Part shown: one piece after another, positions 1 to 64,000 of the stretch
Position numbering within the stretch: position 1 is the first letter of the stretch
Layout: each line of letters begins with the position of its first letter
Origin: a bacterium
Lineage (GTDB): Bacteria > Patescibacteriota > CPR2 > UBA1875 > JAJYID01
Assembly: GCA_030647205.1 (NCBI GenBank)
Contig: JAUSJO010000002.1
Coordinates: 177,112-241,111, forward strand
Length of the DNA stretch: 64,000 nucleotides
Reading direction: 5' to 3'
Made by a program: the position numbers and the translations under genes
The notes under the pieces: generated by a model
Database searches by the model: none
What the model saw: the letters and a program-made list of their open reading frames with translations, nothing else
Told to the model about the DNA's origin: nothing

Positions 1-8
1 CTATCACA

Positions 9-1520
9 TTGGTTCTGATTCTTGCTGGGCTTGTAGCCGGCGGGGCCGGGGGATATTATGGCCGGAAAATGAAATCCCAGGACGCGCTTGAAAAGTCACA
101 GAAAGAAGCGGACAAGATAAAGAACGAAGCAAAAGAGGAAGCAAAAGAAGAGCTCCTAAAAGCTAAGGAAGAAGCGCTAAAGACCAAGGAAGAAGCAAAG
201 AAAGAGGAAAAAGAAAGGCGCGATGCCATTGCTCAGGGGGAGAAGAGAAACATTGAAAAAGAAAATGTTTTAGATGAGAGAACGAAGAAACTGGACGAAA
301 CTCGTGAAAAAGTCGAAAAGGATAAGGACGAAGTAGAAGCGGTCAAAAATGAGCTCCGTGACATCAGAAAAAAACAAATGGCAGCACTTGAGAAAATATC
401 AAAACTGACTACCGATAAGGCAAAAGAAAAACTCCTTGAGATAGTTGAGAAGGATTACAAAAAAGATGTTCTCGACTTTATCAAAAAAATTGAGGCAGAG
501 AAAAAAGAAGAGGCAGATAAAAAGGCGCGAGAAATTCTTTCAACTGCTATCCAAAGACTTGCCGGCGATATGACATCAGAGACGACTGTAACTGCCGTGG
601 CTCTTCCAAACGATGAGATGAAAGGTAGAATTATCGGTCGTGAAGGGCGAAATATTCAAGCCATCGAGAGAGCGACCGGTTGTGACATTATCGTTGATGA
701 TACCCCGGAAACTATTGTTATATCCGGGTTTGATCCGGTAAGGCGCCATGTGGCAAAAAGAGCCATTGAGGCAATGATGAAAGACGGTAGAATTCACCCG
801 ACAAAGATTGAAGAAGCAGTAGATAAAGCGCAGAAAGAAATCGATAAAGAAATCAAGGAAGCCGGTGAACAAGCCGTTTACAAAACGGGAGTGGCAGGCC
901 TTCCTTCAGATCTAGTGAAGGTTTTGGGTCGGTTAAAGTTCAGAACGTCATACGGACAGAACGTGCTTCAGCACTCAATGGAATGTTCATTCCTTGCGGG
1001 GACGTTAGCAAGCGAGCTTGGTGCGGACGTAAACCTAGCTAAAAAGGCAGGTCTTCTTCATGACATTGGTAAAGCGGTAGACCAGGAAATAGAAGGTTCT
1101 CATGCGATAATCGGTCGTGATATTGCCAAGAAGTTTGGTTTGGATGAAAAAATAATCAACTGTATTGAGGCTCATCACGAAGAGGCAGAGTTTAAGTCCG
1201 TCGAAGCGATTATTGTCCAGGTTGCGGATACTATTTCCGGCGGAAGACCCGGAGCAAGACGCGACACGATGGAAGCTTATATCAAGCGTCTTACCGAGCT
1301 TGAAAACATTGCAAACTCGTTTGAAGGTGTTGAAAAGTCATTCGCTATTCAGGCAGGACGTGAGGTCAGGGTGCTTGTATCACCAGAAACTCTTGATGAT
1401 CTTAAGGCCGAGAAACTAGCTAAAGAAATTGCCACAAAGATAGAGAAAGACCTGAAGTATCCAGGGCAAATAAAAGTTAATGTAATAAGGGAAAAGAGAA
1501 TAACCGAGTACGCAAAGTAG
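9..1520 (+). CDS. rny: Ribonuclease Y (N-terminal TM helix, coiled-coil, KH and HD domains); ORF reaches window edge, true start may be the TTG at 9 or upstream
   Basis: KH motif [21 protein letters not shown] motif LLHDIGKA, C-terminal [20 protein letters not shown] typical of RNase Y; followed by ymdB as in many genomes. Confidence 0.9.
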
Positions 1521-1523
1521 GAT

Positions 1524-2324
1524 ATGGCTACCAAGAAGATAATTAAAATTCTTTTTATTGCTGACATTGTCGGTAAGCCCGGCAGAAGAACAGTAAAACA
1601 AATTCTACCCGATCTGAGGGAAGAAGAAGGGATAGATTTTGTCGTTGCCAATGGTGAAAACATGACATCGGGTCATGGGATGACAAAAGGATGTATGGAC
1701 GAACTGCTGGAAGTAGGGGTAGACTTCTTCACCTCGGGAAATCATATTTGGAAAAAACCGGAGTTTTTTACCGAACTTGAGAAGAAAGAAACTCCCGTTG
1801 TAAGGCCCGCTAACTATCCAGAAGATTCTCCCGGAGTAGGCTACAAAATAGTCAAAACAAAGTTTGGTAAACTTTTGATCGTAAATCTACTGGGCCGTGA
1901 GGGCATAAACTCTAATGTTGAGTCGCCATTTAAAACCATTGACGAGATACTTGAAAAAACAAAAGGGAAATACGATCTTTCACTAGTGGACTTTCACGCT
2001 GAAGTGACAAGTGAGAAAGTAGCGTTTGGTCTCTACCTTGATGGTCGGGTCAACGTGGTGGTTGGTACACATACTCATGTTCCAACAGCAGATGCAAGAA
2101 TTTTAAAAAAAGGCACGGCGTATATTTCAGATGCGGGAATGACAGGTCCGATAGAATCTGTCTTAGGGGTAAGAGCAGATATTATTATTGAGCTCTTTAC
2201 AACCGGGATTCCTCAGAAGTTTTATCATGAGACTGAAGGCCCATGCGTTTTTAACTCAGTGATAGTTGAACTTGAAAAAAAAGGGAAGATAATCCAGATT
2301 CGGCGTATTGATAAAGAAATCTAA
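1524..2324 (+). CDS. ymdB: YmdB-family metallophosphoesterase (2',3'-cyclic nucleotide phosphodiesterase-like, TIGR00282 type)
   Basis: ILFIADIVGKPGR...VVANGENMTSGHGMT...FTSGNHIW metallophosphatase motifs; conserved rny-ymdB adjacency. Confidence 0.8.
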   Translation: MATKKIIKILFIADIVGKPGRRTVKQILPDLREEEGIDFVVANGENMTSGHGMTKGCMDELLEVGVDFFTSGNHIWKKPEFFTELEKKETPVVRPANYPEDSPGVGYKIVKTKFGKLLIVNLLGREGINSNVESPFKTIDEILEKTKGKYDLSLVDFHAEVTSEKVAFGLYLDGRVNVVVGTHTHVPTADARILKKGTAYISDAGMTGPIESVLGVRADIIIELFTTGIPQKFYHETEGPCVFNSVIVELEKKGKIIQIRRIDKEI

Positions 2325-2422
2325 GCTTATGGTTGCATGGCAATTTAATGTATGTTATAAATTTTACTACTGTGTAAATTAAATATAATTAAACAGCCTC
2401 TTTAAGGGGGATAGGAGAAAAA

Positions 2423-2695
2423 ATGACAAAACACGATTTAGTAGAATCTCTTTCAAAAGAGACCGGTTACTCAAAAAAAGAAGTTGAAGCTTGCTTGAAG
2501 ACACTGACAAGCATTATTACCGATAAGGTAAGAAACGGCGAGAAAGTTGCCATTACCGGATTTGGTACATTTGATCTTGGGAAGCGCGCTTCAAGACGAG
2601 GCAGAAACCCTCAAAACGGTGACTACATTACAATTCCGGAGATGAAAATGCCAAGATTTCGAGCCGGTAAAAACCTCAAGGAAGCTGTAAGATAA
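2423..2695 (+). CDS. hup: HU/IHF-family nucleoid DNA-binding protein
   Basis: 90 aa, GFGTF and RRGRNPQNGD DNA-binding arm motifs; RBS GGGGGATAGGAG upstream. Confidence 0.85.
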   Translation: MTKHDLVESLSKETGYSKKEVEACLKTLTSIITDKVRNGEKVAITGFGTFDLGKRASRRGRNPQNGDYITIPEMKMPRFRAGKNLKEAVR

Positions 2696-2706
2696 AATTC
2701 GTGTTA

Positions 2707-2745
2707 AAATAAAAAATGAGTGCCAAGTGCACTCTTTTTTTATTG
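2707..2745 (+). terminator. Rho-independent terminator after hup (GAGTGC-CAAGT-GCACTC stem + T7)
   Basis: inverted repeat followed by TTTTTTT read directly; convergent with tRNA-Pro 3' end. Confidence 0.55.
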
Positions 2746-2820
2746 GTCGGGGTGAGAGGACTCGAACCTCCGGCCTCCTGCTCCCAAAGCAGGCGCGCTA
2801 GCCAACTGCGCCACACCCCG
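2744..2820 (-). tRNA. tRNA-Pro (anticodon TGG)
   Basis: reverse complement folds as cloverleaf: acceptor CGGGGTG/CACCCCG, anticodon stem CCTGC/GCAGG with loop TTTGGGA, T-loop TTCGAGT, 3' CCA encoded. Confidence 0.85.
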
Positions 2821-2949
2821 TTTATCTAGGATATTATACCCCAAAAACAAGTTTTTCTAAAGTAGATTTGTGTTGTAAATTGATATAGAAAAAGATATTG
2901 TTTATTGATAGACTAATGTCTGAGATTTTAGTTAAATAGCCATACAAAT

Positions 2950-3579
2950 ATGGATTTCTATAACTTTATTGTAAGTTTCAAATACGTAGCAATCTTTATC
3001 GGCACTTTTATAGAAGGTCCGACAGTTGGTTTGATAGTGGGTTTTCTTTCAAGGGTTCACTACATTAACCTGACATTGGGTTATTTCTCCCATGTTGCCG
3101 GTGATTTGGCGGCTGATCTTGTGTACTATACAATCGGCTATTTTGGCGGAGTTAGAATTGTGCCTAGGATGGCCAGGATCCTAAGGTTTTCAGTTAAGGA
3201 TGTCGAAAATATCGAAGAATCCTTTGATAAACATAGTAAAAAGGTCATAATTTTAGGTAAAGTAACTCATGTGATCGGCCTCCCTATTTTAATAGCTGCC
3301 GGTGGTGTGCGATATAAATGGTATAAATTTATTATCTTTGACCTTATTGCCACCTTGATTAAGTCAGCAATACTTGTTTTCATCGGATATCATTTTGGAG
3401 GCTTATGGGAAAAGGCGGATAACATTATATTTATTTTTTCAGGCATCGGTTTAATAATAGTGATTGGACAGGTCAGCATATTACTTATTAGAAGGTTCAT
3501 CAAAATAAAGAATGGGGATATTAAGATAGATGGTGCAGAAGAGGAGAAGCTGTTTAAAAAATGGAGGAAAAGAAAATAA
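2950..3579 (+). CDS. DedA/VTT-family membrane protein
   Basis: multi-TM with FIEGPTVGLIVGFL motif typical of DedA/SNARE-associated family. Confidence 0.5.
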   Translation: MDFYNFIVSFKYVAIFIGTFIEGPTVGLIVGFLSRVHYINLTLGYFSHVAGDLAADLVYYTIGYFGGVRIVPRMARILRFSVKDVENIEESFDKHSKKVIILGKVTHVIGLPILIAAGGVRYKWYKFIIFDLIATLIKSAILVFIGYHFGGLWEKADNIIFIFSGIGLIIVIGQVSILLIRRFIKIKNGDIKIDGAEEEKLFKKWRKRK

Positions 3580-4772
3580 GGATTTTAATCGCTAACGAAA
3601 CATATCCCCCTAATCTCAATGGATGCGCGGTTTTTACTCAACGTTTAGCACAAAACTTAGCAAAAAGAGGTCATGAAGTTGCTGTTGTCGCTCCTGGTCT
3701 AAAGTTTGGCGATTATTTAGAAAAAGATCAATACGGCGTCAATGTTTACGGGTTGCGCTCAATCTCTGTAAAAATGATTCATCCTAATTATAGGATTGTG
3801 ACTAAAGTGGATATTACTAAATCTGTTAGAAAGATAATAGCCAAATTCCAGCCAGACATAATCCACATACAAAATCATTTTCTAGTTGGCAGATCTTGTC
3901 TGAAGATTGCCAAAAAACAAGGGATTGCAATAGTAGGTACTAACCATTTTATGCCCGAAAATTATCTTCAATTTGCACCCAAGGCTACGGAAGGAACAAT
4001 GGCTAAAGTTTTATGGGCTGATTTCTTTAAGGTTTATAACCAGCTTGATTGTGTTACCGCTCCATCGCGCGCAGCCGTTCAGATGCTATACGATGTAGGG
4101 TATAAGAAAAAGGCAGAAGTTGTTTCAAATGGCATGGAGTTTGATAAATTCAAAAAAAGACCAACAAGCGGGAAACTTTTAAAAAAGTATAAACTAGATC
4201 AGGATATACCTACATTTATCTCTGTTGGAAGGATTGAAAAAGATAAAAATTTAGATGTGATACTCGGAGCCTTTGCTCTTTATCTTGAAAAGAATGATGG
4301 GCAGTTAATACTTGTCGGTAATGGGAAGCTTGAAAAAGATCTAAAGAAGCTGTCTGTGGCTTTAGGTGTTAAGGAGAAAGTTGTTTTTACTGGTAAAATT
4401 ACCGTTGATGAAGTATTTGAAGTTTATTCTTTGGCAGATGTATATATTGGGGCCGGAACGGCAGAGCTTCAGGGACTATCGGTGATGGAGGCAATGGCGT
4501 CGGGACTTCCTATACTTGTGGTAAATGCCGTTGCGCTTCCCGAACTTGTTAAGGATGGGGCAAATGGATATCTTTTCGAACTTAGTGTAGCGGATTTAGC
4601 AGAAAAAATGGGGGAAATCTTAGAGGATAAGGTAAAAATCAAGGAAATGGGCGCAAAAAGTTTGGAGATTATCGGTGCACACGATATGGCTAATACGATT
4701 GGCAAGTTTGAGAGGATTTACGAAAAGGTTATTAAAGAAAAGAAAAAATCTTATCCAAACTCAAGGAAGTAA
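3561..4772 (+). CDS. Glycosyltransferase family 4 (GT-B fold)
   Basis: N-terminal RILIANETYPPNLNGCAVFTQRLAQNLAKRGHEV and C-terminal EAMASGLPILV...DG.NGYL motifs typical of GT4. Confidence 0.7.
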   Translation: MEEKKIRILIANETYPPNLNGCAVFTQRLAQNLAKRGHEVAVVAPGLKFGDYLEKDQYGVNVYGLRSISVKMIHPNYRIVTKVDITKSVRKIIAKFQPDIIHIQNHFLVGRSCLKIAKKQGIAIVGTNHFMPENYLQFAPKATEGTMAKVLWADFFKVYNQLDCVTAPSRAAVQMLYDVGYKKKAEVVSNGMEFDKFKKRPTSGKLLKKYKLDQDIPTFISVGRIEKDKNLDVILGAFALYLEKNDGQLILVGNGKLEKDLKKLSVALGVKEKVVFTGKITVDEVFEVYSLADVYIGAGTAELQGLSVMEAMASGLPILVVNAVALPELVKDGANGYLFELSVADLAEKMGEILEDKVKIKEMGAKSLEIIGAHDMANTIGKFERIYEKVIKEKKKSYPNSRK

Positions 4773-4840
4773 TCTTAATTGTAAAAACAATTAGTCAAAT
4801 TCACTCTACCTCCTGATAGGCATTGTATGGCAAGACCTTT

Positions 4841-4851
4841 GTGCTATAATT
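4841..4851 (+). promoter_or_regulatory. Extended -10 (TGTGCTATAAT) upstream of giant surface protein gene 1
   Basis: TGnTATAAT consensus read directly ~75 nt before GTG start. Confidence 0.4.
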
Positions 4852-4923
4852 TTATTAGGTTATAAGCAAAAAAAGCGGGGGTTTATTGTAGTAAAGAATT
4901 CATCTAATAAAAGACCAGAAAAA

Positions 4924-7900
4924 GTGGGGCCTTTCAAGTTTTTGAGTTGGATTAGGTTTCATACTACTTTTTATTTGCACATGAAAGCTCACAAAATGAC
5001 TTGGTATAAAGAGTGGCATCAGGGTCGTTTACACCATCATTTCCATATTGCTATGCTTGCGTTTTACGCCGCCAGTATCTTTTTTGGTTTACTCGGTGTC
5101 TTTATCTCGGTTACACCAAAAAATGCTCTAGCTTCTACAAATTATGAATGGAACCTTAATACACCGTCTGAATATACCTATAATCCTAGCTATATCCAAT
5201 TTAATAGTGGAGTAGCCCAATCAACGGGGTATTCTGATCTTAAGATATATGCTTACGACATGTATTGTACAGATGTAAGCACATGTTTTTTGCTTGGTGA
5301 TTATGGAGGAGGCAAGTTATACAAGACTACAGATGGTGGAGAAAATTGGGTTTCAAAGAACCCAGGAACCACGCAAAGTTTACTGAGTGCCTATTTTGCC
5401 AATGCAAATGTTGGTTATATTGCTGCAACTAACGCCACAATTACAAAAACAACAAACGGTGGGAATAACTGGTCAGCTCCCCAGACCATGCCGCCTGAGG
5501 CAACAGGACGGAGCATCTATGGTATCTACTGCAAAGATCCGGAAGGGGGAACACCCGGAGATAACTGTTATGCAGTTGGTGGAAATGGTACTACCGGCCA
5601 AAGTATTATTTTAAGGACCACGAACGGAGGAACAACATGGACCGCACAAGCTCACGAAACAGCGGGCTATACCTATTTGGATGGTATTTTCTGTACAGAC
5701 TCTAATACTTGTTATGCGGCAGGGCATAGTGGTAAGCTCTTAAAAACTACTGACGGTGGCACAACTTGGGTAGCCCAAACATCAAATACGACAAACTCTC
5801 TTTTCCGGGCTTACTGTACCGATAGTAATACTTGCTACATGTCCGGAAGTGGTGGAACAATTTTAAAAACTACTGACGGAGGATCAAACTGGGTCGTGCT
5901 GGACTCGGGTAATCCGACTGCCCTTTTTAGGGATATTCAGTTTACAGACAGCCAAACAGGTTATGCAGTAGGATATATTGGAACGAACGGTCTTATTGTA
6001 AAAACTACTGACGGTGGGGCTACCTGGGCAACAAGTTGGACAGTTCCGGCGTCTTTATCTTACTTATATGGTATAAGTTGTCCTTCTGCCAATGTCTGCT
6101 ATATTGGAGGTTTTAATCAAGTAAAAACGGTAAATGCCGGTTCGAGCTGGACACCCATAATCTATCAACCAATACCCACCATCGTTCCTAACACGAGTCA
6201 AGATTTCACTGATTTGGCTGGATTTAAGGAAACATTAGGTGTTGGGAACGTAGGCACTATTCATTATCAAATTTCAAACAATGATGGAGCAACATGGTAT
6301 TGGTATAATAGTCAAAGCTCTGCCTGGGAAATCGCATATGATAGTTATTATCAAAATACAGCCGCAGAGATAAATAGCAACATCACAACTTTTACCGGTA
6401 ATTATGGAGGAGGTACCGGAAAGTTCAAGTGGAAAGCAGTATTTTATTTAGCGAGCGGAGGAGATCAAATGAAGCTTGATAGTGTCCAATTATCTCTCAA
6501 GGGTAATACTCCAAATAAACCTGAGTCACTTACTATTTCAGATGTGTCCAATAGGGATAAAGATGTTTGGGCACTTGCGCTTTCTTGGGATTCGCCACTT
6601 CCTGGGGCAGGAGAAATTAACTTTTTCAAAATAGAACGTTCTGATAATGGCGGACCTTGGACAGAAGTCGGCACAACAAACGATGGAACAAAAAGAGCTT
6701 ATGCAGAAGTTGTCCCAAGCTCGGAAGCCACATATTCTTATAGGGTGAGGTCGGTTGACCATGACGAAGTGGGAGGAATCTATAATGACGAATCTGAGCC
6801 ATCAAATGTTGTATCAATGATGCCTACAGGAAAGTATTCCAGTTTGCCATCCTTAATCGGTACGCCAACCACGACTACAACTGCAACATCTGCTAACATA
6901 AGCTGGTCAACGGACAGGGTGTCTTCTTCAACAGTAAAATATAGTACGGATACGAGTTATACTTTTATCGCCAGCAGTCCGCAGGTTGAAGTAACTTCTC
7001 ATGCGGTTTCGCTTAAAGGTTTGTTACCGGGAACAACCTATCATTATAAGCTTCAGTCACTTGATACTGAAAGGACCTACGGAACCGATGTTTACTATAC
7101 TGGTGAATATACTTTAACAACCCCATCTGCAACTGAAATATCCGGCTTAAAAATTTATGATATTCTCTCTGGCAGCGCCCTTGTTTCTTGGCAGACAAGC
7201 ACTGATATGGCGACTATCCTTTATTATGGAAAAGACAATAGCTATGGTACAACCATTGAGGCAAATAGCGGCACAAATCATGTAGCGAAGCTGATAGGAC
7301 TTCAAGATAACACCACCTACCATTTAAAAGTGAGCGGGACGGATGCCGGGGGTAATGCTATCCATTCAGATGACTACTCCTTCGAGACCTTGGCTTTGCC
7401 TAAAGCGACAAACATTGACTTTCAGGAGCTCAGAGATAGGCCTTCTTCAACTATAAAAATCACCTGGGAAACAAACATACCCACTTCCTCAGTGGTTGAG
7501 TATTCGGAGTCCGGAGGTAAACCTCAGGAAGTATCCGCTTATCAGCTTGTCACAAAACATGAGATGGTTGCATCGGGGCTAAAGGATAAAGATGAGTATA
7601 CTATGACCATAAAAGGACGTGATGCGTTCGGTAATGAGGTTACAACCTCGCCCCAAAAAGTAAAAACAGATATTGATGCAAGGCCGCCCGAGATTTCAGA
7701 AATCACTACAGAAACATCTATTGATGGTTATGGATCTGGCGCCAAGGCTCAGATGATTGTTTCTTGGTCTACTGATGAACCGGCGACATCACAAGTTGAG
7801 TACTCAAAAGGAGATGACGGAAAAAATCTAAGTATGGTAACTCAGGAAGACCCTTCTCTTACTACTTCTCATGCGGTAGTGATTTCCGGTCTTGAGCCAT

Positions 7901-8070
7901 CGACCTCTTATTATTTTCGTATAGTTACCAAGGATAGATCTACAAATGAGACAAAGTCAGAACTTAAGTCAGCCTTGACCGATCAAATTCGTCTTTCTAT
8001 TTTTGATATTATGTTGAAATCATTTGAGTCAACTTTGGGCTGGCTTTTTGGGGTTCAGAGTATTAACTAA
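4924..8070 (+). CDS. Giant secreted/surface protein 1: His-rich N-terminal segment + TM anchor, 7-bladed Asp-box (BNR/Ycf48-like) beta-propeller, array of fibronectin-III-like domains, conserved C-terminal motif
   Basis: repeated TTDGGxxW / TTNGGxxW Asp-boxes (x7), FN3-like units with YxYxxxSxD...S.S.TVxYSTDTSY...TSHAVSLKGLLPGTTYHYK; N- and C-termini paralogous to ORF 10940..15730. Confidence 0.75.
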   Translation: MGPFKFLSWIRFHTTFYLHMKAHKMTWYKEWHQGRLHHHFHIAMLAFYAASIFFGLLGVFISVTPKNALASTNYEWNLNTPSEYTYNPSYIQFNSGVAQSTGYSDLKIYAYDMYCTDVSTCFLLGDYGGGKLYKTTDGGENWVSKNPGTTQSLLSAYFANANVGYIAATNATITKTTNGGNNWSAPQTMPPEATGRSIYGIYCKDPEGGTPGDNCYAVGGNGTTGQSIILRTTNGGTTWTAQAHETAGYTYLDGIFCTDSNTCYAAGHSGKLLKTTDGGTTWVAQTSNTTNSLFRAYCTDSNTCYMSGSGGTILKTTDGGSNWVVLDSGNPTALFRDIQFTDSQTGYAVGYIGTNGLIVKTTDGGATWATSWTVPASLSYLYGISCPSANVCYIGGFNQVKTVNAGSSWTPIIYQPIPTIVPNTSQDFTDLAGFKETLGVGNVGTIHYQISNNDGATWYWYNSQSSAWEIAYDSYYQNTAAEINSNITTFTGNYGGGTGKFKWKAVFYLASGGDQMKLDSVQLSLKGNTPNKPESLTISDVSNRDKDVWALALSWDSPLPGAGEINFFKIERSDNGGPWTEVGTTNDGTKRAYAEVVPSSEATYSYRVRSVDHDEVGGIYNDESEPSNVVSMMPTGKYSSLPSLIGTPTTTTTATSANISWSTDRVSSSTVKYSTDTSYTFIASSPQVEVTSHAVSLKGLLPGTTYHYKLQSLDTERTYGTDVYYTGEYTLTTPSATEISGLKIYDILSGSALVSWQTSTDMATILYYGKDNSYGTTIEANSGTNHVAKLIGLQDNTTYHLKVSGTDAGGNAIHSDDYSFETLALPKATNIDFQELRDRPSSTIKITWETNIPTSSVVEYSESGGKPQEVSAYQLVTKHEMVASGLKDKDEYTMTIKGRDAFGNEVTTSPQKVKTDIDARPPEISEITTETSIDGYGSGAKAQMIVSWSTDEPATSQVEYSKGDDGKNLSMVTQEDPSLTTSHAVVISGLEPSTSYYFRIVTKDRSTNETKSELKSALTDQIRLSIFDIMLKSFESTLGWLFGVQSIN

Positions 8071-8095
8071 AAAGTATTTTTAAGGATACAAAAAC

Positions 8096-10057
8096 ATGTC
8101 AGATAAAGAACCACTGCTAATAGTTAAGAACATCAAAAAAAGATTCCTTGTTGGTAAAAGGGAAGTAAATGTTTTAAAGGGGGTTAATCTTGAGATAGAT
8201 CCCGGTGATTTTATTATAATAATCGGTCCATCAGGAAGCGGGAAAACCACACTTTTAAATACGATATTAGGACTTGAAAAACCCGATGAGGGGGAAATCA
8301 TTATCTCCGGTAAAAATATTTATAGTATGGATGAAGATAAAAGAGCTTATTTCAGGCGGGAAAAATTTGGTGTTGTTTATCAGCAATCGAACTGGATTAA
8401 ATCTCTAAATGTGATAGATAATGTTGCTTTTCCTCTGTCTATATCGGGTTTATCGCCCAAGACGATTAGGCGTAAAGCAAAAGAGATACTTTATCTTTTC
8501 AATTTTGATAAGTTTTCAAAGTATAGGCCGTCAGAACTTTCAGGGGGAGAACAGCAAAAACTTTCTGTTTGTCGAGCGCTTATTTCTGATCCACCCATAA
8601 TTTTAGCTGATGAGCCAACCGGCAATCTTGATTCTATCACAGCGGATGATTTGATGTATGACCTAAGGACCCTCAATGTTGAATCTAAAAAAACTATGAT
8701 TATGGTAACTCATAACCCTGATTATGAGAGATATGCTACAAAATTTGTTTGTATGGAAGATGGGGTTATCAAGAGTGTCAAAGTAAAAAGAAAAAATCTT
8801 TTGCAGACAGAGAAATCGATCAAAAAAACGGTTAACATATCTAAATATAGTTTTTGGATGAAGCTATGGTTTCTTTTAAAGTTATCTTTTAAAAATTTCA
8901 AAAAAAACAAAATGAGAACTCTTCTGACGTCAGGTGGCGTAGCCCTAAGTATTGGTTTTATTGCTTTTTTAGTTTCGCTTAGCTATGGTTTTCAAAATCT
9001 TTCTACGGAGGGGATCAAGAAAATGGAAGCGTTTCAGATGCTAGATGTTGATACGGGAAAATCGAAAATAGCCAATATAGATGATGAAGCTATTAAAAAA
9101 ATCTCAAACATTTTTGGGGTTGAGAAGGTGTATCCTTCAGTAAGTGTCGCCGGCGATTTCACTTTTCATGATAAAAAAATAAATGGGATTATATATGGTA
9201 GAGATATCGAAACCTTGAAAATAGAGAGGCCGAGAATCGTTGCGGGGGAGTCGTTTTCTTCAGATACATCCGAAGAAGTTATCCTAAATATAGTGCTAGC
9301 CAAGAAATTGGGGATGAGTAGTCCTGGCTCAATTGTTGGACAGAACATTGAAGTGAATACGATTATTCGTCCGGAGCTTCTAGAAAATGGCGGGGAAAAC
9401 TTCAAGTCTGATAATAGGCAATACAAAATAGTGGGACTAGTCGAAGAGGGTAACGCTCCGTATGTTTATACTCCTTTGGGGAGTTTGAAAAAAATGGGGA
9501 TTGTCAACTATAGCGAAGCAAAGGTTAAAACAACGACTCCGGACAATATAGATAGGATTAAGTCCCTCATAGAGCGCATGGGTTTCAAGGCAAGCTCAAT
9601 AAAGGATACGGTCGATCAGGCAAATCAGTTTTTTGGTATATTTAGAATGATTTTAGTCGTCTTTGGTATCATTGCAATTGCTGTTTCTTGCGTTGGGATG
9701 TTCAATACTTTGACCATTTCCCTAATCGAAAAAACTCGGGAGATAGGTGTCATGAAATCTATGGGGGCAACAAAGAAAGATGTGAGAAATATTTTTATTC
9801 TTGAAGCTTTATTTGTTGGTGTTATAGGGGGCTTATCGGGGGTGGCTCTTAGCTATCTTTTGGGAGAATTCTTTAATACCAGTATATATGCCCTAGCAAG
9901 ATCAACAGGTAATGAACCGGTTAAAATATTCATCTTTCCGCCGAATCTGCTGATATTCTCAGTGCTTCTGTCTTTGCTAATCAGTATTCTCACGGGTATT
10001 TATCCCGCAAGAAGGGCCTCAAAGATTAGCGCACTGGATGCTCTAAGGTATGAGTAG
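8096..10057 (+). CDS. MacB-like fused ABC ATPase + FtsX-family permease (single 653-aa ORF)
   Basis: Walker [10 protein letters not shown], signature [15 protein letters not shown], Walker [12 protein letters not shown], then in-frame FtsX permease ([16 protein letters not shown]..., 4 TM with large extracytoplasmic loop); paralogous to split pair 15764/16532. Confidence 0.8.
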
Positions 10058-10355
10058 TAAAACAAGCGAAGTTTATAAAGTAGTTTCTGACATTCCCAAA
10101 GGCAAAGTGATGACTTATGGGCAGATTGGGGAAATCTTGAGCATGAATCCGAGACTAGTTGGCAGAATATTACACGAAAATCCGGATCCGGAAACTGTCC
10201 CTTGTCATAGAGTAGTAAACTCACGTGGTGAGGTGGCAGAAAAATATGCATTTGGCGGAGGGGATGCTCAAAGACAGAAGTTAAAGCAAGAAGGCGTTGA
10301 GTTTGTTGGTAACAGAGTAAATATTGAAAAAAGCTTTTACAAAAGAAATCATTGA
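10050..10355 (+). CDS. MGMT-family protein (O6-alkylguanine-DNA alkyltransferase DNA-binding/active-site domain only)
   Basis: VPCHRVV active-site Cys motif and preceding HTH region GQIGEIL; start overlaps upstream stop (ATGAGTAG). Confidence 0.6.
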   Translation: MSSKTSEVYKVVSDIPKGKVMTYGQIGEILSMNPRLVGRILHENPDPETVPCHRVVNSRGEVAEKYAFGGGDAQRQKLKQEGVEFVGNRVNIEKSFYKRNH

Positions 10356-10381
10356 CTTCGTCAAGAAAAGGGTGTATTATA
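10353..10381 (+). promoter_or_regulatory. Sigma70-like promoter (TTGACT-17-TATTAT) for RRM-protein gene with ~75-nt structured leader
   Basis: TTGACTtcgtcaagaaaagggtgTATTAT read directly; leader contains GAACGG...CCGTTTT hairpin just before start. Confidence 0.5.
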
Positions 10382-10460
10382 CGGGGGAACTAGAGAGCTC
10401 GCGATATTTAAGTAGATTTTTTCGAACGGATACCCGGGGGTTTCAAAGGGTTCCGTTTTA

Positions 10461-10760
10461 TTGTTTAAGAAAGGAAAAGCATTGGAAACAGAAGCAAACA
10501 AGCTATATGTCGGAAACCTGCCTTACAGCATGACCGACGAGTCTTTGGCAGAACTTTTCACCTCATTTGGTGAAGTTACCGAAGCAAAAGTCATTTCTGA
10601 CAAGTTTTCCGGTCGTTCAAAAGGCTTTGGTTTCGTAACCATGGCTGATGAGAAAATGGCCGAGAAAGCTATCGCTGAAATGAATGGCAAGGAAGTTGAA
10701 GGACGAGCAATCGTTGTCAACGTTTCAAGACCAAAAGAACCAAGACCAAACAGATACTAA
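10461..10760 (+). CDS. RRM-domain RNA-binding protein (glycine-poor bacterial Rbp type)
   Basis: RNP-2 LYVGNL and RNP-1 KGFGFVTM motifs. Confidence 0.8.
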   Translation: MFKKGKALETEANKLYVGNLPYSMTDESLAELFTSFGEVTEAKVISDKFSGRSKGFGFVTMADEKMAEKAIAEMNGKEVEGRAIVVNVSRPKEPRPNRY

Positions 10761-10788
10761 GATATCTTTAAAATCTTGATTTAAAAGA

Positions 10789-10822
10789 AAAATACCTCGA
10801 AAGGGGTATTTTTCTTTTTGGG
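10789..10822 (+). terminator. Rho-independent terminator after RRM gene
   Basis: AAAAATACCTCGAAAGGGGTATTTTTCTTTTT hairpin + T-run. Confidence 0.6.
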
Positions 10823-10939
10823 ACTTTTTGTTTTTCATTTATTTTGTTTGTGATATAATTTTTATATACTGTTTAAGGCAAAAGAAGGGAGGGTTGGATC
10901 GAGCCAAAGAAATCCCTTAGAAAAAGTAGGAAGATATCT

Positions 10940-13900
10940 ATGAGAGTGAAATCTCTTAAGTTTTTACGTAGTTTGAGGTTTCATACTACTTTTGCTTTGC
11001 ATTTAAAAGCCCACAAAAATAGCTGGTACAAAGAGTGGCACCAGTGGCGTTTTCATCATCATTTCCATGCGGCAATGTTTGTTTTTTATACTGTAAGTGT
11101 TCTTTTGGGATCTTTTGCAACACTGCTTCCGAACGCCAACAATAAAGCATTGGCAGCAGCCCTGAACTATGATCAAACTTTTGATACCGGAACCGGACTG
11201 ACATACGATAGCAGTAAAATAAATATCCCCGGTGATGGTTTGGCTACCTTAAAATCCCATACGCCAGGCAGTGACTGGATAGCGACAGATAATGATGGTG
11301 GATACAACTGGAGTTATAGGAAGGCTATCACTATCACAAATCCGAATGCCACGAATGACTTTCAGGTCCAGCTGACTGGTATAGATACGGTTTTGGGCGG
11401 GAAAGTGCAAGCTAATTGCTCCGACATGCGTTTTACCTCTGATAATGGTGTGACTGTTATACCACATTGGGTTGAGTCCACAAGTTGCCCATCTGCCTCT
11501 ACTACGATATGGGTAAAGGTGCCTGCCACGAAGACAACCATATACATGTATTATGGAAATTCAAAACCAGAGTGGATGGCAAGAGAAACTAATCGCACTT
11601 GGCGTGGTGTGGCATCTTCCTCAGACGGCACCAAACTGGCAGCAGTAGTCAATGGCGGTCAAATATATACTTCAACTGACTCCGGCGCCACCTGGACCCC
11701 AAGAGATTCTAGCCGTGCCTGGTGGAACATCACCTCTTCTTCAGATGGCACCAAACTGGCAGCAACAGTCAACAACGGCCAAATATATACTTCAACTGAC
11801 TCCGGCGCCACATGGACTCCGAGAGAGTCTAGTCGTGGTTGGGACGCAATGTCTTCCTCCTCAGATGGCACCAAGCTGGCAGCAGCAGTTTGGGGTGGTC
11901 AAATATATATTTCAACTGACTCCGGCGCCACTTGGGCAGCCAGAGCTTCTAGTCAAAACTGGGCCAGTGTTAGTCTCTCTTCAGACGGCACAAAAATAGT
12001 GGCAACAGCGGATAGTAGCCAAATCTACACAACGACTATACCCAGTAGTGATACGGCGGTATTTGAGGATGTTATTAGTAATGTGCAGGGTGCCTGGGAA
12101 ATGGGTGATAATCCAGGGGGTGCGGGCGTGGATTCATCTGGTAATAACCTTACAAGCACACTGAACGGTACAGCTGAAGTCAGCGATAGGAATAGTAGAA
12201 CCGCCAAAGCTCGCAACTATGCTGCCGGTGGTGATGGTGTAGATAATATAACAGTAAGTGACAATACTGTTATAAGGCCAACACCAGGAACTGTGATTAC
12301 CCTTTCAGTTTGGGCCCGATCTGGTGATAACACCGACACTTCTTATATTATAAAGAAAAAAGAAACTTATTCTCTAAGGATTCTTGCAGATGGGACGATA
12401 AATACCAATTTCTTTATTGCTAGTGCGTGGAGGACGTGCTCAAGTGCAGTTGGTGCCTTCCCAGAAACCAACACATGGACTCATCTAGCTGTAACCTATG
12501 ACACTGTGGGTGGCTCATATAAGATCTACAAAAATGGAACAGAGGTTGCCTCCTGTCCAGCTCAAACAGGCGATATCTCGTCCGTGACTAACACGGAATT
12601 GCTACTGGGTACCTATAACTTTGTTAATAATGACTGGAATGGTGATCTGGATGATATAAGGGTTTACAACAAGGTTTTGCCTGTTGCAGATATGCAGAAG
12701 CTTGCAGTGACCTCAAATATAAGTGAGTTCAGTACCGCGCATCCAAATATGGAATATGTCAAGAAGTATACCGCCGGTCTAAGCGTCGGCGCACCAAGCA
12801 GTGAAGAGGGGATTGTCTATAATGACAACCCCAGTATAGGTAATACAGCAGCGATAAACATGAGTAAGCTCGTGGGCTTTACGGGGACGGCCGGCGGTGG
12901 CTCGACCGGCACTTTCGAATATCAGTTATCACCGGACAATGGGGCTCATTGGTATGAATGGTTTGAAGGTGATGATTGGTATGAAGTGACAGGATCAACT
13001 AGTACTATTGACCAAGCCGCTGTTGATCAGTTTAACGAGAGGTTTGCCACGCCCGACACAGCTGGTTATATACAGTTCAAGTGGAGAGCCGTTTTAATTT
13101 CTAATGGGACGCTTAGCCAGATACCTAAACTCGACGAGGTTACTTTTAGCTATTATTATGATACGGCGGATCCGGACAATGTAGTCCAGTCTGATGCTTC
13201 ATATGGAGGTAACTCACTAAATCAAGCGAGTTATTATAACTACATCCAGCCTATATTTGACTGGTCTTCATATGCTCCACTTGATAATAATAGTGGAGGA
13301 GGAGAGTCAAACTCCGGCATAGACGGCTACTATGTTTTATTCTGTAGTACCGCATTGAACAACGACACTGACTGTAATCCGGCAACTAATGGATATTCCA
13401 CTTACACAACAGGTACGACATATACTGCGCCTGACATGACAGGATGGACAAGTGATAACTATTATCTAAGAATAAAAACCAAAGATAAGGCTGGAAACAT
13501 ATCTGATACCACCTCAGTTCCCTTCGTTTATCATTTTGACGTTAATAAACCTACTAATCCCCCAACGCTTACTAGAACTCCATATGCTCCGACAGATGTA
13601 CAAAACAACTTCCGTTTTGACTGGTCGGGAGCAACAGATCCTGACCCAGACGGAGCGGGGTCACTTGAAGCTTCGGGGATAGCCAAGTATCAATGGCGAA
13701 GAGCAATCGATGATCCTGTAACCGGCTGGACAGACACTGTTAATACCTATGCTACAGGTGTCTCTGCCTATCAAATTGGTGAAAACTTGTTCTATGTCAG
13801 GACAGTTGATAATGCTGGGAATGTTGCGGATGGCTATAGCCAGATCAGATATCTCTGGTCCGGAAATGCTCCGCCGGCTCCGACAAATCTCGAAGTAGTC

Positions 13901-15730
13901 CAAAATGACGAAGCGGGCAACATTCAGCGTTTTAGATGGAAGGCGCCGACTCATGATGAAGCTATCCAGGAATATCGTTATGCGGTAAATGTAGCTGATA
14001 TGAATGAAAATAATACCGTTAGCGTAGACCCGACTCCTGACGGATCAGGCTGGATATATACGCCGGTGGGCTCCTATGGAACCCAACAGGGGACAAATAC
14101 TTTCCGGGTAGTGGCGAAAGACGTCCTAAATCAGGTTAACTATACTTACTTTGCTCCGATAGAGTTTAATGTTTCAACCCCCGGACCGGGCTTTCCGACA
14201 GCTCCTGTGATCTCTGATATATCAAACATGGATACCAGCAAATGGGCTCTTGCCCTTTCGTGGGATGCTCCGTCTTCAGGCGGGACACAGGTGGCTAGCT
14301 ATGCTATCCAAAGAACGACAACCCCCGCCGATGATAACAGCTGGGCAGACTTAGCGACTACAATATCTACCGTGTATGCCGATAACTATCAGCTGAACAA
14401 TACAACCACATACTACTATCGAATCCTTTCTGTTGATAATGCCGCAAAGAGAAGTACCCCGTCTGATGTAATCTCAAGGATGCCAACAGGCAAGTATTCT
14501 ACCAAACCGGCAATAGTTACGGGTCCAGCCGCTTCTACTACAGCCACTTCAGCAACTATCACATGGTCTACGGGGCGCGAAGCAACTTCGTTTGTTAAAT
14601 ACGGGGTTGGCAGTTTCGGTTCCTCGGTCGGTTCAAACACGCTAGCTACAACTCATTCAGTCGCTCTTGCCGGCCTAAACCCAGGCACAACATATACCTA
14701 CAAGGTTCAGTCTTTTGATGAGCAAAGAGAATACAATATTAATGACGAAAGCTCATGGTCTCCAACAATAACTTTCTCTACTCAGGCTGCTCCAGGCATC
14801 TCCGATGTAAAAATATCAGATATCCGTCTTGATAGCGCTATCATAACCTGGAAAACTACATCATCTGCCACCTCAACACTTAAGTACGGCAAGTCAAACT
14901 CATATGGCAAAGAAATATCCGACTCTTCCGGTTCAGCCGTAACAACTCACACGGTAAAGCTTTCAGGTTTAGATAATTCATCTACTTATCACTTTAAGAT
15001 TTTTGGTACAGACACGGATGGTAACCAGATGCAATCGGATGATTACAATTTTGACACTCTAACATTCCCGAGAGTCTCAAATGTCAAGTTTGATCAAATA
15101 AAAAATACAGCTACGTCGACGCTGAAAGTAGCATGGGATTCAAATGTTCCTATTTCTTCAACGGTCAGGTATACCGATCCAACAGGAAAAACAATCGAGG
15201 CATCCCAGTCGCAGCTTGTAACCAAGCATGAAATGGTTGTTTCAGGTTTGAAAGATAACACCGAGTATAGCATGGCCGTAAGTGGCAGAGATGCATACGG
15301 CAACGAGGGTACATCGGGGAGTGAGAAAGTAAAAACAGACTTTGATACCAGACCGCCAGCAATATCAGAAATTACTACTGAAACATCGATCAACGGCTAT
15401 GGCACAGATGCTAAAACACAGATGATAGTTTCCTGGAACACTGATGAACCGTCAACTTCTCAAGTTGAGTATGCCAAGGGTGTTTCCGGAGACACATTCT
15501 CCCTTGCAACCCAAGAAGACACAAACCTTACAACCTCACATGTTGTAGTTGTCAGTGATCTTGACCCGTCAAGTTCGTACTACTTCAGAGTGGTTTCCAA
15601 GGATAATTCAAAAAATGAGGCAAAGTCAGAAACCAACTCAGCTCTAACCGAACAAGCCCGTTCATCCGTTTTTGATATAGTGCTGAAATCATTTGAGTCA
15701 ACTTTAGGTTGGCTTTTTGGTGGCCGTTAA
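10940..15730 (+). CDS. Giant secreted/surface protein 2: same His-rich N-terminus + TM anchor, Asp-box repeats (4 tandem 40-aa units), LamG/ConA-like lectin-type domain, long FN3-like array, same C-terminal motif
   Basis: N-term LKFLRSLRFHTTFALHLKAHKNSWYKEWHQWRFHHHFH and C-term SVFDIVLKSFESTLGWLFG nearly identical to ORF 4924..8070; STDSGATW Asp-boxes; C-terminal ~450 aa collinear with protein 1. Confidence 0.75.
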   Translation: MRVKSLKFLRSLRFHTTFALHLKAHKNSWYKEWHQWRFHHHFHAAMFVFYTVSVLLGSFATLLPNANNKALAAALNYDQTFDTGTGLTYDSSKINIPGDGLATLKSHTPGSDWIATDNDGGYNWSYRKAITITNPNATNDFQVQLTGIDTVLGGKVQANCSDMRFTSDNGVTVIPHWVESTSCPSASTTIWVKVPATKTTIYMYYGNSKPEWMARETNRTWRGVASSSDGTKLAAVVNGGQIYTSTDSGATWTPRDSSRAWWNITSSSDGTKLAATVNNGQIYTSTDSGATWTPRESSRGWDAMSSSSDGTKLAAAVWGGQIYISTDSGATWAARASSQNWASVSLSSDGTKIVATADSSQIYTTTIPSSDTAVFEDVISNVQGAWEMGDNPGGAGVDSSGNNLTSTLNGTAEVSDRNSRTAKARNYAAGGDGVDNITVSDNTVIRPTPGTVITLSVWARSGDNTDTSYIIKKKETYSLRILADGTINTNFFIASAWRTCSSAVGAFPETNTWTHLAVTYDTVGGSYKIYKNGTEVASCPAQTGDISSVTNTELLLGTYNFVNNDWNGDLDDIRVYNKVLPVADMQKLAVTSNISEFSTAHPNMEYVKKYTAGLSVGAPSSEEGIVYNDNPSIGNTAAINMSKLVGFTGTAGGGSTGTFEYQLSPDNGAHWYEWFEGDDWYEVTGSTSTIDQAAVDQFNERFATPDTAGYIQFKWRAVLISNGTLSQIPKLDEVTFSYYYDTADPDNVVQSDASYGGNSLNQASYYNYIQPIFDWSSYAPLDNNSGGGESNSGIDGYYVLFCSTALNNDTDCNPATNGYSTYTTGTTYTAPDMTGWTSDNYYLRIKTKDKAGNISDTTSVPFVYHFDVNKPTNPPTLTRTPYAPTDVQNNFRFDWSGATDPDPDGAGSLEASGIAKYQWRRAIDDPVTGWTDTVNTYATGVSAYQIGENLFYVRTVDNAGNVADGYSQIRYLWSGNAPPAPTNLEVVQNDEAGNIQRFRWKAPTHDEAIQEYRYAVNVADMNENNTVSVDPTPDGSGWIYTPVGSYGTQQGTNTFRVVAKDVLNQVNYTYFAPIEFNVSTPGPGFPTAPVISDISNMDTSKWALALSWDAPSSGGTQVASYAIQRTTTPADDNSWADLATTISTVYADNYQLNNTTTYYYRILSVDNAAKRSTPSDVISRMPTGKYSTKPAIVTGPAASTTATSATITWSTGREATSFVKYGVGSFGSSVGSNTLATTHSVALAGLNPGTTYTYKVQSFDEQREYNINDESSWSPTITFSTQAAPGISDVKISDIRLDSAIITWKTTSSATSTLKYGKSNSYGKEISDSSGSAVTTHTVKLSGLDNSSTYHFKIFGTDTDGNQMQSDDYNFDTLTFPRVSNVKFDQIKNTATSTLKVAWDSNVPISSTVRYTDPTGKTIEASQSQLVTKHEMVVSGLKDNTEYSMAVSGRDAYGNEGTSGSEKVKTDFDTRPPAISEITTETSINGYGTDAKTQMIVSWNTDEPSTSQVEYAKGVSGDTFSLATQEDTNLTTSHVVVVSDLDPSSSYYFRVVSKDNSKNEAKSETNSALTEQARSSVFDIVLKSFESTLGWLFGGR
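11590..12012 (+). repeat. Four tandem ~120-nt coding repeats (40-aa Asp-box unit SSSDGTKLAA.VNGGQIYTSTDSGATWTPR.SSR.W) inside giant protein 2
   Basis: near-identical blocks beginning tcagacggcaccaaactggc at ~11621, 11741, 11861, 11981. Confidence 0.85.
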
Positions 15731-15763
15731 AGGTAAGATAGAAGGTAGTTAGCGAGGGTAAAT

Positions 15764-16531
15764 ATGACAAAAAAACGAATACCGACAGTAGAGATAAAAA
15801 ACCTTAAAAAGAGCTTTTTCGTAGGTAAAGAGGAAATCCCGGTTTTAAAGGGTCTCGACTTCACTATAGATTTTGGAGAGTTTGTTGTGATCCTTGGACC
15901 ATCGGGTTGCGGGAAAAGCACACTACTTAATACTATTTTGGGGCTTGAGCAGCCGACTGAAGGACAAGTTCTTATTAGGGGCAAAGAAGTATACTCTATG
16001 GATGAAGATGGGCGCGCATCTTTCAGACGCCAGAAGTTTGGTATGGTTTATCAACAGCCGAACTGGATCAGATCTCTTAATGTAATAGAAAACGTTGCTT
16101 TCCCTTTACACGTATCAGGTACACACCATCAAACAGCTATGAGTAAAGCAAAGAATATTCTCTATCTCTTTAAGTTTGATAAGTTTGAAAAATATTATCC
16201 GATGGAGCTCTCGGGAGGACAACAGCAGAAACTATCAGTTTGCCGAGCACTTATTACAAATCCTTGGATTATTATGGCAGATGAGCCGACCGGTAATCTT
16301 GATACGGTGACAGCTGAGGACTTGATGTATGACCTTAAGGTGTTGAATGCTGAGTCAAAAAGAACAGTGATAATGGTTACTCACAACCCGGAATATGAGA
16401 GATACGCAACCAAACTGATTTATATGGAGGATGGCTTGATCAAAAATATAAAGCAAAAGAGCAAACCCTTGATATCTTCAGAAGAAGAGGAGAGAGTGGT
16501 CGACTTGGCCGAAGGGGAGGGAATAGTATAG
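15764..16531 (+). CDS. ABC transporter ATP-binding protein (MacB/LolD/FtsE-like)
   Basis: Walker [10 protein letters not shown], signature [15 protein letters not shown], Walker [13 protein letters not shown]-loop VTHNP. Confidence 0.85.
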
Positions 16532-17731
16532 ATGAAATTTCGATTTATTATAAAACTAGCTTTTAAAAATCTCAAAAGGTACAAGCTGAGGACCTTCTTG
16601 ACTGCCGGAGGCGTAGCTATAAGTATCGGTTTTATATCTTTTTTGACTGCACTTGGCTATGGACTTCAGAAGGTTTCAACAGACCAAATCGCAAATATGG
16701 AAGCTCTTCAGATACTCGATGTTGACACAGGAAAATCAAAAATTGTAGCTGTAAATGAGGAGGCAGTTAGGAACATCTCAAACCTTTTTGGTGTTGAAAA
16801 AGTTTACCCTATGGTGTCAGTTGCTGGAGATCTAAGTCTTCAGGGGTCAAAGGTTGATGGTATAGTTTATGGGAAATCGCAGGGTATTTTAGAGATTGAA
16901 AAACCGAATGTGATTGTTGGGAAATCATTCACATCCGACTCGGCGGAGGAAGTTCTCGTCAATATCGCTGCTGCTAAGAAACTTGGAGTAGCAAACTATG
17001 CAGACTTAGTTGGTAGAGATTTGACTCTAAACATGGTTTTGAGGCCTGAGCTCATTGGGGGTGATCAAAAAGTCTCTAAAAGGGAGACAAGAAAATATAG
17101 AGTTGCGGGAATTTTGGAAGAAGGTAACTCCCCCTATGTCTATCTTCCGCTTAATAACTTCAAAGCTTTGGGGGTTACAAGTTATAGCGGTGCAAAGGTA
17201 AAAACTACAAGCCGTGAAAACGTAGACAAGATTAAAGTTTTGATAGAACATATGGGATTTAAGGTTAGCTCCATCAAAGATACGATTGATCAAGTAAACC
17301 AGTTTTTTGGTGTATTCCGCATGGTTTTAACCGGCTTTGGTGTGATTGCTGTTATTGTCTCATGCATCGGCATGTTTAACACTCTGACTATCTCCTTGAT
17401 TGAAAAAACCAGAGAAATAGGAATAATGAAATCACTAGGGACAACTAAGAAAGATATCAAAAGAATATTTATCTCAGAAGCCCTTCTAATAGGAATGGTT
17501 GGCGGTGTTACGGGTATAGCTGTGAGTATGATTCTTGGAGAAATATTTAATGCAAGCATTTATGCTTTAGCAAACTCTACTGGGAATACTCCGGTGAAGA
17601 TATTTATTTTCCCGCCTGAACTTCTGATTGTCGCACTAGTGCTTTCAGTTTTAATCAGTTTTCTTACAGGGGCTTATCCATCTAGAAGAGCATCGAGGAT
17701 CAGTGCTCTAAATGCTCTGAGGTATGAATAA
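16532..17731 (+). CDS. FtsX-family (MacB-type) permease with large extracytoplasmic domain
   Basis: N-terminal TM, ~230-aa loop, three C-terminal TM; ends ...SALNALRYE like other FtsX permeases in window. Confidence 0.8.
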   Translation: MKFRFIIKLAFKNLKRYKLRTFLTAGGVAISIGFISFLTALGYGLQKVSTDQIANMEALQILDVDTGKSKIVAVNEEAVRNISNLFGVEKVYPMVSVAGDLSLQGSKVDGIVYGKSQGILEIEKPNVIVGKSFTSDSAEEVLVNIAAAKKLGVANYADLVGRDLTLNMVLRPELIGGDQKVSKRETRKYRVAGILEEGNSPYVYLPLNNFKALGVTSYSGAKVKTTSRENVDKIKVLIEHMGFKVSSIKDTIDQVNQFFGVFRMVLTGFGVIAVIVSCIGMFNTLTISLIEKTREIGIMKSLGTTKKDIKRIFISEALLIGMVGGVTGIAVSMILGEIFNASIYALANSTGNTPVKIFIFPPELLIVALVLSVLISFLTGAYPSRRASRISALNALRYE

Positions 17732-18191
17732 ATACAAATTTATTAAAAAATTGAAAGAAAAAAAGGAAACAGGGTTTACCCTGATAGAAATCGTGGTTGT
17801 CATGGCTATTATTGCTGTTTTAGCGGTATTAGTTGTGGGAGCTATCAGTATCGCGAGAAACATGACCAAGGAGACAACACACCGAGCAAACGCAAGAAGT
17901 ATCCAGACCGGGATGGAGGCATATTATTCCAGAAATAGGCAGTTTCCGCCCGCTACGGAGGGAGGGAATGGTCTCTTTGGAAGCGAGAGTATTTCTTTTG
18001 AAATGGTTGCGGCAAATGATCCAGAATATCTAAACGTATCACTTAGTCCCGCATCTGAATGTGATGGTCCCGATGAATGGGGGGATGGGGGTGGACAGGT
18101 TTGGATAACAACGGATAGGCAGCATTATACAATCACTCCATATGACTCTGGTTGTAGCGACGAGATGATTAAGGACAGACTAATGCAGTAA
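17724..18191 (+). CDS. Type IV pilin / pseudopilin (prepilin with class-III signal peptide)
   Basis: leader MNKYKFIKKLKEKKETG followed by FTLIEIVVVMAIIAVLAVLVV (G|FTLIE prepilin peptidase site); start overlaps permease stop. Confidence 0.75.
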   Translation: MNKYKFIKKLKEKKETGFTLIEIVVVMAIIAVLAVLVVGAISIARNMTKETTHRANARSIQTGMEAYYSRNRQFPPATEGGNGLFGSESISFEMVAANDPEYLNVSLSPASECDGPDEWGDGGGQVWITTDRQHYTITPYDSGCSDEMIKDRLMQ

Positions 18192-18244
18192 TCTTGGGGT
18201 GATGGTAACAAAGTTTCAAGGTTTAAATACATAGGTGGGAAATA

Positions 18245-18979
18245 ATGGTACAAGCGATTATTTTTGGTGCAGTGAGCGGGCTTTCCCTACTCTTCGGAGC
18301 AGCAACTGGCCTAATATTCAAGCTAAATCAAAAAGTAATTGCCCGTTTTATGGCATTTGGCGCCGGGGTTTTGGTCTGCGCGTTGACCTTTGGGCTCATG
18401 GAGGAGGCATTTGGTCATGGCGGATTTGATGCTATCATTATTGGATTCTTGCTCGGCGGTATTGTATTTATTCTTGGCGATTATGTCCTCCATCTAAAGG
18501 GTGGACGTCGCCATAAAAGGCACCAGCTTGTCGAGGCTCGCAAAGACTCAAACGGGAAGGTTATTACTATGGGAGCGCTACTCGATGGCATTCCGGAGTC
18601 TGTAGCCCTTGGGATAGCGCTTTTTACGGGTGGAGGTACGGGCATCCTGATGCTTGTGGCTATAGTATTATCAAACTTTCCGGAGGGCATATCATCGGTG
18701 GATGGGCTCAAGAAAGAGGGGTTCACAAGCGCTGGAATTTACAAAATATGGGGGGTTGTAGCGCTACTTGCTCTTATATTCACAGTTTTGAGCTTCGTAT
18801 TTTTGCATGACATAACTCCGAATACTATTGGCATTATTGAAGCGTTTGCCGCTGGGGCAATCCTCGCCATGCTTGCAGACTCTATGATGCCTGAGGCATT
18901 TGATGATGGAGGATTTAGTATTGGTATACTTACCGTTCTTGGATTTCTAACAGCTTTTATTGTATCAAAGTTGAGCTAG
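18245..18979 (+). CDS. zupT: ZIP-family divalent metal transporter (ZupT-like)
   Basis: 8 predicted TM, His-rich loop HLKGGRRHKRHQ, conserved LSNFPEG motif region. Confidence 0.55.
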   Translation: MVQAIIFGAVSGLSLLFGAATGLIFKLNQKVIARFMAFGAGVLVCALTFGLMEEAFGHGGFDAIIIGFLLGGIVFILGDYVLHLKGGRRHKRHQLVEARKDSNGKVITMGALLDGIPESVALGIALFTGGGTGILMLVAIVLSNFPEGISSVDGLKKEGFTSAGIYKIWGVVALLALIFTVLSFVFLHDITPNTIGIIEAFAAGAILAMLADSMMPEAFDDGGFSIGILTVLGFLTAFIVSKLS

Positions 18980-19087
18980 GAATATTGTCATTCTGGCTTG
19001 ACCAGAATCGTATTTATCATCCTGAGGCACTAAGGATCTCATTCTGTCATTCCCGCGGAGGCGGGAGTCCAGTTCTTTAAATAATTT

Positions 19088-19112
19088 CTACTTTTTTAGA
19101 AAAAGTAGAACA
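19088..19112. repeat. Perfect 11-bp inverted repeat TTCTACTTTTT-tag-AAAAAGTAGAA in long structured intergenic region
   Basis: read directly; lies in 360-nt non-coding stretch with two more hairpins (ATTCTGGcttgaCCAGAAT; TCCCGCggagGCGGGA). Confidence 0.5.
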
Positions 19113-19340
19113 AAAATCGCGGCTTAAACGGGCTCTTAAAGTATCGTCTGATTTGCTCTCTCATCTTTAAAAAAATTAACTCGCTTCACTCAGACAAAAT
19201 TCTTTTTAAAGGTTCGATCACTCCCAGACTTTCTTTTTGAGCCGATAGCCGCAAGAGAACTCTCTTTGAAAAAATCATGCGGATCAGCCTAAGATAGTTT
19301 GTATACTGGAATCGACTCTCAATTAGGCTAGAATAAAGCT

Positions 19341-20501
19341 ATGCAGAGAGGTGTAGCTACATTTACCTTAGACTGGGGGAAGTGTCCGCCGTGGTTGTTC
19401 CGGCGGATGGTTTCACTTGGGCGCGAAATGACTGAAACGCTCATTGCCGAGTATGGACCGGATGAGTTCGTCAAAAGATTGGCTGATCCGGTTTGGTTTC
19501 AGTCGCTTGGGACAGTTCTAGCTTTTGACTGGAATGCGAGTGGACTTACGACTATTCTTACAGCGGCCCTTAAAGAGTCTATTCGTGGTCAGGAGCGTGA
19601 TCTTGGCGTCTTTATCTGCGGGGGCAAGGGCAAAACTTCACGGAAAACTCCGGATGAGATAATGAATTGGGGCCAAAAGTTATCTTTGTCTGATGGCAAA
19701 GCCGAGAATTTAGTATATAACTCCAAAATGAGTGCTAAGGTGGACAGTTCTCTCATTCAAGACGGCTATCAAATCTATCATCATAGTTTTATTTTCTCGA
19801 AAAATGGTGCTTGGGCGGTTGTCCAGCAGGGTATGAATACCGAGGAGCAGACGGCGCGGCGTTATCACTGGTTCTCTGATGATATCAAGGATTTGGTTGT
19901 TGAGCCGCATAAAGGCATCGCTTCGCAAAGAATCAATAAGCTAAATAGTACCTTGAATATGTCTTCTAAAAAGAGCGATAAAAATAGGCAGATTTCAACA
20001 GAGCTCGTGAACTCAAACTATAAAACAATCATGAAAGACATAGAGATCTTGCGCCGGCACTCATCTGACTTGTCGCAAATGATTAGTTATCGTGAAAATA
20101 ATGGTGACAAAACTACATTAGCTTCCCTTGCCCGAAAGGAGTTTAAAACTCATCCCGTGATGGTGGAGGACTTTGGCAAAAGCAAATATCTGGAAAGAAT
20201 TCTAGGGAAACTTACGGATGAAAAACCGGATAATTATGAGTCTTTGCTTGCTACGAAAGGAGTTGGGCCGAAAACGATTCGAGCACTTTCGCTAGTTTCT
20301 GAAATTATTTATGGCGCAGATGCATCATATGAAGATCCGGCCAGATATAGTTTCGCTCACGGCGGAAAAGATGCAACCCCTTATCCGGTAGATAAGGAGA
20401 CCTACGACAAAACTATAAATACTATGAGGGAAGTAGTTAAAAAAACCAGAATTAATCCTTTGGAAAAAGATAAAATTTATAAAAGGCTCAGTCCTTTGTA
20501 A
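19341..20501 (+). CDS. DUF763-family protein (function unknown; family common in archaea)
   Basis: N-terminus GVATFTLDWGKCPPWLFRRMVSLGREMTETLIAEYGPDEFVKRLADPVWFQSLG recalled as DUF763-like; GC by eye higher than neighbours. Confidence 0.4.
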   Translation: MQRGVATFTLDWGKCPPWLFRRMVSLGREMTETLIAEYGPDEFVKRLADPVWFQSLGTVLAFDWNASGLTTILTAALKESIRGQERDLGVFICGGKGKTSRKTPDEIMNWGQKLSLSDGKAENLVYNSKMSAKVDSSLIQDGYQIYHHSFIFSKNGAWAVVQQGMNTEEQTARRYHWFSDDIKDLVVEPHKGIASQRINKLNSTLNMSSKKSDKNRQISTELVNSNYKTIMKDIEILRRHSSDLSQMISYRENNGDKTTLASLARKEFKTHPVMVEDFGKSKYLERILGKLTDEKPDNYESLLATKGVGPKTIRALSLVSEIIYGADASYEDPARYSFAHGGKDATPYPVDKETYDKTINTMREVVKKTRINPLEKDKIYKRLSPL

Positions 20502-20544
20502 AAATAAACCATATTTCCTTCTTTTTTGCTGATATAATGAGGTT

Positions 20545-21858
20545 ATGGAAAACACAGCCTTAGAAATAGTTAAAGAACTAAAAGATAAGGGATTTGAAAG
20601 CTACTTTGCCGGTGGTACTGTCCGGGATTTGTTGCTTGGTAAAGCTCCGAAAGACTATGACATTGTTACATCGGCGAAACCTGAAGAAATAGAAGATATT
20701 TTAGAACATACTATCCCGATTGGTAAAAAATTCGGTGTGATTTTAGCAGTCAGAAACGGACATAACTTTGAAGTGGCGACATTTCGATCTGATGCGGCTT
20801 ACTCTGACGGTCGCCGTCCTGATGCGGTGTACTTTACTGACCCAAAAGAGGATGCTCTCAGACGGGACTTCACGATAAACGGCATGTTTTATGACCCAAT
20901 GACGAAAAAAGTTCTCGACTTTGTCGACGGACAGGAAGATTTAAAAAACAAGACTTTGAGATTCATTGGTGATTCGCATGAGAGAATTGTTGAGGACAAT
21001 TTACGGCTCCTTCGTGCGATTAGGTTCAAAAATTCACTAGATTTAGAGTATGCACCAGGAACCCTTGATGCAATCAAAAACAATAAAGAGCTAATTCAAA
21101 ATGTTTCTGCCGAGAGAATACAGGATGAACTAACTAAAATCCTGCTTGGCAAAAATCCAGGGCAAGCACTCCGGGAAATGTCTGGGGCGGGAATCTTACA
21201 GATTATTTTACCTGAAGCAGAAGCCTTGAAAGGTGTGAAACAGCCGGAACTCTACCATAAAGAAGGTGATGTTTTCGAACATATCTTGATGTCGCTGGAT
21301 GCTCTACCGGAAAAACCTTCTACGGAACTTGCTTGGGCGGTTTTGCTCCATGACATTGGCAAACCCCAGACGTATTCGGTTTCTGATAGGATCAGATATA
21401 ACGGTCATGCCGAAAAAGGATCGGAACTAGTCGGAGAAATCGGCAAAAGATTGAAATTTTCAAATGAGATGGCATCAAACTTGAAGTGGTTGGTTGCTCA
21501 TCATATGATGCTTGGGGATTTACTGAAGATGAAAAAGGCTCGCCAGGCGCATTGGATACATCAGCCGTTATTCAACGAACTTTTAGAACTTCTTCGAGCG
21601 GATGCGCTCGGTACAAAACCGAAAGATCTAAGCTTGTATAATGAACTTAAAAAGCTGTCAGAAGAAAAGGAACTGCTTTTGCCAAGTCCGGAGATTTTAC
21701 TGACCGGAAAAGAGATTATGGAGGAGTTTGGTATAAAAGAAGGGCCAGAAATCGGGGAAATACTGGATAAAGTCCACCATGCGCAAATGGAAGAGCATAT
21801 TAGAACAAAAGAAGAAGCTTTAAAGTTCGTCCAAGAAATATTGGAGAAGAGACCTTAG
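20545..21858 (+). CDS. cca: CCA-adding tRNA nucleotidyltransferase with C-terminal HD domain
   Basis: GGTVRDLLLGKAPKDYDIVT pol-beta NTase head, RRDFTING motif, HD motif LLHDIGKP. Confidence 0.8.
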   Translation: MENTALEIVKELKDKGFESYFAGGTVRDLLLGKAPKDYDIVTSAKPEEIEDILEHTIPIGKKFGVILAVRNGHNFEVATFRSDAAYSDGRRPDAVYFTDPKEDALRRDFTINGMFYDPMTKKVLDFVDGQEDLKNKTLRFIGDSHERIVEDNLRLLRAIRFKNSLDLEYAPGTLDAIKNNKELIQNVSAERIQDELTKILLGKNPGQALREMSGAGILQIILPEAEALKGVKQPELYHKEGDVFEHILMSLDALPEKPSTELAWAVLLHDIGKPQTYSVSDRIRYNGHAEKGSELVGEIGKRLKFSNEMASNLKWLVAHHMMLGDLLKMKKARQAHWIHQPLFNELLELLRADALGTKPKDLSLYNELKKLSEEKELLLPSPEILLTGKEIMEEFGIKEGPEIGEILDKVHHAQMEEHIRTKEEALKFVQEILEKRP

Positions 21859-21860
21859 CA

Positions 21861-22196
21861 ATGGATAACAACACTCAAGACAAAATAGAAGCCTATAATG
21901 CTGAAAGCGGACTAGAATCAAAAGCATTCAACCCAAAGGAGATTGAATATGCGGCTATCCAACAGCAAATCAACGAAGCGAAAGAAAAAAAGAGGAAGTC
22001 GCCATTTTATATTGTAGGGAAGATAATATTATATTTTGTTTTGTTGCCAATAATAACTTCATTGATTTATATCCGTTCATCAGACGGTTCAGATAACCCA
22101 TTGACTGAGGATATACCATTCATAGCCAAAGTAATTGCTGTTTTTTTGTGGGTTCTATTATTTATATCCGGTCTTGGTTGGTTATGGCTTACCTAG
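21861..22196 (+). CDS. Small membrane protein, unknown function
   Basis: two predicted TM helices; no recognisable motif. Confidence 0.35.
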   Translation: MDNNTQDKIEAYNAESGLESKAFNPKEIEYAAIQQQINEAKEKKRKSPFYIVGKIILYFVLLPIITSLIYIRSSDGSDNPLTEDIPFIAKVIAVFLWVLLFISGLGWLWLT

Positions 22197-22262
22197 ATTT
22201 CTTAATGGGCTACACTTGAATTGTTGAAATTTGACTGATTTTCGGGTATAATATTCAGGTTC

Positions 22263-22337
22263 GCGGGTATTGTATAATGGCTATTATGTCACCCTTCCAA
22301 GGTGAAGATGCGGGTTCGATCCCCGCTACCCGCTCCA
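22263..22337 (+). tRNA. tRNA-Gly (anticodon TCC)
   Basis: acceptor GCGGGTA/TACCCGC, anticodon stem TCACC/GGTGA loop CTTCCAA, T-loop TTCGATC, CCA encoded; promoter GGTATAAT at ~22244. Confidence 0.7.
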
Positions 22338-22340
22338 TAA

Positions 22341-22418
22341 GCGCCCTTAGCTCAGTTGGATTAGAGCGTCTGGTTTCGGCCCAGAAGGCCGCAGGTTCGA
22401 GTCCTGCAGGGCGCACCA
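22341..22418 (+). tRNA. tRNA-Arg (anticodon TCG)
   Basis: GCGCCCTTAGCTCAGTTGGATTAGAGC..., anticodon loop TTTCGGC, T-loop TTCGAGT, CCA encoded. Confidence 0.8.
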
Positions 22419-22427
22419 AAATATCGT

Positions 22428-22505
22428 GGTGGCTGTAGCTCAGTTGGTTAGAGCATCGGTTTGTGGTACCGAGGGTCGTGGGTTCGAATCCCATCAGCCA
22501 CCCCA
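22428..22505 (+). tRNA. tRNA-His (anticodon GTG) with extra 5' G(-1)
   Basis: G-1 + GTGGCTG acceptor pairing CAGCCAC, anticodon loop TTGTGGT, T-loop TTCGAAT, CCA encoded. Confidence 0.8.
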
Positions 22506-22563
22506 AGCATAAGCAGTATAAAAGAGACTTCATAATGGTCTCTTTTTGAGTTAAAATTGCACT

Positions 22564-23250
22564 ATGGTATTAAAAATTGCACGAAGAGGAGCGTCTGGTT
22601 ATTGTCCTGAAAACACAATGGCTGCATTTGATAAGGCGGTAGAGATTGACTGTGATACTATCGAGTTTGATATTCATAAAACCAAAGATGGTCATATCAT
22701 TGTTATGCATGATGACAATGTTCAGAGAACGACAGATGGTCTGGGAAATATCAAAGACTTAACACTCAAAGAAATTAAAATGTTTCATGAGCCAAATGGC
22801 GAATCTGTCCCAACACTACAAGGAGTTTTTGACTTGTTAAAGAATAAAAAAAGAATGATGCTTGATATTAAGGACCAAAATATGGAGAAGGAGGTTCTTA
22901 GCTTGGTAAATGATAACGATTTAGAAGAATACGTTATCATTGACTCAGACTTCCCTGATGTTGTAAAAAAAATAAAAAAGATGAATCCTAAAATTCATGT
23001 TTATCTTGGTGGGGTAACAAAGGATAATTATAAATCGGCCGTCCAAGAAGCTAAAATCATTGATGCTGAAATGATAAAAGTGGAAAATATCTTGGTTAAT
23101 GAAGATTTAGTGAAAGAAGCACATAACAATGGTATAGGAGTGTATGTTTGGGGCGCAGAAGAAACAAATGATATTAAAAATATGCAGGATTTAGATGTTG
23201 ATGCTATTGTCTGCGATTTCCCTGACAAGATTCCTGAATTCAGCTTCTAA
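22564..23250 (+). CDS. Glycerophosphodiester phosphodiesterase (GDPD family)
   Basis: IARRGASGYCPENT...IEFDIHKTKDGHIIVMHDDNVQRTTDG motifs. Confidence 0.75.
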   Translation: MVLKIARRGASGYCPENTMAAFDKAVEIDCDTIEFDIHKTKDGHIIVMHDDNVQRTTDGLGNIKDLTLKEIKMFHEPNGESVPTLQGVFDLLKNKKRMMLDIKDQNMEKEVLSLVNDNDLEEYVIIDSDFPDVVKKIKKMNPKIHVYLGGVTKDNYKSAVQEAKIIDAEMIKVENILVNEDLVKEAHNNGIGVYVWGAEETNDIKNMQDLDVDAIVCDFPDKIPEFSF

Positions 23251-23260
23251 ACTATTATTT

Positions 23261-23312
23261 CAGTTCTGACATCGCTAACTACCTGTCCTCCGAAGGAGGG
23301 TCCGACCCCAAG
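23261..23312 (+). repeat. Cassette-junction element copy A (CAGTTCTGACATCGCTAACTACCTG...CCGACCCCAAG)
   Basis: one of six related elements after successive genes; 3' half resembles tRNA-His 3' end; followed by hairpin 23327-23349 and TGCTAGAATAT -10. Confidence 0.7.
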
Positions 23313-23370
23313 TATAAGCATAATAAAAGAGGCAGAAATGTCTCTTTTTATGCTAGAATATAACTTGAAA

Positions 23371-23847
23371 ATGGATATTCAAATTAGGGAAGCTAAAATT
23401 GAAGATTATGATGATATTAACGCTCTTTACAAAGAAGTAGACGAGTTTCATTTTGAAATGAAGCCGAACCGACTAAAGGGCCCTGGTCACTTCGGGAGAG
23501 AAAAGCAGCATTTTGAGGGAGTAATTAAAAATAAAAACTCAACTATTCTTGTAGCCACTCAAGGCACTGCTATTGTCGGATTTGCGGAGTTAGTCATAGA
23601 GAACGAACCCGAGAGTAATTTTTTACATCCTGAGAACCATGTAGAAATTGAGTTTTTTGTGGTGAAGGAGTCCTATCGGGGTTCGGGCGTGGGAAGATTA
23701 TTGATGAGAGGAGTTGAAGATTGGGCAAAGGCGAAAAAAATCAAGGCCCTTACACTAAACGCCCATTCTGCCAATGAAATGGCATTAGGATTTTATCAAA
23801 AAAATGGATATAAAATAACCAGCATTAATTTGCGTAAAGATTTGTAA
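23371..23847 (+). CDS. GNAT-family N-acetyltransferase (start moved to MDIQIRE; ORF-track 23338 start lies in terminator/promoter)
   Basis: acetyl-CoA motif VVKESYRGSGVGRLLM...FYQKNGY. Confidence 0.75.
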   Translation: MDIQIREAKIEDYDDINALYKEVDEFHFEMKPNRLKGPGHFGREKQHFEGVIKNKNSTILVATQGTAIVGFAELVIENEPESNFLHPENHVEIEFFVVKESYRGSGVGRLLMRGVEDWAKAKKIKALTLNAHSANEMALGFYQKNGYKITSINLRKDL

Positions 23848-23853
23848 TTATTT

Positions 23854-23883
23854 TAGCTAAGACATCGTTAGTTATCTGACACC
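23854..23883 (+). repeat. Cassette-junction element copy B (degenerate: TAGCTAAGACATCGTTAGTTATCTGACACC)
   Basis: same position relative to stop codon; followed by perfect terminator AAAAAGAGTCTCAAATGAGACTCTTTTT (23896-23923) and TGTGATATAAT -10. Confidence 0.5.
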
Positions 23884-23942
23884 ATCTTAATGATTAAAAA
23901 GAGTCTCAAATGAGACTCTTTTTAATGTGATATAATTAGTTA

Positions 23943-24617
23943 ATGAAGTCAGAAGATTTGTCAGAAGAAGCAATTAGGGAAAATTGTCCTCATTGCAATA
24001 TAAAGTCTCAAGCTTTTCATGATTTTTTAGACGAATCAGACAATTTTTTTATTGTTTGCGATAGCCATCCTCTTGAAGAAGGGCATATCTTGTTGATTCC
24101 TAGGAAACATATTTCTTGTATTGGAGAATACCCAGACGATATTATTGATGAATTTTTAGATTTATATAAATATATTGCTAAATTCATCAAGAAAACGTAT
24201 GGAAGTGTGGCTATTTTTGAGCATGGAATTACTGGACAAACAGTTTTCCACTCACATATTCATTTTCTTCCATTTGAAGGCAATCCTGCCAACATAATTC
24301 CAGAGGGGAATGAATACATCCAACAGATTGATAGTGTTATTGATTTGAAGAAGATATTTAAAAAAGACGGTAAATATCTATTTTTCTCTATGGGAAAAAG
24401 TAATTGGGTTGTTGATACAAAAATTACTGCGCCTCGGTTTTTTCGCGACAGGTTTGCCATATCGTTGGGTAACAGAGAAAGGGCGGATTGGAAGAAGTTT
24501 CATTCCAACAAATCACTTATGCAAGAAGGCTATAAAGAAAACGAAGAGTGTAAAAACAAGTGGAAAGAATATAAGAGGAATGATCCTACAGACCTTATTA
24601 AGAGAACGTTACAATAG
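23943..24617 (+). CDS. HIT-family (histidine triad) nucleotide hydrolase/transferase with C-terminal extension
   Basis: CPHC N-terminal, GHILLIPRKHI, histidine triad HSHIHFLP. Confidence 0.65.
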   Translation: MKSEDLSEEAIRENCPHCNIKSQAFHDFLDESDNFFIVCDSHPLEEGHILLIPRKHISCIGEYPDDIIDEFLDLYKYIAKFIKKTYGSVAIFEHGITGQTVFHSHIHFLPFEGNPANIIPEGNEYIQQIDSVIDLKKIFKKDGKYLFFSMGKSNWVVDTKITAPRFFRDRFAISLGNRERADWKKFHSNKSLMQEGYKENEECKNKWKEYKRNDPTDLIKRTLQ

Positions 24618-24647
24618 TTCTGACACCTGCAACTACCCGACCCAAAG
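24615..24647 (+). repeat. Cassette-junction element copy C (TAGTTCTGACACCTGCAACTACCCGACCCAAAG; stop codon is part of element)
   Basis: followed by hairpin AGAGACCTCATTTGAGGCTCTTTTT and TGTTAGAATAT -10, RBS AAGAGGAG. Confidence 0.7.
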
Positions 24648-24721
24648 TATAATCATTATAGAAGAGACCTCATTTGAGGCTCTTTTTATGTTAGAATATT
24701 AATATTAAGAGGAGAGTGAAA

Positions 24722-25345
24722 ATGAATGAAGGCGTAAATCAAACAGGAGATTTACCAGAAATAAAATATGAAGATATTGAGGGTGAATTGTCCCGATCAC
24801 TTAATCATATGTTTTTGGAAAAATATTGGACAAAAGGTAAGACCAGCAAGGAAGCCATTGAAGAGCTAAATCTGCCACATGGATTAGAGTCGAGTGCGGG
24901 AACAAATTTTCCACCTGTTGCAGGGAGATCGGGTCTTCACCTTATGAGGATTTTGGGTCCTGGTCGCTCTGAATCTGAGAGGGAGTTTGGTCTTTCAGTT
25001 TTAAGAAACTCCGGCAAAATTAACTATGAAGAGGGTGAGATAGAAAATAACCGATTAAAGCACTCGGGTGAAGGTGCTGACACCGCTATGTTTTGGACAT
25101 TTTCACCCTATCTATACAAGGCGTTAGGTCAAAAAGGCTTATCAGATGAAGAGGCACTTAAAAAAACATTCTTGTGGGGTCATAATGAAAATGAAGAGGG
25201 AAAATATATACACCTAAGAGGTTTAGAAAAATACAAAAATGCTTGGATATTAATGCAACCCGGTGATGTAACCCATCAGTTTACCGAACAAGAAGCAAAT
25301 AGAATCGTTGATGAAGTTATTTTGGCAGAACAACCAGAAAAATAG
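24722..25345 (+). CDS. Hypothetical protein (207 aa; start at ATG after GAGGAG RBS)
   Basis: ORF only; no recognised motif. Confidence 0.4.
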   Translation: MNEGVNQTGDLPEIKYEDIEGELSRSLNHMFLEKYWTKGKTSKEAIEELNLPHGLESSAGTNFPPVAGRSGLHLMRILGPGRSESEREFGLSVLRNSGKINYEEGEIENNRLKHSGEGADTAMFWTFSPYLYKALGQKGLSDEEALKKTFLWGHNENEEGKYIHLRGLEKYKNAWILMQPGDVTHQFTEQEANRIVDEVILAEQPEK

Positions 25346-25373
25346 TTCTAATATCTCTAACTACCCGACCCCA
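25343..25373 (+). repeat. Cassette-junction element copy D (TAGTTCTAATATCTCTAACTACCCGACCCCATG)
   Basis: overlaps stop codon; followed by hairpin AAATCACCGATTTTACGGTGGTTTTTT. Confidence 0.7.
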
Positions 25374-25474
25374 TGAAAAAATCACCGATTTTACGGTGGT
25401 TTTTTCTTTGTGAATTAATGAATGGAAGGTTGGGAGACAAAGGAATATTAAAGAAACGAACTAAGTTGAATTTA

Positions 25475-25912
25475 TTATTTGAAGAAATCGAAATCATTAG
25501 CAATATGTTTTCCGATAGTCCTAGGAATATCGTTCCCAGGTCCTAATGAATCATAAAATTCTAATATTCTATCAACTTTCTCCTTGTTAAGGTCATCTTT
25601 GCTTAATCCGCTTTCTTCAATAGCCTCAATAATAAATGGAAAAGCACTGCTGCTTCCTGCGTAAGATTTTTGCCAGCGCTCAAGGAGGCCTTCGGCTCGT
25701 AACCTTTCTTCGTTTTCGTCATCTCTTTGCTTTAGTATTCTCTGGATTTCCTCATACCAGTCTTTCTCTTCTCTAAGATCGGGCATGTTTTCACCAACCA
25801 TATAATCTGCCGCTTTTTTTGCTTCGCCTTCTGAAAATACGTCATCAATTAATGCTCGATACTCTTCGCCGACTTCTCCTGAGGGAATTCGGCGGTTTTC
25901 TGGATTTACCAT
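25475..25912 (-). CDS. Hypothetical acidic protein (145 aa), only minus-strand unit in the array
   Basis: ORF only. Confidence 0.4.
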   Translation of the reverse strand: MVNPENRRIPSGEVGEEYRALIDDVFSEGEAKKAADYMVGENMPDLREEKDWYEEIQRILKQRDDENEERLRAEGLLERWQKSYAGSSSAFPFIIEAIEESGLSKDDLNKEKVDRILEFYDSLGPGNDIPRTIGKHIANDFDFFK

Positions 25913-25984
25913 TATAACCTCTAAGTTAATTTGTATAGATTATCTCATCAGTTTAGTTAAATTTGCAACTCACTTTCATAATTT

Positions 25985-26068
25985 CAGTCCTGACATCGCT
26001 AACTATCTGTTCGTCCCCGCCAGAGGTTGGGTAAACTCCGCTTTAACGAAGGATGATCCGACCCCAAG
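25985..26068 (+). repeat. Cassette-junction element copy E, long form (CAGTCCTGACATCGCTAACTATCTG + 46-nt insert + CCGACCCCAAG)
   Basis: lies upstream of MazG-like gene after a divergent gene; followed by hairpin AATAATACCTTTATGCAGGTATTATT and TATGATATAAT -10. Confidence 0.7.
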
Positions 26069-26124
26069 ATATTAAATAATACCTTTATGCAGGTATTATT
26101 TTTATTTATGATATAATCTACTTT

Positions 26125-26493
26125 ATGGATTATAAATACAAACATTCTGACGCCTCTCAGGAAGTAGATTATCCCAAATTAGTTAGGGACAATATTCCGG
26201 ACATAAATCTAAAACGTTGGGGCAAAGAGCTTGACCATCGTATTGCCACAGACGATAAAGAATACTTAGCCTACCTTCTCAAGAAACTAACCGAGGAGGC
26301 TGAGGAGTTACAGTTTTCGCCCGCTGAAGAAATTGGTGACGAGATAGCTGATGTTTATGAAATTATTGATGCGATTATAAAGGTGGTGGGTTTATCGAAA
26401 TCTGAAATCGAAAAATTTCAAAAAGTAAAAAGGACCGACCAGGGCGGTTTTGAAAAAAGAGTTTTAATGCTCTCTAAGAACATGCCCGAATAG
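26125..26493 (+). CDS. MazG-like nucleoside triphosphate pyrophosphohydrolase (YpjD-like small all-alpha NTP-PPase)
   Basis: KLVRDNIPD N-terminal motif and EE..E....DE acidic helices typical of MazG-type. Confidence 0.6.
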   Translation: MDYKYKHSDASQEVDYPKLVRDNIPDINLKRWGKELDHRIATDDKEYLAYLLKKLTEEAEELQFSPAEEIGDEIADVYEIIDAIIKVVGLSKSEIEKFQKVKRTDQGGFEKRVLMLSKNMPE

Positions 26494-26520
26494 CCTCAGT
26501 TCTGACATTGTCAATCGATT
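26494..26520 (+). repeat. Cassette-junction element copy F (degenerate: CCTCAGTTCTGACATTGTCAATCGATT)
   Basis: followed by hairpin AAAAGAGACCGATGAAGTCTCTTTTTTT and TGTGATATAAT -10. Confidence 0.5.
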
Positions 26521-26570
26521 AGAAAAGAGACCGATGAAGTCTCTTTTTTTGTTTGTGATATAATTTTTTC

Positions 26571-26939
26571 ATGGGAAAGATCAACTCAAAACTAATAGCT
26601 CCTTGTGGGATGAACTGTGGGATTTGTCTTCATTACTTAAGGGCAGAGAACAAATGTACGGGTTGTTTTTCGGGAAGGAAGGTAAATGGCAGACCCATAA
26701 AATGCAGTATAAAACTTTGCAAGGATAGACGCGGCGAATACTGCTTTGACTGCGATAAATTTCCCTGTGAAAGACTTGATCGATTGGACAAGAGATACAG
26801 AGAAAGATATGGTATGAGCGAAATTGAGAATTTAGAGTTTATTCGTGACAAGGGGATGGATGAGTTTATAAAGAGAGAGCGGGGGAAGTGGCAGTCTGAT
26901 AAGGGTATCCTCTGCGTTCATGACAAAAAATACTATTAA
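26571..26939 (+). CDS. Cys-rich small protein, DUF3795-like (putative metal-binding)
   Basis: APCGMNCGICLHY...CTGC...C..KLC....YCFDCDKFPCERL pattern. Confidence 0.45.
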   Translation: MGKINSKLIAPCGMNCGICLHYLRAENKCTGCFSGRKVNGRPIKCSIKLCKDRRGEYCFDCDKFPCERLDRLDKRYRERYGMSEIENLEFIRDKGMDEFIKRERGKWQSDKGILCVHDKKYY

Positions 26940-26982
26940 GGTTGTGTTATAATTGCCTCATCACATTAAAAAAGGAGTTTGT

Positions 26983-27312
26983 ATGAGCAATATGAAAATG
27001 GATAAGCCTTTAGCGCTAAAGACCTTGAGAAATACGGTAGCTGCCGCGATATATATTTTTGGCGTTTCGCAACTCATGGCTAACGGTGAAAGACTGTTTG
27101 GCAGTGAAGATAACCATACTTTTGCTCCATTTGCTATTTTGCTGCTCTTTTCACTCTCGGCTGCTGTTGTGGGCGGGCTAATCTTCGGTCAATCCGTATA
27201 CCTTTTTCTGGATAACAAGAAAAAGGAAAGCGTAACGGCGATATTCTATAGTATTGGATGGCTGGCGCTCATCACGGTACTTGGGTTTACCCTTTTGTTC
27301 CTAATGAAATAA
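26983..27312 (+). CDS. Small membrane protein (3 TM); start at ATG after AAGGAG RBS and TGTGTTATAAT -10
   Basis: ORF + promoter/RBS read directly. Confidence 0.4.
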   Translation: MSNMKMDKPLALKTLRNTVAAAIYIFGVSQLMANGERLFGSEDNHTFAPFAILLLFSLSAAVVGGLIFGQSVYLFLDNKKKESVTAIFYSIGWLALITVLGFTLLFLMK

Positions 27313-27395
27313 AAGCCTAAACTCGCTTGAGTCATAGGGGAGCCCAACATTAAAAAATAGAGTTTTTAATTTTGGGTAAAAAACACTTGACAAAG

Positions 27396-27430
27396 AGTAT
27401 ACGTATATTTATACTTATACCAGTACTATT
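27396..27430 (+). promoter_or_regulatory. Sigma70-like promoter TTGACA-N18-TATACT with AAGGAG RBS before 27447
   Basis: read directly. Confidence 0.5.
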
Positions 27431-27446
27431 AAAAAAGGAGAAGACC

Positions 27447-27956
27447 ATGGGTAATAAAACAATCTATGTGAAAGGCAGTGACGAAAACGTCTATAAAGAG
27501 GCACAAAAGATTGCAGGTGAAGCACTATCATCTGTCATCTCAAAGGCGCTCAGGGAGTTTGTCGACCGATCTAAGGCACTCAAGGGGGAGATGCGTGAGA
27601 TCAGCGTCAATGTTGGCTCAAAAGATGCTATGCGTGAGCAAAAGTTTATCGGTAACCAGATTGGCAAGTGGAGAGGTTTTTCTAAGGACAAGGAGTATTG
27701 GCAAACTGCCAAGGTATATGAAACGCAGAAAGGTAATATAGCCATTTTGCTAACGACTGTCTGTAAGGCGAGCTTGATGACAAATCCGAGAGATTGGAAG
27801 AAAAACCATGAATATTACAAAGATGTTGCTAACTCAGAACTACTCACAGCAAAAAAGCCAAAAGAGTTTAAGGACAAGATACCTGAAGATCTTTTGAAAA
27901 AGATAGAGGACTTGCTAAAAAAGGAAGAAAATAAAGTCGAATATTTGGACATCTAG
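27447..27956 (+). CDS. EXLDI-family protein (ends ...VEYLDI)
   Basis: C-terminal E-x-L-D-I motif characteristic of TIGR04342-type family (recalled); start moved to MGNKTIY after RBS. Confidence 0.45.
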   Translation: MGNKTIYVKGSDENVYKEAQKIAGEALSSVISKALREFVDRSKALKGEMREISVNVGSKDAMREQKFIGNQIGKWRGFSKDKEYWQTAKVYETQKGNIAILLTTVCKASLMTNPRDWKKNHEYYKDVANSELLTAKKPKEFKDKIPEDLLKKIEDLLKKEENKVEYLDI

Positions 27957-28031
27957 GCATTTTAGTAAAATAACACCTATTTTTAGGTGTTATTTTTGGT
28001 TATGATATAGTTTCAAAAAGGGATTTAAACT

Positions 28032-28283
28032 ATGCCAAAAGAAAAATTTGGGTCTGAAAAGGTTATTAAAATCAAAAAAGACGGACCGTATGTTGTGTGC
28101 GGTAATATTCCTATGGCGAAGCAGACCATCATTACCGATGAAGATGGGGTGTCTGTCCGTTGGGAAAAGGGAGAGGAATATCCGAGGATGGAACAGTATT
28201 CTCTCTGTCGTTGCGGCAACTCAGAAAATAAGCCATTTTGTGACAGTATGCACATACATACCGGATTTAGGGACGATGAATAG
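28032..28283 (+). CDS. CDGSH-type iron-sulfur domain protein (mitoNEET-like, variant CDSMH)
   Basis: CRCGNSENKPFCDSMH matches C-x-C-x2-S-x3-P-x-C-D-G-[SA]-H pattern with one substitution. Confidence 0.55.
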   Translation: MPKEKFGSEKVIKIKKDGPYVVCGNIPMAKQTIITDEDGVSVRWEKGEEYPRMEQYSLCRCGNSENKPFCDSMHIHTGFRDDE

Positions 28284-28436
28284 CATTTTTATGTATCATT
28301 TGTAAAAATGAAAGTATCTTTAATATCCGAAATAGCCTAAGCTTAGACGGTACATGCTTTGCGTATTTTTACTTCTGCGCTGGTAAATTATTGTATATAT
28401 AAAAATTCCGGATAATTAAGAGTTAAGAGAGGCGTT

Positions 28437-29609
28437 ATGAAAATTTGCATAATTGCGCCGCTTGTCATACCGATTCTGGGTAACGAGCAGGAATACGGCG
28501 GCATCGAGACAGTTATATCGATAGCATCGGAAGAACTTGTGAAAAGAGGTCACGAGGTCTATATGTTTGCTTCAGGTGACTCTAAAACCTCGGCGAAACT
28601 AATAGCAACAACACCAAAATCTTTTGGGCAAGGCATCTCTTTTGAGAAAGAAAAAGAATTTAACTTAAAAGCCTATAAGATGGCAGTAGATATGCAGCCG
28701 GATATTATTTGGGATCATACACTGGCAATACATGCTCACACGCTTCACAAAGACACGTCAAAGTTTATCTTCAAGATGGATATTGAACTTAAATCTGAAG
28801 AGCTAGTCGATACAAATGATATACCGGTTATTCATACTTTGCATGGGCCAGCCAAGGACCATACTCCGAAGATAATTCAGGCTTTGTCAGATGCAGGGCA
28901 TTTCTTGGTTAGTATTAGTAAAGATCAGGCAAGGCAGTTTTTGCCTTTTTTTGATATCAAACAGCATCTGGGAACTGTTTATAATGCTGTCAACTTAGAC
29001 CTATACTCTGCCAATTACGATAAAAAAGGTGACTATCTGCTTTGGGTAGGAAGGTATTGTATGGAGAAAGGCCCGCACATAGCCATAGAAGTGGCTCATA
29101 AAGTAGAAATACCGATTAAGCTAATTGGTAAGGTGGCTGAAAAGCACGAGGTCGCATACTTCAAAAAATTTGTTGAGCCGATGCTGAGTCCAAAAGATAA
29201 AGTTCTCGGCATGGTGAGCGCGAAAGAAAAAATAAATCTTCTCAGAAATGCTAAAGCGACAATGATGACAAACTTATGGGCCGAGCCGTTTGGTTTAGTG
29301 GCGGCCGAGTCTATGGCTTCCGGGACGCCGGTAGTGGGGCCATCTCTTGGTTCGCTCACTGAGCTTATTGATCAAGCCGGCGTTTTGGTACCGGTAGGCG
29401 ATCTCACATTAGACGAAAATGACACGAGGGTGACGTCATCTCAGCGTGAATATATTGACCGGATTGTTAAATATATGGGGAAAATAGACAAAATCCCTCC
29501 ATCAGTACCGAGGAAAAGGGCAGAATTTTTATTTTCTCCAAAAAATAACGCCGATGGTTATGAAGAAGCTTTCTTAAAAGCTATGTATCTCAAGAAATCT
29601 CTCTCTTAG
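28437..29609 (+). CDS. Glycosyltransferase family 4-like (GT-B)
   Basis: N-terminal ICIIAPLVIPILGNEQEYGGIETVISIASEELVKRGHEV and C-terminal E.FGLV..ESMASGTPVVG motifs. Confidence 0.65.
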   Translation: MKICIIAPLVIPILGNEQEYGGIETVISIASEELVKRGHEVYMFASGDSKTSAKLIATTPKSFGQGISFEKEKEFNLKAYKMAVDMQPDIIWDHTLAIHAHTLHKDTSKFIFKMDIELKSEELVDTNDIPVIHTLHGPAKDHTPKIIQALSDAGHFLVSISKDQARQFLPFFDIKQHLGTVYNAVNLDLYSANYDKKGDYLLWVGRYCMEKGPHIAIEVAHKVEIPIKLIGKVAEKHEVAYFKKFVEPMLSPKDKVLGMVSAKEKINLLRNAKATMMTNLWAEPFGLVAAESMASGTPVVGPSLGSLTELIDQAGVLVPVGDLTLDENDTRVTSSQREYIDRIVKYMGKIDKIPPSVPRKRAEFLFSPKNNADGYEEAFLKAMYLKKSLS

Positions 29610-29666
29610 ATTCAACCACATCTATTATTTTGACATAATGATATTTTTAGTTGTTAATATGAAATT

Positions 29667-29696
29667 ATTATTGACAAAATAAAGTGATTATGTTAA
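29667..29696 (+). promoter_or_regulatory. Promoter TTGACA-N17-TAAGAT (AT-rich, host-like) driving the GC-rich island
   Basis: read directly. Confidence 0.4.
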
Positions 29697-29822
29697 GATT
29701 GTATTTGCCATTTTATTTGGCATATTTTTTTGTTCCTTAAAAACTAGAAAAGGAGAAATTATCGACTGAAACCACTGTGTTCAAGTTATTACTAGAGGAA
29801 GGCATAAAACGAGGAGATCCAG

Positions 29823-30074
29823 ATGAACAATCGACAACATGGATTTGTAACTGGGTCTCATCAGGCATCAGAAGGACGCAGGGTCTGGACGGTGCGTGTG
29901 AAAGACCCAAGCAGCAAGTACGATGGGCGCAAGCTTGTCGTTGCTTCAGTTCGCGAAGAACTGGAGTTGGCAAGAGGACTTAATGTCCACTTTGCCATTG
30001 GCAGCGTAGATGACCGTGAAGGGAAAAAAACTCTAAGAGCGGTCGATGTATGCCTTGAAGAAGTAGGCGATTAG
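29823..30074 (+). CDS. Small protein of unknown function, first gene of GC-rich island
   Basis: 83 aa, GAGGAG RBS; markedly GC-rich codons unlike neighbours. Confidence 0.45.
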   Translation: MNNRQHGFVTGSHQASEGRRVWTVRVKDPSSKYDGRKLVVASVREELELARGLNVHFAIGSVDDREGKKTLRAVDVCLEEVGD

Positions 30075-30084
30075 CACTATCGTA

Positions 30085-31611
30085 ATGTCAAATCCGAAAA
30101 GGAGAGCCGAGATGGACAACCAGTCAAAAGTACGGGACATGTTTCAGGAAGCAATGCAGGGTGGGAGCAATCCTCTGAGTGAGGCGTTCGAACAGTTTAT
30201 ATCAACTCTGATGTCGGGTGCCGACGATCATGTCTATGATCCTTCTGTCGAGAGAACTGGTGACAAGGTCATCATTCCCGATGGAGCAAGTATCCCCGAT
30301 GTGATGTCGTCTCTGAGGCGCCAGCATATGATCGAGGAACAGGTCACAAAGATTCATTTTGACCTTCCTGTCTCTCCATGGGACGGTGCTTTGGCGCTGA
30401 CGAAGGCGATCAAGAAGAACATAGGCCCGATTATCCAGAAAGATGGCCTTTTTGGAGCACATCAGATGGATGTCGAGGTCGATCTTGGGAAGACCGTTTC
30501 CGTACCGTGGGGATACTTTGAGATTCCCGGTATGGACGACGCAGAAGTTCAGACTGATTACACGTTCAGAGATGGCCGCGTAGTCTTCCAGTGCAACATC
30601 GAGTGCAAGCGCAAGTATGAGGAGCGGGTTCGCCGGTTGATCGATACTGTTCGTGAGATAGCTGCGAAGGAGAGTCTCCATCGCGGTAAGGCGTTCAGTA
30701 TCGCTTTCCGCGATGAAGATGGAGATCCTATCCGGCTACCGATGCCGAAGTTCTTCGAATTCCTGGATGATGAGCCGATTTTCTCAACCGAGATGGAAGA
30801 GCAGATCGAAAGGAACGTTTTCGTTCCGATTCGGTATGCCGAAGAGATGCGGGAAATGGACGAGTCACTCAAGCGCGGAGTGCTTTTCACCGGTAAATAC
30901 GGTGTGGGCAAGACTCTGCTTGCGAGCCACATTGCTCGTATTGCTACGGCTGAGGGCTGGACGTTCATATATGTCAAGGACTCCAGGGAGCTTCCGGCGG
31001 CGCTTCGGTTCGCCCAGCAGTATCAGCCGGTAGTCGTATACGCTGAGGATGTGGATCGCGTAGCTGGTCCGGAACGTACCGATGATGTGAATGATCTCTT
31101 AAATGAGCTCGATGGTGTTGACTCGAAGTCGGCGGAAATTCTAACGATCCTGACTTCAAATCATCCCGATCATATCAACGCAGCTATGCTGCGTCCCGGA
31201 CGTGTCGATCTGGTGCTGGAAGTTCTGCCTCCTGACGCCGAAACCGTGCAGCGTATGATCATACGCTACTGCGGTGACGCGCTCGAGCAGAATGCTGACC
31301 TAACGGCAGCGTCACAGATCCTCGAGGGAGAGACTCCCGCGCGGGTTCGCGAAGCTATCGGTCGGGCAAAGCTCGAGTCCCTGCGTCGTACGGGAGATCG
31401 GACAGCGAAGATCACCGGTGATGATCTCGAGGCAGTTGCCAACGAGGTCAAGGCTGAGGCCAGCCTTATCCAGTCGAACGCAAAAGGCTCGGGCAAAGAT
31501 CATACTGCTCAGATCGCAGATGGGTTCGCTGATGTGATCAGCGCCGTAAAGGCATCTATGACTGATGGCGGCAACGGCCATGGTAAAAAGGACCAGATCG
31601 CTCGCGTTTAG
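30085..31611 (+). CDS. Classical-clade AAA ATPase with ~250-aa N-terminal domain of unknown function
   Basis: Walker A GKYGVGKT, Walker B VVVYAEDVD, sensor-1/SRH TSNHPDHINAAMLRPGRVDLV (Arg finger). Confidence 0.75.
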   Translation: MSNPKRRAEMDNQSKVRDMFQEAMQGGSNPLSEAFEQFISTLMSGADDHVYDPSVERTGDKVIIPDGASIPDVMSSLRRQHMIEEQVTKIHFDLPVSPWDGALALTKAIKKNIGPIIQKDGLFGAHQMDVEVDLGKTVSVPWGYFEIPGMDDAEVQTDYTFRDGRVVFQCNIECKRKYEERVRRLIDTVREIAAKESLHRGKAFSIAFRDEDGDPIRLPMPKFFEFLDDEPIFSTEMEEQIERNVFVPIRYAEEMREMDESLKRGVLFTGKYGVGKTLLASHIARIATAEGWTFIYVKDSRELPAALRFAQQYQPVVVYAEDVDRVAGPERTDDVNDLLNELDGVDSKSAEILTILTSNHPDHINAAMLRPGRVDLVLEVLPPDAETVQRMIIRYCGDALEQNADLTAASQILEGETPARVREAIGRAKLESLRRTGDRTAKITGDDLEAVANEVKAEASLIQSNAKGSGKDHTAQIADGFADVISAVKASMTDGGNGHGKKDQIARV

Positions 31612-31640
31612 GCGATTCTCTCGATCTAGTTACAAGTCCC

Positions 31641-31692
31641 CCGCTGACGTTAAGTCGGCGGGGGATATTTTTTATTTTTTTCTGTTATCGGA
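31641..31692 (+). terminator. Strong rho-independent terminator ending GC-rich island
   Basis: CCCCCGCTGACGTTAAGTCGGCGGGGG + long T-run. Confidence 0.75.
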
Positions 31693-31800
31693 GTGAGCTA
31701 GGAGGTATATGAAGGCGCCGAGAAAAACCAGGAATAGTCCTGTTCCAATAGGTGACCCCCAGCCAAGAATCGGATATAAGTCCATTTTTAGCTCCTTTAA

Positions 31801-31992
31801 TTATTTTTTATCTTTGACTTTGAAGTCACAGCACGACCAAGAGTGCATCGATCTTCTTTTAACTAATATAGAGATGCCGAACGCGATAAGCAGTAGCGGC
31901 CAGAAAATACTCCAGAAGTCCCCCGGAAGATAGCCGAGATTTTGTAGTAGCCATGCAATGCCGGCGACAATTATCATACTTGCAAATATCAT
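31801..31992 (-). CDS. Small 2-TM membrane protein
   Basis: ORF with hydrophobic helices; RBS-like GGAGTAAAAAATG. Confidence 0.35.
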   Translation of the reverse strand: MIFASMIIVAGIAWLLQNLGYLPGDFWSIFWPLLLIAFGISILVKRRSMHSWSCCDFKVKDKK

Positions 31993-32129
31993 TTTTTACT
32001 CCTTTTTATCTTCCTTTTATTATATTTTATTTATAGTAGTTTACAATAGCCTATGTATTCTGCTGTAATCTATCCATTTTTAGCATTCACAAATTGTGCA
32101 AAATCAGCTATAATAGTCAAGTTAAATCC

Positions 32130-32205
32130 GCCCTGGTAGCTCAATGGATAGAGCAACAGCCTTCTAAGCTGTAGGTTACTGGTTCGAGTCCAGTCCAGGG
32201 CACCA
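32130..32205 (+). tRNA. tRNA-Arg (anticodon TCT)
   Basis: acceptor GCCCTGG/CCAGGGC, anticodon loop CTTCTAA, T-loop TTCGAGT, CCA encoded. Confidence 0.85.
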
Positions 32206-32221
32206 GAGAAATTTAATATGC

Positions 32222-32297
32222 GGGTTGCTAGCTCAATCGGTAGAGCAACTGCCTCTTAAGCAGTAGGTTCTGGGTTCAAGTCCCAGGCAACCCACCA
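32222..32297 (+). tRNA. tRNA-Lys (anticodon CTT)
   Basis: acceptor GGGTTGC/GCAACCC, anticodon loop CTCTTAA, T-loop TTCAAGT, CCA encoded. Confidence 0.85.
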
Positions 32298-32429
32298 AAA
32301 TAAACCTTCGTTTTGCGGAGTTTTTATTTTTGGTTGTATTGGGTGAGAATACAGTCTAAGATTAAAATCAAAAGACATTGAAACCAGGTATGAATCGTGT
32401 ATAATATATTTACTAAGTAGGAGAAAAAA

Positions 32430-32975
32430 ATGGCAGAGGATCAAAATACAATTCAGGATAACAATAATATGAAGATTGCGGTTACCATAATAATTTTATT
32501 AGTGGTGCTACTTGCGGTAGCGGTTTTTTCTTTACAACAAAAGAAAAACAGTAATAGTGTAGTCAGCGATACGGCAGCAACCAACACAACCGAAAATACA
32601 GGATCTGCTTCTGGCAGAGATACAGTAGCCGGTGATGCCGGGTCTCTTGGTAAAAACGAAGTGAAGCTCACTGATGCAAACTTTGCTTCTGAGGTAGAAA
32701 ACTCTAAGGGGGTATTCCTAGTGGATTTTTATCTTTCTACTTGTCCTCATTGCCAGAAAGTAGCTAAAGATGTAACAGCAGTATCTGACGAGCTTGTGGG
32801 GAAAGCTAAAGTTGGCAAACTCGAGGGGAGAGAAAGCAACACAACAGCGACCAAATATAATGTTCAAGGAGTACCAACTTTCATCGTCTTTAAGGATGGA
32901 AAACAGGTCGATCAAGCTGAAGGAGAGAGAACTAAGCAGCAGCTTTTGGATATGGTAAATAAATATCTAAAATAA
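32430..32975 (+). CDS. Membrane-anchored thioredoxin-family protein
   Basis: N-terminal TM, CPHC active site, QGVPTFIVFKDG thioredoxin fold motif. Confidence 0.75.
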   Translation: MAEDQNTIQDNNNMKIAVTIIILLVVLLAVAVFSLQQKKNSNSVVSDTAATNTTENTGSASGRDTVAGDAGSLGKNEVKLTDANFASEVENSKGVFLVDFYLSTCPHCQKVAKDVTAVSDELVGKAKVGKLEGRESNTTATKYNVQGVPTFIVFKDGKQVDQAEGERTKQQLLDMVNKYLK

Positions 32976-33024
32976 ACTTTCAAAAGAAAATGGAGGCTCA
33001 AACGAGCCTCCATTTTCTATGTGA

Positions 33025-33405
33025 TTATTTCTTGTAGTATTTCAAGATCTCTTTGACTTTGTTTACCACTTCGATAGGAGTCATGTCAGCTTTTACTATA
33101 TAGTCAGTTGCACCGATCTTATAAATCTCCTCGGACGTAGCCTCATTGCCCAGATTTGTCAGTATTATGACGAGCATATCTTGTTTATCGGGGGTTTGCC
33201 TAATATTTTTTAGCACTTCAAGGCCATTAACTTTTGGCATCATGATATCTAGAAGGATAATATCAGGTGTGAAAGTTTCCAGTTGGTCAAGGGCTGCTTG
33301 CCCGTCCTCTGCAACATGAACTTCAAAGCCTTCAAGTTCAAACTTGCGCTTGTACATGTCAATAAGCTGGATATCATCTTCGGCAAGAAGTATTTTGTAT
33401 GCCAT
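33025..33405 (-). CDS. Single-domain response regulator (CheY-like receiver)
   Basis: ILLAEDD...DIILLDIMMPKVNGLEVL...K motifs (Asp phospho-acceptor pocket). Confidence 0.8.
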   Translation of the reverse strand: MAYKILLAEDDIQLIDMYKRKFELEGFEVHVAEDGQAALDQLETFTPDIILLDIMMPKVNGLEVLKNIRQTPDKQDMLVIILTNLGNEATSEEIYKIGATDYIVKADMTPIEVVNKVKEILKYYKK

Positions 33406-33506
33406 AACCTTCGACTATCTTATGAACCGATTTTAGCCTTTATTTATGTCCTTGTCAAACAGGACCGTTTCTATAGAAAAATTTACAAATCTGTTATAAT
33501 TATGCC

Positions 33507-33854
33507 ATGAGAAAAGATGTATCTTTGCTCAGAAGACCCGGTTTATTATGGCTACCTGCATTTGTTTTGCCAAGTATGTCCTATGCCCAGACAATAGACT
33601 TAGCTGATAAGTCCACGTCATTGACTGATTTGTTTTTGAGGGCAGTTAACTGGGGTCTTTTAGCTATAATTTTAGCTGGACTTTTAACGATGCCTTTGGT
33701 TGGACGTTCTTGGTATAAAAGAAATCGGGCAGACCACACTTGGGTTGATTTCTTCAAATCAGGAAATTTTGCGATCAGGATTTCCATCATTATTCTTGCA
33801 TTTATACTGTGGATCTTTAAGATTATCGACTACGTCACCCATAAGTTTCTTTAG
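33507..33854 (+). CDS. Small membrane protein, unknown function
   Basis: ORF with 3 hydrophobic segments. Confidence 0.3.
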   Translation: MRKDVSLLRRPGLLWLPAFVLPSMSYAQTIDLADKSTSLTDLFLRAVNWGLLAIILAGLLTMPLVGRSWYKRNRADHTWVDFFKSGNFAIRISIIILAFILWIFKIIDYVTHKFL

Positions 33855-33931
33855 ATAATCCTAGGGGCAAAAAGTTTTATTGACGGGTGGGAATATAAAG
33901 CTTTATAATTTAGGAAGTAACTTACGAGATT

Positions 33932-36052
33932 ATGGAAGAAAAATATACAACATGGAAAGATATGCGAGAGCCGCTTCCCTATGAAAATGATGGTAAAAAA
34001 GGGCAAAAACCAGGGGGAGAACAGGCATTAGCAAATGATAAGAAAGCGGAGTATTTGGGAGCTTTAGATAAGGAGCTTGCTTCCCTTGTTGAATCCGGCA
34101 GGATTAGCCCGGAAGAAGCTAAGGGGAAAAGAGAGAGAGCTGAGCAGATCAAAACCGGGTTTTCCGATGACCTGGCTCACGATGCTCTTATGTTCGCTAC
34201 AGCAGGGGTTGTTAGTGAGAAGGAAAGAATAGAAATTATCAATAAGGGCCGAAAAGGCAAATCTGACTTCAAGGGTGTAAATCCCTCTGATTTTCGCACG
34301 CCTTATGATTGGGAGGAGAAGAGTGATGATTCTGAGGCAGAGCCTCATAATGAAAAACAAAAAGAAGAATTTCTTAAGGCGCTAGACAAAGAGCTCGTCT
34401 CCATGGTTAGGTCCGGTAAAATTAGCCTAGAAGAGGCAGAAGGAAAAAGAAAAAGAGCTGAACTGATCGAAACCGGACTTTCTGATGATCCGGAAGAGAA
34501 GGCGATTAGTTTTGCTCGAGAGGGCATTGAAGGCGCTGAAGATGATCCTAAGACCAAAGATCTCAACTCAGAAAAAAGTGAGAAGATCAAAGCTCTAAGA
34601 GAAAAGATTGACAAGATTAGCAAAGAACTGGAAGGACTAATCAAGGAACTTGAAAAGATTCAAAGTGGAGAGACTACTTCAGAGGAGGATGAGGAGAAGG
34701 AAGATGAAGAAGACGAAAAGGCAGACATTTATGAGACCCCGGCCTATAAAGAGGTGATTGCCGAGAGGGAAAAATACCTTAAAGCTATGGCGAAGAAAAG
34801 GAAGTGGTTTAGACGGGGGGCGAAGAACGGCACTGAGGAGCTAAGAGAAAAATATATCGACAGTTTGAACAAGTTTGTTGCCGAAAGGGTTGCCGCAATG
34901 AAGGGAGAGGGTCTTTCTGAAGAAGAGATAAGCCGTGAAGTTTCCAAGTTGGTTGTCGGGGAAACATACGACAGAACTAATAGAGAGGTTGAACTGGCGA
35001 ATGATAAAAAATCGAGGAGGGTTTTAAACTGGTTCAAGCAACATCCGAAGCTGCGTATGGTGATAGGTGGAGCTTTGACTGTAGGGGCTGTCGCTGCAGG
35101 TGCTACGGGTGCATTTCCGTTATCTGTCGCTTTTCTTGGCGCAAGGGCAGCAGTTGGAGGTGTGGGTACAGCTATCGCGGCCGAAGGCGGACTTGACTGG
35201 TTAGGAGAAAAGTATAGCCGTAAGCGCGGTGCAATGAGCGGAAACTCAAAGGAAGATATAGACGCGCTGAGGCATAAGGAAATGACAAGCTGGAATCTAA
35301 ACCCTACCGATAAGATGAGTTATGAGGAATGGGTAAAGACAATGGCAAGAGCGGAGGATATGGTTGCAGCGACATTGTCTCAGTCACTAGACAAAAAGCT
35401 GGCGGCTCATCTGGCGCATTCCGTGAGAAAAGGAAAGATGTTCGAAAAAGAAGATATAGTCGATATATCGGTAGAAAAACGAAATCAGTTTGAAAGAGAT
35501 ATGGTGTCAATGATGGCAAAGGGTATAAGTGTAGACGGAGCAAGGGCAAATCTTGTTGAAGCTTCGGTCCGTACAGAGCTCTTGGCAGTCGAGAATGCTC
35601 AAGACAGAGAAAGAACCAGATCCATACAGAGATGGGCAGCAGCAGGAGCTCTTGGTGTTATTTCGGCAGGAGTTTTCTTTGGCAGAGGTCTTGGTAATAT
35701 AAGAGCCCAAGAAGCTGCTATGTCCGGCAAATCGTCCTTGGCGGATCATCCTAAAGCAGCAGCATCAGTACCAAAAGAAGCGGCTCATGTTCCATCTTTA
35801 CAAGAAAAGGTTAGCAATTACAGCGTAACTGAAGTTGCAAAGCCGGGTGATGGAAACTGGATGCTTGCCGAAAGAGGTCTGGATAGTTTCAAGGACCAGT
35901 TTGGCTTCCATGATTTGACCAAGACTCAAGATATTATAGCTACTGATTATATAAAGGATGTTTTGGGTGAGCAAGGACTACAGATAGGGGAAACCAAACG
36001 GATACCCGGTACTCTTATCAACGAGGCGTATAACTATGCCAAGGCTCATTAA
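33932..36052 (+). CDS. Large charged/coiled-coil protein with two ~55-aa internal repeats and a Gly-zipper TM segment; unknown function
   Basis: repeat EYLGALDKELASLVESGRISPEEAKGKRERAEQIKTGFSDD vs EFLKALDKELVSMVRSGKISLEEAEGKRKRAELIETGLSDD; GGALTVGAVAAGATGAF segment. Confidence 0.45.
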   Translation: MEEKYTTWKDMREPLPYENDGKKGQKPGGEQALANDKKAEYLGALDKELASLVESGRISPEEAKGKRERAEQIKTGFSDDLAHDALMFATAGVVSEKERIEIINKGRKGKSDFKGVNPSDFRTPYDWEEKSDDSEAEPHNEKQKEEFLKALDKELVSMVRSGKISLEEAEGKRKRAELIETGLSDDPEEKAISFAREGIEGAEDDPKTKDLNSEKSEKIKALREKIDKISKELEGLIKELEKIQSGETTSEEDEEKEDEEDEKADIYETPAYKEVIAEREKYLKAMAKKRKWFRRGAKNGTEELREKYIDSLNKFVAERVAAMKGEGLSEEEISREVSKLVVGETYDRTNREVELANDKKSRRVLNWFKQHPKLRMVIGGALTVGAVAAGATGAFPLSVAFLGARAAVGGVGTAIAAEGGLDWLGEKYSRKRGAMSGNSKEDIDALRHKEMTSWNLNPTDKMSYEEWVKTMARAEDMVAATLSQSLDKKLAAHLAHSVRKGKMFEKEDIVDISVEKRNQFERDMVSMMAKGISVDGARANLVEASVRTELLAVENAQDRERTRSIQRWAAAGALGVISAGVFFGRGLGNIRAQEAAMSGKSSLADHPKAAASVPKEAAHVPSLQEKVSNYSVTEVAKPGDGNWMLAERGLDSFKDQFGFHDLTKTQDIIATDYIKDVLGEQGLQIGETKRIPGTLINEAYNYAKAH

Positions 36053-36084
36053 TTTTTAGAAAGTTTTATTAAAGGAGGTACTCG

Positions 36085-36420
36085 ATGAATAACCAAACAA
36101 GCAACTTAATAACCGATCTCGGTCTCGATGGACTACCGGAAGATGAAAAGAATGAAATGATAGTAAAGCTTTCGGAGTCACTGCAAAACAGGATCACCCT
36201 AAGGCTGACTGATACTCTATCTGATGAGCAAAAAAAAGAAATGGATAAGCTGATAACACAAGGTGATGACGACAAAGTCGGGGAATATTTGGTCAAGTCA
36301 GTTCCGGGTATAGACTTCATCATGAAAGATGAATATGAAAAGTTTAGAGATGAGATTTTGAGTGAAAATCAGGAAATAAAGGGAAGAATAGAAGAATTTC
36401 AGAAAAAACAAAAATCTTAA
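36085..36420 (+). CDS. Small acidic hypothetical protein
   Basis: ORF with AAGGAGG RBS; terminator hairpin 36457-36496 downstream. Confidence 0.4.
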   Translation: MNNQTSNLITDLGLDGLPEDEKNEMIVKLSESLQNRITLRLTDTLSDEQKKEMDKLITQGDDDKVGEYLVKSVPGIDFIMKDEYEKFRDEILSENQEIKGRIEEFQKKQKS

Positions 36421-36541
36421 GCAGACCATTCTATAGGCTTAAGTTCTAAAGTTAGCAAAAGAACCAAGAAATAGTGTGAATTCTTGGTTCTTTTGTAATA
36501 TAAGTACTTAAAAATAATATTTTTTACGTTATAATCTACTT

Positions 36542-37429
36542 ATGTCAAAGGCAGTTATCCAAATCAAAGATCTGAAAAAATACTTCGGCAAGGTGAAAGC
36601 TGTCGACGGTATTTCTTTTGACATAGAAAAGGGAGAGATTTTTGGATTCCTAGGTCCGAATGGCGCAGGGAAAACAACTACCATAAGATGTATAATGAAC
36701 TTTTTGTATCCGACCTTAGGTTCTATTTCGATACTTGGTAAAGATGCGGTTAAAGACAGTGTATTTTTGAAATCAAAGATCGGCTATCTGCCGGGAAATG
36801 TCAGCCTGAATAACAACTGGACAGGAAAGAGTCACATAGAATATATAGAGTCCATCAGGGGGAAGTCGGAAAATGCCCGTGAGCTGGCTAAAAAATTCGA
36901 TCTTGATCTCTCGAAGAAATTTAAAAACCTCTCATCGGGAAACAAGCAGAAACTTGGCCTTGTTCTGGCTCTGATGTCCGATCCCGAGATAGTTATTATG
37001 GATGAGCCAACTGTTGGGCTTGATCCGCTTCTTCAGAATCTTATATATGAAGTGCTGGAAGATCTGAGGAAAAAGGGGGCAACTATCCTTATTTCCTCGC
37101 ATAATCTCAGTGAAGTCGAGAGACTTTGCGATAGAGTCGGGATAATCAAGGCCGGCAAGATGGTTACGGTGGAGCCAGTCGCGAAACTGGAGGGAAAGAA
37201 ACTCCATAGGGTTGAAGTGCGCTTTTCCGACAAATATCAGAAAGAAGAATTCAAAGTTAAGGGTGTTGATACAATAGAGGAAATAACCGGGGGATTCATC
37301 TTTACGGTTGGGGGAGATTTGAACCCGTTGCTACAAAAAATAACCAAGCATAAGATCACTGACATTGAAATAACTCATGCCAATCTGGAAGAGATATTTT
37401 TAAAGTTTTACGAGGGAGGGCCGAAGTAA
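36542..37429 (+). CDS. ABC transporter ATP-binding protein (ABC-2 exporter type)
   Basis: Walker A GPNGAGKTTT, signature LSSGNKQKL, Walker B IVIMDEPTVGLD. Confidence 0.8.
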   Translation: MSKAVIQIKDLKKYFGKVKAVDGISFDIEKGEIFGFLGPNGAGKTTTIRCIMNFLYPTLGSISILGKDAVKDSVFLKSKIGYLPGNVSLNNNWTGKSHIEYIESIRGKSENARELAKKFDLDLSKKFKNLSSGNKQKLGLVLALMSDPEIVIMDEPTVGLDPLLQNLIYEVLEDLRKKGATILISSHNLSEVERLCDRVGIIKAGKMVTVEPVAKLEGKKLHRVEVRFSDKYQKEEFKVKGVDTIEEITGGFIFTVGGDLNPLLQKITKHKITDIEITHANLEEIFLKFYEGGPK

Positions 37430-38238
37430 TGCGAGGTATATTTACGAGATTCTTTAAGGATAAAAAAGCCATGACCATTGGCTTCTGCCTTGGCGCATTA
37501 GGGTTTATCGAGATGTATGTCGCTCTCTTCCCCTCAATCCAAAAGCAAGCGAACGAACTCAATAAAATGATGGAGTCATTTCCGAAAGAGTTTATGAAGG
37601 TATTTGGCATGGATAGTGCTCAGCTGATGTTTGCTAAACTGGAAAATTATATGTCAACTGAGTATTTCAGTTTTTTCTGGCCGATCTTGGTGACTATTAT
37701 GGCAATCTCATTCGCAAATGCTATCTGTGTGGGTGAAATAGAGAAAAAAACAATTGAGATTACCTTGGCTCAGCCGATTTCCAGGGCCAAAATACTACTC
37801 TCGAGATATCTGGGAGGCGCCTTGGCCATCACACTTTTTACTGTCGTTTCCTCATATGGCATTCTTGGTTTCGCATTTCTGCACAAGATAGACTATAGTC
37901 TGGCTAACTATGCCACGGTTGCTTTTGTGGGCACTCTTTGCGGTTTGGCAATATTCTCAATAGCGACATTTTTCTCTGTTCTTTTTTCAGAAAGAGGGCG
38001 CTCGACCATGGCCACTGTAGGTATTTTGCTCCTTATGTATGCCCTAAACATCATTTCCGGGCTGAAAGATAGCTTACAAAATCTAAAATATGTATCTTTC
38101 TTCCACTATTTCAATGCTCCTGAAGTCTTTGGTAACAACAGGATAGTTGACTGGTCGATAATAGTTTTTGCAGGAACAATATTGCTCTTTCTCCTAGCCG
38201 CGGTCCTCCGTTTTCAGAAAAGAGATATTTCAGTCTAG
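37429..38238 (+). CDS. ABC-2 family permease (6 TM)
   Basis: translationally coupled to ATPase (TAATG overlap); multi-TM. Confidence 0.6.
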   Translation: MRGIFTRFFKDKKAMTIGFCLGALGFIEMYVALFPSIQKQANELNKMMESFPKEFMKVFGMDSAQLMFAKLENYMSTEYFSFFWPILVTIMAISFANAICVGEIEKKTIEITLAQPISRAKILLSRYLGGALAITLFTVVSSYGILGFAFLHKIDYSLANYATVAFVGTLCGLAIFSIATFFSVLFSERGRSTMATVGILLLMYALNIISGLKDSLQNLKYVSFFHYFNAPEVFGNNRIVDWSIIVFAGTILLFLLAAVLRFQKRDISV

Positions 38239-38313
38239 CCATCAACTCGTAATTTCCTTGTTCTCAAGGCAAATTTGTGCTAGAATCTTTGCTATTCGTT
38301 TAATATAGGAAAA

Positions 38314-40074
38314 ATGAAAAATCTGAAGAAATTATATCAAATAATGAAACCTCTGAAATGGGTAATAATTTTACTCTCTTTTTTGGCTATTTTAGAGTCT
38401 GTTTTAGGCGTTGTTACGCCGCTGGTTTATAAAGTTATCGTAAATAATATTACGAATATTGTAAGCGGGGCATTAACGAAAGATGCCGGTATAAGGAACA
38501 TGATATATGTAACTATACTTTTACTTTTAATCTTCGCGGTCACGACTATTAGTTACATTCTAAAGAGTTATTATGGTCCAAAACTTGAAGTTCAGACACA
38601 AAGGCTGATAAGAGAAAGAATATTCAATCATCTTACCGAGCTATCAGTTGATTTCTATGAAAAAGAACGCGTCGGTTCTCTTATGAGTAAATTTAACAGG
38701 GGAATAAGCAGAGGCAGTTCCCTTATGAGTCAGATAGTGAACTGGCTGGCTTCTCAGTTGTTGACCGGTATTTTTTCTATGGTAATGATATTTGTTATTG
38801 ATTGGCAAGCGGGGCTTATAGTTCTTGGTTGCACATTTATATATCTATTTAACACTTCCAGATTAGTGAAGAAAGTTAACCCGTTACACAAAGCCATTAA
38901 CAAAAAATATGATAGTATAAGCGGTCAAATATTTGAAGTTGCCTCAGGGATACATACTGTTAAGTCCTTTGCCCAAGAAGACAATGAGACACTTTCGTTT
39001 GTCAAACGCAATAGCAGCTGGGTGGATATGAGCCTGGAAAGAGCTAAGAAAAGGGCTGTTTATGTTTTGGGACGCCACACGATTATTGATTTTGCGGGAG
39101 TGGTGATAATGGTTATGGCGGGGTTTAAGGCACTAAACGGTCAAATTACACCCGGAGACATTGTCCTCTACGTAACGTATATCAGGTATATAATTTGGCC
39201 GCTTAGCAACTTGACCTGGCTTTATGATGATGGCCAGGAAGCAATGCGTTCTATTGAGGACATCTTCGAATTTTTGGAAACGAAGCCAAGCGTACAAGAT
39301 ACTAAAAACGCAGAAAATATTGGAAAGGTCAGTGGAAACATTGAGTTTTCAAATGTTGGCTTTAGCTATCGTGAGCAGACAAAGGTTCTAGATAAGATAT
39401 CTTTTATCGCTAAACCCGGGGAATCTATCGCGCTGGTGGGTCCATCAGGAACAGGCAAGTCAACTATTGCCAAGCTTCTGATCCGATTTTATGATGCAAC
39501 CGAAGGAAAAATCCTTATAGATGGGAAGGATATCAGAAATATAACCCAAAAGTCTCTCAGGAAAAACATTGGTGTAGTCCAGCAGGAAGCTATGCTTTTT
39601 AACCAAAGCATAAAGAAAAATATTGGCTATGGAACCCCTAGTGCAAAAATTAAAGACATAGAAAGGGCAGCAAAGGCGGCAAACATTCATGATTTTATTA
39701 TGGGCTTGCCGGAAGGTTATAACACTTTGGTTGGTGAAAGAGGAATCAAACTTTCCGGAGGAGAAAAACAAAGGGTTGCTATCGCTCGCGCGCTACTCAA
39801 AAATCCGCCAATCCTTATTCTTGATGAAGCTACATCTCACCTTGACTCGAAGTCGGAACAGTTGGTGCAGGAAGCTATTTGGAGGCTTATAGAAGGCAGG
39901 ACGACGGTTATTATCGCTCATCGTCTAGCTACTGTTATGAAGGCGGACAAAATAATAGTGATCCAAAAGGGCAAGATTATTGAAGAAGACACCCACGAAG
40001 AGCTGGTTGCCGCGGGAGGACTTTATGAAGAACTATTTAAGATTCAGTCAGGGGCAATGCTCTCGGAGGATTAG
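38314..40074 (+). CDS. ABC exporter, fused TMD-NBD (ABCB/MsbA type)
   Basis: 6-TM N-terminal half; Walker A GPSGTGKST, signature [15 protein letters not shown], Walker B ILDEATSHLD. Confidence 0.85.
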   Translation: MKNLKKLYQIMKPLKWVIILLSFLAILESVLGVVTPLVYKVIVNNITNIVSGALTKDAGIRNMIYVTILLLLIFAVTTISYILKSYYGPKLEVQTQRLIRERIFNHLTELSVDFYEKERVGSLMSKFNRGISRGSSLMSQIVNWLASQLLTGIFSMVMIFVIDWQAGLIVLGCTFIYLFNTSRLVKKVNPLHKAINKKYDSISGQIFEVASGIHTVKSFAQEDNETLSFVKRNSSWVDMSLERAKKRAVYVLGRHTIIDFAGVVIMVMAGFKALNGQITPGDIVLYVTYIRYIIWPLSNLTWLYDDGQEAMRSIEDIFEFLETKPSVQDTKNAENIGKVSGNIEFSNVGFSYREQTKVLDKISFIAKPGESIALVGPSGTGKSTIAKLLIRFYDATEGKILIDGKDIRNITQKSLRKNIGVVQQEAMLFNQSIKKNIGYGTPSAKIKDIERAAKAANIHDFIMGLPEGYNTLVGERGIKLSGGEKQRVAIARALLKNPPILILDEATSHLDSKSEQLVQEAIWRLIEGRTTVIIAHRLATVMKADKIIVIQKGKIIEEDTHEELVAAGGLYEELFKIQSGAMLSED

Positions 40075-40496
40075 TTAGTCTCTAGCTTAGGTTGAACTTT
40101 TTCCAAATAATCCTTTAAGTTCTGATAACTTAGTCTTTTTGATACTTGTTCAAGCGGGACCCACTCAACTTTATCGTGATCAAACTCTGCTCTTAAGTTC
40201 TCGGTGGTTGGTTTTGCCAAGAACATATACTGTCTCACATCTCCATCATGGTCATTGTGGTAGTAAATAGTAGGCAAGATTTTTATAATTTCAATCTCAA
40301 GTCCGGTTTCTTCGCGGATTTCTCTTATAGTTGTTTCCTCAGGAGTTTCACCCTTTTCCATTCCGCCTTTTGGGAAGCTCCAGTCTTTTAGGTATTCTCT
40401 TTCACGATACTCCAGTAAAACCTCCGTTACTCCTTTGTTGTCGTGAACGATGATTGCTCCGGCTTTTTCAAAATATGTTTTGGTTTCTTCATTCAT
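40071..40496 (-). CDS. NUDIX hydrolase
   Basis: Nudix box GGMEKGETPEETTIREIREETGL. Confidence 0.75.
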   Translation of the reverse strand: MNEETKTYFEKAGAIIVHDNKGVTEVLLEYREREYLKDWSFPKGGMEKGETPEETTIREIREETGLEIEIIKILPTIYYHNDHDGDVRQYMFLAKPTTENLRAEFDHDKVEWVPLEQVSKRLSYQNLKDYLEKVQPKLETN

Positions 40497-40538
40497 ATGT
40501 CTTTAAGTATAGCATAAGCTTTGAAACTTTTTTGAATA

Positions 40539-41561
40539 GTGGTATTATCTAAACATATTATGAAAGCTTTATCTATTATAGTCTTGATTATCATCTTCCC
40601 GCTATTTTTTCTGGCAATTTTTGGCCTGTCTCTAAAGTTTACTGTCCAAAATAAAAATTTCATAAAGAAGGAGCTAAAAAGCCAAGAAGCTTATAACAAA
40701 ATCAATAGAAATCTTCCAGAAATCGTTAGTCTTTTCCCTGAAAATAAAGAGGGAGGGGGTGTCGCTCAGGTTTTCACAAACGTAGCACTCGGAAATATTT
40801 TAAAAGAAGCACTGACACCACAAATTTTAGAAGAAAATACAGAGTTATTACTGGATGGTAAACAGGCTAGTGAAAATCAACAAAAGCGTTTTAGTGACAG
40901 TATAATGAAGATAGTTGAAGCTAAATATAACACTCTGCCCGTTTGCTCTCCAAATCAAGACACAAGTGAGATGACATGCCGGCCGGCTGGTGTTTCTTTC
41001 GAACAGTTGCAGAGCCAGTTGCCTGCAGATAGTGTCCTGCACATCACAAATGCGGATGGGGAGTTTAAAATAACACAAATGACCGATAAAGAAGCTAGTG
41101 ATGCAAGCCAAGATCCTCAAGCTTCACAGCCTCAGAACAACTCAAGCCTATCGTTGCTTTCCATGATTGGTAAACTAACCTATATATTGCCAGTTATTCT
41201 ATTTTTCATAATTCTTTTTTTGGCACGCGGTTTTGCCGGAAACTGGCGGGGAATGGGGAAGATTTTCGGAATCTTCCTTGCAGTTCTTTCGACACTCAGC
41301 CTTCTAGTTAGCCTTTTGCTTTCTCTCTTTAACAAAAACTTGGCATCTTTGATTGCAGGATTCGCGAACGGTCTCCCGAAGTTAAAAAATGATCTCATAT
41401 TGCCGATGGTTCAAGACATTTTTTCTAAGATCAGTTCTATGGAGATGAAGATTTCAGTGGCCCTGATCGTTTTTGGGATTATTATGATAGTTGGGTCATG
41501 GGTTCTGAACAAGTTTGTTTTTAAAAAACGAGATGTTACAAAAATCGAAACAGAAAAATAA
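40539..41561 (+). CDS. Membrane protein with large extracytoplasmic domain, unknown function
   Basis: N-terminal TM, C-terminal 4 TM; no motif. Confidence 0.35.
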   Translation: MVLSKHIMKALSIIVLIIIFPLFFLAIFGLSLKFTVQNKNFIKKELKSQEAYNKINRNLPEIVSLFPENKEGGGVAQVFTNVALGNILKEALTPQILEENTELLLDGKQASENQQKRFSDSIMKIVEAKYNTLPVCSPNQDTSEMTCRPAGVSFEQLQSQLPADSVLHITNADGEFKITQMTDKEASDASQDPQASQPQNNSSLSLLSMIGKLTYILPVILFFIILFLARGFAGNWRGMGKIFGIFLAVLSTLSLLVSLLLSLFNKNLASLIAGFANGLPKLKNDLILPMVQDIFSKISSMEMKISVALIVFGIIMIVGSWVLNKFVFKKRDVTKIETEK

Positions 41562-41660
41562 AGGCCTTTATTTTTAAAATTGTTTTAGTTGTCTCTACGA
41601 GTGTAGTATTTTACTTATTTGCCGGGGCGAAGAAAAATCCTTTTGTTAACAATAATGATT

Positions 41661-41690
41661 GACTTTTTTTAAAAAATGACTATAATTGTG
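41661..41690 (+). promoter_or_regulatory. Sigma70-like promoter TTGACT-N17-TATAAT upstream of ABC-F leader
   Basis: read directly. Confidence 0.5.
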
Positions 41691-41718
41691 ACATCCAAAG
41701 CGGAAGTAACTTGACAGA

Positions 41719-41754
41719 CATGAATGTCTTCGAGCGTATCTATGTTAATCTCTA
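41719..41754 (+). promoter_or_regulatory. Candidate leader uORF (MNVFERIYVNL*) in 5' UTR of ABC-F gene, overlapping AGACATgaATGTCT palindrome
   Basis: short ORF with own start/stop 24 nt before ABC-F RBS GAGGAGG. Confidence 0.35.
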
Positions 41755-41777
41755 AATATCCGAGGAGGTGGTAAAAG

Positions 41778-43451
41778 ATGATAAAAATCAGCAACCTTTC
41801 AAAGTCATATGAAGTGGGGAAAGTCCTATCTCATGTAAACCTTGTCGTAAACGAGGGTGAAAAAGTCGGCTTAGTTGGTCCTAACGGAGTAGGTAAGTCA
41901 ACTTTGCTTAAACTTGTGGCTGGCAAGGAGCGTTCTGATGAGGGAAGTATCCAACTGGAGAAAAATGATAAAGTTGGGTATCTTGCTCAAGAAGTAAATC
42001 CTTCATCTCCATCTCAGACCGTACGAGATTTTCTCCTTTTTCCGTTTGCTGAGCTGATGAAGATAGAAGAAGAGATGAACGGACTTACGGAAAAGATCTC
42101 TGAGGCTGAAGGAGAAAAACAACAGAAACTGCTGTATGAGTATGGTGACCTTCAAGAAAAGTTCATGAAAGGTGATGGTTATGAGATTGAAACACGTCTC
42201 AAACAGATTGCCGAGGGACTTAGCTTGAAACCACTAATGGACTTAAAAATGTCTTCTCTTAGCGGTGGCCAGAAAGCAAGAGTATCAATAGGCCAAATGC
42301 TGATGGAAAATCCAACGATACTTTTGTTGGATGAGCCGACAAATCATCTTGATCTTCCTTCATTGTTATGGCTAGAAAGCTATATTATGAAAGATAATCG
42401 TCCACTAATAGTAGTGTCACATGACCGGCGTTTCTTGGATAAGACCGTATCTCGAGTAGTCGAGGTTGATCCGTTCAGTCATGAGGTTACTTCTTTTGGA
42501 GGAAACTACAGTGATTATCTGGAGGAAAAAAAGAGATTAAGAGAGAGGCAGTTGCAGAACTATGAGCAGCAGCAGAAGAGGTTCGATAAGCTCGATGAAG
42601 ACATCAAAAAAACGAAGGGTCAGGCACTAAGGACAGAAACGTCAACGAAGAATGACGTCTTACGGAGATATGCCAAGAAGGTTGCCAAGAAGGCGAAGTC
42701 AAGAGAGAACAGGCTACAAAAGATGAAAGAGTCTGAGGAAGCTATAGAGAAGCCGAGGGAGAAAGATAAACCAAAGCTGAAACTAAAAACTTCCGGTAAG
42801 GGCGGTAACCTGCTTGTGAAGCTTTCCGGTATATCGATAGCTTTCGGTAAAAAAGAACTGCTGAGAGATGTCGAAATATCTATAAGGTCCGGAGATCACA
42901 TAGCTATACTGGGCAGTAATGGTAGTGGTAAATCAACTCTTCTGAAGATACTTCTGGAAGAGATAAAGCCTAATGCCGGGATAGTAGAGAAAGGGAAAGA
43001 TGTCAGTGTTGGATACTTGCCCCAGGAATATGGCCATCTTCCTAAAGAGAAGAAAGCTCTGGAATGGTTCAGAAGCCAGGTCGTGATGCATGAAGATGAG
43101 GCAAGGTCCTTATTGGGCAGTTTATCTTTCTCTCAGGATGTTCTCTTTAGCCCGATAGGTAAACTTAGTCGAGGCGAAGTGGCGCGACTGCTTCTGGCAG
43201 TCTTGGTAGCCGGTGATTATGATCTTATCCTTCTGGATGAGCCTACTAATCATCTTGATCTCGACTCACTAAGTGCTATGGAGGAAGCTCTGACGAGCTA
43301 TAAAGGGTCAGTTGTGCTGGTTACTCACGACAGATACTTTCTTGACAAAGTAGGTATCGATGAAGTGCTAGCACTTGAAGATTGCCAACTCAAAAAGTTT
43401 TCCTCTTGGAAAGCCTATGAGAAGGCGGTAACTACTCAAGATCGGAGGTGA
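41778..43451 (+). CDS. ABC-F family ATPase (two NBDs, long inter-domain linker; translation-factor type)
   Basis: two Walker A (GPNGVGKST; GSNGSGKST), two signature motifs (LSGGQKARVSIG; LSRGEVARL), charged ~100-aa linker. Confidence 0.8.
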   Translation: MIKISNLSKSYEVGKVLSHVNLVVNEGEKVGLVGPNGVGKSTLLKLVAGKERSDEGSIQLEKNDKVGYLAQEVNPSSPSQTVRDFLLFPFAELMKIEEEMNGLTEKISEAEGEKQQKLLYEYGDLQEKFMKGDGYEIETRLKQIAEGLSLKPLMDLKMSSLSGGQKARVSIGQMLMENPTILLLDEPTNHLDLPSLLWLESYIMKDNRPLIVVSHDRRFLDKTVSRVVEVDPFSHEVTSFGGNYSDYLEEKKRLRERQLQNYEQQQKRFDKLDEDIKKTKGQALRTETSTKNDVLRRYAKKVAKKAKSRENRLQKMKESEEAIEKPREKDKPKLKLKTSGKGGNLLVKLSGISIAFGKKELLRDVEISIRSGDHIAILGSNGSGKSTLLKILLEEIKPNAGIVEKGKDVSVGYLPQEYGHLPKEKKALEWFRSQVVMHEDEARSLLGSLSFSQDVLFSPIGKLSRGEVARLLLAVLVAGDYDLILLDEPTNHLDLDSLSAMEEALTSYKGSVVLVTHDRYFLDKVGIDEVLALEDCQLKKFSSWKAYEKAVTTQDRR

Positions 43452-43639
43452 AAACTATGACACAAGAACCTGAGGTACAAACCCATCGCCTCTGTCACAT
43501 TGATCAGAACTGTTGCCCTGAGGTAGCAGTTGGTCGTGAGACGGTAAGTATCACCGATGATGATGGCGGGAGGGTGGAGCTGCCAGTGTCCGCTTGGAAC
43601 ATCCTGAAAGATAGGATTTCCAGCGGGGAAATCACGTAG
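43448..43639 (+). CDS. Small Cys-containing peptide (63 aa): candidate RiPP precursor or truncated PqqD-like RRE
   Basis: CHIDQNCCPE cluster; start overlaps ABC-F stop (ATGA); followed by strong terminator then rSAM gene. Confidence 0.4.
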   Translation: MKTMTQEPEVQTHRLCHIDQNCCPEVAVGRETVSITDDDGGRVELPVSAWNILKDRISSGEIT

Positions 43640-43656
43640 TTGTTTTACTAGATCGT

Positions 43657-43692
43657 ATGGGGGTGTACTTTGTACACCCCCTTCTTTTTTAG
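43657..43692 (+). terminator. Intrinsic terminator GGGGGTGTAC-TTT-GTACACCCCC + T-run between peptide gene and radical-SAM gene
   Basis: 10-bp perfect stem read directly. Confidence 0.7.
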
Positions 43693-43704
43693 AAGGAGGC
43701 ATTG

Positions 43705-44694
43705 ATGGTTGATTTACCTTTGTATGTATTGACGACCACAAGATGCAACTTTGTGTGTAGATACTGTTTTGAGGAAGGAATACCTCAGTCGGATATGCTA
43801 CCCACCATTAAGGACAAGATGATAAGTTTTATAGAAGGAATAGTCGTTAGTAAAGGTATATCGTCTATAAATCTTACGTTGTTTGGAGGGGAACCCTTGA
43901 TGACGGGGATGTCTCCCGAAGTTGCAAAAGACATAAAAGAAGTTGCAGTTTCAAGAAGTACTGACTACCATTTGAGCCTAATAACTAATGGCTATCTTCT
44001 TTCTCCAACCACTCTAGAGAAGTTAGTTGGCTTGGGGTTAGACAAAGTCATAGTGAGTATTGATGGTTCAGAGAAACAACACAACAGGAACAGACCGTTG
44101 AAAAATGGCGACCCGACTTTCGATATGATTGTCGACAATGTTGAAGCTGTTTTGCCTGTTGTACCAGTCGTTATCCGGGTGAATTATTATCCCGGCGAAA
44201 TTGCTGAGGTTATAAAGGGGCTTAAAAGAATAAAAGAGATGGGAGCTAACAGCGTATACTTTTCTCCGATACGCCCTTCTTCAGAAAAAAGTTGTGGAGA
44301 AGTGCCAGCAAGCAAGAACGATTTTGATGAACTGGTGATTCTTCATAAGAGTGCGAAAGAGATGGGGCTACTACCACATGACGATTATAGGTTCGGACCC
44401 TGTATGGCTCACCATCCTCATGCAATGGTCATAAATCCTTCCGGCGAGATATATAAATGTTTGTATGGCGTTGGAAGGTCATTTTGTCGGTCAGGAAGTA
44501 TCTTTGATGGTTATAAGCCAAATCAAAGAATAGTGCAAAAGGAGTATATGTCCGATAAGTGTCATTTGTGTGAACTGCTTCCCTTTTGTTTTGGAGGATG
44601 TAGATATGACGCTTATCAGAGTACAGGATCTTTCGAGGGTACCGTTTGCAAAAAGGGTGGTCTTGGAAGATTACGTAAGATCAAAAAAATGTAA
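43705..44694 (+). CDS. Radical SAM enzyme with C-terminal SPASM-type auxiliary Fe-S domain
   Basis: CNFVCRYC (CxxxCxxC) after RBS AGAAGGAGG; C-terminal Cys cluster C..C....C...C.LC...C.GGC. Confidence 0.75.
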   Translation: MVDLPLYVLTTTRCNFVCRYCFEEGIPQSDMLPTIKDKMISFIEGIVVSKGISSINLTLFGGEPLMTGMSPEVAKDIKEVAVSRSTDYHLSLITNGYLLSPTTLEKLVGLGLDKVIVSIDGSEKQHNRNRPLKNGDPTFDMIVDNVEAVLPVVPVVIRVNYYPGEIAEVIKGLKRIKEMGANSVYFSPIRPSSEKSCGEVPASKNDFDELVILHKSAKEMGLLPHDDYRFGPCMAHHPHAMVINPSGEIYKCLYGVGRSFCRSGSIFDGYKPNQRIVQKEYMSDKCHLCELLPFCFGGCRYDAYQSTGSFEGTVCKKGGLGRLRKIKKM

Positions 44695-44799
44695 CAAAAA
44701 GGCAGGCTTTTAAGCCATTTGCGGATTTGCCTTGGACTCTAGCAGTCTAAAACCGCTTTTTAACTTTTTATATTATTATTTTAAGAGTAAGATTTTATT

Positions 44800-45723
44800 A
44801 TGAACCGATTTATCGAAACATATCAAAGAAAGCCAGCGGATATACTAAATCTCATCAAACAAATATCTGGGAACCTTGATGTCAAAACTATTTCAGATTT
44901 TTGTGAAGCAGAATATCAGCTTTTTTCAATTTTCCAATATGAGAGGGATATTTTAGATGTCAGCGGGACTGGAGGCGCGGAATATGATACGGTGAATGTT
45001 GGGACTATCAGTGCTTTCATTCTGGCTTCTTTAGATATCCCTGTAGCTAAACTATCATTTCCCAGTTACTCTGGCTCTCTAGGAAGTGAAAATATACTAA
45101 AAAAATATGGTATTCCTATTAGAATCTCTCGAGAAGAAATATTTAAAGATTTAGACAAATTCAACTTATGTTTTTTGCAGCGTGAGTATAGTTTAGAAGG
45201 ACTGGAAAGAAACAAGAAAACAGCAGAAATAGCTAATATGATGCCTCGAAGGTCTATATTTAGGTTACTTGGCCCACTTTGCCATCCTTTAAAGCCGGAT
45301 TTTAGGGTTTATGGCCTTGCCAAAAACACTGAAGGCGAGGCTATAAGCTGCTATTTAAGGGAAAACACAAAAAGGTACATGGTTGTTTCTGGTAAAAGTG
45401 GCATAGACGAAGTAGATATTTGTGAGTCTACAGATATTTGGGAAAATGATGGATCATACAGCCTAGATGTAGAGACACTAGGCCTTAAAAAAGAATCCAT
45501 AAAAGACATACAGGTTGGTAATGTAAAGAGCGAAGAGTTATTTTTGAAAATCTTGAATAATCAAGTCGGGGGACCCTTAGCTGAGCTTGTTTTAATAAAT
45601 GTTGCGGCAGGTATCAAGGTGGTGAGGGGAACGGACTGGGAGAAGAGTTATAAAATAGCAGAAGACGAACTAAAGTCAGGAAGACCTTTTGAGATATTTA
45701 GGCAAATGAGCTTGTTACCATGA
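44800..45723 (+). CDS. TrpD-like / glycosyltransferase-family-3 fold protein, divergent (GTGGA instead of GTGGD)
   Basis: LDVSGTGGAEYDTVNVGTISAFILASLDIPVAKLS resembles anthranilate phosphoribosyltransferase PRPP-binding region. Confidence 0.4.
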   Translation: MNRFIETYQRKPADILNLIKQISGNLDVKTISDFCEAEYQLFSIFQYERDILDVSGTGGAEYDTVNVGTISAFILASLDIPVAKLSFPSYSGSLGSENILKKYGIPIRISREEIFKDLDKFNLCFLQREYSLEGLERNKKTAEIANMMPRRSIFRLLGPLCHPLKPDFRVYGLAKNTEGEAISCYLRENTKRYMVVSGKSGIDEVDICESTDIWENDGSYSLDVETLGLKKESIKDIQVGNVKSEELFLKILNNQVGGPLAELVLINVAAGIKVVRGTDWEKSYKIAEDELKSGRPFEIFRQMSLLP

Positions 45724-46166
45724 ACTCTGATTTGTTAAATATTCTGATAGAACAGCTGAAGGAAGATAAAAGTATTGTCTTGGTTGGTCCCACTGACTTG
45801 GGGAAGACACATTTTGTAGCTAGCCAGCTCTTACCTGCTCTAGGAAAAGCAGGCATAGATGCGCGGATGGTCAAAGATTGTGACGAGGACTTCAATATTC
45901 TTGAAGGAGTCGATATTGCTATCTTCGATGAGGTTGAGACGTTTATAGATAGAGAGTTTCTAGAGAAAAGACATCCGGAGGAAATACCGTATTATACGTC
46001 TATGTATGCTAAAAAAGTTCTGGGGTGGTTTGATAAGCTAGGAAAGGTAGAAATACCCGCTGTTTATATTATTACGAGAAACGAAAAAGAAGAGGTTGAA
46101 TATCTTGTAGAAAATATGCGCCTTACTGACTGGGGTCGAAAAGTAAAAACCCTATCTTTCCTGTAG
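45720..46166 (+). CDS. Small P-loop NTPase
   Basis: Walker A GPTDLGKT, Walker B IAIFDEVE; ATGA overlap with upstream gene. Confidence 0.45.
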   Translation: MNSDLLNILIEQLKEDKSIVLVGPTDLGKTHFVASQLLPALGKAGIDARMVKDCDEDFNILEGVDIAIFDEVETFIDREFLEKRHPEEIPYYTSMYAKKVLGWFDKLGKVEIPAVYIITRNEKEEVEYLVENMRLTDWGRKVKTLSFL

Positions 46167-46255
46167 ATTGTAGGAACTTTCCGTTTGATTTTGGGGGTCA
46201 TTAAAATGGGTCGTTTATCACGCCTGGTAAGGCCGACATATAATAGCCGGATATT

Positions 46256-46495
46256 TTATTTTTTAGTAGTTTCTGATACGGCTTGGCCGAGAGGAGTAAG
46301 TACGTAGCGGTCTACGGGCTTTTCCTCTATAATCTTCAGAAAGCCGAGCCTACCGAGCTTCAGGATACTCTTGTCTAGCTCTTCGCTTGCGCATTCTATG
46401 CCGCCACGAGCAAGCGATCTCTTCACTTCGGAGAATGTCTTTGGCTCCTGCGTCAGGGTGGCCAAGATCATTGTCCCGATCTTCTTCGTGCCCAT
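46256..46495 (-). CDS. Small winged-helix transcriptional regulator
   Basis: 79 aa, HTH-like segment TFSEVKRSLARGGIECASEELDKSILKLGRLGFL; GC-elevated. Confidence 0.4.
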   Translation of the reverse strand: MGTKKIGTMILATLTQEPKTFSEVKRSLARGGIECASEELDKSILKLGRLGFLKIIEEKPVDRYVLTPLGQAVSETTKK

Positions 46496-46932
46496 TTTTG
46501 CCTCCGGTGTTAAATGATATTCAACCCCCCGAAAACTTCAGGCACCCCCATGAAAAAAGAGAGTCTAAAAGACTCTCTTTGTTTCTAAAATTTGGTTTTA
46601 AGAAACAAATACGTTATTGATTCTCTGCAAACTAATAACTGTTTCTCCATTAATTATTTTGCTTATTTTATTTGCCCTTATTATAAGCATTTCCGGAAAA
46701 TTGTCAATAATATTTTACAAAAATTCCTTATTTATCTCATGAATTATGTTAGAATAAAGGCGGAGAACAGCATAAATTCGTTGACAAAAAAAGCGTAATG
46801 TTGTATCATCTATCTCCAAGAGTTCTTTTACAGCTGAATATGTAGTTTCTCAACACTTGTATAACGCCTTTTGGCTAGATATATATCTCCAGTTTGGAGC
46901 TTAGATAAAAGGGAAAAAGGGAAAGGGTTGTC

Positions 46933-47562
46933 ATGAAACACGGTAACAAAATGTATAGCTTTAAGATCTGCGAAAACGAGGTTGAAAGGATAGCCTCACG
47001 AGAGCTCAGATTTGAGGTGTTTTGTGTGGAAAAGGGTTGGATAGACCCAAGTCAATTTCCAAACAGTCAGGAATTCGACGAATTCGATGATTATGCAAAG
47101 CACATCATTGCTCTAAATGAAAAAGGCGATGTTATCGGCACTGCCCGTGTGATAATGCCGTCCGCCGCAGGACTTCCGATAGAAAAACTGCTTTTGGAGG
47201 ATCAGCTTGATCCCAGTGAGACAGTGGAAGTTTCAAGGCTTGCAGTCCGCGAGGATGCTAGGGGCAACGAGTCAGTTGTGTTTTTCGGCGTAACACGACT
47301 GATGTGGAAGTACGTATCGACTCAGCCTATCAACTACTGGGCTGCATCTGTCGATGTACCTCTCTACAATCGTCTTGAGAGGCTGGGAATGCCATTTATT
47401 GAAGTGGCAGAACCAACATTCTACGTCGGATCGGAATCGGTGCCATTTGTGGCCGACTTTCACAAGACCGAAGATGTCCTCTTCGGTGCCTTTGTAAATC
47501 GCGTTATGTCAAGGATGGGAGGTGGTCAAGATGATACCTTACGAAGCGCTAACAGCGCGTAA
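46933..47562 (+). CDS. GNAT-fold N-acyl amino acid synthase / autoinducer-synthase-like acyltransferase
   Basis: ELRFEVFCVEKGW motif characteristic of LuxI-like/N-acyl amino acid synthase GNATs. Confidence 0.5.
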   Translation: MKHGNKMYSFKICENEVERIASRELRFEVFCVEKGWIDPSQFPNSQEFDEFDDYAKHIIALNEKGDVIGTARVIMPSAAGLPIEKLLLEDQLDPSETVEVSRLAVREDARGNESVVFFGVTRLMWKYVSTQPINYWAASVDVPLYNRLERLGMPFIEVAEPTFYVGSESVPFVADFHKTEDVLFGAFVNRVMSRMGGGQDDTLRSANSA

Positions 47563-48316
47563 TGCGGGTATTATCCAGGACCAGGAGTGCTTGAAAAGGG
47601 CCACAGTGGCGATAGCCGGCTGTGGCGGCGCTGGTGGTAAATCTCCAGCGACATTCGCAAGGATGGGGGTTGGCAAGATAAGGTTAGCCGACCCGGATAC
47701 ATTTGATGTCTCAAACCTTAACCGGCAATATGGATCCAGTGTCCGCACGTTGGGTCAAAACAAGGCCCAGGCCATCGCTGATCTGGTGAAGGATATCAAT
47801 CCACATTGCGAAGTTGAAGTCTTCGAGGAGGGTATCACCGAAGACAACATCGCTTCGTTTCTCCAAGGAGTAGATGTGGCCATAGAGGAGATTGATATCC
47901 AGGCCGCTTACTTCTCAGTGATTTTCCATCGTACTGCAAGGGCAATGGGAATCCCTGTCTTAACCGGCGTTGAAGTTGGTTGGGGCGCAAACCTCTTCTA
48001 CTTCGATCCCGAGGGGATGACCTTCGAGGAGTACGTTGGGATTCCTGACGGCGCAAGCAAGGAAGAGATCGAGAAGCATCCTATCCCGATCACTGCGTAT
48101 AGTCCGGAGATACCGGAGTATGTGACCGAGGATATTCTCGGCATGATCATGAGCGGCGAGATCGAAATACCGGCGATAGCGCCATCAGCGAACTTAACCG
48201 CAGCAATGATTGCGGTGTACACATACCTTCTGCTCAGTGGAGCCAAGAAGGTAGAACCGGTGCCTTACTACTATCCTGTCGACATATTTAATGTGGAGGC
48301 AAGAAGAGTAGTGTAG
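47522..48316 (+). CDS. ThiF/MoeB/E1-like adenylyltransferase
   Basis: Rossmann motif VAIAGCGGAGG and RLADPDTFDVSNLNRQ. Confidence 0.75.
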   Translation: MVKMIPYEALTARNAGIIQDQECLKRATVAIAGCGGAGGKSPATFARMGVGKIRLADPDTFDVSNLNRQYGSSVRTLGQNKAQAIADLVKDINPHCEVEVFEEGITEDNIASFLQGVDVAIEEIDIQAAYFSVIFHRTARAMGIPVLTGVEVGWGANLFYFDPEGMTFEEYVGIPDGASKEEIEKHPIPITAYSPEIPEYVTEDILGMIMSGEIEIPAIAPSANLTAAMIAVYTYLLLSGAKKVEPVPYYYPVDIFNVEARRVV

Positions 48317-48412
48317 CTTTATAACTTCAGAGTGTTACTCTGAAAATTGCCAACCCCGTGGGGTTGGCAATTTTCTTTTATATGAATTATACTTAATTAA
48401 AAGCGAGGGAAA

Positions 48413-50686
48413 ATGTTACTTTTTTATTTGTCTCTAGTTGGGATTTCAAATTTATTCTTAGGTTTTTTGGCTTTGTTTAGAAACAAAAAAGATGCCTCAA
48501 ATATTGCTTTCTTCACCTTGACAGTACTAATTGTTAGTTGGTTATCCATGAACTATGTCGCAGACTATGCGACAACAATTGATCTCAATCTATTGTTTAC
48601 AAAGTTGACTATGGTTCTTGCTTTTCTTGCTGCCCTTGGCTTCTACCTTTTTTCAATTCTTTTTATGAGGAGGATAAAAAAGATAGGACCACATACAATT
48701 ATACTTTTCATTTTGACATTAACTATTGTTTTGATATCCATTTTTTCCGATAAAATTATTAAGAGCACATCTATTTCAAACAATGTTACCGATGTTGTGT
48801 TTGGTGATTTTGCTATTATTTACTTTGTTCTTTTTATCTATTTTTTGATTGTATCTTTAGGATGTTTATTTTTAAAGCTGAGATCTTCTTCCGGGGTTGA
48901 TAAAAAACGTATTATATTTGTCGCAGTTGGGCTTGCACTGATGTCTGTAATGGCGACATTTACCAACCTAATCATGCCGCTTGTATTTAGTATTTTTTTA
49001 CTAACTCCATTCGGTGGATTTTCAACATTGTTTTTTACCGGTTTCACCACTTATGCCATAGTCAAGCATCGTTTGATGGATATTCGCATGGTGGTAGCAA
49101 AATCCGTAGCATTTATGATACTTATAGCGTTTATTGGAATCTTCTACACATTCACGATGATATGGTTAGAAAAGATTATTTTTCCTGAAACCGGAGGTAA
49201 GTTAAGCCCTGGTCAGATTGTATTTAGGATTATTCTAACGCTATTTGTTGTCTTCACTTTTCAACCACTTCGGAGTTTCATTACAAAGAAAACTGATAAG
49301 ATATTTTTCAAGCAATCATATGAGCCGGAAAATCTTTTGGATACGTTATCGCATACGATGGGATCAAGTATTGTGCTCATAGAGCTTCTGTATAAGATTT
49401 TGAATATTCTGACCAGTAATATGAAGGTTTCGAGAGGGTTTTTTGTTATTTTGAAAGATGGGGACAAGATTGATACCACCCAAGGGGTCGGTTATAAAAA
49501 AAGTCCTGTAATATCTTTGAGAGAGATTGAAATTTTGTCTAAAGATGGTATTTGCATATATGACGAACTGGATGATAAGTCACAAGTAAAACGGATATTA
49601 AGAAAACATGATGCTTCCTTAGCTATCCCCCTTAAATCAAACAACAAAGTTTCCGGCATCCTTTTCTTGGGTGAGAAAAATTCTGGCGATATGTACAGCG
49701 CTCAGGATATTAGGATCTTTGAAATCCTAGGGCCTGAGGTGACAGTAGCAATAGAAAACGCCAAATCTTATGAAGAGATTCAGCAGTTTAACGCGGTGCT
49801 TAGGACGGAAGTACAAAAAGCCACCAGAGAGCTTAAGGGGGCAAACCAGAATCTGCGTGAGCTTGATAAGGCAAAAGATGAGTTTATATCCATGGCTTCT
49901 CATCAGCTCCGTACACCGCTGACAGCCATCAAAGGTTATCTCTCGATGCTTTTGGAGGGTGATGCGGGTGAGATAAAGGTTGGGCAATATGAGTTTGTTC
50001 AGGAAGCTTACTACGGTGCAACAAGAATGGTTTCTTTGATTAACGATCTTTTAAATGTTTCGAGGATGGAGACAGGAAGATTCTTTCTTGAAATCAAGGA
50101 GTTTGATCTGACAAAAACCGTGGAGGAGGAGATTAAGCAGTTGGAAAAAGTTGCCAGAGATAAGGGAATCAAGCTCGTATATCAAAAACACGGGCACGTC
50201 AGTCTGTGTGCTGATGAGATGAAGGTAAGACAGGTAGTTATGAATTTTGTAGATAACGCTATCTACTACACACTAGACGGGAAAGTTGTGGTGAATCTTT
50301 ATGATGAGGGTAAAAATGTTCGATTTGAAGTAACCGATAATGGTATCGGAGTGCCAAAGGAACAGCAGAAGAATCTTTTCACTAAATTCTTTCGCGCAGA
50401 AAATGCCAGAAGCACGCGGCCTGATGGAACTGGCCTTGGGCTCTTTATGGCAAAAAAGGTTATAGAGGAACATCATGGCGAGGTAATCTTCCATTCTGTT
50501 GAAGGAAAAGGTTCTACTTTTGGATTCCGACTGCCTAAAGTAGCAAAGGTTACTAAGGATAACACTTCTGCCTTCGATCCTAATATTCCTTTGGAGACGC
50601 CGGTTAACAAAGCAATAGAGGTTATGGATAAAAAGATAAAGGATAGTGCACAGAGCGATAAGAAAGAGAAAAAAATACTGGTATAA
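48413..50686 (+). CDS. Multi-TM sensor histidine kinase (HisKA + HATPase_c)
   Basis: H-box FISMASHQLRTPLTAIKGY, N/G boxes DNGIGVP...GTGLGLFMAKK. Confidence 0.8.
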   Translation: MLLFYLSLVGISNLFLGFLALFRNKKDASNIAFFTLTVLIVSWLSMNYVADYATTIDLNLLFTKLTMVLAFLAALGFYLFSILFMRRIKKIGPHTIILFILTLTIVLISIFSDKIIKSTSISNNVTDVVFGDFAIIYFVLFIYFLIVSLGCLFLKLRSSSGVDKKRIIFVAVGLALMSVMATFTNLIMPLVFSIFLLTPFGGFSTLFFTGFTTYAIVKHRLMDIRMVVAKSVAFMILIAFIGIFYTFTMIWLEKIIFPETGGKLSPGQIVFRIILTLFVVFTFQPLRSFITKKTDKIFFKQSYEPENLLDTLSHTMGSSIVLIELLYKILNILTSNMKVSRGFFVILKDGDKIDTTQGVGYKKSPVISLREIEILSKDGICIYDELDDKSQVKRILRKHDASLAIPLKSNNKVSGILFLGEKNSGDMYSAQDIRIFEILGPEVTVAIENAKSYEEIQQFNAVLRTEVQKATRELKGANQNLRELDKAKDEFISMASHQLRTPLTAIKGYLSMLLEGDAGEIKVGQYEFVQEAYYGATRMVSLINDLLNVSRMETGRFFLEIKEFDLTKTVEEEIKQLEKVARDKGIKLVYQKHGHVSLCADEMKVRQVVMNFVDNAIYYTLDGKVVVNLYDEGKNVRFEVTDNGIGVPKEQQKNLFTKFFRAENARSTRPDGTGLGLFMAKKVIEEHHGEVIFHSVEGKGSTFGFRLPKVAKVTKDNTSAFDPNIPLETPVNKAIEVMDKKIKDSAQSDKKEKKILV

Positions 50687-50776
50687 GTCCGGACTTCAAT
50701 CGTTTGTAGCTTTAAACATGGCAAAAGCCGTGTTTTTTGTTTATTTTAGAAACAGTATTTAAACAAGGAGATAACT

Positions 50777-50965
50777 ATGCAATTCTATAATGTAAAAAAA
50801 AGAGAAAAGGTTGAAATACCCGAGGACCAACTAAAAAAGACCATTTATAAAGGCAAAGGCGGTCAGGTTCGATACGCTGCAAGAGCGGTAGACAATGATG
50901 GAACAAATCTAACTAGATTTTTGTCGAAGGACGACTATGATGCGCTAGACGCACCTGAGGAGTAA
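50777..50965 (+). CDS. Small hypothetical protein (62 aa)
   Basis: strong RBS AAGGAGATAACTATG. Confidence 0.35.
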   Translation: MQFYNVKKREKVEIPEDQLKKTIYKGKGGQVRYAARAVDNDGTNLTRFLSKDDYDALDAPEE

Positions 50966-51340
50966 TCATTCTTTTATTTGTTCAAGCAGATTTTTGGGTA
51001 CTCTTCTAACCATGATCTTTTTGTAACCAAGCGACTTGGCTTTGGCAAGCCGATGTATGCCGTCCAAAACTATCCATTTATTACGGTGGAGATATATCTC
51101 TAGTGGATATTTCAAATCAGCTTTATCCATTTTCTTTGCATGGGTTGGTTCTTTGGCTAAATTTGCTAAGAGTTGATTGATGCTTAGATTCCAATCATCT
51201 GTATTTTCTTTCTCCAGATAAAATATATCAAAATTATATTGGAGTTCTGATAGATCAAGTTCCTCAACTGGCAAACTAAGTGCCCATAATTTTTTATGAT
51301 TTATTTTGAATCCATAATCTATTTCTTTCGGTTTTCCCAT
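50966..51340 (-). CDS. ParB/Srx-fold (ParB N-terminal nuclease-like) domain protein
   Basis: IVLDGIHRLAKAKSLGYKKIMVRRV resembles ParBc DGxHR motif. Confidence 0.45.
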   Translation of the reverse strand: MGKPKEIDYGFKINHKKLWALSLPVEELDLSELQYNFDIFYLEKENTDDWNLSINQLLANLAKEPTHAKKMDKADLKYPLEIYLHRNKWIVLDGIHRLAKAKSLGYKKIMVRRVPKNLLEQIKE

Positions 51341-51408
51341 GTGAGGATCTTATCATAGAACTCACCGTAACTAAAGAAGGCAACGATATGCAAGATATCA
51401 TTGCCTTC

Positions 51409-51427
51409 TTGGTAGCCCGTAGGGGAA
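51409..51427 (-). repeat. 19-nt direct copy of tRNA-Glu 3' end (TTCCCCTACGGGCTACCAA on minus)
   Basis: ttggtagcccgtaggggaa identical at 51409-51427 and 52264-52282. Confidence 0.8.
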
Positions 51428-51728
51428 CTTACCGCTATCATATACTGTTTGCATGGCAACAGTTTGGGTACGAATTATTGAATTTCTGTAACTTATTTTT
51501 CTAGATTATTCTATCACCTCAGGAGTTCTCATCCCGATGTACTAAAAAAGCCGACAATGTAGCGAGTACATTATCAGCTTTTTGGTAGACCGAGTCACTT
51601 TAAATTGGAACTCTTTACTCTCTGAACTTAAGGCAATGTCAGAGTTATTTACCCCTGCTCAGAACGTTATGTCTGGATGATTACCATTGTTTATTAGAAC
51701 AAAAAAGGAAAATAAATTGAAAGAGGTT

Positions 51729-52193
51729 TTATCGCTTACTACAATATTCGGATAAACCCTCCATCTTAATACCATAATTATTTACTAAATATTTTCCCTC
51801 TTTTAAAGAAACAGGGACTTCACATTTTTCCGTCAAGGAACCATCCCAATTTGGATTCTCTATCTCAGTTCCGTAATAGAAAACACACTTGTCATTATTT
51901 ATTCCCTCAAAAGAAAAATGGGTTGAGCCGAACCCAAAATAAACTACATCTTTTCCTTTAGAACAGTTTGCAAAATTTATAACAATAGAACTTGCTTTAC
52001 CGGGTTGTGGCAATTGAGTAATTGCACTCTCACTATCAACTTGTTTCTGTGTTGCCTGAATATTTTTGTTTTTTACAGTTTCATCCTCTTTAACTTTTTT
52101 GCCTACTATATAATACCAAACACCTATATTTAAAGCAGTCAAAATAATTATTAAAATGATGAGTAATATGTATGATTTCTTTTTCTCTACCAT
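51729..52193 (-). CDS. Secreted/membrane-anchored hypothetical protein (N-terminal TM, Cys-containing ectodomain)
   Basis: ORF; signal-anchor ILLIILIIILTALNIGVWYYIV. Confidence 0.4.
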   Translation of the reverse strand: MVEKKKSYILLIILIIILTALNIGVWYYIVGKKVKEDETVKNKNIQATQKQVDSESAITQLPQPGKASSIVINFANCSKGKDVVYFGFGSTHFSFEGINNDKCVFYYGTEIENPNWDGSLTEKCEVPVSLKEGKYLVNNYGIKMEGLSEYCSKR

Positions 52194-52264
52194 AAAAATA
52201 TTATATCATAAAGGTTATAAAAATATTACAAACAAAAAAATGGCTATAAAAAGCCAAAATAATT

Positions 52265-52339
52265 TGGTAGCCCGTAGGGGAATCGAACCCCTGTTACCAG
52301 GATGAAAACCTGGCGTCCTAACCACTAGACGAACGGGCC
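52265..52339 (-). tRNA. tRNA-Glu (anticodon TTC)
   Basis: rc: GGCCCGTTCGTCTAGTGGTTAGGAC... anticodon stem CCAGG/CCTGG loop TTTTCAT, T-loop TTCGATT, CCA; close to E. coli tRNA-Glu architecture. Confidence 0.8.
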
Positions 52340-52426
52340 GTAAATACCAAGAAATTATAGCAGAAAAACTCTGATAAATCAATAATATGCTTGAAAAACG
52401 ACCTCAAATGTGCTATACTCACACAT

Positions 52427-52797
52427 GCTAAGCAAGTCGGATGATCGCTCCGCAAGGAGAGGAAAGTCCGGGCACCATATGAGCAAGGTAGTTGCGAAAC
52501 GCAACCGGTCGAAAGGCCCGAGCCAGTGCCACAGAAACATATACCGCCTCAATTTATTGAGGTAAGGGTGAAAAGAGTGGGGTAAGAGCCCACAGCGTTT
52601 GCCGGTGACGGTAAATGGAGGTAAACCTTACTTGGTGCAAGTCCGGTGGGCTGAAGTTTTCCTAGATTGTGTCTTAGCTTTGCGAAAGCAAGGTGTGGCT
52701 CTAAAATAGCGAGGTGTTGCTCGCACTGAAAACTAAGGTCCGGACGCACAGATAGATGATCATCGATAACAGAACCCGGCTTATAGACTCGCTTAGC
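52427..52797 (+). ncRNA. rnpB: RNase P RNA (bacterial type A), with TGCTATACT extended -10 upstream
   Basis: conserved P4 strands AGGAAAGTCCGGGC and ACAGAACCCGGCTTA, CCAGTGCCACAGAAA, GGGTGAAA..GGTAAGAGCCCACAG; P1 GCTAAGCAAGTC/GACTCGCTTAGC. Confidence 0.85.
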
Positions 52798-52895
52798 AAT
52801 AAAAAAGTCTCGAATCCTTGAGGCTTTTTTGTATTTTTAAGTGCTGACAACGCAGAATTATTCATGTAAAATATAAAGACTAATCGGGATTTTTT

Positions 52896-54188
52896 ATGTT
52901 TGAGATACTTAGAAATATGTTTCGGAGGAAGCTAAGGACAACACTGACTATCTTTGGTATTGTCATTGGTATTTTAGCATTAGTTGTTCTTGGATCATTG
53001 GCTGAGAAAATGAACTTAATGATGAAGGGTGGAGAAAAATTTCTGACAGGACAGATTTCGGTGTCTTCCGGTGCGCCATCGAACGAAGGTGGCAATCCAT
53101 TTGCTTCATCGGGATTTCTGACTCAGGATAAAATAAGACAGATTGAGAAAGTCAATGGCGTGAAAGCGGTTCAAGCCGGGGTCGAAACGCCATATGTAGA
53201 TCCGGATAAAAAAGATGGAGGCGGTATAAGCTTTGGAGCACCGCCAACGATCATGGGATCGGATCTAAACTCTACATTTGAGAATGTAAACTGGAAAACA
53301 TTAGCCATGAAAAGTGGTCGAATGATAACTAGGGGAGATAAAGGCGTAGTTGTTGTTGGGTCAGATATAGCTACTGACAAAAAACTCTATACGAACGATA
53401 CGATGAAAATTGGTGGGAAAGACTTTAAAGTTATCGGAGTACTAGAAAAAACAATGACAGGTCCGGACTCATATATTTTTATGGAGCTGGGTGATTCAAG
53501 GGAAGTTCTCATTACTCAAAATCCAACCCTTAAAGACCTAAGAGACAAGTCGACGAGCGCGAAAAAGACACTAGCCGATCCATCATTTAAATATCTTTCC
53601 CCTGAAGTGCAGGCGCAGATAAAACAAGCGGCGAACTTCAATGATGAAGATATTATTACCGGAGCATCAGTCAGTTGGAAGGATGGTGTCGATCCTGAAA
53701 AACTCTCAAAAGATATCAAAGATAAAGTTCAGGGGGTGAAAACTCTATCGCCGGCTGACGGGAAGAAAATGATACAGTCTATCTCTGTTCTCATGAATGC
53801 AGTGATTGTTGGGAGTGCTTTAATCGCCTTAGTCGTCGGTTCGTTGTCGGTGATTAACACGATGATAATGTCAGTCTCAGAGAGAAAACGTGAGATAGGC
53901 GTCAAAAAAGCAGTTGGTGCTCACGACAGACACATTATTAAAGAGTATTTGATAGAATCATCAGCAATCGGTCTTCTCGGAGGACTCCTTGGTCTTGGTA
54001 TTGGGAGCTTGATAGTATTTTCAATCAATAAAATGACCGAGTCGAGTAATATCCAGGTATTTCAGGTTACACCACGACTTGCTATAGGGGCACTTATCTT
54101 CTCTATTACACTTGGGGCGGTAGCAGGACTATATCCGGCATGGCACGCCGCGAGAATCAATCCGGTAGCAGCATTAAAAGAAGAGTAA
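52896..54188 (+). CDS. FtsX-family (MacB-type) permease with large extracytoplasmic domain
   Basis: 1+3 TM topology, ~270-aa loop. Confidence 0.75.
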   Translation: MFEILRNMFRRKLRTTLTIFGIVIGILALVVLGSLAEKMNLMMKGGEKFLTGQISVSSGAPSNEGGNPFASSGFLTQDKIRQIEKVNGVKAVQAGVETPYVDPDKKDGGGISFGAPPTIMGSDLNSTFENVNWKTLAMKSGRMITRGDKGVVVVGSDIATDKKLYTNDTMKIGGKDFKVIGVLEKTMTGPDSYIFMELGDSREVLITQNPTLKDLRDKSTSAKKTLADPSFKYLSPEVQAQIKQAANFNDEDIITGASVSWKDGVDPEKLSKDIKDKVQGVKTLSPADGKKMIQSISVLMNAVIVGSALIALVVGSLSVINTMIMSVSERKREIGVKKAVGAHDRHIIKEYLIESSAIGLLGGLLGLGIGSLIVFSINKMTESSNIQVFQVTPRLAIGALIFSITLGAVAGLYPAWHAARINPVAALKEE

Positions 54189-54199
54189 TTTAAATTATT

Positions 54200-54901
54200 A
54201 TGGTTAAGAAAAAAACAGACAATATAATACTTCAAGCGAAGAATCTAAAAAAAACCTACAAACCAAGTAAGGAAAATATTGTTCATGCTTTAAATAATCT
54301 CAGCCTTGATATCAAAGAAGGGGAGATAGTGGCCATCATGGGGCCGTCCGGGTCGGGAAAGTCTACACTACTTAATATGTTTGGAATCCTTGATAAGCCA
54401 ACAAGTGGGAAAGTAGTAATAGATAAAAAAGATATTTATAAAGAAAGGAAATCTGAGTATCCGCAAATCCGCAGCGAAATGGTTGGGTTCATTTTCCAGC
54501 AATATAATCTCATTCCAACACTAACCGTACTAGAAAATGTAACATTGCCACTTAGATATTCTCGAGTTAAAAAGGGGAGTGCAAAGAGAAGAGCACTTAA
54601 GATTTTGGAAGAAGTGGGGATGAAAGAGAGGGCAAAGTCTAGGCCGACTCAGCTTTCTGGTGGACAGCAACAAAGAGTGGCGATAGCGCGAGCGCTCATA
54701 AATAATCCGGCAATAATCTTAGCTGATGAACCGACTGGTAATCTTGATACGAAAACAGGCGATGAAATCATAGAAATGATGGTTCGTCTAAACAAAAAAA
54801 CCGGACAGACATTTGTAATAGTCACTCACAACCCTGATGTTACAAGGATTGCTGATCGTGTGATTCACCTTCGCGATGGTAAACTCGAAAAAATTAGATA
54901 G
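54200..54901 (+). CDS. ABC transporter ATP-binding protein (MacB/LolD-like)
   Basis: [35 protein letters not shown]. Confidence 0.85.
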
Positions 54902-54903
54902 TT

Positions 54904-55452
54904 ATGAGACTTGTTAATCTATCCGATTTTGGTATTAAGAGCATAAACTATTATTGGGAGCGAAGAAAAAACTTTAATCTATCTGAAGCTGAACTTTTTG
55001 AAGTTGGCATTACCGGTAATGAGGCGCAGGTTGATGAGAGATTAATCCCTAAGTTGAAAGAAGCTAACGAAATCTTTAAGAAGTATGGTTATGAGATAAT
55101 TATCAAGGACGCTTACCGGTCGCCTGAACTCTATAGGCTTGTCCAAAAGAAGCGCTATGAAAATGATGGCAAGGAGATTACCGACAGAACGCTCAATGCA
55201 GTAACGATGCCTCATGCCACAGGTCTTGCTGTGGACATCAATCTGATAAAATTGAGTGATGGGGAAGAAGTTGAGATGTGGGATAAAGCAGACTGGCCGG
55301 AAGGGATTTTCGTCGACTATTATAGAGATAGAAAAGATACGAAAAGCCAAGAGTATCAGGGGTTACAAGATTTGCTCGTCGATAATATGCTGGGGCTTGG
55401 ATTCAGGATTGGTAGTAAGAAAGAATTCCATCATTTTGAGTATAAAAAGTAG
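54904..55452 (+). CDS. Peptidase M15-like (VanX/D-Ala-D-Ala dipeptidase-type zinc hydrolase)
   Basis: MPHATGLAVDI (S/HxxGxAxD) and EFHHFEY (ExxH) zinc-ligand motifs. Confidence 0.5.
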   Translation: MRLVNLSDFGIKSINYYWERRKNFNLSEAELFEVGITGNEAQVDERLIPKLKEANEIFKKYGYEIIIKDAYRSPELYRLVQKKRYENDGKEITDRTLNAVTMPHATGLAVDINLIKLSDGEEVEMWDKADWPEGIFVDYYRDRKDTKSQEYQGLQDLLVDNMLGLGFRIGSKKEFHHFEYKK

Positions 55453-55604
55453 CTTTTGATTTAATAGTTTCTTTGTATCAACTCGATAGTTATAAATTGT
55501 GGTAAAAACTATTTGCCAACAATCTTTTTATGATATAGATTAGTAATATAAGTACCTTGCAGGTTTAGTTTTTCCTCTATCCAAGATTACATTGAGGAGG
55601 AGAG

Positions 55605-55985
55605 ATGGATATTAAGTATGAGCTTGAGATGAGAGCGCTTCATAAATATCTCGAACGGATGCAAAAGGGTGAAGTTACGGGAGCAGAGCCTTTCCATGTA
55701 GTTGTCAACTTGATGGGGAAAGCATCTGATATAGCGCTCAAAGATGCCCGAAGAACACTCATTGATGAACGCAAGAGAGTGGTCAATGAAGGAGATCCTT
55801 TCCCCTTGAGCATTGAAGATCTGATCTCCGGAGCTTCTCAAGAAGGTCTTCTCGAGGTTTCGAGAATCTTTGCCGAGGATAGTCTAGTTGTTTTGGGTTT
55901 TATGGAAGAGCAAGAACAACAGATCGCGGCGGAGGCATTTCACGAGAAGTATACAGGGGAGAGACATCTTCAGCTTGTCTTATAA
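55605..55985 (+). CDS. Hypothetical protein (126 aa)
   Basis: ORF with GAGGAGGAG RBS. Confidence 0.35.
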   Translation: MDIKYELEMRALHKYLERMQKGEVTGAEPFHVVVNLMGKASDIALKDARRTLIDERKRVVNEGDPFPLSIEDLISGASQEGLLEVSRIFAEDSLVVLGFMEEQEQQIAAEAFHEKYTGERHLQLVL

Positions 55986-56043
55986 ACTAAACCATTTTGG
56001 GCGACCCTTCCGGGTCGCCCAAAATCTTATCTAAGTTTATTTT

Positions 56044-56229
56044 TTAGTGTCCGCAGCCGTGGCAAGATGAGCATCCGCCGTCTCCGCATCCGCCTTCTTC
56101 AAATACCTTTGAACTTTGTTTTTCCACGTTTTTGCTTTCGCAAGCGATACATTTTACTTCTACTGTATTCCCTTCAAGAAGCTCGAATTCTGCTTCGCAA
56201 TCTGCACATTTGTATTTGTTGACTGTCAT
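56044..56229 (-). CDS. FmdB-family zinc-ribbon protein with Cys/Gly/His-rich C-terminal tail
   Basis: YKCADCEAEFE...KCIACES zinc ribbon; tail GGCGDGGCSSCHGCGH. Confidence 0.5.
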   Translation of the reverse strand: MTVNKYKCADCEAEFELLEGNTVEVKCIACESKNVEKQSSKVFEEGGCGDGGCSSCHGCGH

Positions 56230-56242
56230 TTTCCCCTCGTTA

Positions 56243-56575
56243 TTATTTCAATAATTTTTTAAACACGTTTGGTTCTGTTGCGGCCAGGTCTGCAAGGATT
56301 TTTCTATCTAGTTCGATATTTCTGGTTTTTAAAGAATTCATAAACTCAGCATATCTTGTTCCGTTTTCACGGCAAGCTGCTGAAATTCTTGTTACCCAAA
56401 GTTTTCTGAAGTCTCTTTTCTTGGTTCGTCTGTCACGGTATGCATAAGACAGAGAGTGGAGCAGAGCTTCTTTAGCCTTCTTCACACTCGAAGTACGCGC
56501 ATGGCTCATGCCCTTGGTCTGTTTTAGTATCTTCTTATGTTTTTTCTTGGTAGTTGTACCTCGTTTAACTCGCAT
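56243..56575 (-). CDS. rplT: 50S ribosomal protein L20
   Basis: RVKRG...RKLWVTRISAA motif. Confidence 0.9.
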   Translation of the reverse strand: MRVKRGTTTKKKHKKILKQTKGMSHARTSSVKKAKEALLHSLSYAYRDRRTKKRDFRKLWVTRISAACRENGTRYAEFMNSLKTRNIELDRKILADLAATEPNVFKKLLK

Positions 56576-56578
56576 CCT

Positions 56579-56773
56579 TTATGCTCCTATCATTTCTTTT
56601 ACATTTTTAACATCAGCATTTGAAACACCCGTAGTTTTTGAGTTTCCTCTTTTTCTATCCGGCGCCTTTTTCTCTAGTTTATGGTTAAAAGTAGACTTAG
56701 CTCTTTTGGCCTTGCCCTTTTTTGTTATTTCAAATCTCTTTGCTGCGCTCTTGCGCGTTTTCATTTTCGGCAT
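56579..56773 (-). CDS. rpmI: 50S ribosomal protein L35 (start at MPKMKT, not the longer ORF-track start)
   Basis: MPKMKTRKSAAKRF canonical N-terminus; RBS GGAAAGGA. Confidence 0.85.
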   Translation of the reverse strand: MPKMKTRKSAAKRFEITKKGKAKRAKSTFNHKLEKKAPDRKRGNSKTTGVSNADVKNVKEMIGA

Positions 56774-57299
56774 TAGTGTCCTTTCCATCTTTCTTTTTTG
56801 GAGCGAGAATCATGTTTACCTCTCGTCCTGTAAATGCTATATTCTGATCAATTTGTGCTACTTCTTCAAGTTCATGAGCGAATTTTCTCAAAACGTCTGC
56901 GCCAATGTCTTTGTGAACTATTTCCCGGCCTTTAAAAATAAGCCGAACCTTTACTTTGTTGCCGGCTTCCAGGAATTTTCTGGCATGTTTGGCTTTTGTT
57001 TGGAGATCATGTTCGCCGATTTTTGAACTTAGGCGAATCCCCTTAACTTCTACGTTTTTTTGTTTCTTCTTCTGGGTTCGTGACTGTTTTTGCTGTTCGT
57101 ATTTGAACTTCCCCCAGTCGATAATTTTGCAAACGGGAGGAACTGCATTGGGAGATATTTCTACAAGGTCAAATCCTTCTTCTTCTGCCAGTTTTAAGGC
57201 CTCTGATAAAGATACAACTCCAAGCTGCTCTCCATCTATGCCGACTAAGCGTACTTCACTAGCCTTGATCTGATGATTTAACCGATTTTTAGTAGAAAT
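56730..57299 (-). CDS. infC: Translation initiation factor IF-3, initiating at ATT; absent from ORF track; 3' end overlaps rpmI by ~44 nt as sequenced
   Basis: manual translation: (ATT)STKNRLNHQIKASEVRLVGIDGEQLGVVSLSEALKLAEEEGFDLVEISPNAVPPVCKIIDWGKFKYEQQK...NMILAPKKK; RBS AAAGGGAG 8 nt upstream; ATT preceded by in-frame TAA. Confidence 0.75.
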   Translation of the reverse strand: MSTKNRLNHQIKASEVRLVGIDGEQLGVVSLSEALKLAEEEGFDLVEISPNAVPPVCKIIDWGKFKYEQQKQSRTQKKKQKNVEVKGIRLSSKIGEHDLQTKAKHARKFLEAGNKVKVRLIFKGREIVHKDIGADVLRKFAHELEEVAQIDQNIAFTGREVNMILAPKKKDGKDTNAENENAQERSKEI

Positions 57300-57365
57300 T
57301 TATTATGGCTCCCTTTAGTTTTACCTTCGATATAATAGCAAAAATTGGCGTTAGTGTCAATGTAG

Positions 57366-57412
57366 TATTCTATTTTTCATAAGAAAAGCCGCGCTTCGAA
57401 AGAAGCGCGGCT
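57366..57412. terminator. Bidirectional terminator hairpin AAAAGCCGCGCTTCGAAAGAAGCGCGGCTTT between convergent transcription units
   Basis: 10-bp GC-rich stem flanked by A/T runs. Confidence 0.6.
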
Positions 57413-57428
57413 TTGTAATATCACTTGT

Positions 57429-57779
57429 TTAGCACCCTCCAGAGGAGGCTTGGGGAGTCTTGACAACGACGTGAGTGTAGTTTTTCAGAAGCTGTAACTT
57501 CTCCTTTTTCCTGCTCAGCTCCTCTAACATTTGCTTCTTTCGTTTTGTGTTCAGACTTTCATCTATCAGCTTGCGCATGCTTTGGGCTTCCTTGACCAGC
57601 CTGTTGTATTCCGTCTCTGCCTTTTCGACTAGTGCTCTGTATTCCTGCTCGCGAGGGTCCTCGGCGCCGATTTGTGACTCGAGACTCTGAATCTCTTTCT
57701 CGAGCTCGGCGATAGATGCCAGCCTTGTTTGTTCAAGATCTGCTTCGATCTCATTTGCTGGTGACTGTTTGTCTGCCAT
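57429..57779 (-). CDS. Small coiled-coil protein ending ...KTPQASSGGC, overlapping end of radical-SAM gene
   Basis: ORF; heptad-rich; C-terminal Gly-Gly-Cys. Confidence 0.4.
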   Translation of the reverse strand: MADKQSPANEIEADLEQTRLASIAELEKEIQSLESQIGAEDPREQEYRALVEKAETEYNRLVKEAQSMRKLIDESLNTKRKKQMLEELSRKKEKLQLLKNYTHVVVKTPQASSGGC

Positions 57780-58986
57780 TTTCCGTCTCCTTTGCTTTGG
57801 ACGCTTTTTGCAGATTTTGCTTTTTGTAGTTCACACATGGTTTTGCATCTTTTTCACCGAGCGCTCTTATTCCTCTAAAAAGCGGCGAATCCATGATTTC
57901 CATGATCGTCATGTCTCTGATATTGCCCGCAGAGATGTTAGAGAAAAGGCATGGTTCCACCGATCCGCTCGGAGTGATATGGAAGTGGCGATCCGCAGCA
58001 TCACAGACTCTAAGTTCGTCTATTGCTGCTCTGCCACACCGTACGTAAAGAGGATACTTATCCTTGACTACCTCTGACCACATTTCAAGGATCAGTTTTT
58101 GGTTTTTCGTAAGGATAAGATTCTCATTTGGGTTTGAGTCTGTGGGGATATACTGATTATAGACGATGCCATAAGCGCCCTTTTCTACGACCATATCGGT
58201 GAACTGACTGCTTACGATTTCATCAAAGTTTTCCCTCGTCACAGTTACAGTGACGCCGAAAACATGATTGACCGCACGTAAGTGCTCCATCGCTTCAATG
58301 GCTTTTTGGTATACTCCTTCACCTCGTCTGGCATCCGTTTTTTCTTCGAAGCCGTCTAGACTGACTGACATAAAGAGGTTACCGATTTTGGCGATTCTTT
58401 CCGCAGCCTTTCTGTCCAGCGTTGTTCCGTTAGTGAAGACGATGAAACATACATCGGGATGATTTTCGTATACTTCCCACATATCTTCACGAAGCAAGGG
58501 TTCACCGCCAAGGATACTGTAGATCACGGTGCCGTTTTGAGAGCCCTCAGTGATAGCTTTGTCTATCACTTCTGTTGGCAGGTCAATCTTGGGGAATCTC
58601 TCGGCGTAACAGTTGCTACAGGCGATATTGCACTTACCCGATATAGTTATCTCTATCTGTGAGGGCACATCCTTGCCATTGGCCCCGCAGACGAGCCGAT
58701 TGATAATCAAGTTTTTGGCAAAAGCCTGCCAGTAGGCTGGGTTTGATCTTGCCAATTTTCTGGCGAGATGGAGATAAGGATGATTTTTCGTGGCGAGTTT
58801 TTGCAACAACTCATCGAATTTGAAGAAGTAGTTCTTCTTTGATGTGAACGGCTTTGTGATTATGAGCATTGCCTTGGCAAAACCGTTTAGAACCGGATCC
58901 GGTGAAAGGAAAACGGCTCGCAGGAAGGATACATATAGCACATTTATAAACCATGAGTTAAGCAGATATTTCCTGAAGCCTTTCAA
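57751..58986 (-). CDS. Radical SAM enzyme with C-terminal Cys-rich (SPASM/twitch-like) domain and ~110-aa N-terminal extension
   Basis: GKCNIACSNCYAERF (CxxxCxxC); C-terminal C...C..C cluster PCLFSN...KPCVNY. Confidence 0.65.
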   Translation of the reverse strand: MKGFRKYLLNSWFINVLYVSFLRAVFLSPDPVLNGFAKAMLIITKPFTSKKNYFFKFDELLQKLATKNHPYLHLARKLARSNPAYWQAFAKNLIINRLVCGANGKDVPSQIEITISGKCNIACSNCYAERFPKIDLPTEVIDKAITEGSQNGTVIYSILGGEPLLREDMWEVYENHPDVCFIVFTNGTTLDRKAAERIAKIGNLFMSVSLDGFEEKTDARRGEGVYQKAIEAMEHLRAVNHVFGVTVTVTRENFDEIVSSQFTDMVVEKGAYGIVYNQYIPTDSNPNENLILTKNQKLILEMWSEVVKDKYPLYVRCGRAAIDELRVCDAADRHFHITPSGSVEPCLFSNISAGNIRDMTIMEIMDSPLFRGIRALGEKDAKPCVNYKKQNLQKASKAKETENGRQTVTSK

Positions 58987-59100
58987 GGGACACTCCTTTT
59001 GTAGTGATATATTTTATTTTCAAGATTCTTTGTTTACTCAACAAAAAAGAGGGTTTTCCCTCCGTTTGATTATTTAACCACAAAAATTAAATTTTTTCAA

Positions 59101-59985
59101 TTATTTCTTGGGTTTTGCCTTGATTGTACTTTTTTGTCGGGCGACGATAATTTTCAGTTTTCTACCGGATATTTCACAAAGAACGGGAGTTTTATACAGA
59201 ACTTTTCCGTCAACAGAAACTTGAGCCGGTTTTTGTGTGTTTATGACAACTCTTTTTGTCCTAAAAAGAGATAAGTCCGGCTTTTTTTCCTGTTTTAGAC
59301 TGTCCGGATTTAAAATATATTTTAGAGAATTTAGGTATGACATTTTACCCGTAATAAGAACATCGAGCATATTGCTTGACTCGTCACCTTTGTTTTCCGG
59401 TGTTCTGGTGTTTGAAATCTTGATATTGAAAAAGTCTGTGTCGATCCGGTAATCATCATTGAAGTTGAGAGTTGCTTTTTGTGGTTTGAACTTTGAAGAC
59501 CATGAAAGCGCACGTTTATAGTACATAGTTTTATGAATCAGTGAGTTCTCTTCTGGTTTTTGTTCCGACATTTCAGCTTCAAATCCGATATTAACGGCGG
59601 TGATGAAGTAGCTTTTTCCAACCCTACCGATATCAAGAGTTTCTATTTTTCTGGCGGCTAAAATATTGCAAGCGCTTTGCCAGTCAATGATGCCAAGCGA
59701 TCTTGCTAGCTCATTTTTGTCACCAATGGGGATGATCCCGACCGCAACTTCGCTTTTGCCGACACCGTTTATTACTTCATTTATGGTTCCGGTACCGCCA
59801 ACGGCAACGATGGTTTTGTATCCTTTTCGGACGCCCATGGCAGCGAGCTTTCCAGCATCGCCTTCGCCAATACTTTTAACAAACTCGCCAGCTATGCCGA
59901 GTTCTTTCAGTCTCGCCTTGAGACGATCCTGAATTTTATTAATGCGTCCGCCTCCGGAAGCAGGATTCAAAATATAGTAGTACAT
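59101..59985 (-). CDS. DAGK-catalytic-domain lipid kinase (YegS/BmrU family)
   Basis: YYYILNPASGGGR and AVGGTGTINEV motifs. Confidence 0.7.
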   Translation of the reverse strand: MYYYILNPASGGGRINKIQDRLKARLKELGIAGEFVKSIGEGDAGKLAAMGVRKGYKTIVAVGGTGTINEVINGVGKSEVAVGIIPIGDKNELARSLGIIDWQSACNILAARKIETLDIGRVGKSYFITAVNIGFEAEMSEQKPEENSLIHKTMYYKRALSWSSKFKPQKATLNFNDDYRIDTDFFNIKISNTRTPENKGDESSNMLDVLITGKMSYLNSLKYILNPDSLKQEKKPDLSLFRTKRVVINTQKPAQVSVDGKVLYKTPVLCEISGRKLKIIVARQKSTIKAKPKK

Positions 59986-59997
59986 ATTAGAAAAAAA

Positions 59998-60435
59998 TTA
60001 TTTTTCTTTTTTGTTTTCTTCTTCTGGTTCCTGCTCTTCCTCGAGGATAGGCTCGAGTTCAATGTCTCTTTTGGTTTCAAGCATTGTACACTTGCCGGAG
60101 AAAAGGGCTCCGGGAGATACGACAAGTACTCCGGCGTGAATATCGCCGTAAACTTTGCCGGTCTCTGATATTTGTAGAGTTTCTTTAGCTTCAATGTTTC
60201 CTTGGACTACTCCGGAAACTTGGACATTTGCTGCTTTTACGCTTGCAACCACGTTTGCGCTTGTGCCGACTTGAACGCTGGCTTTTGTTTTAACATCTCC
60301 GGCGACAGAACCGTTGATGATAATATCACCGTCACTTTTAAGGTTACCTTTTAGTTTTACTGATTCGCCAACTATCGTTTCAACGCTTTTGTTGTCGACA
60401 GTAGGGAAGTCTTCTTTTTTATCAAACATTTTCAC
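59998..60435 (-). CDS. Bactofilin (DUF583 beta-helical cytoskeletal protein)
   Basis: repeating G.V.G.V beta-helix units IINGSVAGDVKTKASVQVGTSANVVASVKAANVQVSGVVQGNIEA. Confidence 0.75.
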   Translation of the reverse strand: MKMFDKKEDFPTVDNKSVETIVGESVKLKGNLKSDGDIIINGSVAGDVKTKASVQVGTSANVVASVKAANVQVSGVVQGNIEAKETLQISETGKVYGDIHAGVLVVSPGALFSGKCTMLETKRDIELEPILEEEQEPEEENKKEK

Positions 60436-60438
60436 TCC

Positions 60439-60915
60439 TTATTCTTTAGTTGCTTTTTTAATTGCTTCAACTTCTTCATCGCTTAATGTATTTGTGGATT
60501 TACCATCAGACACACTTTTTGCGTACACTCTGGTACCTTCACGCGCGTGCATGCTGGTTATTACAAATCCACTATTATCATTATCAAGCAGGGCTATGGA
60601 AAAACTTTGGTTTCCACCGGTATCGTTTTTCCCGAAGGGGTTATAGCGGATAAATCCGATCCTCTGGATACTTTTTTGCATTTTTTTAGAAACTTTCGCC
60701 ATCTCTATTTCCAGTTTTTTCGCATAGTTTTCGACTTCTTTGGTTTCTTCAAGATATTTTTTCAGAACTTGATAGATATCGCCATCTTTTGAAGTATCAA
60801 AAAGTTCGTTCGCTCTTTTGTACATTTTTTGTTGTCTGTAGGTTAAAAAAGCGACCCATAAAAGAAGTAATCCGATTACTGATATGAGAATAATGATTTG
60901 TGTGTTTACATCCAT
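60439..60915 (-). CDS. DUF4446-like membrane-anchored protein (start uncertain; longest ORF begins with TTG at 60981)
   Basis: TM then IGFIRYNPF...GGNQSFSIALLD..GFVITSMHAREGTRVYAK. Confidence 0.4.
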   Translation of the reverse strand: MDVNTQIIILISVIGLLLLWVAFLTYRQQKMYKRANELFDTSKDGDIYQVLKKYLEETKEVENYAKKLEIEMAKVSKKMQKSIQRIGFIRYNPFGKNDTGGNQSFSIALLDNDNSGFVITSMHAREGTRVYAKSVSDGKSTNTLSDEEVEAIKKATKE

Positions 60916-61074
60916 GATAAGAAAGTTAGATTTTACAGAAATAAAAAGTGGTTTCTGTTTTTGAAAAGAAATCACCTCCAAGTGCTTTGATTATAAAGAA
61001 AAATCTTGCCTTCTTCAAGAGGAATTTGTCAAAGGTGTATGAATTTAATATAATCAAAAGGAAAGGATATATAA

Positions 61075-61374
61075 ATGTCAAAAAACAAAAGAAGAAAGAG
61101 CGAGAAGAAAAGAAACCTTAAGTATGGGAATATTACTGTAGAGAAAGTAAAAAATCTGTCAGCAAGCGATATAAAAGATAGGGCTGTTAAGGGCTCTGAA
61201 AAAAATCTTAAGACCAAAAGTGATAATGGTTTTAGAAAAGAACTGAGAAAAAATCTGACCTTTGTCGGCATTTTTTTAGTGTCTCTTGTAGTTTTATATT
61301 TTGTTTTAACTTACACAAGTATCTTAGATCCGATATTAAATTATTTCGGACTGAGTGGAGTTTATAAAAAATAA
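61075..61374 (+). CDS. Small basic protein with C-terminal TM, unknown
   Basis: ORF; Lys-rich then TFVGIFLVSLVVLYFVL. Confidence 0.35.
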   Translation: MSKNKRRKSEKKRNLKYGNITVEKVKNLSASDIKDRAVKGSEKNLKTKSDNGFRKELRKNLTFVGIFLVSLVVLYFVLTYTSILDPILNYFGLSGVYKK

Positions 61375-61423
61375 AGATCATTTGGCTTTAATTTTCCTCT
61401 GCCTATCTGTATAATGGATACAA

Positions 61424-62317
61424 ATGGCAAAAACACCTGTAATAAAAGCAATAAACCTTTCAAAAACCTTCAAACTCAGTAAGGATAATGAGGTTATTGC
61501 TTTGCACTCGGTGAGTTTTGAAATATATTCGGGTGAACTGATCTGTTTTTTTGGCCCTTCCGGTTGCGGGAAGTCTACTCTTCTCTCCATGCTCGCCGGC
61601 CTACAACCTCCGACTTCCGGTGAAGTTATTGTCAGGGGGAAAAATCTAGCTACCCTTAAAAAGAAAGAGTTAGCCGAATACAGAAGATCAAAGATTGGTA
61701 TGGTTTTCCAACAGTTTAACCTGATCATATCTATGAATGTTCTTGAAAACATTGCTCTGCCTATGGCATTTGGTGGAATGAAACGAAAAAGGAGGATGCA
61801 GAGAGCGGAACACTTGCTTGAAGTTGTAGACTTGGGCGATAAAAAGAAAAGTGTGCCGGCCAATCTTTCAGGTGGACAACAGCAAAGAATAGCCATTGCC
61901 AGATCTTTAATTAACAACCCATGGATCATAATGGCTGATGAACCAACTGGAAATCTTGATTCAAAATCGGCGGATGACGTTATGAAACTTTTGATATCGC
62001 TTTCACGGAAGTCGAAAAGAACAGTCATTCTCATTACTCATAACCCGGACTATTTACAGTATGTTGATAGAATATTCAGGATGAAAGATGGCCGAGTTGA
62101 TAAAATAGAAGTAAATGCAAAGACCGCAAAAGTTGAGCTTATAGATGCAGTATCAAAGCTCGATAAGTTAAAAAGCGATAAAGAAGAGGCTAGTGAAGAG
62201 GACGAGCCGATATTTACTTCTGAAATCAGCAAGATAGAAGCAGAGAAAAAGGAAGTTATGTCTGGTAAAGCGGGTAAATCAAAAGAAAAGGAAGAAAAAA
62301 ACAATGAAACTGATTGA
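61424..62317 (+). CDS. ABC transporter ATP-binding protein (MacB/LolD/FtsE-like) with ~70-aa charged C-terminal extension
   Basis: [35 protein letters not shown]. Confidence 0.85.
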   Translation: MAKTPVIKAINLSKTFKLSKDNEVIALHSVSFEIYSGELICFFGPSGCGKSTLLSMLAGLQPPTSGEVIVRGKNLATLKKKELAEYRRSKIGMVFQQFNLIISMNVLENIALPMAFGGMKRKRRMQRAEHLLEVVDLGDKKKSVPANLSGGQQQRIAIARSLINNPWIIMADEPTGNLDSKSADDVMKLLISLSRKSKRTVILITHNPDYLQYVDRIFRMKDGRVDKIEVNAKTAKVELIDAVSKLDKLKSDKEEASEEDEPIFTSEISKIEAEKKEVMSGKAGKSKEKEEKNNETD

Positions 62318-63461
62318 TATTTTCAGGATAGCTGCAGGGAATCTCAAGAGAAACAGACTTCGAACTGTTTTGACAGTTTCGGGGGTGGTTGTCGGAGTTG
62401 GTGCGATAGTTTTCTTGGTTTCTCTTGGATTTGGACTTCAAAAGTTAGCATTGGATAAGATAGTCCGGCTTGAAGCCCTTAAAGTTATAACTGTGACATC
62501 GGGATCAAAAACAGAGTCTCAGCTCAATGCGGGTATAGCCGAAGAGTTTGAAAAAATAAGCGGAGTTTCAGCGGTCAGTCCTATCACCAGAAACATTGTT
62601 AGTTTTAAAATTGGGAATACCGAGACAGAGCAAGTTGTGTATGGTGTTAAACCTGAGTTTCTTGATATGGAAAATCTAAAGATTTCCACAGGACAGGCTT
62701 TTTCTAGCAAAGATGCTAAAAATGAGATGATAATATCAAAAGAAATCCTTACAAATTTTGGGTTAAATCAGGATAGTATTCTGGGGAAAGACATTGACTA
62801 TACTTATGCCATTTCAGGAGGAGAAAATAAAGGGACACTCAAAGTTGTGGGTCTTTTTGACGAAAAGGGAGTCTATGCCCCCTTTGATGCTATTTCGGGG
62901 AACAATGAGTCATATGCCTCCGTTAAAGTGAAGGTGGCTGATAAGGTGAATGTTCCGGAGGTCAAAAAAACTATTGAAAGTATGGGATATAATACATCGG
63001 TCATCCAAGATCAGTCCGCAGCCGTCAATCAGGTTTTTTCTATTATAAATATTGTTTTAGGCGGTTTTGGTATGATTGCCTTTTTTGTCGCTGCCATAGG
63101 AATATTTAATACAATGACGATATCACTTTTAGAGAGAACTCATGAAATTGGTGTAATGAAAGCTATCGGCGGTAATAGTAAAGATATCGCGATGATTTTT
63201 ATCACAGAATCAGCTCTCATTGGTTTTCTTGGCGGAATTTTTGGTCTCAGTGTTGGTTGGCTTTTAGGGGGATTGCTCAATCTTCTTGTCAATTTCATGG
63301 CAACTGAGTCCGGCGGTGAAGCGGTATCTCTCTTTGCTATTCCTCTTGTTTTCGGTATTTTAACTATCTTCTTCTCGTTTTTGGTCTCTACGGTTGCCGG
63401 CATTTGGCCAGCAAGAAGGGCGGCAAAACTTAATCCTCTTGAAGCCTTACGTTACGAGTAA
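62304..63461 (+). CDS. FtsX-family (MacB-type) permease
   Basis: 1+3 TM with ~230-aa loop; ends LEALRYE like paralogues. Confidence 0.75.
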   Translation: MKLIDIFRIAAGNLKRNRLRTVLTVSGVVVGVGAIVFLVSLGFGLQKLALDKIVRLEALKVITVTSGSKTESQLNAGIAEEFEKISGVSAVSPITRNIVSFKIGNTETEQVVYGVKPEFLDMENLKISTGQAFSSKDAKNEMIISKEILTNFGLNQDSILGKDIDYTYAISGGENKGTLKVVGLFDEKGVYAPFDAISGNNESYASVKVKVADKVNVPEVKKTIESMGYNTSVIQDQSAAVNQVFSIINIVLGGFGMIAFFVAAIGIFNTMTISLLERTHEIGVMKAIGGNSKDIAMIFITESALIGFLGGIFGLSVGWLLGGLLNLLVNFMATESGGEAVSLFAIPLVFGILTIFFSFLVSTVAGIWPARRAAKLNPLEALRYE

Positions 63462-63467
63462 CAAAAG

Positions 63468-64000
63468 TTAACTTTTTGGCCGATATTGTAAAGCTTCGGC
63501 AATGTGCTGGGATTTTATGTTGCTGCTTTCATCTAGGTCGGCGATGGTTCGGGCAATTTTCAAGATTTTCGTATAAGATCTAGCCGATAAATAGAGCCGC
63601 TCAATTGCAGATTTTAAAAGTTCCAAAGACTCCTTTGAGAGCTTGCAGTATTCTTTAATGTCACTTGATGTCATTTCAGAGTTTGTTACTTTTGAAGTTC
63701 CCTTAAATCTCTTTGCCTGAATTTCTCGTGCTTTTTCGACTCTCTTTTTAATGTTTTCCGAGGACTCTGATCGACTGTCAGAAGTTAACTTGTCAGTTTC
63801 TACTCTTGGAACGTCTATGTGGAGGTCTATCCGATCTAAAATTGGTCCTGAGACTTTTTTCTGATACTTTATTATTTGTCCGGGACTACAAGAGCAATTC
63901 TTTACAGGATCATTTAGATATCCGCAAGGGCACGGGTTTTGGGCGGCGACAAGAACGAAGTTTGCAGGAAAGCTTAATGTGCCATTAGCGCGCGAAATTG
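63468..64000 (-). CDS. comM: Mg-chelatase-like AAA+ protein ComM/YifB, C-terminal part (gene continues past window end)
   Basis: manual translation upstream of ORF-track M gives ...ANFVLVAAQNPCPCGYLNDP...SCSPGQIIKYQKKVSGPILDRIDLHIDV... plus C-terminal LSARSYTKILKIARTIADL...AEALQYR. Confidence 0.7.
   Translation of the reverse strand, partial: ISRANGTLSFPANFVLVAAQNPCPCGYLNDPVKNCSCSPGQIIKYQKKVSGPILDRIDLHIDVPRVETDKLTSDSRSESSENIKKRVEKAREIQAKRFKGTSKVTNSEMTSSDIKEYCKLSKESLELLKSAIERLYLSARSYTKILKIARTIADLDESSNIKSQHIAEALQYRPKS

Follow-up and report, generated by a model that had tools for sequence, protein, structure and literature searches.

Giant adhesin-like surface proteins and MacB-type ABC systems form a recurrent gene cassette in Patescibacteria

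The window, i.e. the whole 64,000-nt stretch of DNA analysed, contains two neighbouring modules on the forward strand, each composed of a gene encoding a giant adhesin-like surface protein and its own MacB-type ABC system. In module 1, the intact giant1 gene (4924..8070; GTG start; 1048 aa) is followed by a gene encoding a 653-aa protein, a true in-frame fusion of an ATPase and a MacB-type permease (8096..10057). Module 2 comprises the intact giant2 gene (10940..15730; 1596 aa; MDO8507181.1), labelled 'DUF2341 domain-containing protein' in GenBank, and a split ABC system with an ATPase of 255 aa (15764..16531) and a permease of 399 aa (16532..17731; MDO8507183.1). The 33 nt between the end of giant2 and the start of the ATPase gene contain no terminator-like site. 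An ORF check bore out the gene coordinates given in an earlier note on this DNA. That note also listed a type IV pilin after the two modules. The pilin-like gene (17724..18191, forward strand), which encodes a prepilin N-methylation motif (Pfam N_methyl, 3.3e-07), overlaps the module 2 permease stop by 8 nt and is probably co-transcribed with this module, but a pilin was found downstream of only 1 of 86 family permeases, making it an incidental neighbour. It scored under the NCBIfam ComGC and GspG cut-offs.

The giants carry different domains in front of a common C-terminal region. Giant1 has a seven-bladed BNR/Asp-box propeller (Pfam PSII_BNR, 1.5e-18), in which we counted the 7 Asp-boxes previously reported. 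Giant2 contains DUF2341, 3.2 copies of a 120-nt repeat encoding 40-aa BNR-like units, and the LamG domain proposed earlier, now matched by Pfam; the repeats include 3 exact STDSGATW motifs, not four tandem units. Common to both are arrays of FN3 and Pur_ac_phosph_N domains (Pfam), located at residues 521-1024 of giant1 (6484..7995) and 1074-1575 of giant2 (14159..15664). The C-terminal regions are 50% identical over 532 residues (BLASTP, E 1e-152), so the shared array of the earlier note stands, although its length is ~520 aa rather than ~450 aa, and the conserved region reaches ~800 aa in the wider family. The last two FN3 domains of giant2 were predicted by AlphaFold2 with pLDDT above 90, and among solved structures the folds closest to its FN3 region belong to the tandem FN3 stalks found in cell-surface receptors.

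The N-terminal ~60 residues of the two giants also align (BLASTP), with 34 of 67 alignment columns invariant, in agreement with the shared segment described before. This leader consists of a His/Trp-rich motif (R11-H41 in giant1, RFHTTFYLHMKAHKMTWYKEWHQGRLHHHFH, 4954..5046; R13-H43 in giant2, 10976..11068) followed by a hydrophobic stretch and an AxA site, the candidate Sec h- and c-regions (I42-V63 and A68-L-A70 in giant1, 5047..5133; A44-L63 and A70-L-A72 in giant2, 11069..11155). Its general pattern is H-x7-WY-xx-WH-x4-H-x3-H, then the hydrophobic stretch, then AxA. Five positions (H21, W29, Y30, H34 and H43) do not vary across 23 divergent giants, and the Ala at -1 of AxA hardly does. A profile of the leader gave 14 matches in 1.84e9 proteins, every one N-terminal. 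No Pfam model matched it up to an E of 10, and neither terminus of the giants is covered by any Pfam or NCBIfam model. Between giant1 and giant2, the N-terminal core shows 12.7 synonymous and 15.3 nonsynonymous differences; the differences are thus not mostly synonymous, as the earlier note had stated, yet the selection that it deduced is supported, since per site pS is 0.63 and pN 0.15 (ratio 0.24). With a ratio of 0.32 in the C-terminal tail, purifying selection holds at both ends.

Considering the nearly invariant Ala at -1 after the hydrophobic stretch, the leader appears to be a Sec signal peptide, extended and probably cleaved, rather than the permanent transmembrane anchor first proposed. 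It resembles the ESPR of autotransporters and the YSIRK/GXXS and KxYKxGKxW signals, in which a long conserved basic and aromatic extension, restricted to very large surface proteins, precedes a normal signal peptide; it differs from them in its four conserved His, its WYxxWH motif and its lineage. Alternatively, the giant could be an N-terminally anchored adaptor, in which an uncleaved transmembrane helix and the cytoplasmic His/Trp motif pack against the ABC, as the MacA transmembrane helix does with MacB, leaving the C-terminal helix for oligomerisation or for contact with the wall or membrane. MFP-family partners of MacB are N-terminally anchored. The leader is far more conserved than usual signal-peptide n-regions, with five invariant residues, three of them His; where found, it is confined to tail-bearing giants; and AlphaFold2 predicts for giant2 two helices and a transmembrane helix (2-26, 28-35 and 39-60; pLDDT 81-91 over residues 11-60). 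Nevertheless, we regard this arrangement as unlikely. The motif is present in only 22 of 68 linked giants by a strict pattern, and in about a third to a half overall, while the remaining members carry ordinary signal peptides with AxA and keep both the tail and the ABC linkage. Moreover, the conserved small-x-Ala with helix breakers behind the hydrophobic stretch is what is seen at signal peptidase I sites.

Both giants close with a 17-residue tail helix, S-[VI]-[LF]-x-I-[IV]-[LF]-x-[ST]-L-x3-F-G-[WF] in consensus, which is SIFDIMLKSFESTLGWLFG in giant1 (7996..8052), followed by 5 residues, and SVFDIVLKSFESTLGWLFG in giant2 (15665..15721), followed by 2 residues. While the rest of the protein varies, this end is sharply conserved: among 75 unique tails, most of which sit 0-10 residues from the C-terminus, 69 have G at +1 and 73 have F or L at position 0. 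The structure prediction that the earlier note had suggested for the termini gave, besides the leader helices, a single free tail helix behind the two confident FN3 domains of giant2. The tail is amphipathic, with a hydrophobic moment (muH) of 0.39 versus 0.22 in shuffled tails. It is too polar for a membrane span: the longest run without any charged or amide residue has a median length of 7 and never exceeds 14. The giants recall the LPXTG adhesins of Gram-positive bacteria, which also combine a signal peptide, a distal binding domain, a repeat stalk and a C-terminal sorting element served by a dedicated membrane machine; here, however, the tail has no LPXTG-like motif with a transmembrane helix and a basic cluster behind it, and the machine is an ABC ATPase instead of a transpeptidase.

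The ABC systems of the two modules are paralogous, as the earlier note had it, with 67% identity between the ATPases and 61% between the permeases, ungapped. Pfam identifies ABC_tran (6.7e-33 in the module 2 ATPase), MacB_PCD and FtsX, and the module 1 fusion aligns end to end with the solved MacB structure 5LIL (E 1.8e-63). The module 2 permease has the layout TM1, MacB_PCD and FtsX TM2-4, and its ATPase has intact Walker A, signature, Walker B and H-loop motifs. Across 111 modules, Walker A is conserved in all 111, Walker B in 109 and the H-loop in 110. The NCBIfam scores all lie far under the cut-offs (FtsX_Gpos, 56 vs 225; FtsE, 179 vs 265; lolCE, 82 vs 362; MacB, 265 vs 966), and the LolD and bacteriocin-ABC models also score weakly. 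The permease layout and the end-to-end alignment of the fused form are shared with LolCDE and MacAB-TolC; a lipobox, LolA, MFP and TolC, however, are all missing from the cassette, and an outer membrane is missing from the organism. The MacB fold acts at the outer face of the membrane and not in protein translocation.

LapA-LapBCE and SiiE-SiiCDF likewise combine a giant repetitive surface adhesin, whose N- and C-termini carry special elements, with a dedicated ABC system adjacent to it. By analogy with LapB/LapA and SiiF/SiiE, the tail might be an uncleaved secretion signal and the ABC might translocate the giant, as in type 1 secretion. This parallel is superficial, and we consider such a route very improbable. 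The permease has the MacB_PCD and FtsX fold and not the ABC_membrane exporter fold; neither an MFP nor an outer-membrane factor gene, both needed by those systems, is present in the cassette; and the giants have N-terminal signal sequences of their own, whereas the Lap and Sii substrates lack Sec signals and carry RTX repeats, which Pfam did not find here. Because the fold is that of MacB from end to end and the giants bear their own signals, export through the ABC is unlikely. Of the export, processing or anchoring pathway suggested in the earlier note, the comparative evidence strongly supports a functional tie between giant and ABC, but not the export through it.

The linkage of tail and ABC pair was recovered in both search directions. 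Starting from the permease, we obtained 284 relatives in GTDB species genomes and kept 79 loci, in which a protein of 600-2900 aa ending in the tail was almost always encoded immediately upstream of the ATPase. The tail region, taken as the starting point in JGI metagenomes, yielded more than 569 relatives, and 79 loci were retained: all 78 complete C-termini had the tail, and of the 70 loci whose downstream DNA was long enough, at least 66 continued directly with genes for an ATPase and a MacB-type permease, no ABC following in L098, L147 and L161. Individual look-ups agreed with the linkage at 4 of 6 loci, the exceptions being L082 and L085. Adjacency amounts to 94% over Patescibacteria lineages, from Saccharibacteria to Berkelbacteria. 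Six loci (L003, L030, L047, L054, L065 and L070) have two tail-bearing giants ahead of one ABC, and the pairing is therefore not strictly one to one.

Two or more modules occur per genome. Giant1 is an ortholog, over its full length, of the 1044-aa giant of L003 (54% identity), and the module 1 fusion is an ortholog of the L003 fused protein (64%). Likewise, the module 2 permease shares 75-79% identity with its split counterparts in L003 and L005, as opposed to 61% with its paralog in the window, and synteny is kept in L165, from candidate division WS5. These identities indicate that each module is duplicated and passed on in its entirety. As judged from the homologues retrieved, the cassette is widespread in Patescibacteria, and the termini, described initially as unique, recur in many other genomes across the family. 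They are not scattered over many unrelated proteins away from ABC/FtsX genes, an outcome the earlier note had considered; the opposite was observed, and their proposed role as candidate recognition signals gains comparative support from the linkage of tail and ABC pair. We found no description of the cassette in the literature. It appears to be absent from the cultivated Saccharibacteria for which Tn-seq data exist, in which no PF16656 protein is listed.

The MacB-type pairs of cultivated Saccharibacteria have no giant gene upstream, which would fit an ABC that is a housekeeping component (division, peptide resistance or immunity), acting as an FtsEX-like wall-remodelling switch or standing next to the giants by mere gene order, as would the weak scores against the FtsE, FtsX, LolD and bacteriocin-ABC models. 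There is little to recommend either version, given that those scores are so far under the cut-offs, that the ectodomain is MacB_PCD and Pfam reports no FtsX extracellular domain, and that no hydrolase or LytM/CHAP/NlpC domain was detected in 28 giants (Pfam). Furthermore, duplication of the ABC with each giant paralog and the 94% adjacency are not expected of a housekeeping transporter. FtsEX is still instructive: with EnvC, PcsB, CwlO or RipC, an FtsX-family permease and its ATPase transport nothing and use ATP to move a dedicated extracytoplasmic partner, encoded nearby in several cases, which binds the permease ectodomain through helices. In the cassette, by contrast, the partner is an FN3-stalk protein of 600-2900 aa with no hydrolase or activator domain, and a lone helix at the C-terminus, instead of a coiled coil, is the candidate handle.

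Tail-helix distances track those of the periplasmic core domain (partial rho 0.29) more than those of the transmembrane part (0.14) or the ATPase (0.16), a weak signal; this preference for the core domain is retained in 96-98% of bootstrap resamples and is not seen for the FN3 segment next to the tail. This small mirror-tree signal could also be caused by the greater variability of the periplasmic core domain, and tail-permease coevolution measured by mutual information was no stronger than in the tail-ATPase negative control.

All four Type VII ABC systems of Escherichia coli have a dedicated periplasmic partner (FtsEX-EnvC, LolCDE-LolA, MacAB-TolC and YbbAP-TesA), and in YbbAP-TesA the partner gene adjoins the transporter genes (PMC12646458). 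The molecules on which such systems act at the outer leaflet are lipids, lipoproteins, haem or antibiotics (PMC12646458, PMC5985334). YbbAP-TesA is a MacB-like ABC with a co-located periplasmic partner, first inferred from neighbourhood and coevolution, the logic also followed here. The TesA partner is a small esterase to which extracted lipids are delivered; that of the cassette is giant, adhesin-like and non-enzymatic, in a single-membrane organism. A handover of this type, in which a small hydrophobic or glycolipid molecule is drawn from the membrane by the ABC and passed to, or received from, the binding domains of the giant, with the tail serving only for docking, would agree with these activities and with the carbohydrate-binding-type domains of the giants (LamG, BNR propellers, DUF2341). 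We think it doubtful, though. The 28 giants yielded no catalytic or lipid-binding domain in Pfam, and the conserved part adjoining the tail is simply an FN3 stalk. A shared small substrate does not agree with heads that differ from one paralog to the next alongside a conserved ABC.

The linkage suggests instead, and we think on balance probably correctly, that each module is a Type VII ABC transporter (MacB/FtsX superfamily, mechanotransmission) with a dedicated giant extracytoplasmic partner, for which the tail helix is the handle. The giant would be exported by Sec through its own N-terminal signal, which bears the His/Trp-rich extension in roughly one third to one half of members, and signal peptidase would probably cut after the conserved AxA. 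In the mature protein, the variable binding heads (beta-propellers, LamG, DUF2341) would form the distal, N-terminal end, followed by the conserved FN3 stalk. We infer that, on the outer side of the membrane, the cognate ABC recognises the amphipathic tail helix, with its periplasmic core domain as the likeliest contact, and that cytoplasmic ATP would be spent to hold, move or extract the helix, LolCDE, which pulls the membrane-embedded end of a protein from the outer leaflet, being a plausible model for such an action. The surface protein would thereby be anchored and actuated, or released. The recurrent pairing of giant and ABC across the ultrasmall Patescibacteria suggests that surface proteins are handled there by an ATP-driven system not described so far, which would be a variation on the FtsEX-EnvC, LolCDE and YbbAP-TesA theme.

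The first module comprises a giant gene at 4924-8070 (giant1, 1048 aa) and, at 8096-10057, a gene encoding a 653-aa in-frame ATPase-permease fusion. The second comprises a larger giant gene at 10940-15730 (giant2, 1596 aa), followed by separate genes for the ATPase (15764-16531, 255 aa) and the permease (16532-17731, 399 aa), the latter referred to as permease2. A pilin-like gene (17724-18191, 155 aa) overlaps the permease stop by 8 nt. All these coordinates had been listed in the earlier note and are exact. Both giants carry arrays of FN3 and Pur_ac_phosph_N domains (Pfam). To these, giant1 adds a PSII_BNR propeller with seven Asp-boxes, the number originally counted, and giant2 adds DUF2341 and LamG domains together with a 120-nt repeat present in 3.2 copies, instead of the four tandem STDSGATW units that had been proposed. 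This 40-aa BNR-like repeat (11614-11995) recurs at 55-65% identity in giant proteins from Verrucomicrobia, Planctomycetes and others; a search with full-length giant2 was dominated by unrelated proteins carrying such repeats and, for the 428-kb contig that contains the window, gave no further family members.

Across their last 532 residues the two giants share 50% identity (E 1e-152), and they can also be aligned over the first ~60, which confirms the shared N-terminus and the shared C-terminal FN3 array. The ABC genes of both modules match ABC_tran, MacB_PCD and FtsX (Pfam), and between modules the ATPases are 67% and the permeases 61% identical, gap-free, in agreement with the claim that each giant has its own MacB/FtsX-type ABC and that the transporters are paralogous. 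Between the paralogs, pN/pS is 0.24 for the core of the N-terminal leader and 0.32 for the C-terminal tail, and both segments are thus coding and under constraint. For the N-terminal segment this upholds what had been said about coding and selection; the accompanying statement that most differences are synonymous is, taken literally, incorrect. A scan for terminators and promoters gave counts not above shuffled expectation. It placed no terminator-like site between giant and ABC genes in the window modules, and a terminator-like site paired with an extended -10 lies ahead of giant2. In the GenBank records (MDO8507178, MDO8507181 and MDO8507183) the annotation goes no further than 'DUF2341 domain-containing protein' and 'ABC transporter permease'; the labels of the closest relatives are Candidatus Saccharibacteria, candidate division WS5 or Patescibacteria group.

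Searched as a profile, the final 235 residues of the giant proteins matched 142 proteins. Distant matches aside, those named to a taxon are Patescibacteria (Saccharibacteria, Berkelbacteria, WWE3 and Dojkabacteria), and within this set every match with an intact C-terminus ends in the same type of tail; the more distant matches include Chloroflexi FN3-redoxin proteins. The consensus of 75 unique tails reads S-[VI]-[LF]-x-I-[IV]-[LF]-x-[ST]-L-x3-F-G-[W/F], mostly followed by 0-10 residues, with the G conserved in 69 and F or L in 73 of them. Judged by these matches, the tail is a signature of the family. The current annotation of proteins bearing it says no more than 'DUF2341 domain-containing' or 'fibronectin type III domain-containing'. 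An AlphaFold2 model of the last 231 residues of giant2, based on a 71-sequence alignment, consists of two FN3 sandwiches with pLDDT above 90 and one free helix at residues 212-228; its nearest solved folds are the tandem FN3 stalks of cell-surface receptors. The tail helix is amphipathic (hydrophobic moment, muH, 0.39 versus 0.22 in shuffled tails). Uncharged runs within it reach at most 14 residues, and the median length of the longest one is 7; the helix is neither apolar nor long enough to cross a membrane. The tail does not fit a tripartite C-terminal sorting signal of the LPXTG/sortase, PEP-CTERM/exosortase or GlyGly-CTERM/rhombosortase kind. Those signals join a signature motif to a hydrophobic helix of ~20 residues and a basic cluster and co-occur with a sorting enzyme, whereas the tail is a single 17-residue amphipathic helix that co-occurs with an ABC pair, and it matched none of the sorting-domain models in NCBIfam and Pfam.

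The linkage of tail and transporter was followed from both sides. Starting from an alignment of four permeases, we retrieved 284 relatives in GTDB species genomes and kept 79 loci. Where the upstream region was readable, the gene ahead of the ATPase almost always encoded a tail-ended protein of 600-2900 aa, and no other large protein in these 20-kb loci carried the tail, bar second giants in tandem. Starting from the tail, JGI metagenome contigs yielded more than 569 tail-region relatives, of which 79 loci were kept. The tail was present at all 78 complete C-termini, and an ATPase and a MacB-type permease lay directly downstream in at least 66 of the 70 loci with enough downstream DNA, so the adjacency to an FtsX/ABC pair that the earlier note had put forward for checking is borne out. 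The exceptions are three loci (L098, L147 and L161) and a fourth, L128, in which a second tail-bearing giant comes next; among six tail-bearing loci looked up individually, the ABC pair was linked in four. Tandem tail-bearing giants precede one ABC pair at L003 (43-9067), L030 (3-9118), L047 (3-9112), L054 (54-9189), L065 (2-9087), L070 (1-9204) and L128, and the pairing of giant and transporter is thus not strictly one to one.

Some of these loci have features of their own. In L082 (ERZ1286166 contig_2871, 66-5259), tail-bearing FN3 fragments, apparently one giant gene split over several ORFs, are followed by a T4SS_pilin/TrbC-like gene, with no ABC pair. Two contigs binned as Coxiellaceae or Gammaproteobacteria (L033 and L037) encode a 594-aa tail protein and an ABC pair; most likely, they are mis-binned Patescibacteria contigs. 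In a Saccharibacteria subfamily whose tails end in FGFLG (L039, L041, L052, L053, L055 and L062), the region downstream of the permease (~11.2-14.3 kb in locus coordinates) encodes first a ~390-aa membrane protein and then a protein of ~630 aa with a histidine-kinase-ATPase-like end.

The transporter itself is assigned by its domains to the MacB/FtsX superfamily (Type VII). The two ATPases match ABC_tran at 1.4e-31 and 6.7e-33 and carry the Walker A, signature, Walker B and H-loop motifs; across 111 non-redundant modules, Walker A is kept in all 111, Walker B in 109 and the H-loop in 110. The two permeases match MacB_PCD (1.4e-14 and 2.5e-17) and FtsX (1.2e-23 and 9.9e-23), and their build fits Type VII, with TM1, a large extracytoplasmic MacB_PCD and FtsX-type TM2-4. 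Residues 8-652 of the fused protein align end to end with the solved MacB structure 5LIL (E 1.8e-63). According to general background and published work (PMC12646458, PMC5985334, PMC7668044), members of this superfamily act at the outer side of the membrane through mechanotransmission, usually with a dedicated partner, as in FtsEX-EnvC, LolCDE-LolA, MacAB-TolC and YbbAP-TesA.

Given that all NCBIfam scores fall far under their cut-offs, the transporter is not an equivalog of any named member. It does not fit a MacAB-TolC pump: the MacB model of NCBIfam gives 265, far from its cut-off of 966, and no gene for a membrane-fusion protein (HlyD/MacA family) or outer-membrane factor was found by Pfam in or beside either module, nor at five relative loci (L001, L002, L083, L084 and L165). 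An FtsEX system shares the FtsX-type permease, and here too the scores are low (FtsX_Gpos 56 versus 225, FtsX_Gneg 52 versus 255, FtsE 173-179 versus 265) and the ectodomain is MacB_PCD; no hydrolase domain, including the LytM/CHAP/NlpC class, was detected by Pfam among 28 giants. LolCDE fares similarly (lolCE 82 versus 362, LolD 196-202 versus 308), and no lipobox is evident past the hydrophobic stretch of the giants, where AxA is followed by A, S or L, not Cys. Finally, the combination of an ABC transporter and a giant adhesin recalls type 1 secretion of giant RTX adhesins. That route uses an ABC_membrane-type exporter, a membrane-fusion protein, an outer-membrane protein and a substrate with RTX repeats and no N-terminal signal peptide, none of which holds for the cassette: Pfam gave no ABC_membrane, HlyD or RTX match, and N-terminal hydrophobic signals are present.

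At the other end of the giants, a leader profile made from two sequences and searched against 1.84 billion representative proteins returned 14 matches, every one N-terminal; the seven full-length proteins among them (1316-2730 aa) all have the tail at their end. In generalised form the leader recurs in very divergent giants of the fetched loci, and in an alignment of 23 giants H21, W29, Y30, H34 and H43 are invariant, with W33, H39 and A72 nearly invariant. The pattern, H-x7-WY-xx-WH-x4-H-x3-H followed by ~20 hydrophobic residues, helix breakers and small-x-Ala, is by this recurrence a second signature of the family. AlphaFold2 models the leader as two helices and a transmembrane helix. Neither terminus matched any Pfam or NCBIfam model; for three leaders this includes the known extended signal peptides (ESPR, YSIRK and KxYKxGKxW), even at a Pfam E of 10 or less. 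A basic n-region, an h-region and a signal peptidase I-type c-region with a nearly invariant -1 Ala are visible, and where the motif is absent from giants of this family, the signal peptide is of the ordinary kind and carries AxA. We therefore read the leader as a putative extended Sec signal peptide and infer its cleavage; at ~20 aa the h-region could also anchor, and a leader that stays as a permanent anchor would be compatible with the same layout.

The modules are inherited as units. Giant1 and its fused MacB have orthologs at L003 and L006, where a 1044-aa giant is 54% and the fused MacB 64% identical, and permease2 is 75-79% identical to the split permeases of L003 and L005, versus 61% to its paralog in the window. 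The two modules are thus old paralogs, and each has retained an ABC of its own. Two or three modules occur in several genomes, and in some a single ABC goes with two giants. Module order in the window is reversed relative to its closest relatives, L003, L006 and the candidate division WS5 locus L165, in which the DUF2341/LamG giant with split ABC comes first and the BNR giant with fused MacB second. The gene neighbourhood is preserved on the L165 contig, where the genes run VTT, GT4, MGMT-like, RRM, giant, ATPase, permease and BNR-giant. Among the neighbours conserved beside the cassette are a VTT/DedA gene and GT4 glycosyltransferase genes (window 2950-4772) and a small RRM_1 RNA-binding gene (window 10461-10760; L002 19278-19613; L165 4608-4880). 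A 101-aa protein at 10050-10355, consisting only of an MGMT-type DNA_binding_1 domain with the PCHR active-site motif, is encoded by a gene whose start overlaps the fused MacB stop; in L165, too, this small gene lies ahead of the RRM gene and the giant. Elsewhere in the window, we found a bacterial class A RNase P RNA (52429-52799, 208 bits), seven tRNA genes, including a Gly-Arg-His cluster (22263-22505) and an Arg-Lys pair (32130-32297), and a 2-kb stretch at 30-32 kb with G+C raised to 0.51.

The gene at 17724-18191 is a predicted type IV pilin, with a prepilin cleavage/methylation motif followed by a hydrophobic helix (N_methyl 3.3e-07 in Pfam; TIGR02532 26.9 against a cut-off of 16.3). 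The earlier note had listed it as following the modules. A pilin follows only one of 86 family permeases, that of the window itself, so its membership of the cassette is rejected. A 161-aa ORF after the permease in L165 that could be taken for a second case is the N-terminus (leader) of the next giant.

In the best-supported reading, drawn from comparative genomics and structure prediction, the cassette pairs a Type VII ABC with a giant partner that would be exported by Sec and would offer its C-terminal helix as a handle. Export would use the giant's own N-terminal signal; if the leader is cleaved, the tail helix would be the only conserved element left that could keep the giant at the cell. 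The ABC would then act on this helix, using ATP to hold, actuate, or extract and release the giant, the last option resembling the action of LolCDE on lipoproteins. Divergence of the tail helix tracks the periplasmic core domain of the permease (partial rho 0.29) more closely than its transmembrane part (0.14) or the ATPase (0.16), with bootstrap values of 96-98%, and the adjacent FN3 segment has no such preference; as direct evidence for a tie between tail and ABC this is weak. APC-corrected mutual information over 111 modules gave tail-permease scores no higher than the tail-ATPase negative control. A bolder and rather improbable extension is a novel, Patescibacteria-wide surface machine, in which a MacB-type motor beneath an FN3-stalked adhesin would grip the tail and use ATP to pull, reposition or release the adhesin, and the leader, after cleavage, would remain membrane-embedded and act in the same complex, either as a small subunit that binds metal or as a regulator.

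In the literature on FtsX, MacB, FN3, giant proteins and ABC transporters of Patescibacteria, CPR and Saccharibacteria, we found no description of the cassette or of either motif. Recent papers go no further than noting that very large proteins with FN3, LamG and DUF2341 in these bacteria probably act as adhesins on the surface (PMC13059738, PMC11809585). A Tn-seq study of cultivated Saccharibacteria (PMC10633639) does not cover the cassette, since the strain seems to lack it. No PF16656 protein is listed among the proteins of that strain, its MacB-type pairs have no giant gene upstream, and the essential 'FN3' protein SEML1_0890 is an unrelated protein of 195 aa; thus, no Tn-seq phenotype can be transferred. 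A Type VII ABC with a dedicated partner is a known theme; the tail and the leader are, as far as their sequences tell, two undescribed sorting-type signals.

Current understanding of Type VII ABC transporters comes from four Escherichia coli systems and a few in Firmicutes. A fifth kind, devoted to a giant protein on the surface of a single-membrane organism, would broaden the known range of the mechanism. The cassette is common: its tail region has more than 569 relatives in JGI metagenomes, and its permease has 284 in GTDB species genomes. A genome often carries several copies, and the giants rank among the largest proteins that these tiny genomes encode. As two short, well-defined signals, the tail helix and the WYxxWH/His leader are ready for use in annotation and in targeted experiments. 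Patescibacteria account for a large part of bacterial diversity. They live attached to other microbes through molecules of which, to our knowledge, few have been identified. If the surface-machine reading were true, the cassette would add a new functional class to the Type VII ABC systems and a new pair of protein-sorting signals, and the machine might help these episymbionts to attach to host cells, put tension on them or detach from them.

Follow-up and report, generated by a model that had tools for sequence, protein, structure and literature searches.

Cis-mobilizable elements (CIMEs) and the ICE accretion arrays of streptococci are non-autonomous, att-flanked units that follow one another at a single site; a CIME is what is left of an ICE after decay, measures several kb, has recognisably ICE-derived att sites and is presumably mobilised in trans by the integrase of a related element. 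The locus described here likewise has att-flanked, non-autonomous units in tandem at a single site, but these are miniature expression cassettes of one uniform family, and we know of no autonomous parental element. In the pdif modules of Acinetobacter plasmids, one or two genes lie between short Xer-dependent sites (28-bp XerC/XerD sites with dyad symmetry and alternating orientation), and the modules are presumably mobilised by an enzyme of the host. They resemble the present units as small modules between short recombination sites without a recombinase of their own, whereas the array here is chromosomal and tRNA-anchored, its element lacks dyad symmetry and all copies are direct repeats. A CALIN is a cluster of attC sites lacking an integron integrase. 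Integrons and CALINs, described in part in PMC4889954, share with this locus an ordered array of mostly single-ORF cassettes, a recombination element at the cassette end whose orientation is fixed regardless of that of the ORF, some stop codons inside that element, heterogeneous cargo (here including an ORFan) and a single fixed primary insertion point with content that varies among close relatives. Prochlorococcus tycheposons and Dehalococcoides ssrA islands, as described in 10.1101/2020.12.28.424599 and PMC3146451, share serial integration at a tRNA-type 3' end with older insertions pushed distally, att copies that separate the units, and adaptive accessory cargo in a genome-streamlined organism. 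However, they span 3–20 kb, each bring a tyrosine or serine integrase and in many cases replication genes, and have repeats that genuinely copy part of the tRNA, the attachment sites being some 40 nt long as a rule, whereas the units here measure 0.08–1.4 kb, lack an integrase and have only CCCCA(AG) in common with the tRNA.

The locus lies in a 64-kb stretch of DNA, referred to as the window, from an uncultured Patescibacteria-like bacterium of the candidate phyla radiation (CPR), and consists of a row of single-gene modules directly 3' of a tRNA-His gene. The modules have a common anatomy, are confined to this locus, vary in content among relatives and include a cassette that recurs with the same boundaries in two contexts. 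An initial annotation had proposed that cassettes are exchanged in an integron-like system or else that site-specific integration took place serially at tRNA-His; we obtained none of the three findings it had named as contrary (a genome-wide repeat, constant content among relatives, a tRNA link no stronger than chance). From the sequence comparisons below, it is moderately probable that the array resembles an integron and is made up of mobile cassettes of one gene each, with the 3' end of tRNA-His as primary attachment site. The anchor is tRNA-His(GTG), placed by both ARAGORN and Rfam at 22429–22505 and preceded by tRNA-Gly and tRNA-Arg; its last five bases are CCCCA (22501–22505), the proposed primary attachment and crossover site.

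The repeated element is composed of a 22-nt box, AGTTCTGACATCGCTAACTAYC, an optional hairpin-forming insert of 18–59 nt and an 11-nt core, CCGACCCCAAG (CCGA-CCCCA), giving ~33 bases without insert. It terminates at least five units 3' of tRNA-His, and two further copies are degenerate; the window array has at least six units, arranged as follows.

22429–22505, plus strand: tRNA-His(GTG) with encoded CCA
22506–23310, plus strand: cassette 1 (GDPD; Pfam GDPD, 3e-41), with spacer and terminator hairpin 22520–22547, -10 TAAAAT 22552–22557 and ORF 22564–23250
23262–23312, plus strand: element A, with box 23262–23283, 18-nt hairpin insert 23284–23301 and core CCGACCCCAAG 23302–23312
23311–23884, plus strand: cassette 2 (GNAT; Pfam Acetyltransf_1, 5e-20), with terminator 23325–23349, extended -10 23351–23359, ORF 23371–23847 and degenerate element B 23855–23884
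23885–24645, plus strand: cassette 3 (HIT-domain protein), with terminator 23893–23926, extended -10 23928–23936, ORF 23943–24617 and short-form element C 24616–24647
24646–25373, plus strand: cassette 4 (207-aa ORFan), with terminator 24662–24688, extended -10 24689–24697 and ORF 24722–25345
25344–25375, plus strand: element D, short form, core CCGACCCCATG
25374–26066, plus strand: cassette 5, gene inverted, with terminator 25379–25405
25475–25912, minus strand: 145-aa ORF of cassette 5, with its own promoter TTGCAA-18-GATAAT with TG
25986–26068, plus strand despite the inverted gene: element E, with box 25986–26007, 50-nt insert 26008–26057 and core 26058–26068
26067–26520, plus strand: cassette 6 (122-aa NTP pyrophosphohydrolase by NCBI name), with hairpin, extended -10 26109–26117, ORF 26125–26493 and degenerate element F 26498–26520
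26521–28283, plus strand: distal units without recognisable element, comprising DUF3795 26571–26939, membrane protein 26983–27312, EXLDI 27447–27956 and CDGSH 28032–28283

The ORFs and family searches agree with the earlier assignments of GDPD, GNAT, HIT, DUF3795, small membrane, EXLDI and CDGSH proteins. Two array proteins could not be assigned to any family, and one of these is encoded on the minus strand; the 122-aa protein, which carries the NCBI name given above, has no Pfam match, and in a set of 5.8 billion proteins the 207-aa protein matches nothing but itself. The cargo has the look of accessory genes, given its mixed functions, the one ORFan and a GC content of 36–37% against 40.7% for the window.

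All six element copies reported earlier exist, with A, C, D and E good and B and F genuine but degenerate. The degenerate core pattern AGTYCTRAYAYCKSYAACTAYC matches the window four times (23262, 24616, 25344 and 25986) and never in 100 shuffles, and a repeat search of the window grouped copies A–E as one family. When a sequence model trained on the good copies was applied, copies B and F fell below E = 10; B was grouped in repeat family D1 with 73% identity and F retains only CAGTTCTGACATTG.... A generic REP-, MITE- or terminator-associated repeat that occurs genome-wide and is dense here by chance is hardly credible. Although this genome was examined over 64 kb only, on a contig that measures at least 428 kb, copies outside arrays number zero in the window and zero in about 165 kb of relatives' DNA, and the element is not palindromic. 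With a sequence-only model, 15 copies were found on both strands of 229 kb (the window and 13 relative loci), every one of them inside an array. In 185,579 species genomes, the JGI metagenomes, IMG/VR and the records of phages and plasmids, scans located the element only 3' of this tRNA cluster. The global pattern scans otherwise returned only chance matches within coding sequence.

The array differs from a classical integron. Its element shows conservation of sequence (22-nt box and 11-nt core), whereas attC is conserved in structure; it has neither the R''/L''-L'/R' inverted repeats nor an attC-like hairpin or GTTRRRY core. A tRNA gene provides the primary site with its CCA end, in place of an attI next to intI, IntI is absent from the 64 kb examined, and the cassettes each have a promoter and terminator, whereas integron cassettes rely on a common promoter, Pc. 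No dyad symmetry or palindrome was detected in the element, nor any stable or conserved fold (the good copies have z-scores between -0.6 and +1.3), and thus it gives no pointer to a known type of recombinase.

At the junctions, the TAG stops of the HIT gene (24615–24617, A at 24616) and of the 207-aa ORF (25343–25345, A at 25344) abut the box, so that AG of TAG forms its first two bases in copies C and D. The overlap described in the initial annotation is therefore real, but the box begins at the AG and not at the first base of the stop codon. Each element is followed by a hairpin and T-run as claimed, only some of which a simple consensus terminator scan marks. The claimed extended -10 boxes were recovered by a scan for TGNTAKAAT at 23351, 23928, 24689, 26109, 26556 and 26945; these six of the 22 window matches fall within about 4 kb, and the mean for whole-window shuffles is 6.4. 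The extended -10 often lies only 6–7 nt from the ATG, and the mRNAs of such cassettes are therefore probably leaderless. An RNA-level 3' UTR signal for stability, processing or regulation, recurring through co-regulation and not DNA mobility, would suit an element that stands between stop codon and terminator in most units, overlaps the stop codon twice and ends in ACCCCA as does the 3' end of mature tRNA-His. We nevertheless regard it as very doubtful. Two elements, window copy E and L011 copy 2, follow inverted genes and keep their orientation beside the 5' ends of these genes, hence outside their mRNAs, and one copy in L012 has no ORF ahead of it. The element has no Rfam match, only degenerate copy B reaches a fold z-score of -2.0, and an RNA signal leaves presence/absence variation unexplained. 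Every copy keeps the tRNA orientation in the four of four arrays with tRNA-His on the contig (window, L010, L012 and L015), and the copies in L011 and L027, whose contigs lack tRNA-His, have one common orientation; orientation is set by the array rather than by the gene.

We compared the locus with that of relatives, as the initial annotation had suggested; the sample comprises only about six genomes of one narrow lineage. Five genomes have the same backbone with other genes between the same elements: two different genes in L010, a kinase-like gene and one other in L011, a unit without ORF and a pyrophosphatase in L012, a creatininase in L015, and GDPD and purD in L027. In L020 the site is empty and carries no genes. 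Since relatives carry different modules, the locus behaves like an integron-style gene-capture site, and the comparison therefore defines a cassette as spacer, terminator, extended -10 promoter, one ORF and element. The base following CCCCA tracks occupancy, occupied sites reading CCCCA-AG and the empty sites of L020 and L017 CCCCA-TG or CCCCA-TA; window copy D has CCCCA-TG and an L020-type terminator. The 50-nt insert of element E is homologous to that of L011 copy 1.

The GDPD cassette follows tRNA-His in the window, and in L027, which comes from another metagenome, it follows an element; its boundaries are therefore defined. Between the two, homology switches exactly at CCCCAAG: nucleotide identity is 58% (with gaps) up to the core, rises to 90.5% over the stretch that begins with CCCCAAG and takes in terminator and promoter, reaches 93.6% across the ORF, and then drops to 84% in the next terminator and 62% beyond. 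The terminator variant GAGACTTCATAATGGTCTC accompanies GDPD. Other flanks were compared by local alignment, for which shuffled sequences gave a mean score of 9.7 and a maximum of 19. The flank after element C scored 45 against the tRNA-His flank of L015, that after element A 32 against the tRNA-His flank of L010, and the L010 tRNA-His flank 38 against that of L011 copy 2; the flank after element D, CCCCATGAAAAAATCACCG..., scored 25 against the sequence directly after tRNA-His in the empty L020 site, and that of cassette 6 scored 46 against L012 copy 2. These alignments indicate that one and the same right flank can have either tRNA-His or the element on its left, the two being interchangeable there, and place the tRNA link above chance.

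The resemblance to tRNA-His itself is limited to the CCCCA(AG) core (5–7 nt) and the flank after it. The initial annotation had extended it to the 3' half of the element, but left of CCCCA the similarity to the tRNA body is that of shuffled sequence (P about 0.4–0.5). Beyond the core, the resemblance is best read as the left end of the first cassette and not as tRNA-derived sequence. An origin of the element from the tRNA is not demonstrable, only the 5–7-nt core being common to both.

Homologous exchange of genes is a known parallel in the 'minimal mobile elements' of Neisseria, and CPR bacteria usually encode competence and RecA functions. The element and terminator could accordingly be a functional junction module across which RecA swaps, deletes and inserts genes after natural transformation, with no dedicated recombinase. 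Such an account fits the lack of a recombinase in the window and relatives' loci, the junction modules (terminator families included) common to units with different genes, and the 22–33 nt direct repeats that could support deletion. We consider it unlikely, because the switch between tRNA-His and element shares only a 7-nt core, too short for RecA-type recombination, beside unrelated left sequence; the AG/TG polymorphism that tracks occupancy also speaks against it, and how each new ORF acquires an element is left unexplained. The terminator modules do fall into few families common to cassettes with different genes; a pure 'one cassette, one history' model is thus insufficient, and homologous exchange between junctions may also contribute to a cassette array.

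For such an array, we infer conservative site-specific recombination through a circular intermediate with a recombinase acting in trans. A cassette comprises AG and an 8–15-nt spacer, an intrinsic terminator, by which the tRNA operon or the previous cassette is stopped, the extended -10 promoter, one ORF in either orientation and the recombination element. A recombinase encoded elsewhere would act on a free cassette, presumably a circle, and recombine its element either with the terminal CCCCA of tRNA-His (C72, C73 and C74-C75-A76) or with a second copy of the element. The crossover would fall inside CCCCA, and repeated insertion and excision would build, permute and prune the array.

In agreement with the earlier reading, Pfam searches of 30 ORFs, reading of the other translations and a crude motif scan revealed no recombinase of the tyrosine, serine, DDE or HUH type in the 64-kb window. 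The gene tables of relatives' loci list none except one IS200-like Y1_Tnp in L012. This Y1_Tnp lies 12 kb upstream and is absent from the window. Pattern scans of IMG/VR and BLAST of phage and plasmid records yielded no complete integrase-bearing element flanked by the same element. Larger integrase-carrying elements (phage-, tycheposon- or island-like) might instead have entered serially at tRNA-His, each since worn to about one gene and an att copy, and tandem tRNA/tmRNA integration leaving partial-tRNA att repeats is well documented (10.1101/2020.12.28.424599; PMC3146451). This history is decidedly improbable here: about 13 units in six genomes all hold one or two genes in 0.08–1.4 kb with a tidy order of terminator, promoter, ORF and element, integrase fragments and other mobile-element genes are absent from them, the GDPD unit occurs whole in two contexts and has the same boundaries in both, and the repeat is not a partial tRNA.

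Downstream of element F, the distal units each have their own promoter, with terminators at 26521–26549 and 27968–27997, and probably represent either cassettes that are older or have become fixed, or genes of the backbone. For EXLDI, only the promoter region aligns with L010, where an element lies upstream, and in L026 the EXLDI gene occurs in an unrelated context.

Small, functionally mixed genes follow the tRNA-His of the window, and the ORFs and families found here agree with those listed by the initial annotation:

22263–22505, tRNA-Gly, tRNA-Arg and tRNA-His, head to tail
22564–23250, plus strand, GDPD
23371–23847, plus strand, GNAT
23943–24617, plus strand, HIT-domain protein
24722–25345, plus strand, 207-aa protein, no family
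25475–25912, minus strand, 145-aa protein
26125–26493, plus strand, 122-aa protein, named NTP pyrophosphohydrolase at NCBI
26571–26939, plus strand, DUF3795
26983–27312, plus strand, small membrane protein
27447–27956, plus strand, EXLDI
28032–28283, plus strand, CDGSH

On its upstream side the array adjoins tRNA-Arg, tRNA-Gly, a 111-aa membrane protein, the CCA-adding enzyme and a DUF763 protein. The GC content of the array is 36–37%, compared with 40.7% for the window. Relatives of the CCA-adding enzyme (62–90% identity) derive from groundwater and other metagenomes, and those with names are assigned to candidate division WS5, Patescibacteria group or Saccharibacteria, indicating a CPR-like lineage. 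For a defence function of the cargo, PADLOC gave weak matches to the GNAT and HIT proteins only.

The element that closes the units (copies A–F) consists of a 22-nt box, an optional insert and a core, CCGACCCCAAG, which ends in CCCCA. A repeat search of the window grouped copies A–E, with B and F being degenerate, and the degenerate core AGTYCTRAYAYCKSYAACTAYC matched four times in 64 kb compared with no match in 100 shuffles, showing that the conserved repeat is real. The inserts are variable hairpins with a length of 18 nt in copy A and 50 nt in copy E, while C and D have none; one insert family is common to copy E and copy 1 of L011 (a relative's array), and the 18-nt hairpin of copy A is missing from the same cassette in L027 (another relative's array). 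The box shows no complementarity to the core. With 14 matches in the window (11 expected), the 7-mer CCCCAWG is no rarity, and thus more context must be recognised. As first noticed, a hairpin with a T-run and then an extended −10 box follow every copy, with each unit having its own −10 box and a terminator ahead of it. The distance from this box to the ATG is often 6–7 nt, which suggests leaderless mRNAs.

A seventh, degenerate copy upstream of EXLDI was considered but is unconvincing, since only the promoter aligns with the relative's locus L010. This canonical promoter, TTGACA-17-TATACT (window 27387–27447), overlaps the palindrome GTATACGTATAT.TATAC, and the palindrome is kept in L010 (5300–5420). 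An EXLDI homologue of the same 90%-identity cluster is located in L026 (10001–10558), behind a cluster of methyltransferase, helicase, SMC and dnd-associated genes, where neither a tRNA nor the element occurs, so the gene moves between contexts.

Loci of relatives were fetched for comparison. A pattern scan of one genome per species yielded seven loci, six of which were chance matches inside genes; the seventh, in the Patescibacteria MAG L003 (a species shared with L009 and L010), lies behind the same tRNA-Gly/Arg/His cluster. A metagenome scan added L010 and L011, whereas L012/L013, L015/L016, L017, L020 and L027 came from contigs encoding CCA-enzyme and GDPD-protein homologues. The close-relative contigs L001, L014, L018, L019 and L021–L024 end at the tRNA cluster, placing the array region outside them. 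The loci are organised as follows:

L020, empty site: tRNA-His directly followed by CCCCATG, a terminator and a DUF5667 gene
L015, a single unit (creatininase) closing with a degenerate element, placed between tRNA-His and the same terminator as in L020
L012, a unit without an ORF (terminator and element), then a pyrophosphatase unit
L010, two element-closed units (small ORF, 215-aa membrane protein), then EXLDI
L011, gene, element, inverted proB-like kinase, element
L027, element, GDPD, element, purD, element
L017, tRNA cluster inverted, no element

The presence of units thus differs between relatives, the arrays of the window, L010, L011, L012, L015 and L027 being unlike one another and L020 being empty. 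The element is missing from the more distant relatives L017, L025 and L026. A covariance model using sequence alone and trained on 11 copies was run on both strands of 229 kb, comprising the window and the relatives' loci, and all of its 15 matches fell inside arrays. In the DNA covered, the element is therefore not a scattered repeat. REP and MITE sequences have many dispersed intergenic copies, whereas this element is confined to arrays in the 229 kb, which makes a generic dispersed repeat, fourth among the rival explanations, barely credible. Three pattern scans of IMG/VR and BLAST searches of 50,697 phage and 72,556 plasmid records returned either nothing or chance matches within coding sequence, and with no true copy there the idea that the element came from a virus or plasmid was rejected.

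In the four arrays whose contig includes tRNA-His, all copies lie on the tRNA strand. The orientation is constant beside an inverted gene (window copy E, L011 copy 2) and also without any gene (L012 copy 1), which argues against a function in the 3′-UTR. Single-strand folds of eight copies gave z scores from −2.0 to +1.3, with only the degenerate copy B (−2.0) below −0.6; the good copies ranged from −0.6 to +1.3, and the short forms, at about 0 to −2 kcal/mol, were essentially unstructured. Rfam returned no match to the element, even at E ≤ 1. As the element folds no better than shuffles except in copy B, it was not accepted as a structured RNA. An RNA-level role of the element, the third-ranked rival, is highly improbable given the fixed orientation beside inverted genes and without a gene.

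The boundaries of a cassette were revealed by alignment of the window with L027, whose GDPD protein is 96% identical. From left to right, the agreement was as follows:

Left of the core: 58%, 11 gaps, with tRNA-His (window) opposite the element box (L027)
CCCCAAG through spacer, terminator and promoter: 90.5% DNA identity
GDPD ORF: 93.6% DNA identity
Element after GDPD: about 90% DNA identity
Next terminator: 84% DNA identity
Past the next terminator: 62% DNA identity

The GDPD cassette is thus found with the same boundaries and different neighbours in the two loci. The terminator variant GAGACTTCATAATGGTCTC accompanies GDPD in both contexts, which shows that the terminator is part of the cassette of the downstream gene. 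Separately, a partial GDPD protein 98% identical to that of the window (P0123) is encoded on a 5272-bp JGI contig, and a JGI contig of 5272 bp also carries a CCA enzyme 81% identical to that of the window (P0014). If both are on one contig, the GDPD cassette is far more similar than the backbone, implying recent horizontal transfer.

When an internal element of one genome is compared with the tRNA-His of another, the 70 nt that follow them are homologous. Flank alignments scored 45 for wC with L15His, 38 for L10His with L11_2, 32 for wA with L10His and 25 for wD with L20His (wA, wC and wD being the flanks after window copies A, C and D, and L15His the flank after the tRNA-His of L015), against a mean of 9.7 and a maximum of 19 for shuffles. 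The proposed link between tRNA-His and the element is thus above chance. CCCCA is followed by AG after the tRNA-His of occupied sites and by TG or TA at empty sites, and occupied sites and the empty L020 diverge from the base following A76; window copy D has CCCCA-TG together with an L020-type terminator. These switching flanks place the crossover within, or at the end of, CCCCA. The same terminator families recur in cassettes with different genes, so homologous exchange appears to act between junction modules as well. This sharing speaks for the first-ranked rival, in which the arrays vary purely by homologous exchange after transformation, but ordinary homologous recombination would require a much longer shared core; site-specific recombination is therefore favoured, and the rival is left with a minor chance.

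CCCCA corresponds to C72, C73 and the encoded CCA of tRNA-His, which is intact in every occupied site. The initial annotation had described a long likeness between the element and tRNA-His (CCGACCCCAAG TATAAGCATAATAAAAGAGGC against the tRNA end and flank). The shared core and the flank homology stand, whereas the mimicry of the tRNA does not. Over the 26 nt that precede CCCCA, the element resembles tRNA-His no more than shuffles do (P 0.36–0.49), so the likeness consists of the shared core and the homologous left ends of two cassettes. Only CCCCA(AG) is common to the element and tRNA-His. The element scores the same against the other tRNAs of the window, and neither Rfam at E ≤ 1 nor ARAGORN detected a partial tRNA in it, leading us to reject a diverged tRNA-His 3′ half. 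The best-supported model, and a probable one, is an integron-like array of putatively trans-mobilised single-gene cassettes with the tRNA-His CCCCA as the primary site.

Pfam scans of 30 window ORFs detected no Phage_integrase or other recombinase domain, and neither the remaining ORF translations nor a six-frame motif scan of the window contained a recognisable recombinase, which confirms the earlier impression. The gene tables of the relatives' loci list none except an IS200-like Y1_Tnp gene in L012 (142–807), located 12 kb upstream of the array between genes for an RRM protein and a giant DUF2341/FN3 protein; the syntenic window interval 10760–10940 has no Y1_Tnp gene. The DUF763 gene (window 19341–20501), whose product contains the HhH-like motif GVGPKTIRAL and has no PDB relative by sequence, was also considered as the array enzyme. 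Its protein is ~70% identical across many CPR classes, and the gene occurs beside empty sites too, in a constant position two genes ahead of the tRNA cluster; it therefore belongs to the core genes and does not encode an array-specific enzyme. This very conserved core protein has no known function.

Insertion at the tRNA 3′ end, an intact tRNA and tandem accretion are shared with tRNA-targeting elements. Both tRNA-end targeting and tandem accretion are features of tycheposons (10.1101/2020.12.28.424599) and of ssrA islands (PMC3146451). These systems encode their own integrase and leave partial-tRNA repeats, neither of which is found in the array; the flanking repeats of tRNA-targeting elements comprise tens of nucleotides of the target tRNA, compared with CCCCA(AG) only. 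The second-ranked rival, that the units are decayed serial integrations of larger integrase-bearing elements, is distinctly unlikely, as none of the ~13 units seen has an integrase and the repeats are not partial tRNA.

Transposon and dif readings were also rejected. IS200/IS605 elements have like subterminal hairpins at both ends and a Y1 (HUH) transposase in or near the element, and neither fits here: the hairpins at the left end belong to at least four sequence families unrelated to one another, and in the short forms the right end lacks a hairpin. There are no terminal inverted repeats of the DDE-transposon type, and a target-site duplication, if any, is limited to the 5-nt CCCCA. The 28-bp dif/pdif site has two inverted 11-bp arms, a 6-bp spacer and alternating orientation, whereas the element copies are all direct repeats and AGTTCT-GACATCG-CTAACT pairs at 4/7 positions, without a dif-type dyad.

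As in a functional integron-like array, a cassette recurs with the same boundaries in a new context and content varies between relatives. The array works like an integron yet lacks three of its defining features. In integrons intI adjoins the array, whereas no recombinase was found in the 64 kb examined. Integron attC sites are imperfect inverted repeats (R″-L″...L′-R′) that form a hairpin with RYYYAAC/GTTRRRY cores, whereas the element has no such repeats, folds at shuffle level and contains no readable GTTRRRY/RYYYAAC pair, so that a classical attC is rejected, as the initial annotation had anticipated. Most integron cassettes lack a promoter and depend for expression on Pc at the attI end, whereas each unit here has its own promoter and a preceding terminator. 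We tentatively propose, as a possibility that falls short of being probable, an undescribed gene-capture platform of CPR/Patescibacteria analogous to integrons. The tRNA-His CCA end would serve as the fixed attachment site and the non-palindromic, sequence-conserved element of ~33 nt as the cassette site, and the self-insulated units, each with its own terminator and a promoter probably giving leaderless mRNA, would be moved by a novel or host-co-opted recombinase encoded away from the array. Arrays of this kind were not found described for CPR bacteria in a full-text literature search, which cannot prove absence.

The genomes of CPR/Patescibacteria are tiny, few mobile elements are recognised in them, and little is understood about the routes by which these organisms gain accessory functions. 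One way to keep their gene content flexible would be a compact cassette system tied to a specific locus, with cargo across the loci including purD, a proB-like kinase, GDPD, pyrophosphatase and creatininase. If true, it would be a second, independently evolved answer to the problem that integrons solve, with a different site logic, in which the element is defined by its sequence, a tRNA end is the primary site and the insulated cassettes bring their own promoters. The array also offers a comparison for the unsolved question of cassette birth, and a novel recombinase would define a new class of gene-capture system. Integron cassettes are recovered by PCR with attC primers; the element, as a 20–30-nt tag, could similarly serve to capture cassette diversity from groundwater metagenomes.

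Other features were observed around the arrays. The window interval 29700–32000 has 51% GC against a background of ~40% and contains an 83-aa ORF (29823–30074) and a 508-aa AAA/STAND-like ATPase (30085–31611) with weak PADLOC matches to IetA and TRIP13. It lies directly upstream of tRNA-Arg(TCT) and tRNA-Lys (32130–32297) and resembles an island that was acquired separately, at the distal edge of the variable region. Small, selfish-looking genes are present inside the tRNA clusters of relatives (L012 11915–12268 and 12427–12903; L023 11749–12102; L024 4630–4983; L017 13263–13499). The tRNA-Gly/tRNA-Arg spacer contains a 23S_rRNA_IVP gene and the tRNA-Arg/tRNA-His spacer an HNH_3 endonuclease, while a GIY-YIG gene adjoins tRNA-Lys; the inter-tRNA spacers are themselves insertion hot spots. 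A GC-rich non-coding stretch in AT-rich surroundings follows the last element of L012 (13560–13740) and is possibly a structured RNA. The window also encodes an ordinary bacterial class A RNase P RNA (52429–52799, 208 bits) adjoining tRNA-Glu.

Follow-up and report, generated by a model that had tools for sequence, protein, structure and literature searches.

A GC-rich two-gene island in a Patescibacteriota genome encodes a phage-family, Bcs1/YjoB-like AAA ATPase and a small conserved protein that is its putative cofactor

Apart from FtsH, the classical AAA ATPases of bacteria have received little study, and very few prokaryotic "chamber" chaperones of the Bcs1/YjoB type have been characterised. 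Mitochondrial Bcs1 is a heptameric translocase of the folded Rieske protein. YjoB of Bacillus subtilis (PDB 7W42) is a soluble hexameric AAA+ chaperone, substrate-specific, in which one N-terminal alpha/beta domain is followed by one classical AAA module. YjoB has been reported to be restricted to Bacillales, and the "ED" form of the Walker B motif to be a peculiarity of Bcs1 and YjoB (PMC9565160). Our search of the literature on Bcs1-like phage ATPases and on AAA ATPases of CPR bacteria found nothing relevant. The locus described here, situated in a 64,000-nucleotide stretch of a Patescibacteriota genome (hereafter the window), ties the phage protein family phrog_10440 to a Bcs1/YjoB-like architecture without a threading loop, and shows that this family has been captured repeatedly by ultra-small CPR bacteria. 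We are moderately inclined to see it as a phage-derived, horizontally acquired chaperone or remodeller operon that is now stably resident in its host.

The island holds two open reading frames on the forward strand, at 29823-30074 (83 aa) and 30085-31611 (a maximal frame of 508 aa), both as described in an earlier note made without database searches. The same note described a jump to GC-rich composition between about 29800 and 31620 with AT-rich flanks, which sliding-window calculation bears out: 200-nt windows from 29800 to 31600 have a GC content of 0.48-0.61, as against 0.25-0.28 in the intergenic region upstream and 0.34-0.42 on the downstream side, while the 64-kb window as a whole lies mostly at 0.34-0.46. 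When compared with the remaining 41 ORFs that are 150 aa or longer, taken as the host reference (GC 0.404±0.038, GC3 0.388±0.060), the ATPase gene stands out in both GC (0.534, z = 3.4) and GC3 (0.582, z = 3.2). The small gene has a GC of 0.496 (z 2.4), an excess which sits at codon position 1, and its GC3 of 0.429 is inside the host range (z 0.7). The use of GC-ending codons noticed for the whole island holds for the ATPase gene and not for its small neighbour, and the compositional anomaly is mainly that of the ATPase gene. In 48 of 52 loci, bona fide phage genomes included, GC3 was also higher in the ATPase gene than in the neighbouring genes, with an excess of 0.2-0.4 in AT-rich hosts. This indicates that part of the GC excess is a trait of the family and not a sign of recent arrival. 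Long antisense ORFs seen within GC-rich homologues of the ATPase were put down to high GC3, of which they are a common artefact. The window contains another pair of GC-rich genes at 46.9-48.3 kb.

The true start of the ATPase gene is more likely ATG 30112, so that of the 508-aa protein proposed earlier the reading frame stands and the probable product is 499 aa long. This codon is preceded at a distance of 7 nt by a Shine-Dalgarno sequence, AAGGAG (30099-30104), and the gene calls of the two closest relatives (loci L003 and L111) begin at the equivalent Met. An exact-protein look-up had no record of the 508-aa product and did have the 499-aa form, and the start codon was corrected for this reason. 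The motifs named in the earlier note were all read in this gene: Walker A, GKYGVGKT (30892-30915), with G270, G273, G275, K276 and T277 invariant in 40 homologues; Walker B, VVVYAEDVD (31030-31056), which carries the ED of the Bcs1/YjoB-like subgroup in place of the classical DE, aligned with IDE of Cdc48 and with E321 and D322 invariant in the same set; and the second region of homology, MLRPGRVD (31186-31209), in which both arginine fingers, R370 and R373, are invariant, as is the sensor-1 Asn, N359. Pfam PF00004 matches with an E-value of 4.5e-15 (cut-off 21.2 bits). With the Walker A, acidic pair, sensor-1 Asn and two-arginine SRH all in place, the protein is, judged from its sequence, a member of the classical AAA clade.

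Upstream of the AAA module lies a family-specific N-terminal alpha/beta domain of approximately residues 45-235 (30217-30789), predicted by AF2 with a pLDDT of about 80-95 (85 for the whole ATPase). A profile of this domain gave nothing credible against Pfam and PDB sequences. It is covered, without any sequence match, by long Foldseek alignments to Bcs1, YjoB and the giant-virus "BCS1" proteins; the ATPase model gave 398-496 aligned columns to Bcs1 and 443 to YjoB (7w42, TM 0.44/0.53). The AAA core of the ATPase is closer in sequence to Cdc48/p97. The first 45 residues of the protein are polar and amphipathic, with no hydrophobic stretch. The aromatic pore-loop 1 is missing: in the AF2 model the strand 293-297 is followed by two residues and then by the helix 300-313, and in the alignment the family is 8-14 residues shorter at the pore loop, through a deletion, relative to the D1 and D2 modules of Cdc48 and to the ATPase of locus L107 (RFVG). 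The aromatic-hydrophobic-Gly loop between beta2 and alpha2 that characterizes threading unfoldases is thus not found in the window ATPase. The same combination, an ED Walker B and no pore-loop 1, is seen in the phage proteins Littlefix gp69 and phiW-14 gp235.

Far from being the orphan that it was first taken for, the ATPase is a full-length member of phrog_10440 (HMM E 4.7e-110 and 369 bits, with residues 45-475 aligned to positions 7-448 of the 483 in the profile), and the search for homologues yielded 1536. Searches with tblastn detected homologues in 93 phage records, with identities of 34-39% that extend over 80-92% of the protein. Schitoviridae, KPP25-like phages and Delftia phage phiW-14 are among them; the phage homologues are solitary genes, situated amid replication and early genes. 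Related copies of up to 52% identity are carried by IMG/VR viral contigs. The closest homologues (44-94% identity) all come from Patescibacteria MAGs, where they lie in unrelated neighbourhoods, and strict peptide patterns gave 33 matches among 185,579 species genomes. The suspicion that the ATPase gene is foreign is borne out by its composition and by the occurrence of homologues in unrelated contexts in many Patescibacteria and in phages. The family is large and uncharacterised, made up of early or replication-region genes of lytic phages, and its spread among Patescibacteria is wide.

The signals around the pair were also located. A putative sigma-70-like promoter, the TTGACA-N17-TAAGAT reported earlier, lies at 29671-29699 on the forward strand, with a TG extension and 10/12 matches in a consensus scan, and a second TTGACA is found at 29631-29636 (forward strand). 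The intergenic region 29625-29822 is about 98% identical to that of L003, in comparison with about 90% for coding DNA. Just 3' of the -10 box, at 29706-29722 on the same strand, a terminator-like scan found a weak hairpin with a 5-bp stem and a T-run, which either terminates the glycosyltransferase gene upstream or belongs to the leader. The leader itself (29704-29830) has no unusual folding stability (z = -0.06); as it also has no Rfam match, a structured leader or riboswitch was ruled out. The small gene has its own Shine-Dalgarno sequence, GAGGAG (29811-29816), 6 nt 5' of the ATG. Downstream of the pair the strong intrinsic terminator that had been noticed was found by scan at 31636-31676 (forward strand): a 13-bp stem with 9 G-C pairs and a 5-nt loop at 31636-31666, then a T-run. 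Since it is identical in L003, it offers no covariation information. The operon would accordingly be driven from its own predicted promoter and closed by its own terminator.

Flanking genes are ordinary cellular ones. A LiaF-TM-like gene (31801-31992, reverse strand) separates the island from tRNA-Arg(tct) at 32130-32205, about 0.5 kb downstream, and from tRNA-Lys(ctt) at 32222-32297. The tRNA genes are thus where they were said to be, although their proximity cannot be taken as the hallmark of an island, because neither an integrase nor a significant att-like repeat was found and an unrelated gene intervenes. No integrase was recognized by Pfam among ORFs of at least 70 aa across approximately 22.5-40 kb. 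The sole 16-mer resembling tRNA-Lys (31625-31640, 13/16), considered as a possible att site derived from this tRNA, is at chance level with 0.47 expected per window. Neither the integrase nor the tRNA 3'-end border repeats of a tRNA-targeted integrative island were therefore found.

Both of the closest relatives, L003 and L111, carry the pair, the latter with a sequence the same as that of the window. The island is collinear with that of L003 at about 90% nucleotide identity, with dS of 0.12-0.25 and dN/dS of 0.12-0.19 (the AAA gene at the lower end, with 0.12, and the small gene at the upper, with 0.19), values of the same order as in flanking genes. These ratios point to purifying selection on the island, and we regard it as a real and functional insertion. 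Because it is common to a close relative and under purifying selection, it is not very recent, and the description of the module as recently acquired has to be given up. Its patchy presence among relatives, on the other hand, was confirmed: the pair is missing beside the orthologue of the neighbouring glycosyltransferase in 15 more distant relatives. A search for an empty site, anchored on this glycosyltransferase, found no syntenic relative.

The 83-aa protein, a conserved and beta-rich one, has 37 homologues with 52-95% identity, all from CPR metagenomes, and their alignment contains 18 invariant columns. It has no match in Pfam, PHROGs, PADLOC, NCBIfam or PDB, and neither the 50,697 phage records searched nor the phage loci examined contain a homologue. 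Its AF2 model has five strands at a pLDDT of only 58, and Foldseek with this poor model gave weak, sub-threshold matches to OB-like proteins (best E 0.15); possibly, going by the model, it is an OB-like barrel. Longer homologues end in an "RSGGQS" tail, which the window copy does not have. Three giant multi-repeat proteins hit in an HMM search of 1.84 billion proteins (P0217, P0241 and P0283) were rejected as repeat or low-complexity artefacts, fn3 or Ig proteins. Stand-alone copies of the small gene were examined in ten distinct loci, and each of them directly precedes the gene of a classical AAA ATPase. Of these ATPases, five are Bcs1-like (the window, equal in sequence to L111, and L003, L006, L012 and L014), and five are ARC/Cdc48-like (L107, L108, L110, L113 and L114/115), with only 27-28% identity to the window ATPase in the AAA core. 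In a test for prophages, PHROGs found no phage hallmark genes in the regions of L107 and L110. The constant adjacency of the small gene to AAA genes argues that the small protein is a cofactor of the ATPase. The small gene is however absent beside many close homologues of the ATPase, for example L004/L005 (66% identity) and L010 (64%), which indicates that the partner is not obligatory for the ATPase, and more distant fused forms of the small-protein domain occur without linkage to AAA genes.

Other explanations of the island have to be weighed against these results. The pair could serve anti-phage defence or abortive infection, with an ATPase that senses or remodels a phage component and the small protein as its sensor or regulator, or possibly it is a domesticated phage gene for superinfection exclusion, with which the phage origin of the family would agree. 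Foreign composition and a patchy, horizontally spread distribution speak for such a module; the L006 module adjoins a phage-type integrase, an HTH_17 protein, an SNF2-PLD helicase and a DUF2726 protein, which gives it the look of a mobile or defence island, and PADLOC reports weak similarity to IetA (1e-10) and TRIP13 (2e-9). These matches, like those of NCBIfam, concern the generic AAA core (that to TRIP13 is limited to residues 338-459) and are far under the family cut-offs, with 33.2 bits for IteA where 510 are required. No nuclease, protease, TIR, pore or other effector domain is present in either protein, the neighbours in the window, L003, L004, L005, L113 and L114 are housekeeping genes, and the phage homologues resemble conserved genes of the early or replication region. 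A role in defence is on balance unlikely, and the defence or toxin-type module suggested in the earlier note is not supported. An addiction system similar to toxin-antitoxin pairs, with the small protein as an AbrB/MazE-like antitoxin and autoregulator and the ATPase as the toxic partner, seems to us very improbable. The small gene does come first, with tight spacing, a dedicated promoter and signs of mobility, the promoter and leader region is very strongly conserved, and the poor monomer model of the beta-rich small protein might be explained by an obligate swapped dimer. With E-values of up to 10 allowed, still no antitoxin or toxin family was matched, the phage homologues stand alone, and the many ATPase homologues without the small gene would be unexpected for a toxin; the pair does not conform to type II systems in either respect. 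AAA ATPases of the classical clade are not known to act as toxins.

The opposite possibility is that of a vertically inherited housekeeping chaperone, whose odd composition would come from amino-acid content or high expression. Purifying selection, the context kept in close relatives, the family-wide GC3 elevation in 48/52 loci and the host-like GC3 of the small gene could all be read in this way. This explanation is improbable given the absence from the 15 more distant relatives, the unrelated contexts of homologues across CPR lineages with 33 of 185,579 species genomes matched by the strict peptide patterns, the size of the GC3 excess in AT-rich hosts, and the fact that outside CPR the most closely related genes are those of phages.

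The reading to which we incline, that of a phage-derived operon now stably resident, would have as its second gene product a soluble ATPase of the classical clade that presumably assembles into a ring. It would most likely use ATP to work as a chaperone of the chamber type or as a remodeller of complexes, and not as a threading unfoldase. The product of the first gene would be its cofactor, be it an adaptor, a regulator or a dedicated client. What the analysis shows is homology, the motifs and architecture of the ATPase, the linkage of the two genes, their patchy distribution and the purifying selection on both; ring assembly, the mode of action, contact between the two proteins and any cellular role are our inference. 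A further-reaching proposal is that the 83-aa protein represents an undescribed cofactor family, dedicated to classical AAA ATPases, which is shuffled in CPR bacteria between two unrelated chassis (an ARC/Cdc48-like unfoldase operon with a DUF1360 membrane protein, and the phage-type, Bcs1-like ATPase without pore loop), that the window carries a hybrid module of a new protein-targeting or remodelling system moving as GC-rich cassettes, and that the "RSGGQS" tail is a recognition or processing signal; its members may be substrate adaptors, gatekeepers or degron-bearing clients. We hold this proposal to be speculative and rather doubtful. In any case the small protein, conserved and found with two different AAA chassis, is a concrete candidate for a cofactor. 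If it is an adaptor or client, the pair would offer a simple two-component handle on the targets of phage and CPR ATPases, and if it is neither, the locus would be a clear but ordinary case of a domesticated phage gene.

The locus can finally be placed among known systems. It shares a classical-type AAA ATPase in a compact module with IetAS (Gao_Iet) and with the TRIP13-HORMA pair of CBASS, but it has no adjacent IetS subtilase/protease gene and its ATPase does not qualify as IetA, while the 83-aa partner has no HORMA match and there is no cyclase nearby. With the ARC-type loci, the five mentioned above including L110, it shares the small-protein family, at 52-74% identity and directly upstream of a classical AAA gene, and these modules too are GC-rich islands in AT-richer CPR genomes. 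Four of them (L107, L108, L113 and L114/115) form an apparently undescribed CPR operon in the order cl31, small protein, ARC/Cdc48-like AAA, a protein of about 60 aa and DUF1360; the genes for cl31, the ~60-aa protein and DUF1360 are absent from the window. In the ARC-type ATPase the N-terminal part is a coiled coil, Walker B has the canonical DE and the pore loop reads FVG, unlike in the window ATPase, which has neither the coiled coil nor the OB domain of the Pup-proteasome/ARC type. No ligase-sized (PafA/Dop) gene was found in any small-protein module, and the window pair is not of the Pup-proteasome/ARC type. Bcs1 and the giant-virus "BCS1" proteins share with the window ATPase the ED and, by Foldseek, the two-domain architecture; the window protein differs from Bcs1 proper in having no N-terminal transmembrane anchor and no match to the Pfam domain Bcs1_N (at E up to 1). 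YjoB is similar in its domain composition, its solubility and its ED Walker B, although the N-domains have no detectable sequence similarity. The phages of phrog_10440 (Littlefix gp69, KPP25, Klebsiella phage Pylas and phiW-14 gp235) have the same N-domain and homology over the full length, with identities under 40% compared with 44-94% for the CPR copies, and from these the window copy is distinguished by its position on a cellular chromosome, by its housekeeping neighbours and by the 83-aa gene directly upstream.

The GC-rich island is best explained as a phage-derived, now resident operon of a ring ATPase and a putative small cofactor; the operon would be accessory and originally acquired horizontally. 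The island of the earlier note is real: its GC content is 0.48-0.61 in 200-nt windows between about 29800 and 31600, against 0.25-0.28 in the upstream intergenic DNA, 0.34-0.42 downstream and mostly 0.34-0.46 across the 64-kb window. An ORF scan recovered both genes, which lie on the same strand and together fill the island: the small gene of 83 aa (29823-30074) and the ATPase gene of 508 aa (30085-31611), in which all of the motifs quoted earlier are found. The latter most likely starts at ATG 30112, giving a product of 499 aa, because AAGGAG precedes this codon and the equivalent start is called in two related contigs. Scanning also located the proposed signals: a promoter-like TTGACA-N17-TAAGAT with a TG extension (29671-29699), a terminator with a 13-bp stem, 9 GC (31636-31666), and a T-run after it, tRNA-Arg(tct) (32130-32205) and tRNA-Lys(ctt) (32222-32297). 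The 5' leader of the small gene has no match in Rfam and its folding stability is ordinary (z -0.06). The significance attached to the tRNA neighbourhood is not supported, since a minus-strand LiaF-TM gene lies between island and tRNAs, and the sole tRNA-like repeat at the border is at chance level. It is a 16-mer (31625-31640) located after the stop codon of the ATPase gene and before the terminator, and 13 of its 16 positions agree with the T-arm region of tRNA-Lys (32269-32284); since chance alone would give about 0.5 such matches per window, it is probably meaningless. Elsewhere in the window, at 22263-22505, the tRNA genes Gly(tcc)-Arg(tcg)-His(gtg) form a tight cluster, spaced by 3-10 nt.

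The window is cellular DNA, encoding RNase Y, CCA-adding enzyme, ABC/FtsX transporters, histidine kinases and large fn3/laminin-G surface proteins; its RNase Y, by which the host can be placed, is 100% identical to a protein of an NCBI MAG contig, 90% identical to a protein of a "candidate division WS5 bacterium" and 64-67% identical to Patescibacteria/CPR2 proteins. Neighbors of the island are ordinary (GDPD, GNAT, HIT, DUF3795, CDGSH, GT4 glycosyltransferase, a LiaF-TM-like membrane protein, thioredoxin and a response regulator), and neither an integrase nor phage structural genes are found among the genes around it. The CDGSH iron-sulfur protein 5' of the glycosyltransferase (28032-28283) has 83 aa and one CDGSH domain, also in the contig of identical sequence (L111), while that of the close relative L003 (3779-4474) has 231 aa and two.

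The ATPase belongs to a phage family. Pfam recognizes only a classical AAA module (residues 266-379), while phrog_10440, a PHROGs family without assigned function, is matched over the full length of the protein (E 4.7e-110). By tblastn, relatives were found in 93 phage records with 34-39% identity over 80-92% of the length, among them Schitoviridae (Littlefix, Pylas, Pollock, FSL SP-058/076), KPP25-like Pseudomonas phages and Delftia phage phiW-14; phages of Gordonia, Mycobacterium, Listeria and Erwinia have more distant matches. The homologue is surrounded by early and replication genes in Littlefix and phiW-14. Of 1536 homologues in a large protein database, those nearest in sequence (44-94% identity) come without exception from Patescibacteria MAGs (Moraniibacteriota, Adlerbacteria, Peribacteria, Paceibacteria and "Saccharibacteria"-labelled bins); copies are also present in proteobacterial genomes (32-38%) and in IMG/VR viral contigs (up to 52%). 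Neighborhoods of the gene in CPR genomes are not conserved.

Foreign composition was confirmed for the ATPase gene, with a GC3 of 0.58 versus 0.39±0.06 in 41 other ORFs (z 3.2), but not for the small gene, whose GC3 of 0.43 is host-like and whose GC excess is at codon position 1. The GC3 of the ATPase gene exceeds that of neighboring ORFs in 48 of 52 loci with homologues (L001-L075); the excess is 0.2-0.4 where the CPR host is AT-rich, and bona fide phages still show about 0.15. Lytic phage genomes are among these loci (0.73 vs 0.57 in Littlefix, 0.85 vs 0.70 in phiW-14, 0.62-0.71 vs 0.31-0.36 in L049/L050). The "foreign" signal is therefore partly a trait of the family, possibly a consequence of expression-linked codon bias or of repeated transfer from GC-rich donors. 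The small gene has a GC3 of 0.43-0.60 whatever the host (window, L003, L006, L012, L014, L107, L108, L110), in L107 0.60 against 0.75-0.90 for every neighbor, and is thus compositionally decoupled from both host and partner ATPase. A second GC-discordant pair, of overlapping genes, is found at 46933-48316: one encodes a GNAT/FeeM-like N-acyl amino-acid synthase (GC 0.47, GC3 0.48), the other a ThiF-family E1-like enzyme (GC 0.52, GC3 0.58), against a GC3 of 0.39 for the host background.

Each of the stand-alone small genes examined has a gene for a classical AAA ATPase directly downstream. In the window (and L111), L003, L006, L012 and L014 this is the Bcs1-like ATPase; in L107, L108, L110, L113 and L114/115 it is a different one of 518-651 aa, with an N-terminal coiled coil, a DE Walker B and an FVG pore loop, which matches Mpa/ARC and Cdc48 in PDB and is 27-28% identical to the ATPase of the window. 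Four of these five ARC-type loci share an operon of cl31 (about 140 aa), small, AAA, about 60 aa and DUF1360 genes (L107 5579-8620, L108 5338-8667, L113 4001-6673, L114 3573-6904 and L115 1982-5313); cl31 is missing from L113, and L110 has a more divergent form. DUF1360 is a membrane protein; cl31 and the protein of about 60 aa are without annotation. These operons are GC-rich blocks amid housekeeping genes (e.g. 0.57 vs 0.39 in L114). In L006 and L014, too, the small gene comes directly after a cl31 gene, and in L013, which is without the small protein, two divergent cl31-family genes (8750-9262, minus strand; 11647-12174, plus strand) flank a Bcs1-like ATPase in inverted orientation. Many close homologues of the ATPase also have no small gene, e.g. 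L004/L005 (66% identity), where the ATPase gene adjoins RNase HII, DeoC and iPGM. Similarity rankings of the two genes across loci are incongruent, which is in accordance with module shuffling. The strongest case for the small protein as a beta-rich cofactor that would work with the ATPase, presumably by physical interaction, comes from its link to two unrelated AAA chassis.

Close homologues of the small protein number 37 (52-95% identity) and come only from CPR-type metagenomes. It has the strongly conserved core GFV.G...VWKVRVKD...KLVVASV..GLELARGLNVHFAIGT.DD..G.K.LRAVDV and is not recognized by any profile or sequence library searched. Its AF2 model has five strands at low confidence (pLDDT 58), and Foldseek gave only sub-threshold matches (best E 0.15), mostly OB-fold proteins (EutN/CcmL, Teb1, S28e, SSB, proteasomal Rpt OB domain), a hint of an OB-like fold. 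An HMM search of 1.84 billion representatives found 149 relatives. Among them are proteins of about 190 aa and of 360-470 aa that begin with the domain and continue into extensions which are unannotated or membrane-anchored; these distant fused forms show no AAA linkage. Homologues of 96-98 aa (alignment A2) carry a conserved C-terminal "(K/N)RS-GGQS" tail, superficially like the GGQ end of Pup; the protein of the window ends in ...CLEEVGD without it.

The same arrangement as in the window, GT4 - small - ATPase - LiaF-TM, is present in L003 at about 90% nucleotide identity, with the glycosyltransferases 91% identical. Compared with L003, dS and dN/dS are 0.12 and 0.19 for the small gene, which is thus a real gene, 0.25 and 0.12 for the ATPase gene, 0.15 and 0.17 for a flanking 194-aa ORF (27372-27956) and 0.64 and 0.07 for the flanking GT4. 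This indicates that the island predates the split and is maintained by selection, and the proposed recent acquisition is not supported. Promoter and leader (29625-29822; L003 5815-6013) are about 98% identical (4 differences in about 200 nt), whereas coding DNA is about 90% identical with a synonymous divergence of 0.12-0.64. Synonymous sites are saturated between different loci: the copies are old and independent, not a recently spreading element. In fifteen metagenomic contigs whose glycosyltransferase shows 63-71% identity, both genes are absent over a distance of 6 kb; the pair is therefore patchy. Synteny is lost altogether in these contigs, and no clean empty site marking the island borders was found among them. 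A purely vertical housekeeping gene is a less likely explanation than the phage-derived operon, as is a TA module.

A defence role, suggested in the earlier note, is possible in view of the L006 module with its integrase, SNF2-PLD and DUF2726 context, but PADLOC and NCBIfam defence models gave no family-level match, no effector domain is present and contexts are mostly housekeeping. That L006 locus (1-6011, a Patescibacteria MAG) looks like an integrated mobile or defence element: its cl31-small-ATPase module adjoins genes for a phage-type integrase, an HTH_17 protein, an SNF2-PLD helicase and a DUF2726/MTES_1575 protein, and the module has a GC of 0.53-0.56 against 0.29-0.36 for several neighbors including the integrase (locus average 0.35).

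The AlphaFold model of the ATPase is good (pLDDT 85). In Foldseek it matches proteasomal Rpt subunits, p97 and NVL in PDB over the AAA module only, and with the N-domain included mitochondrial Bcs1 (398-496 columns) and B. subtilis YjoB (443 columns, TM 0.44/0.53), at modest TM-scores. Among viral models the best are giant-virus "mitochondrial chaperone BCS1" and phage AAA ATPases (430-500 columns). Homologues do not vary at Walker A, at sensor 1 or at either arginine finger, so the enzyme should be an active, oligomeric ATPase. The aromatic pore-loop 1 is missing in the family: in the model strand 293-297 leads almost directly into helix 300-313, and alignments have an 8-14-residue deletion at the Cdc48 pore-loop position, which is occupied by RFVG in L107 with its unrelated CPR ATPase. 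Most likely this soluble, Bcs1/YjoB-like, predicted ring would remodel or chaperone folded clients in a chamber rather than thread them.

With this ATPase a phage family that is established but uncharacterised gains a new member, and searches of the literature gave nothing of relevance on Bcs1-like phage ATPases or CPR AAA ATPases. The pore-loop-less, Bcs1/YjoB-like architecture of this family, its wide capture by CPR bacteria and a small partner family common to two AAA chassis all appear to be undescribed. The locus, with its putative remodelling or chaperone function, is a solid lead for AAA and CPR-phage specialists. We call the ATPase Bcs1/YjoB-like in architecture and not a Bcs1 orthologue, because by sequence its AAA core scores highest with Cdc48/p97, Pfam finds no Bcs1_N, sequence relatives of the N-domain are absent from Pfam and PDB, and TM-scores are modest. 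The YjoB paper (PMC9565160) singles out Bcs1 and YjoB among classical AAA proteins for an "ED" instead of "DE" in Walker B. The same is seen in the family of the window ATPase, whose Walker B, VVVYAEDVD, has E321 and D322 invariant in 40 homologues, aligns with IDE of Cdc48 and shares its ED with the phage homologues.
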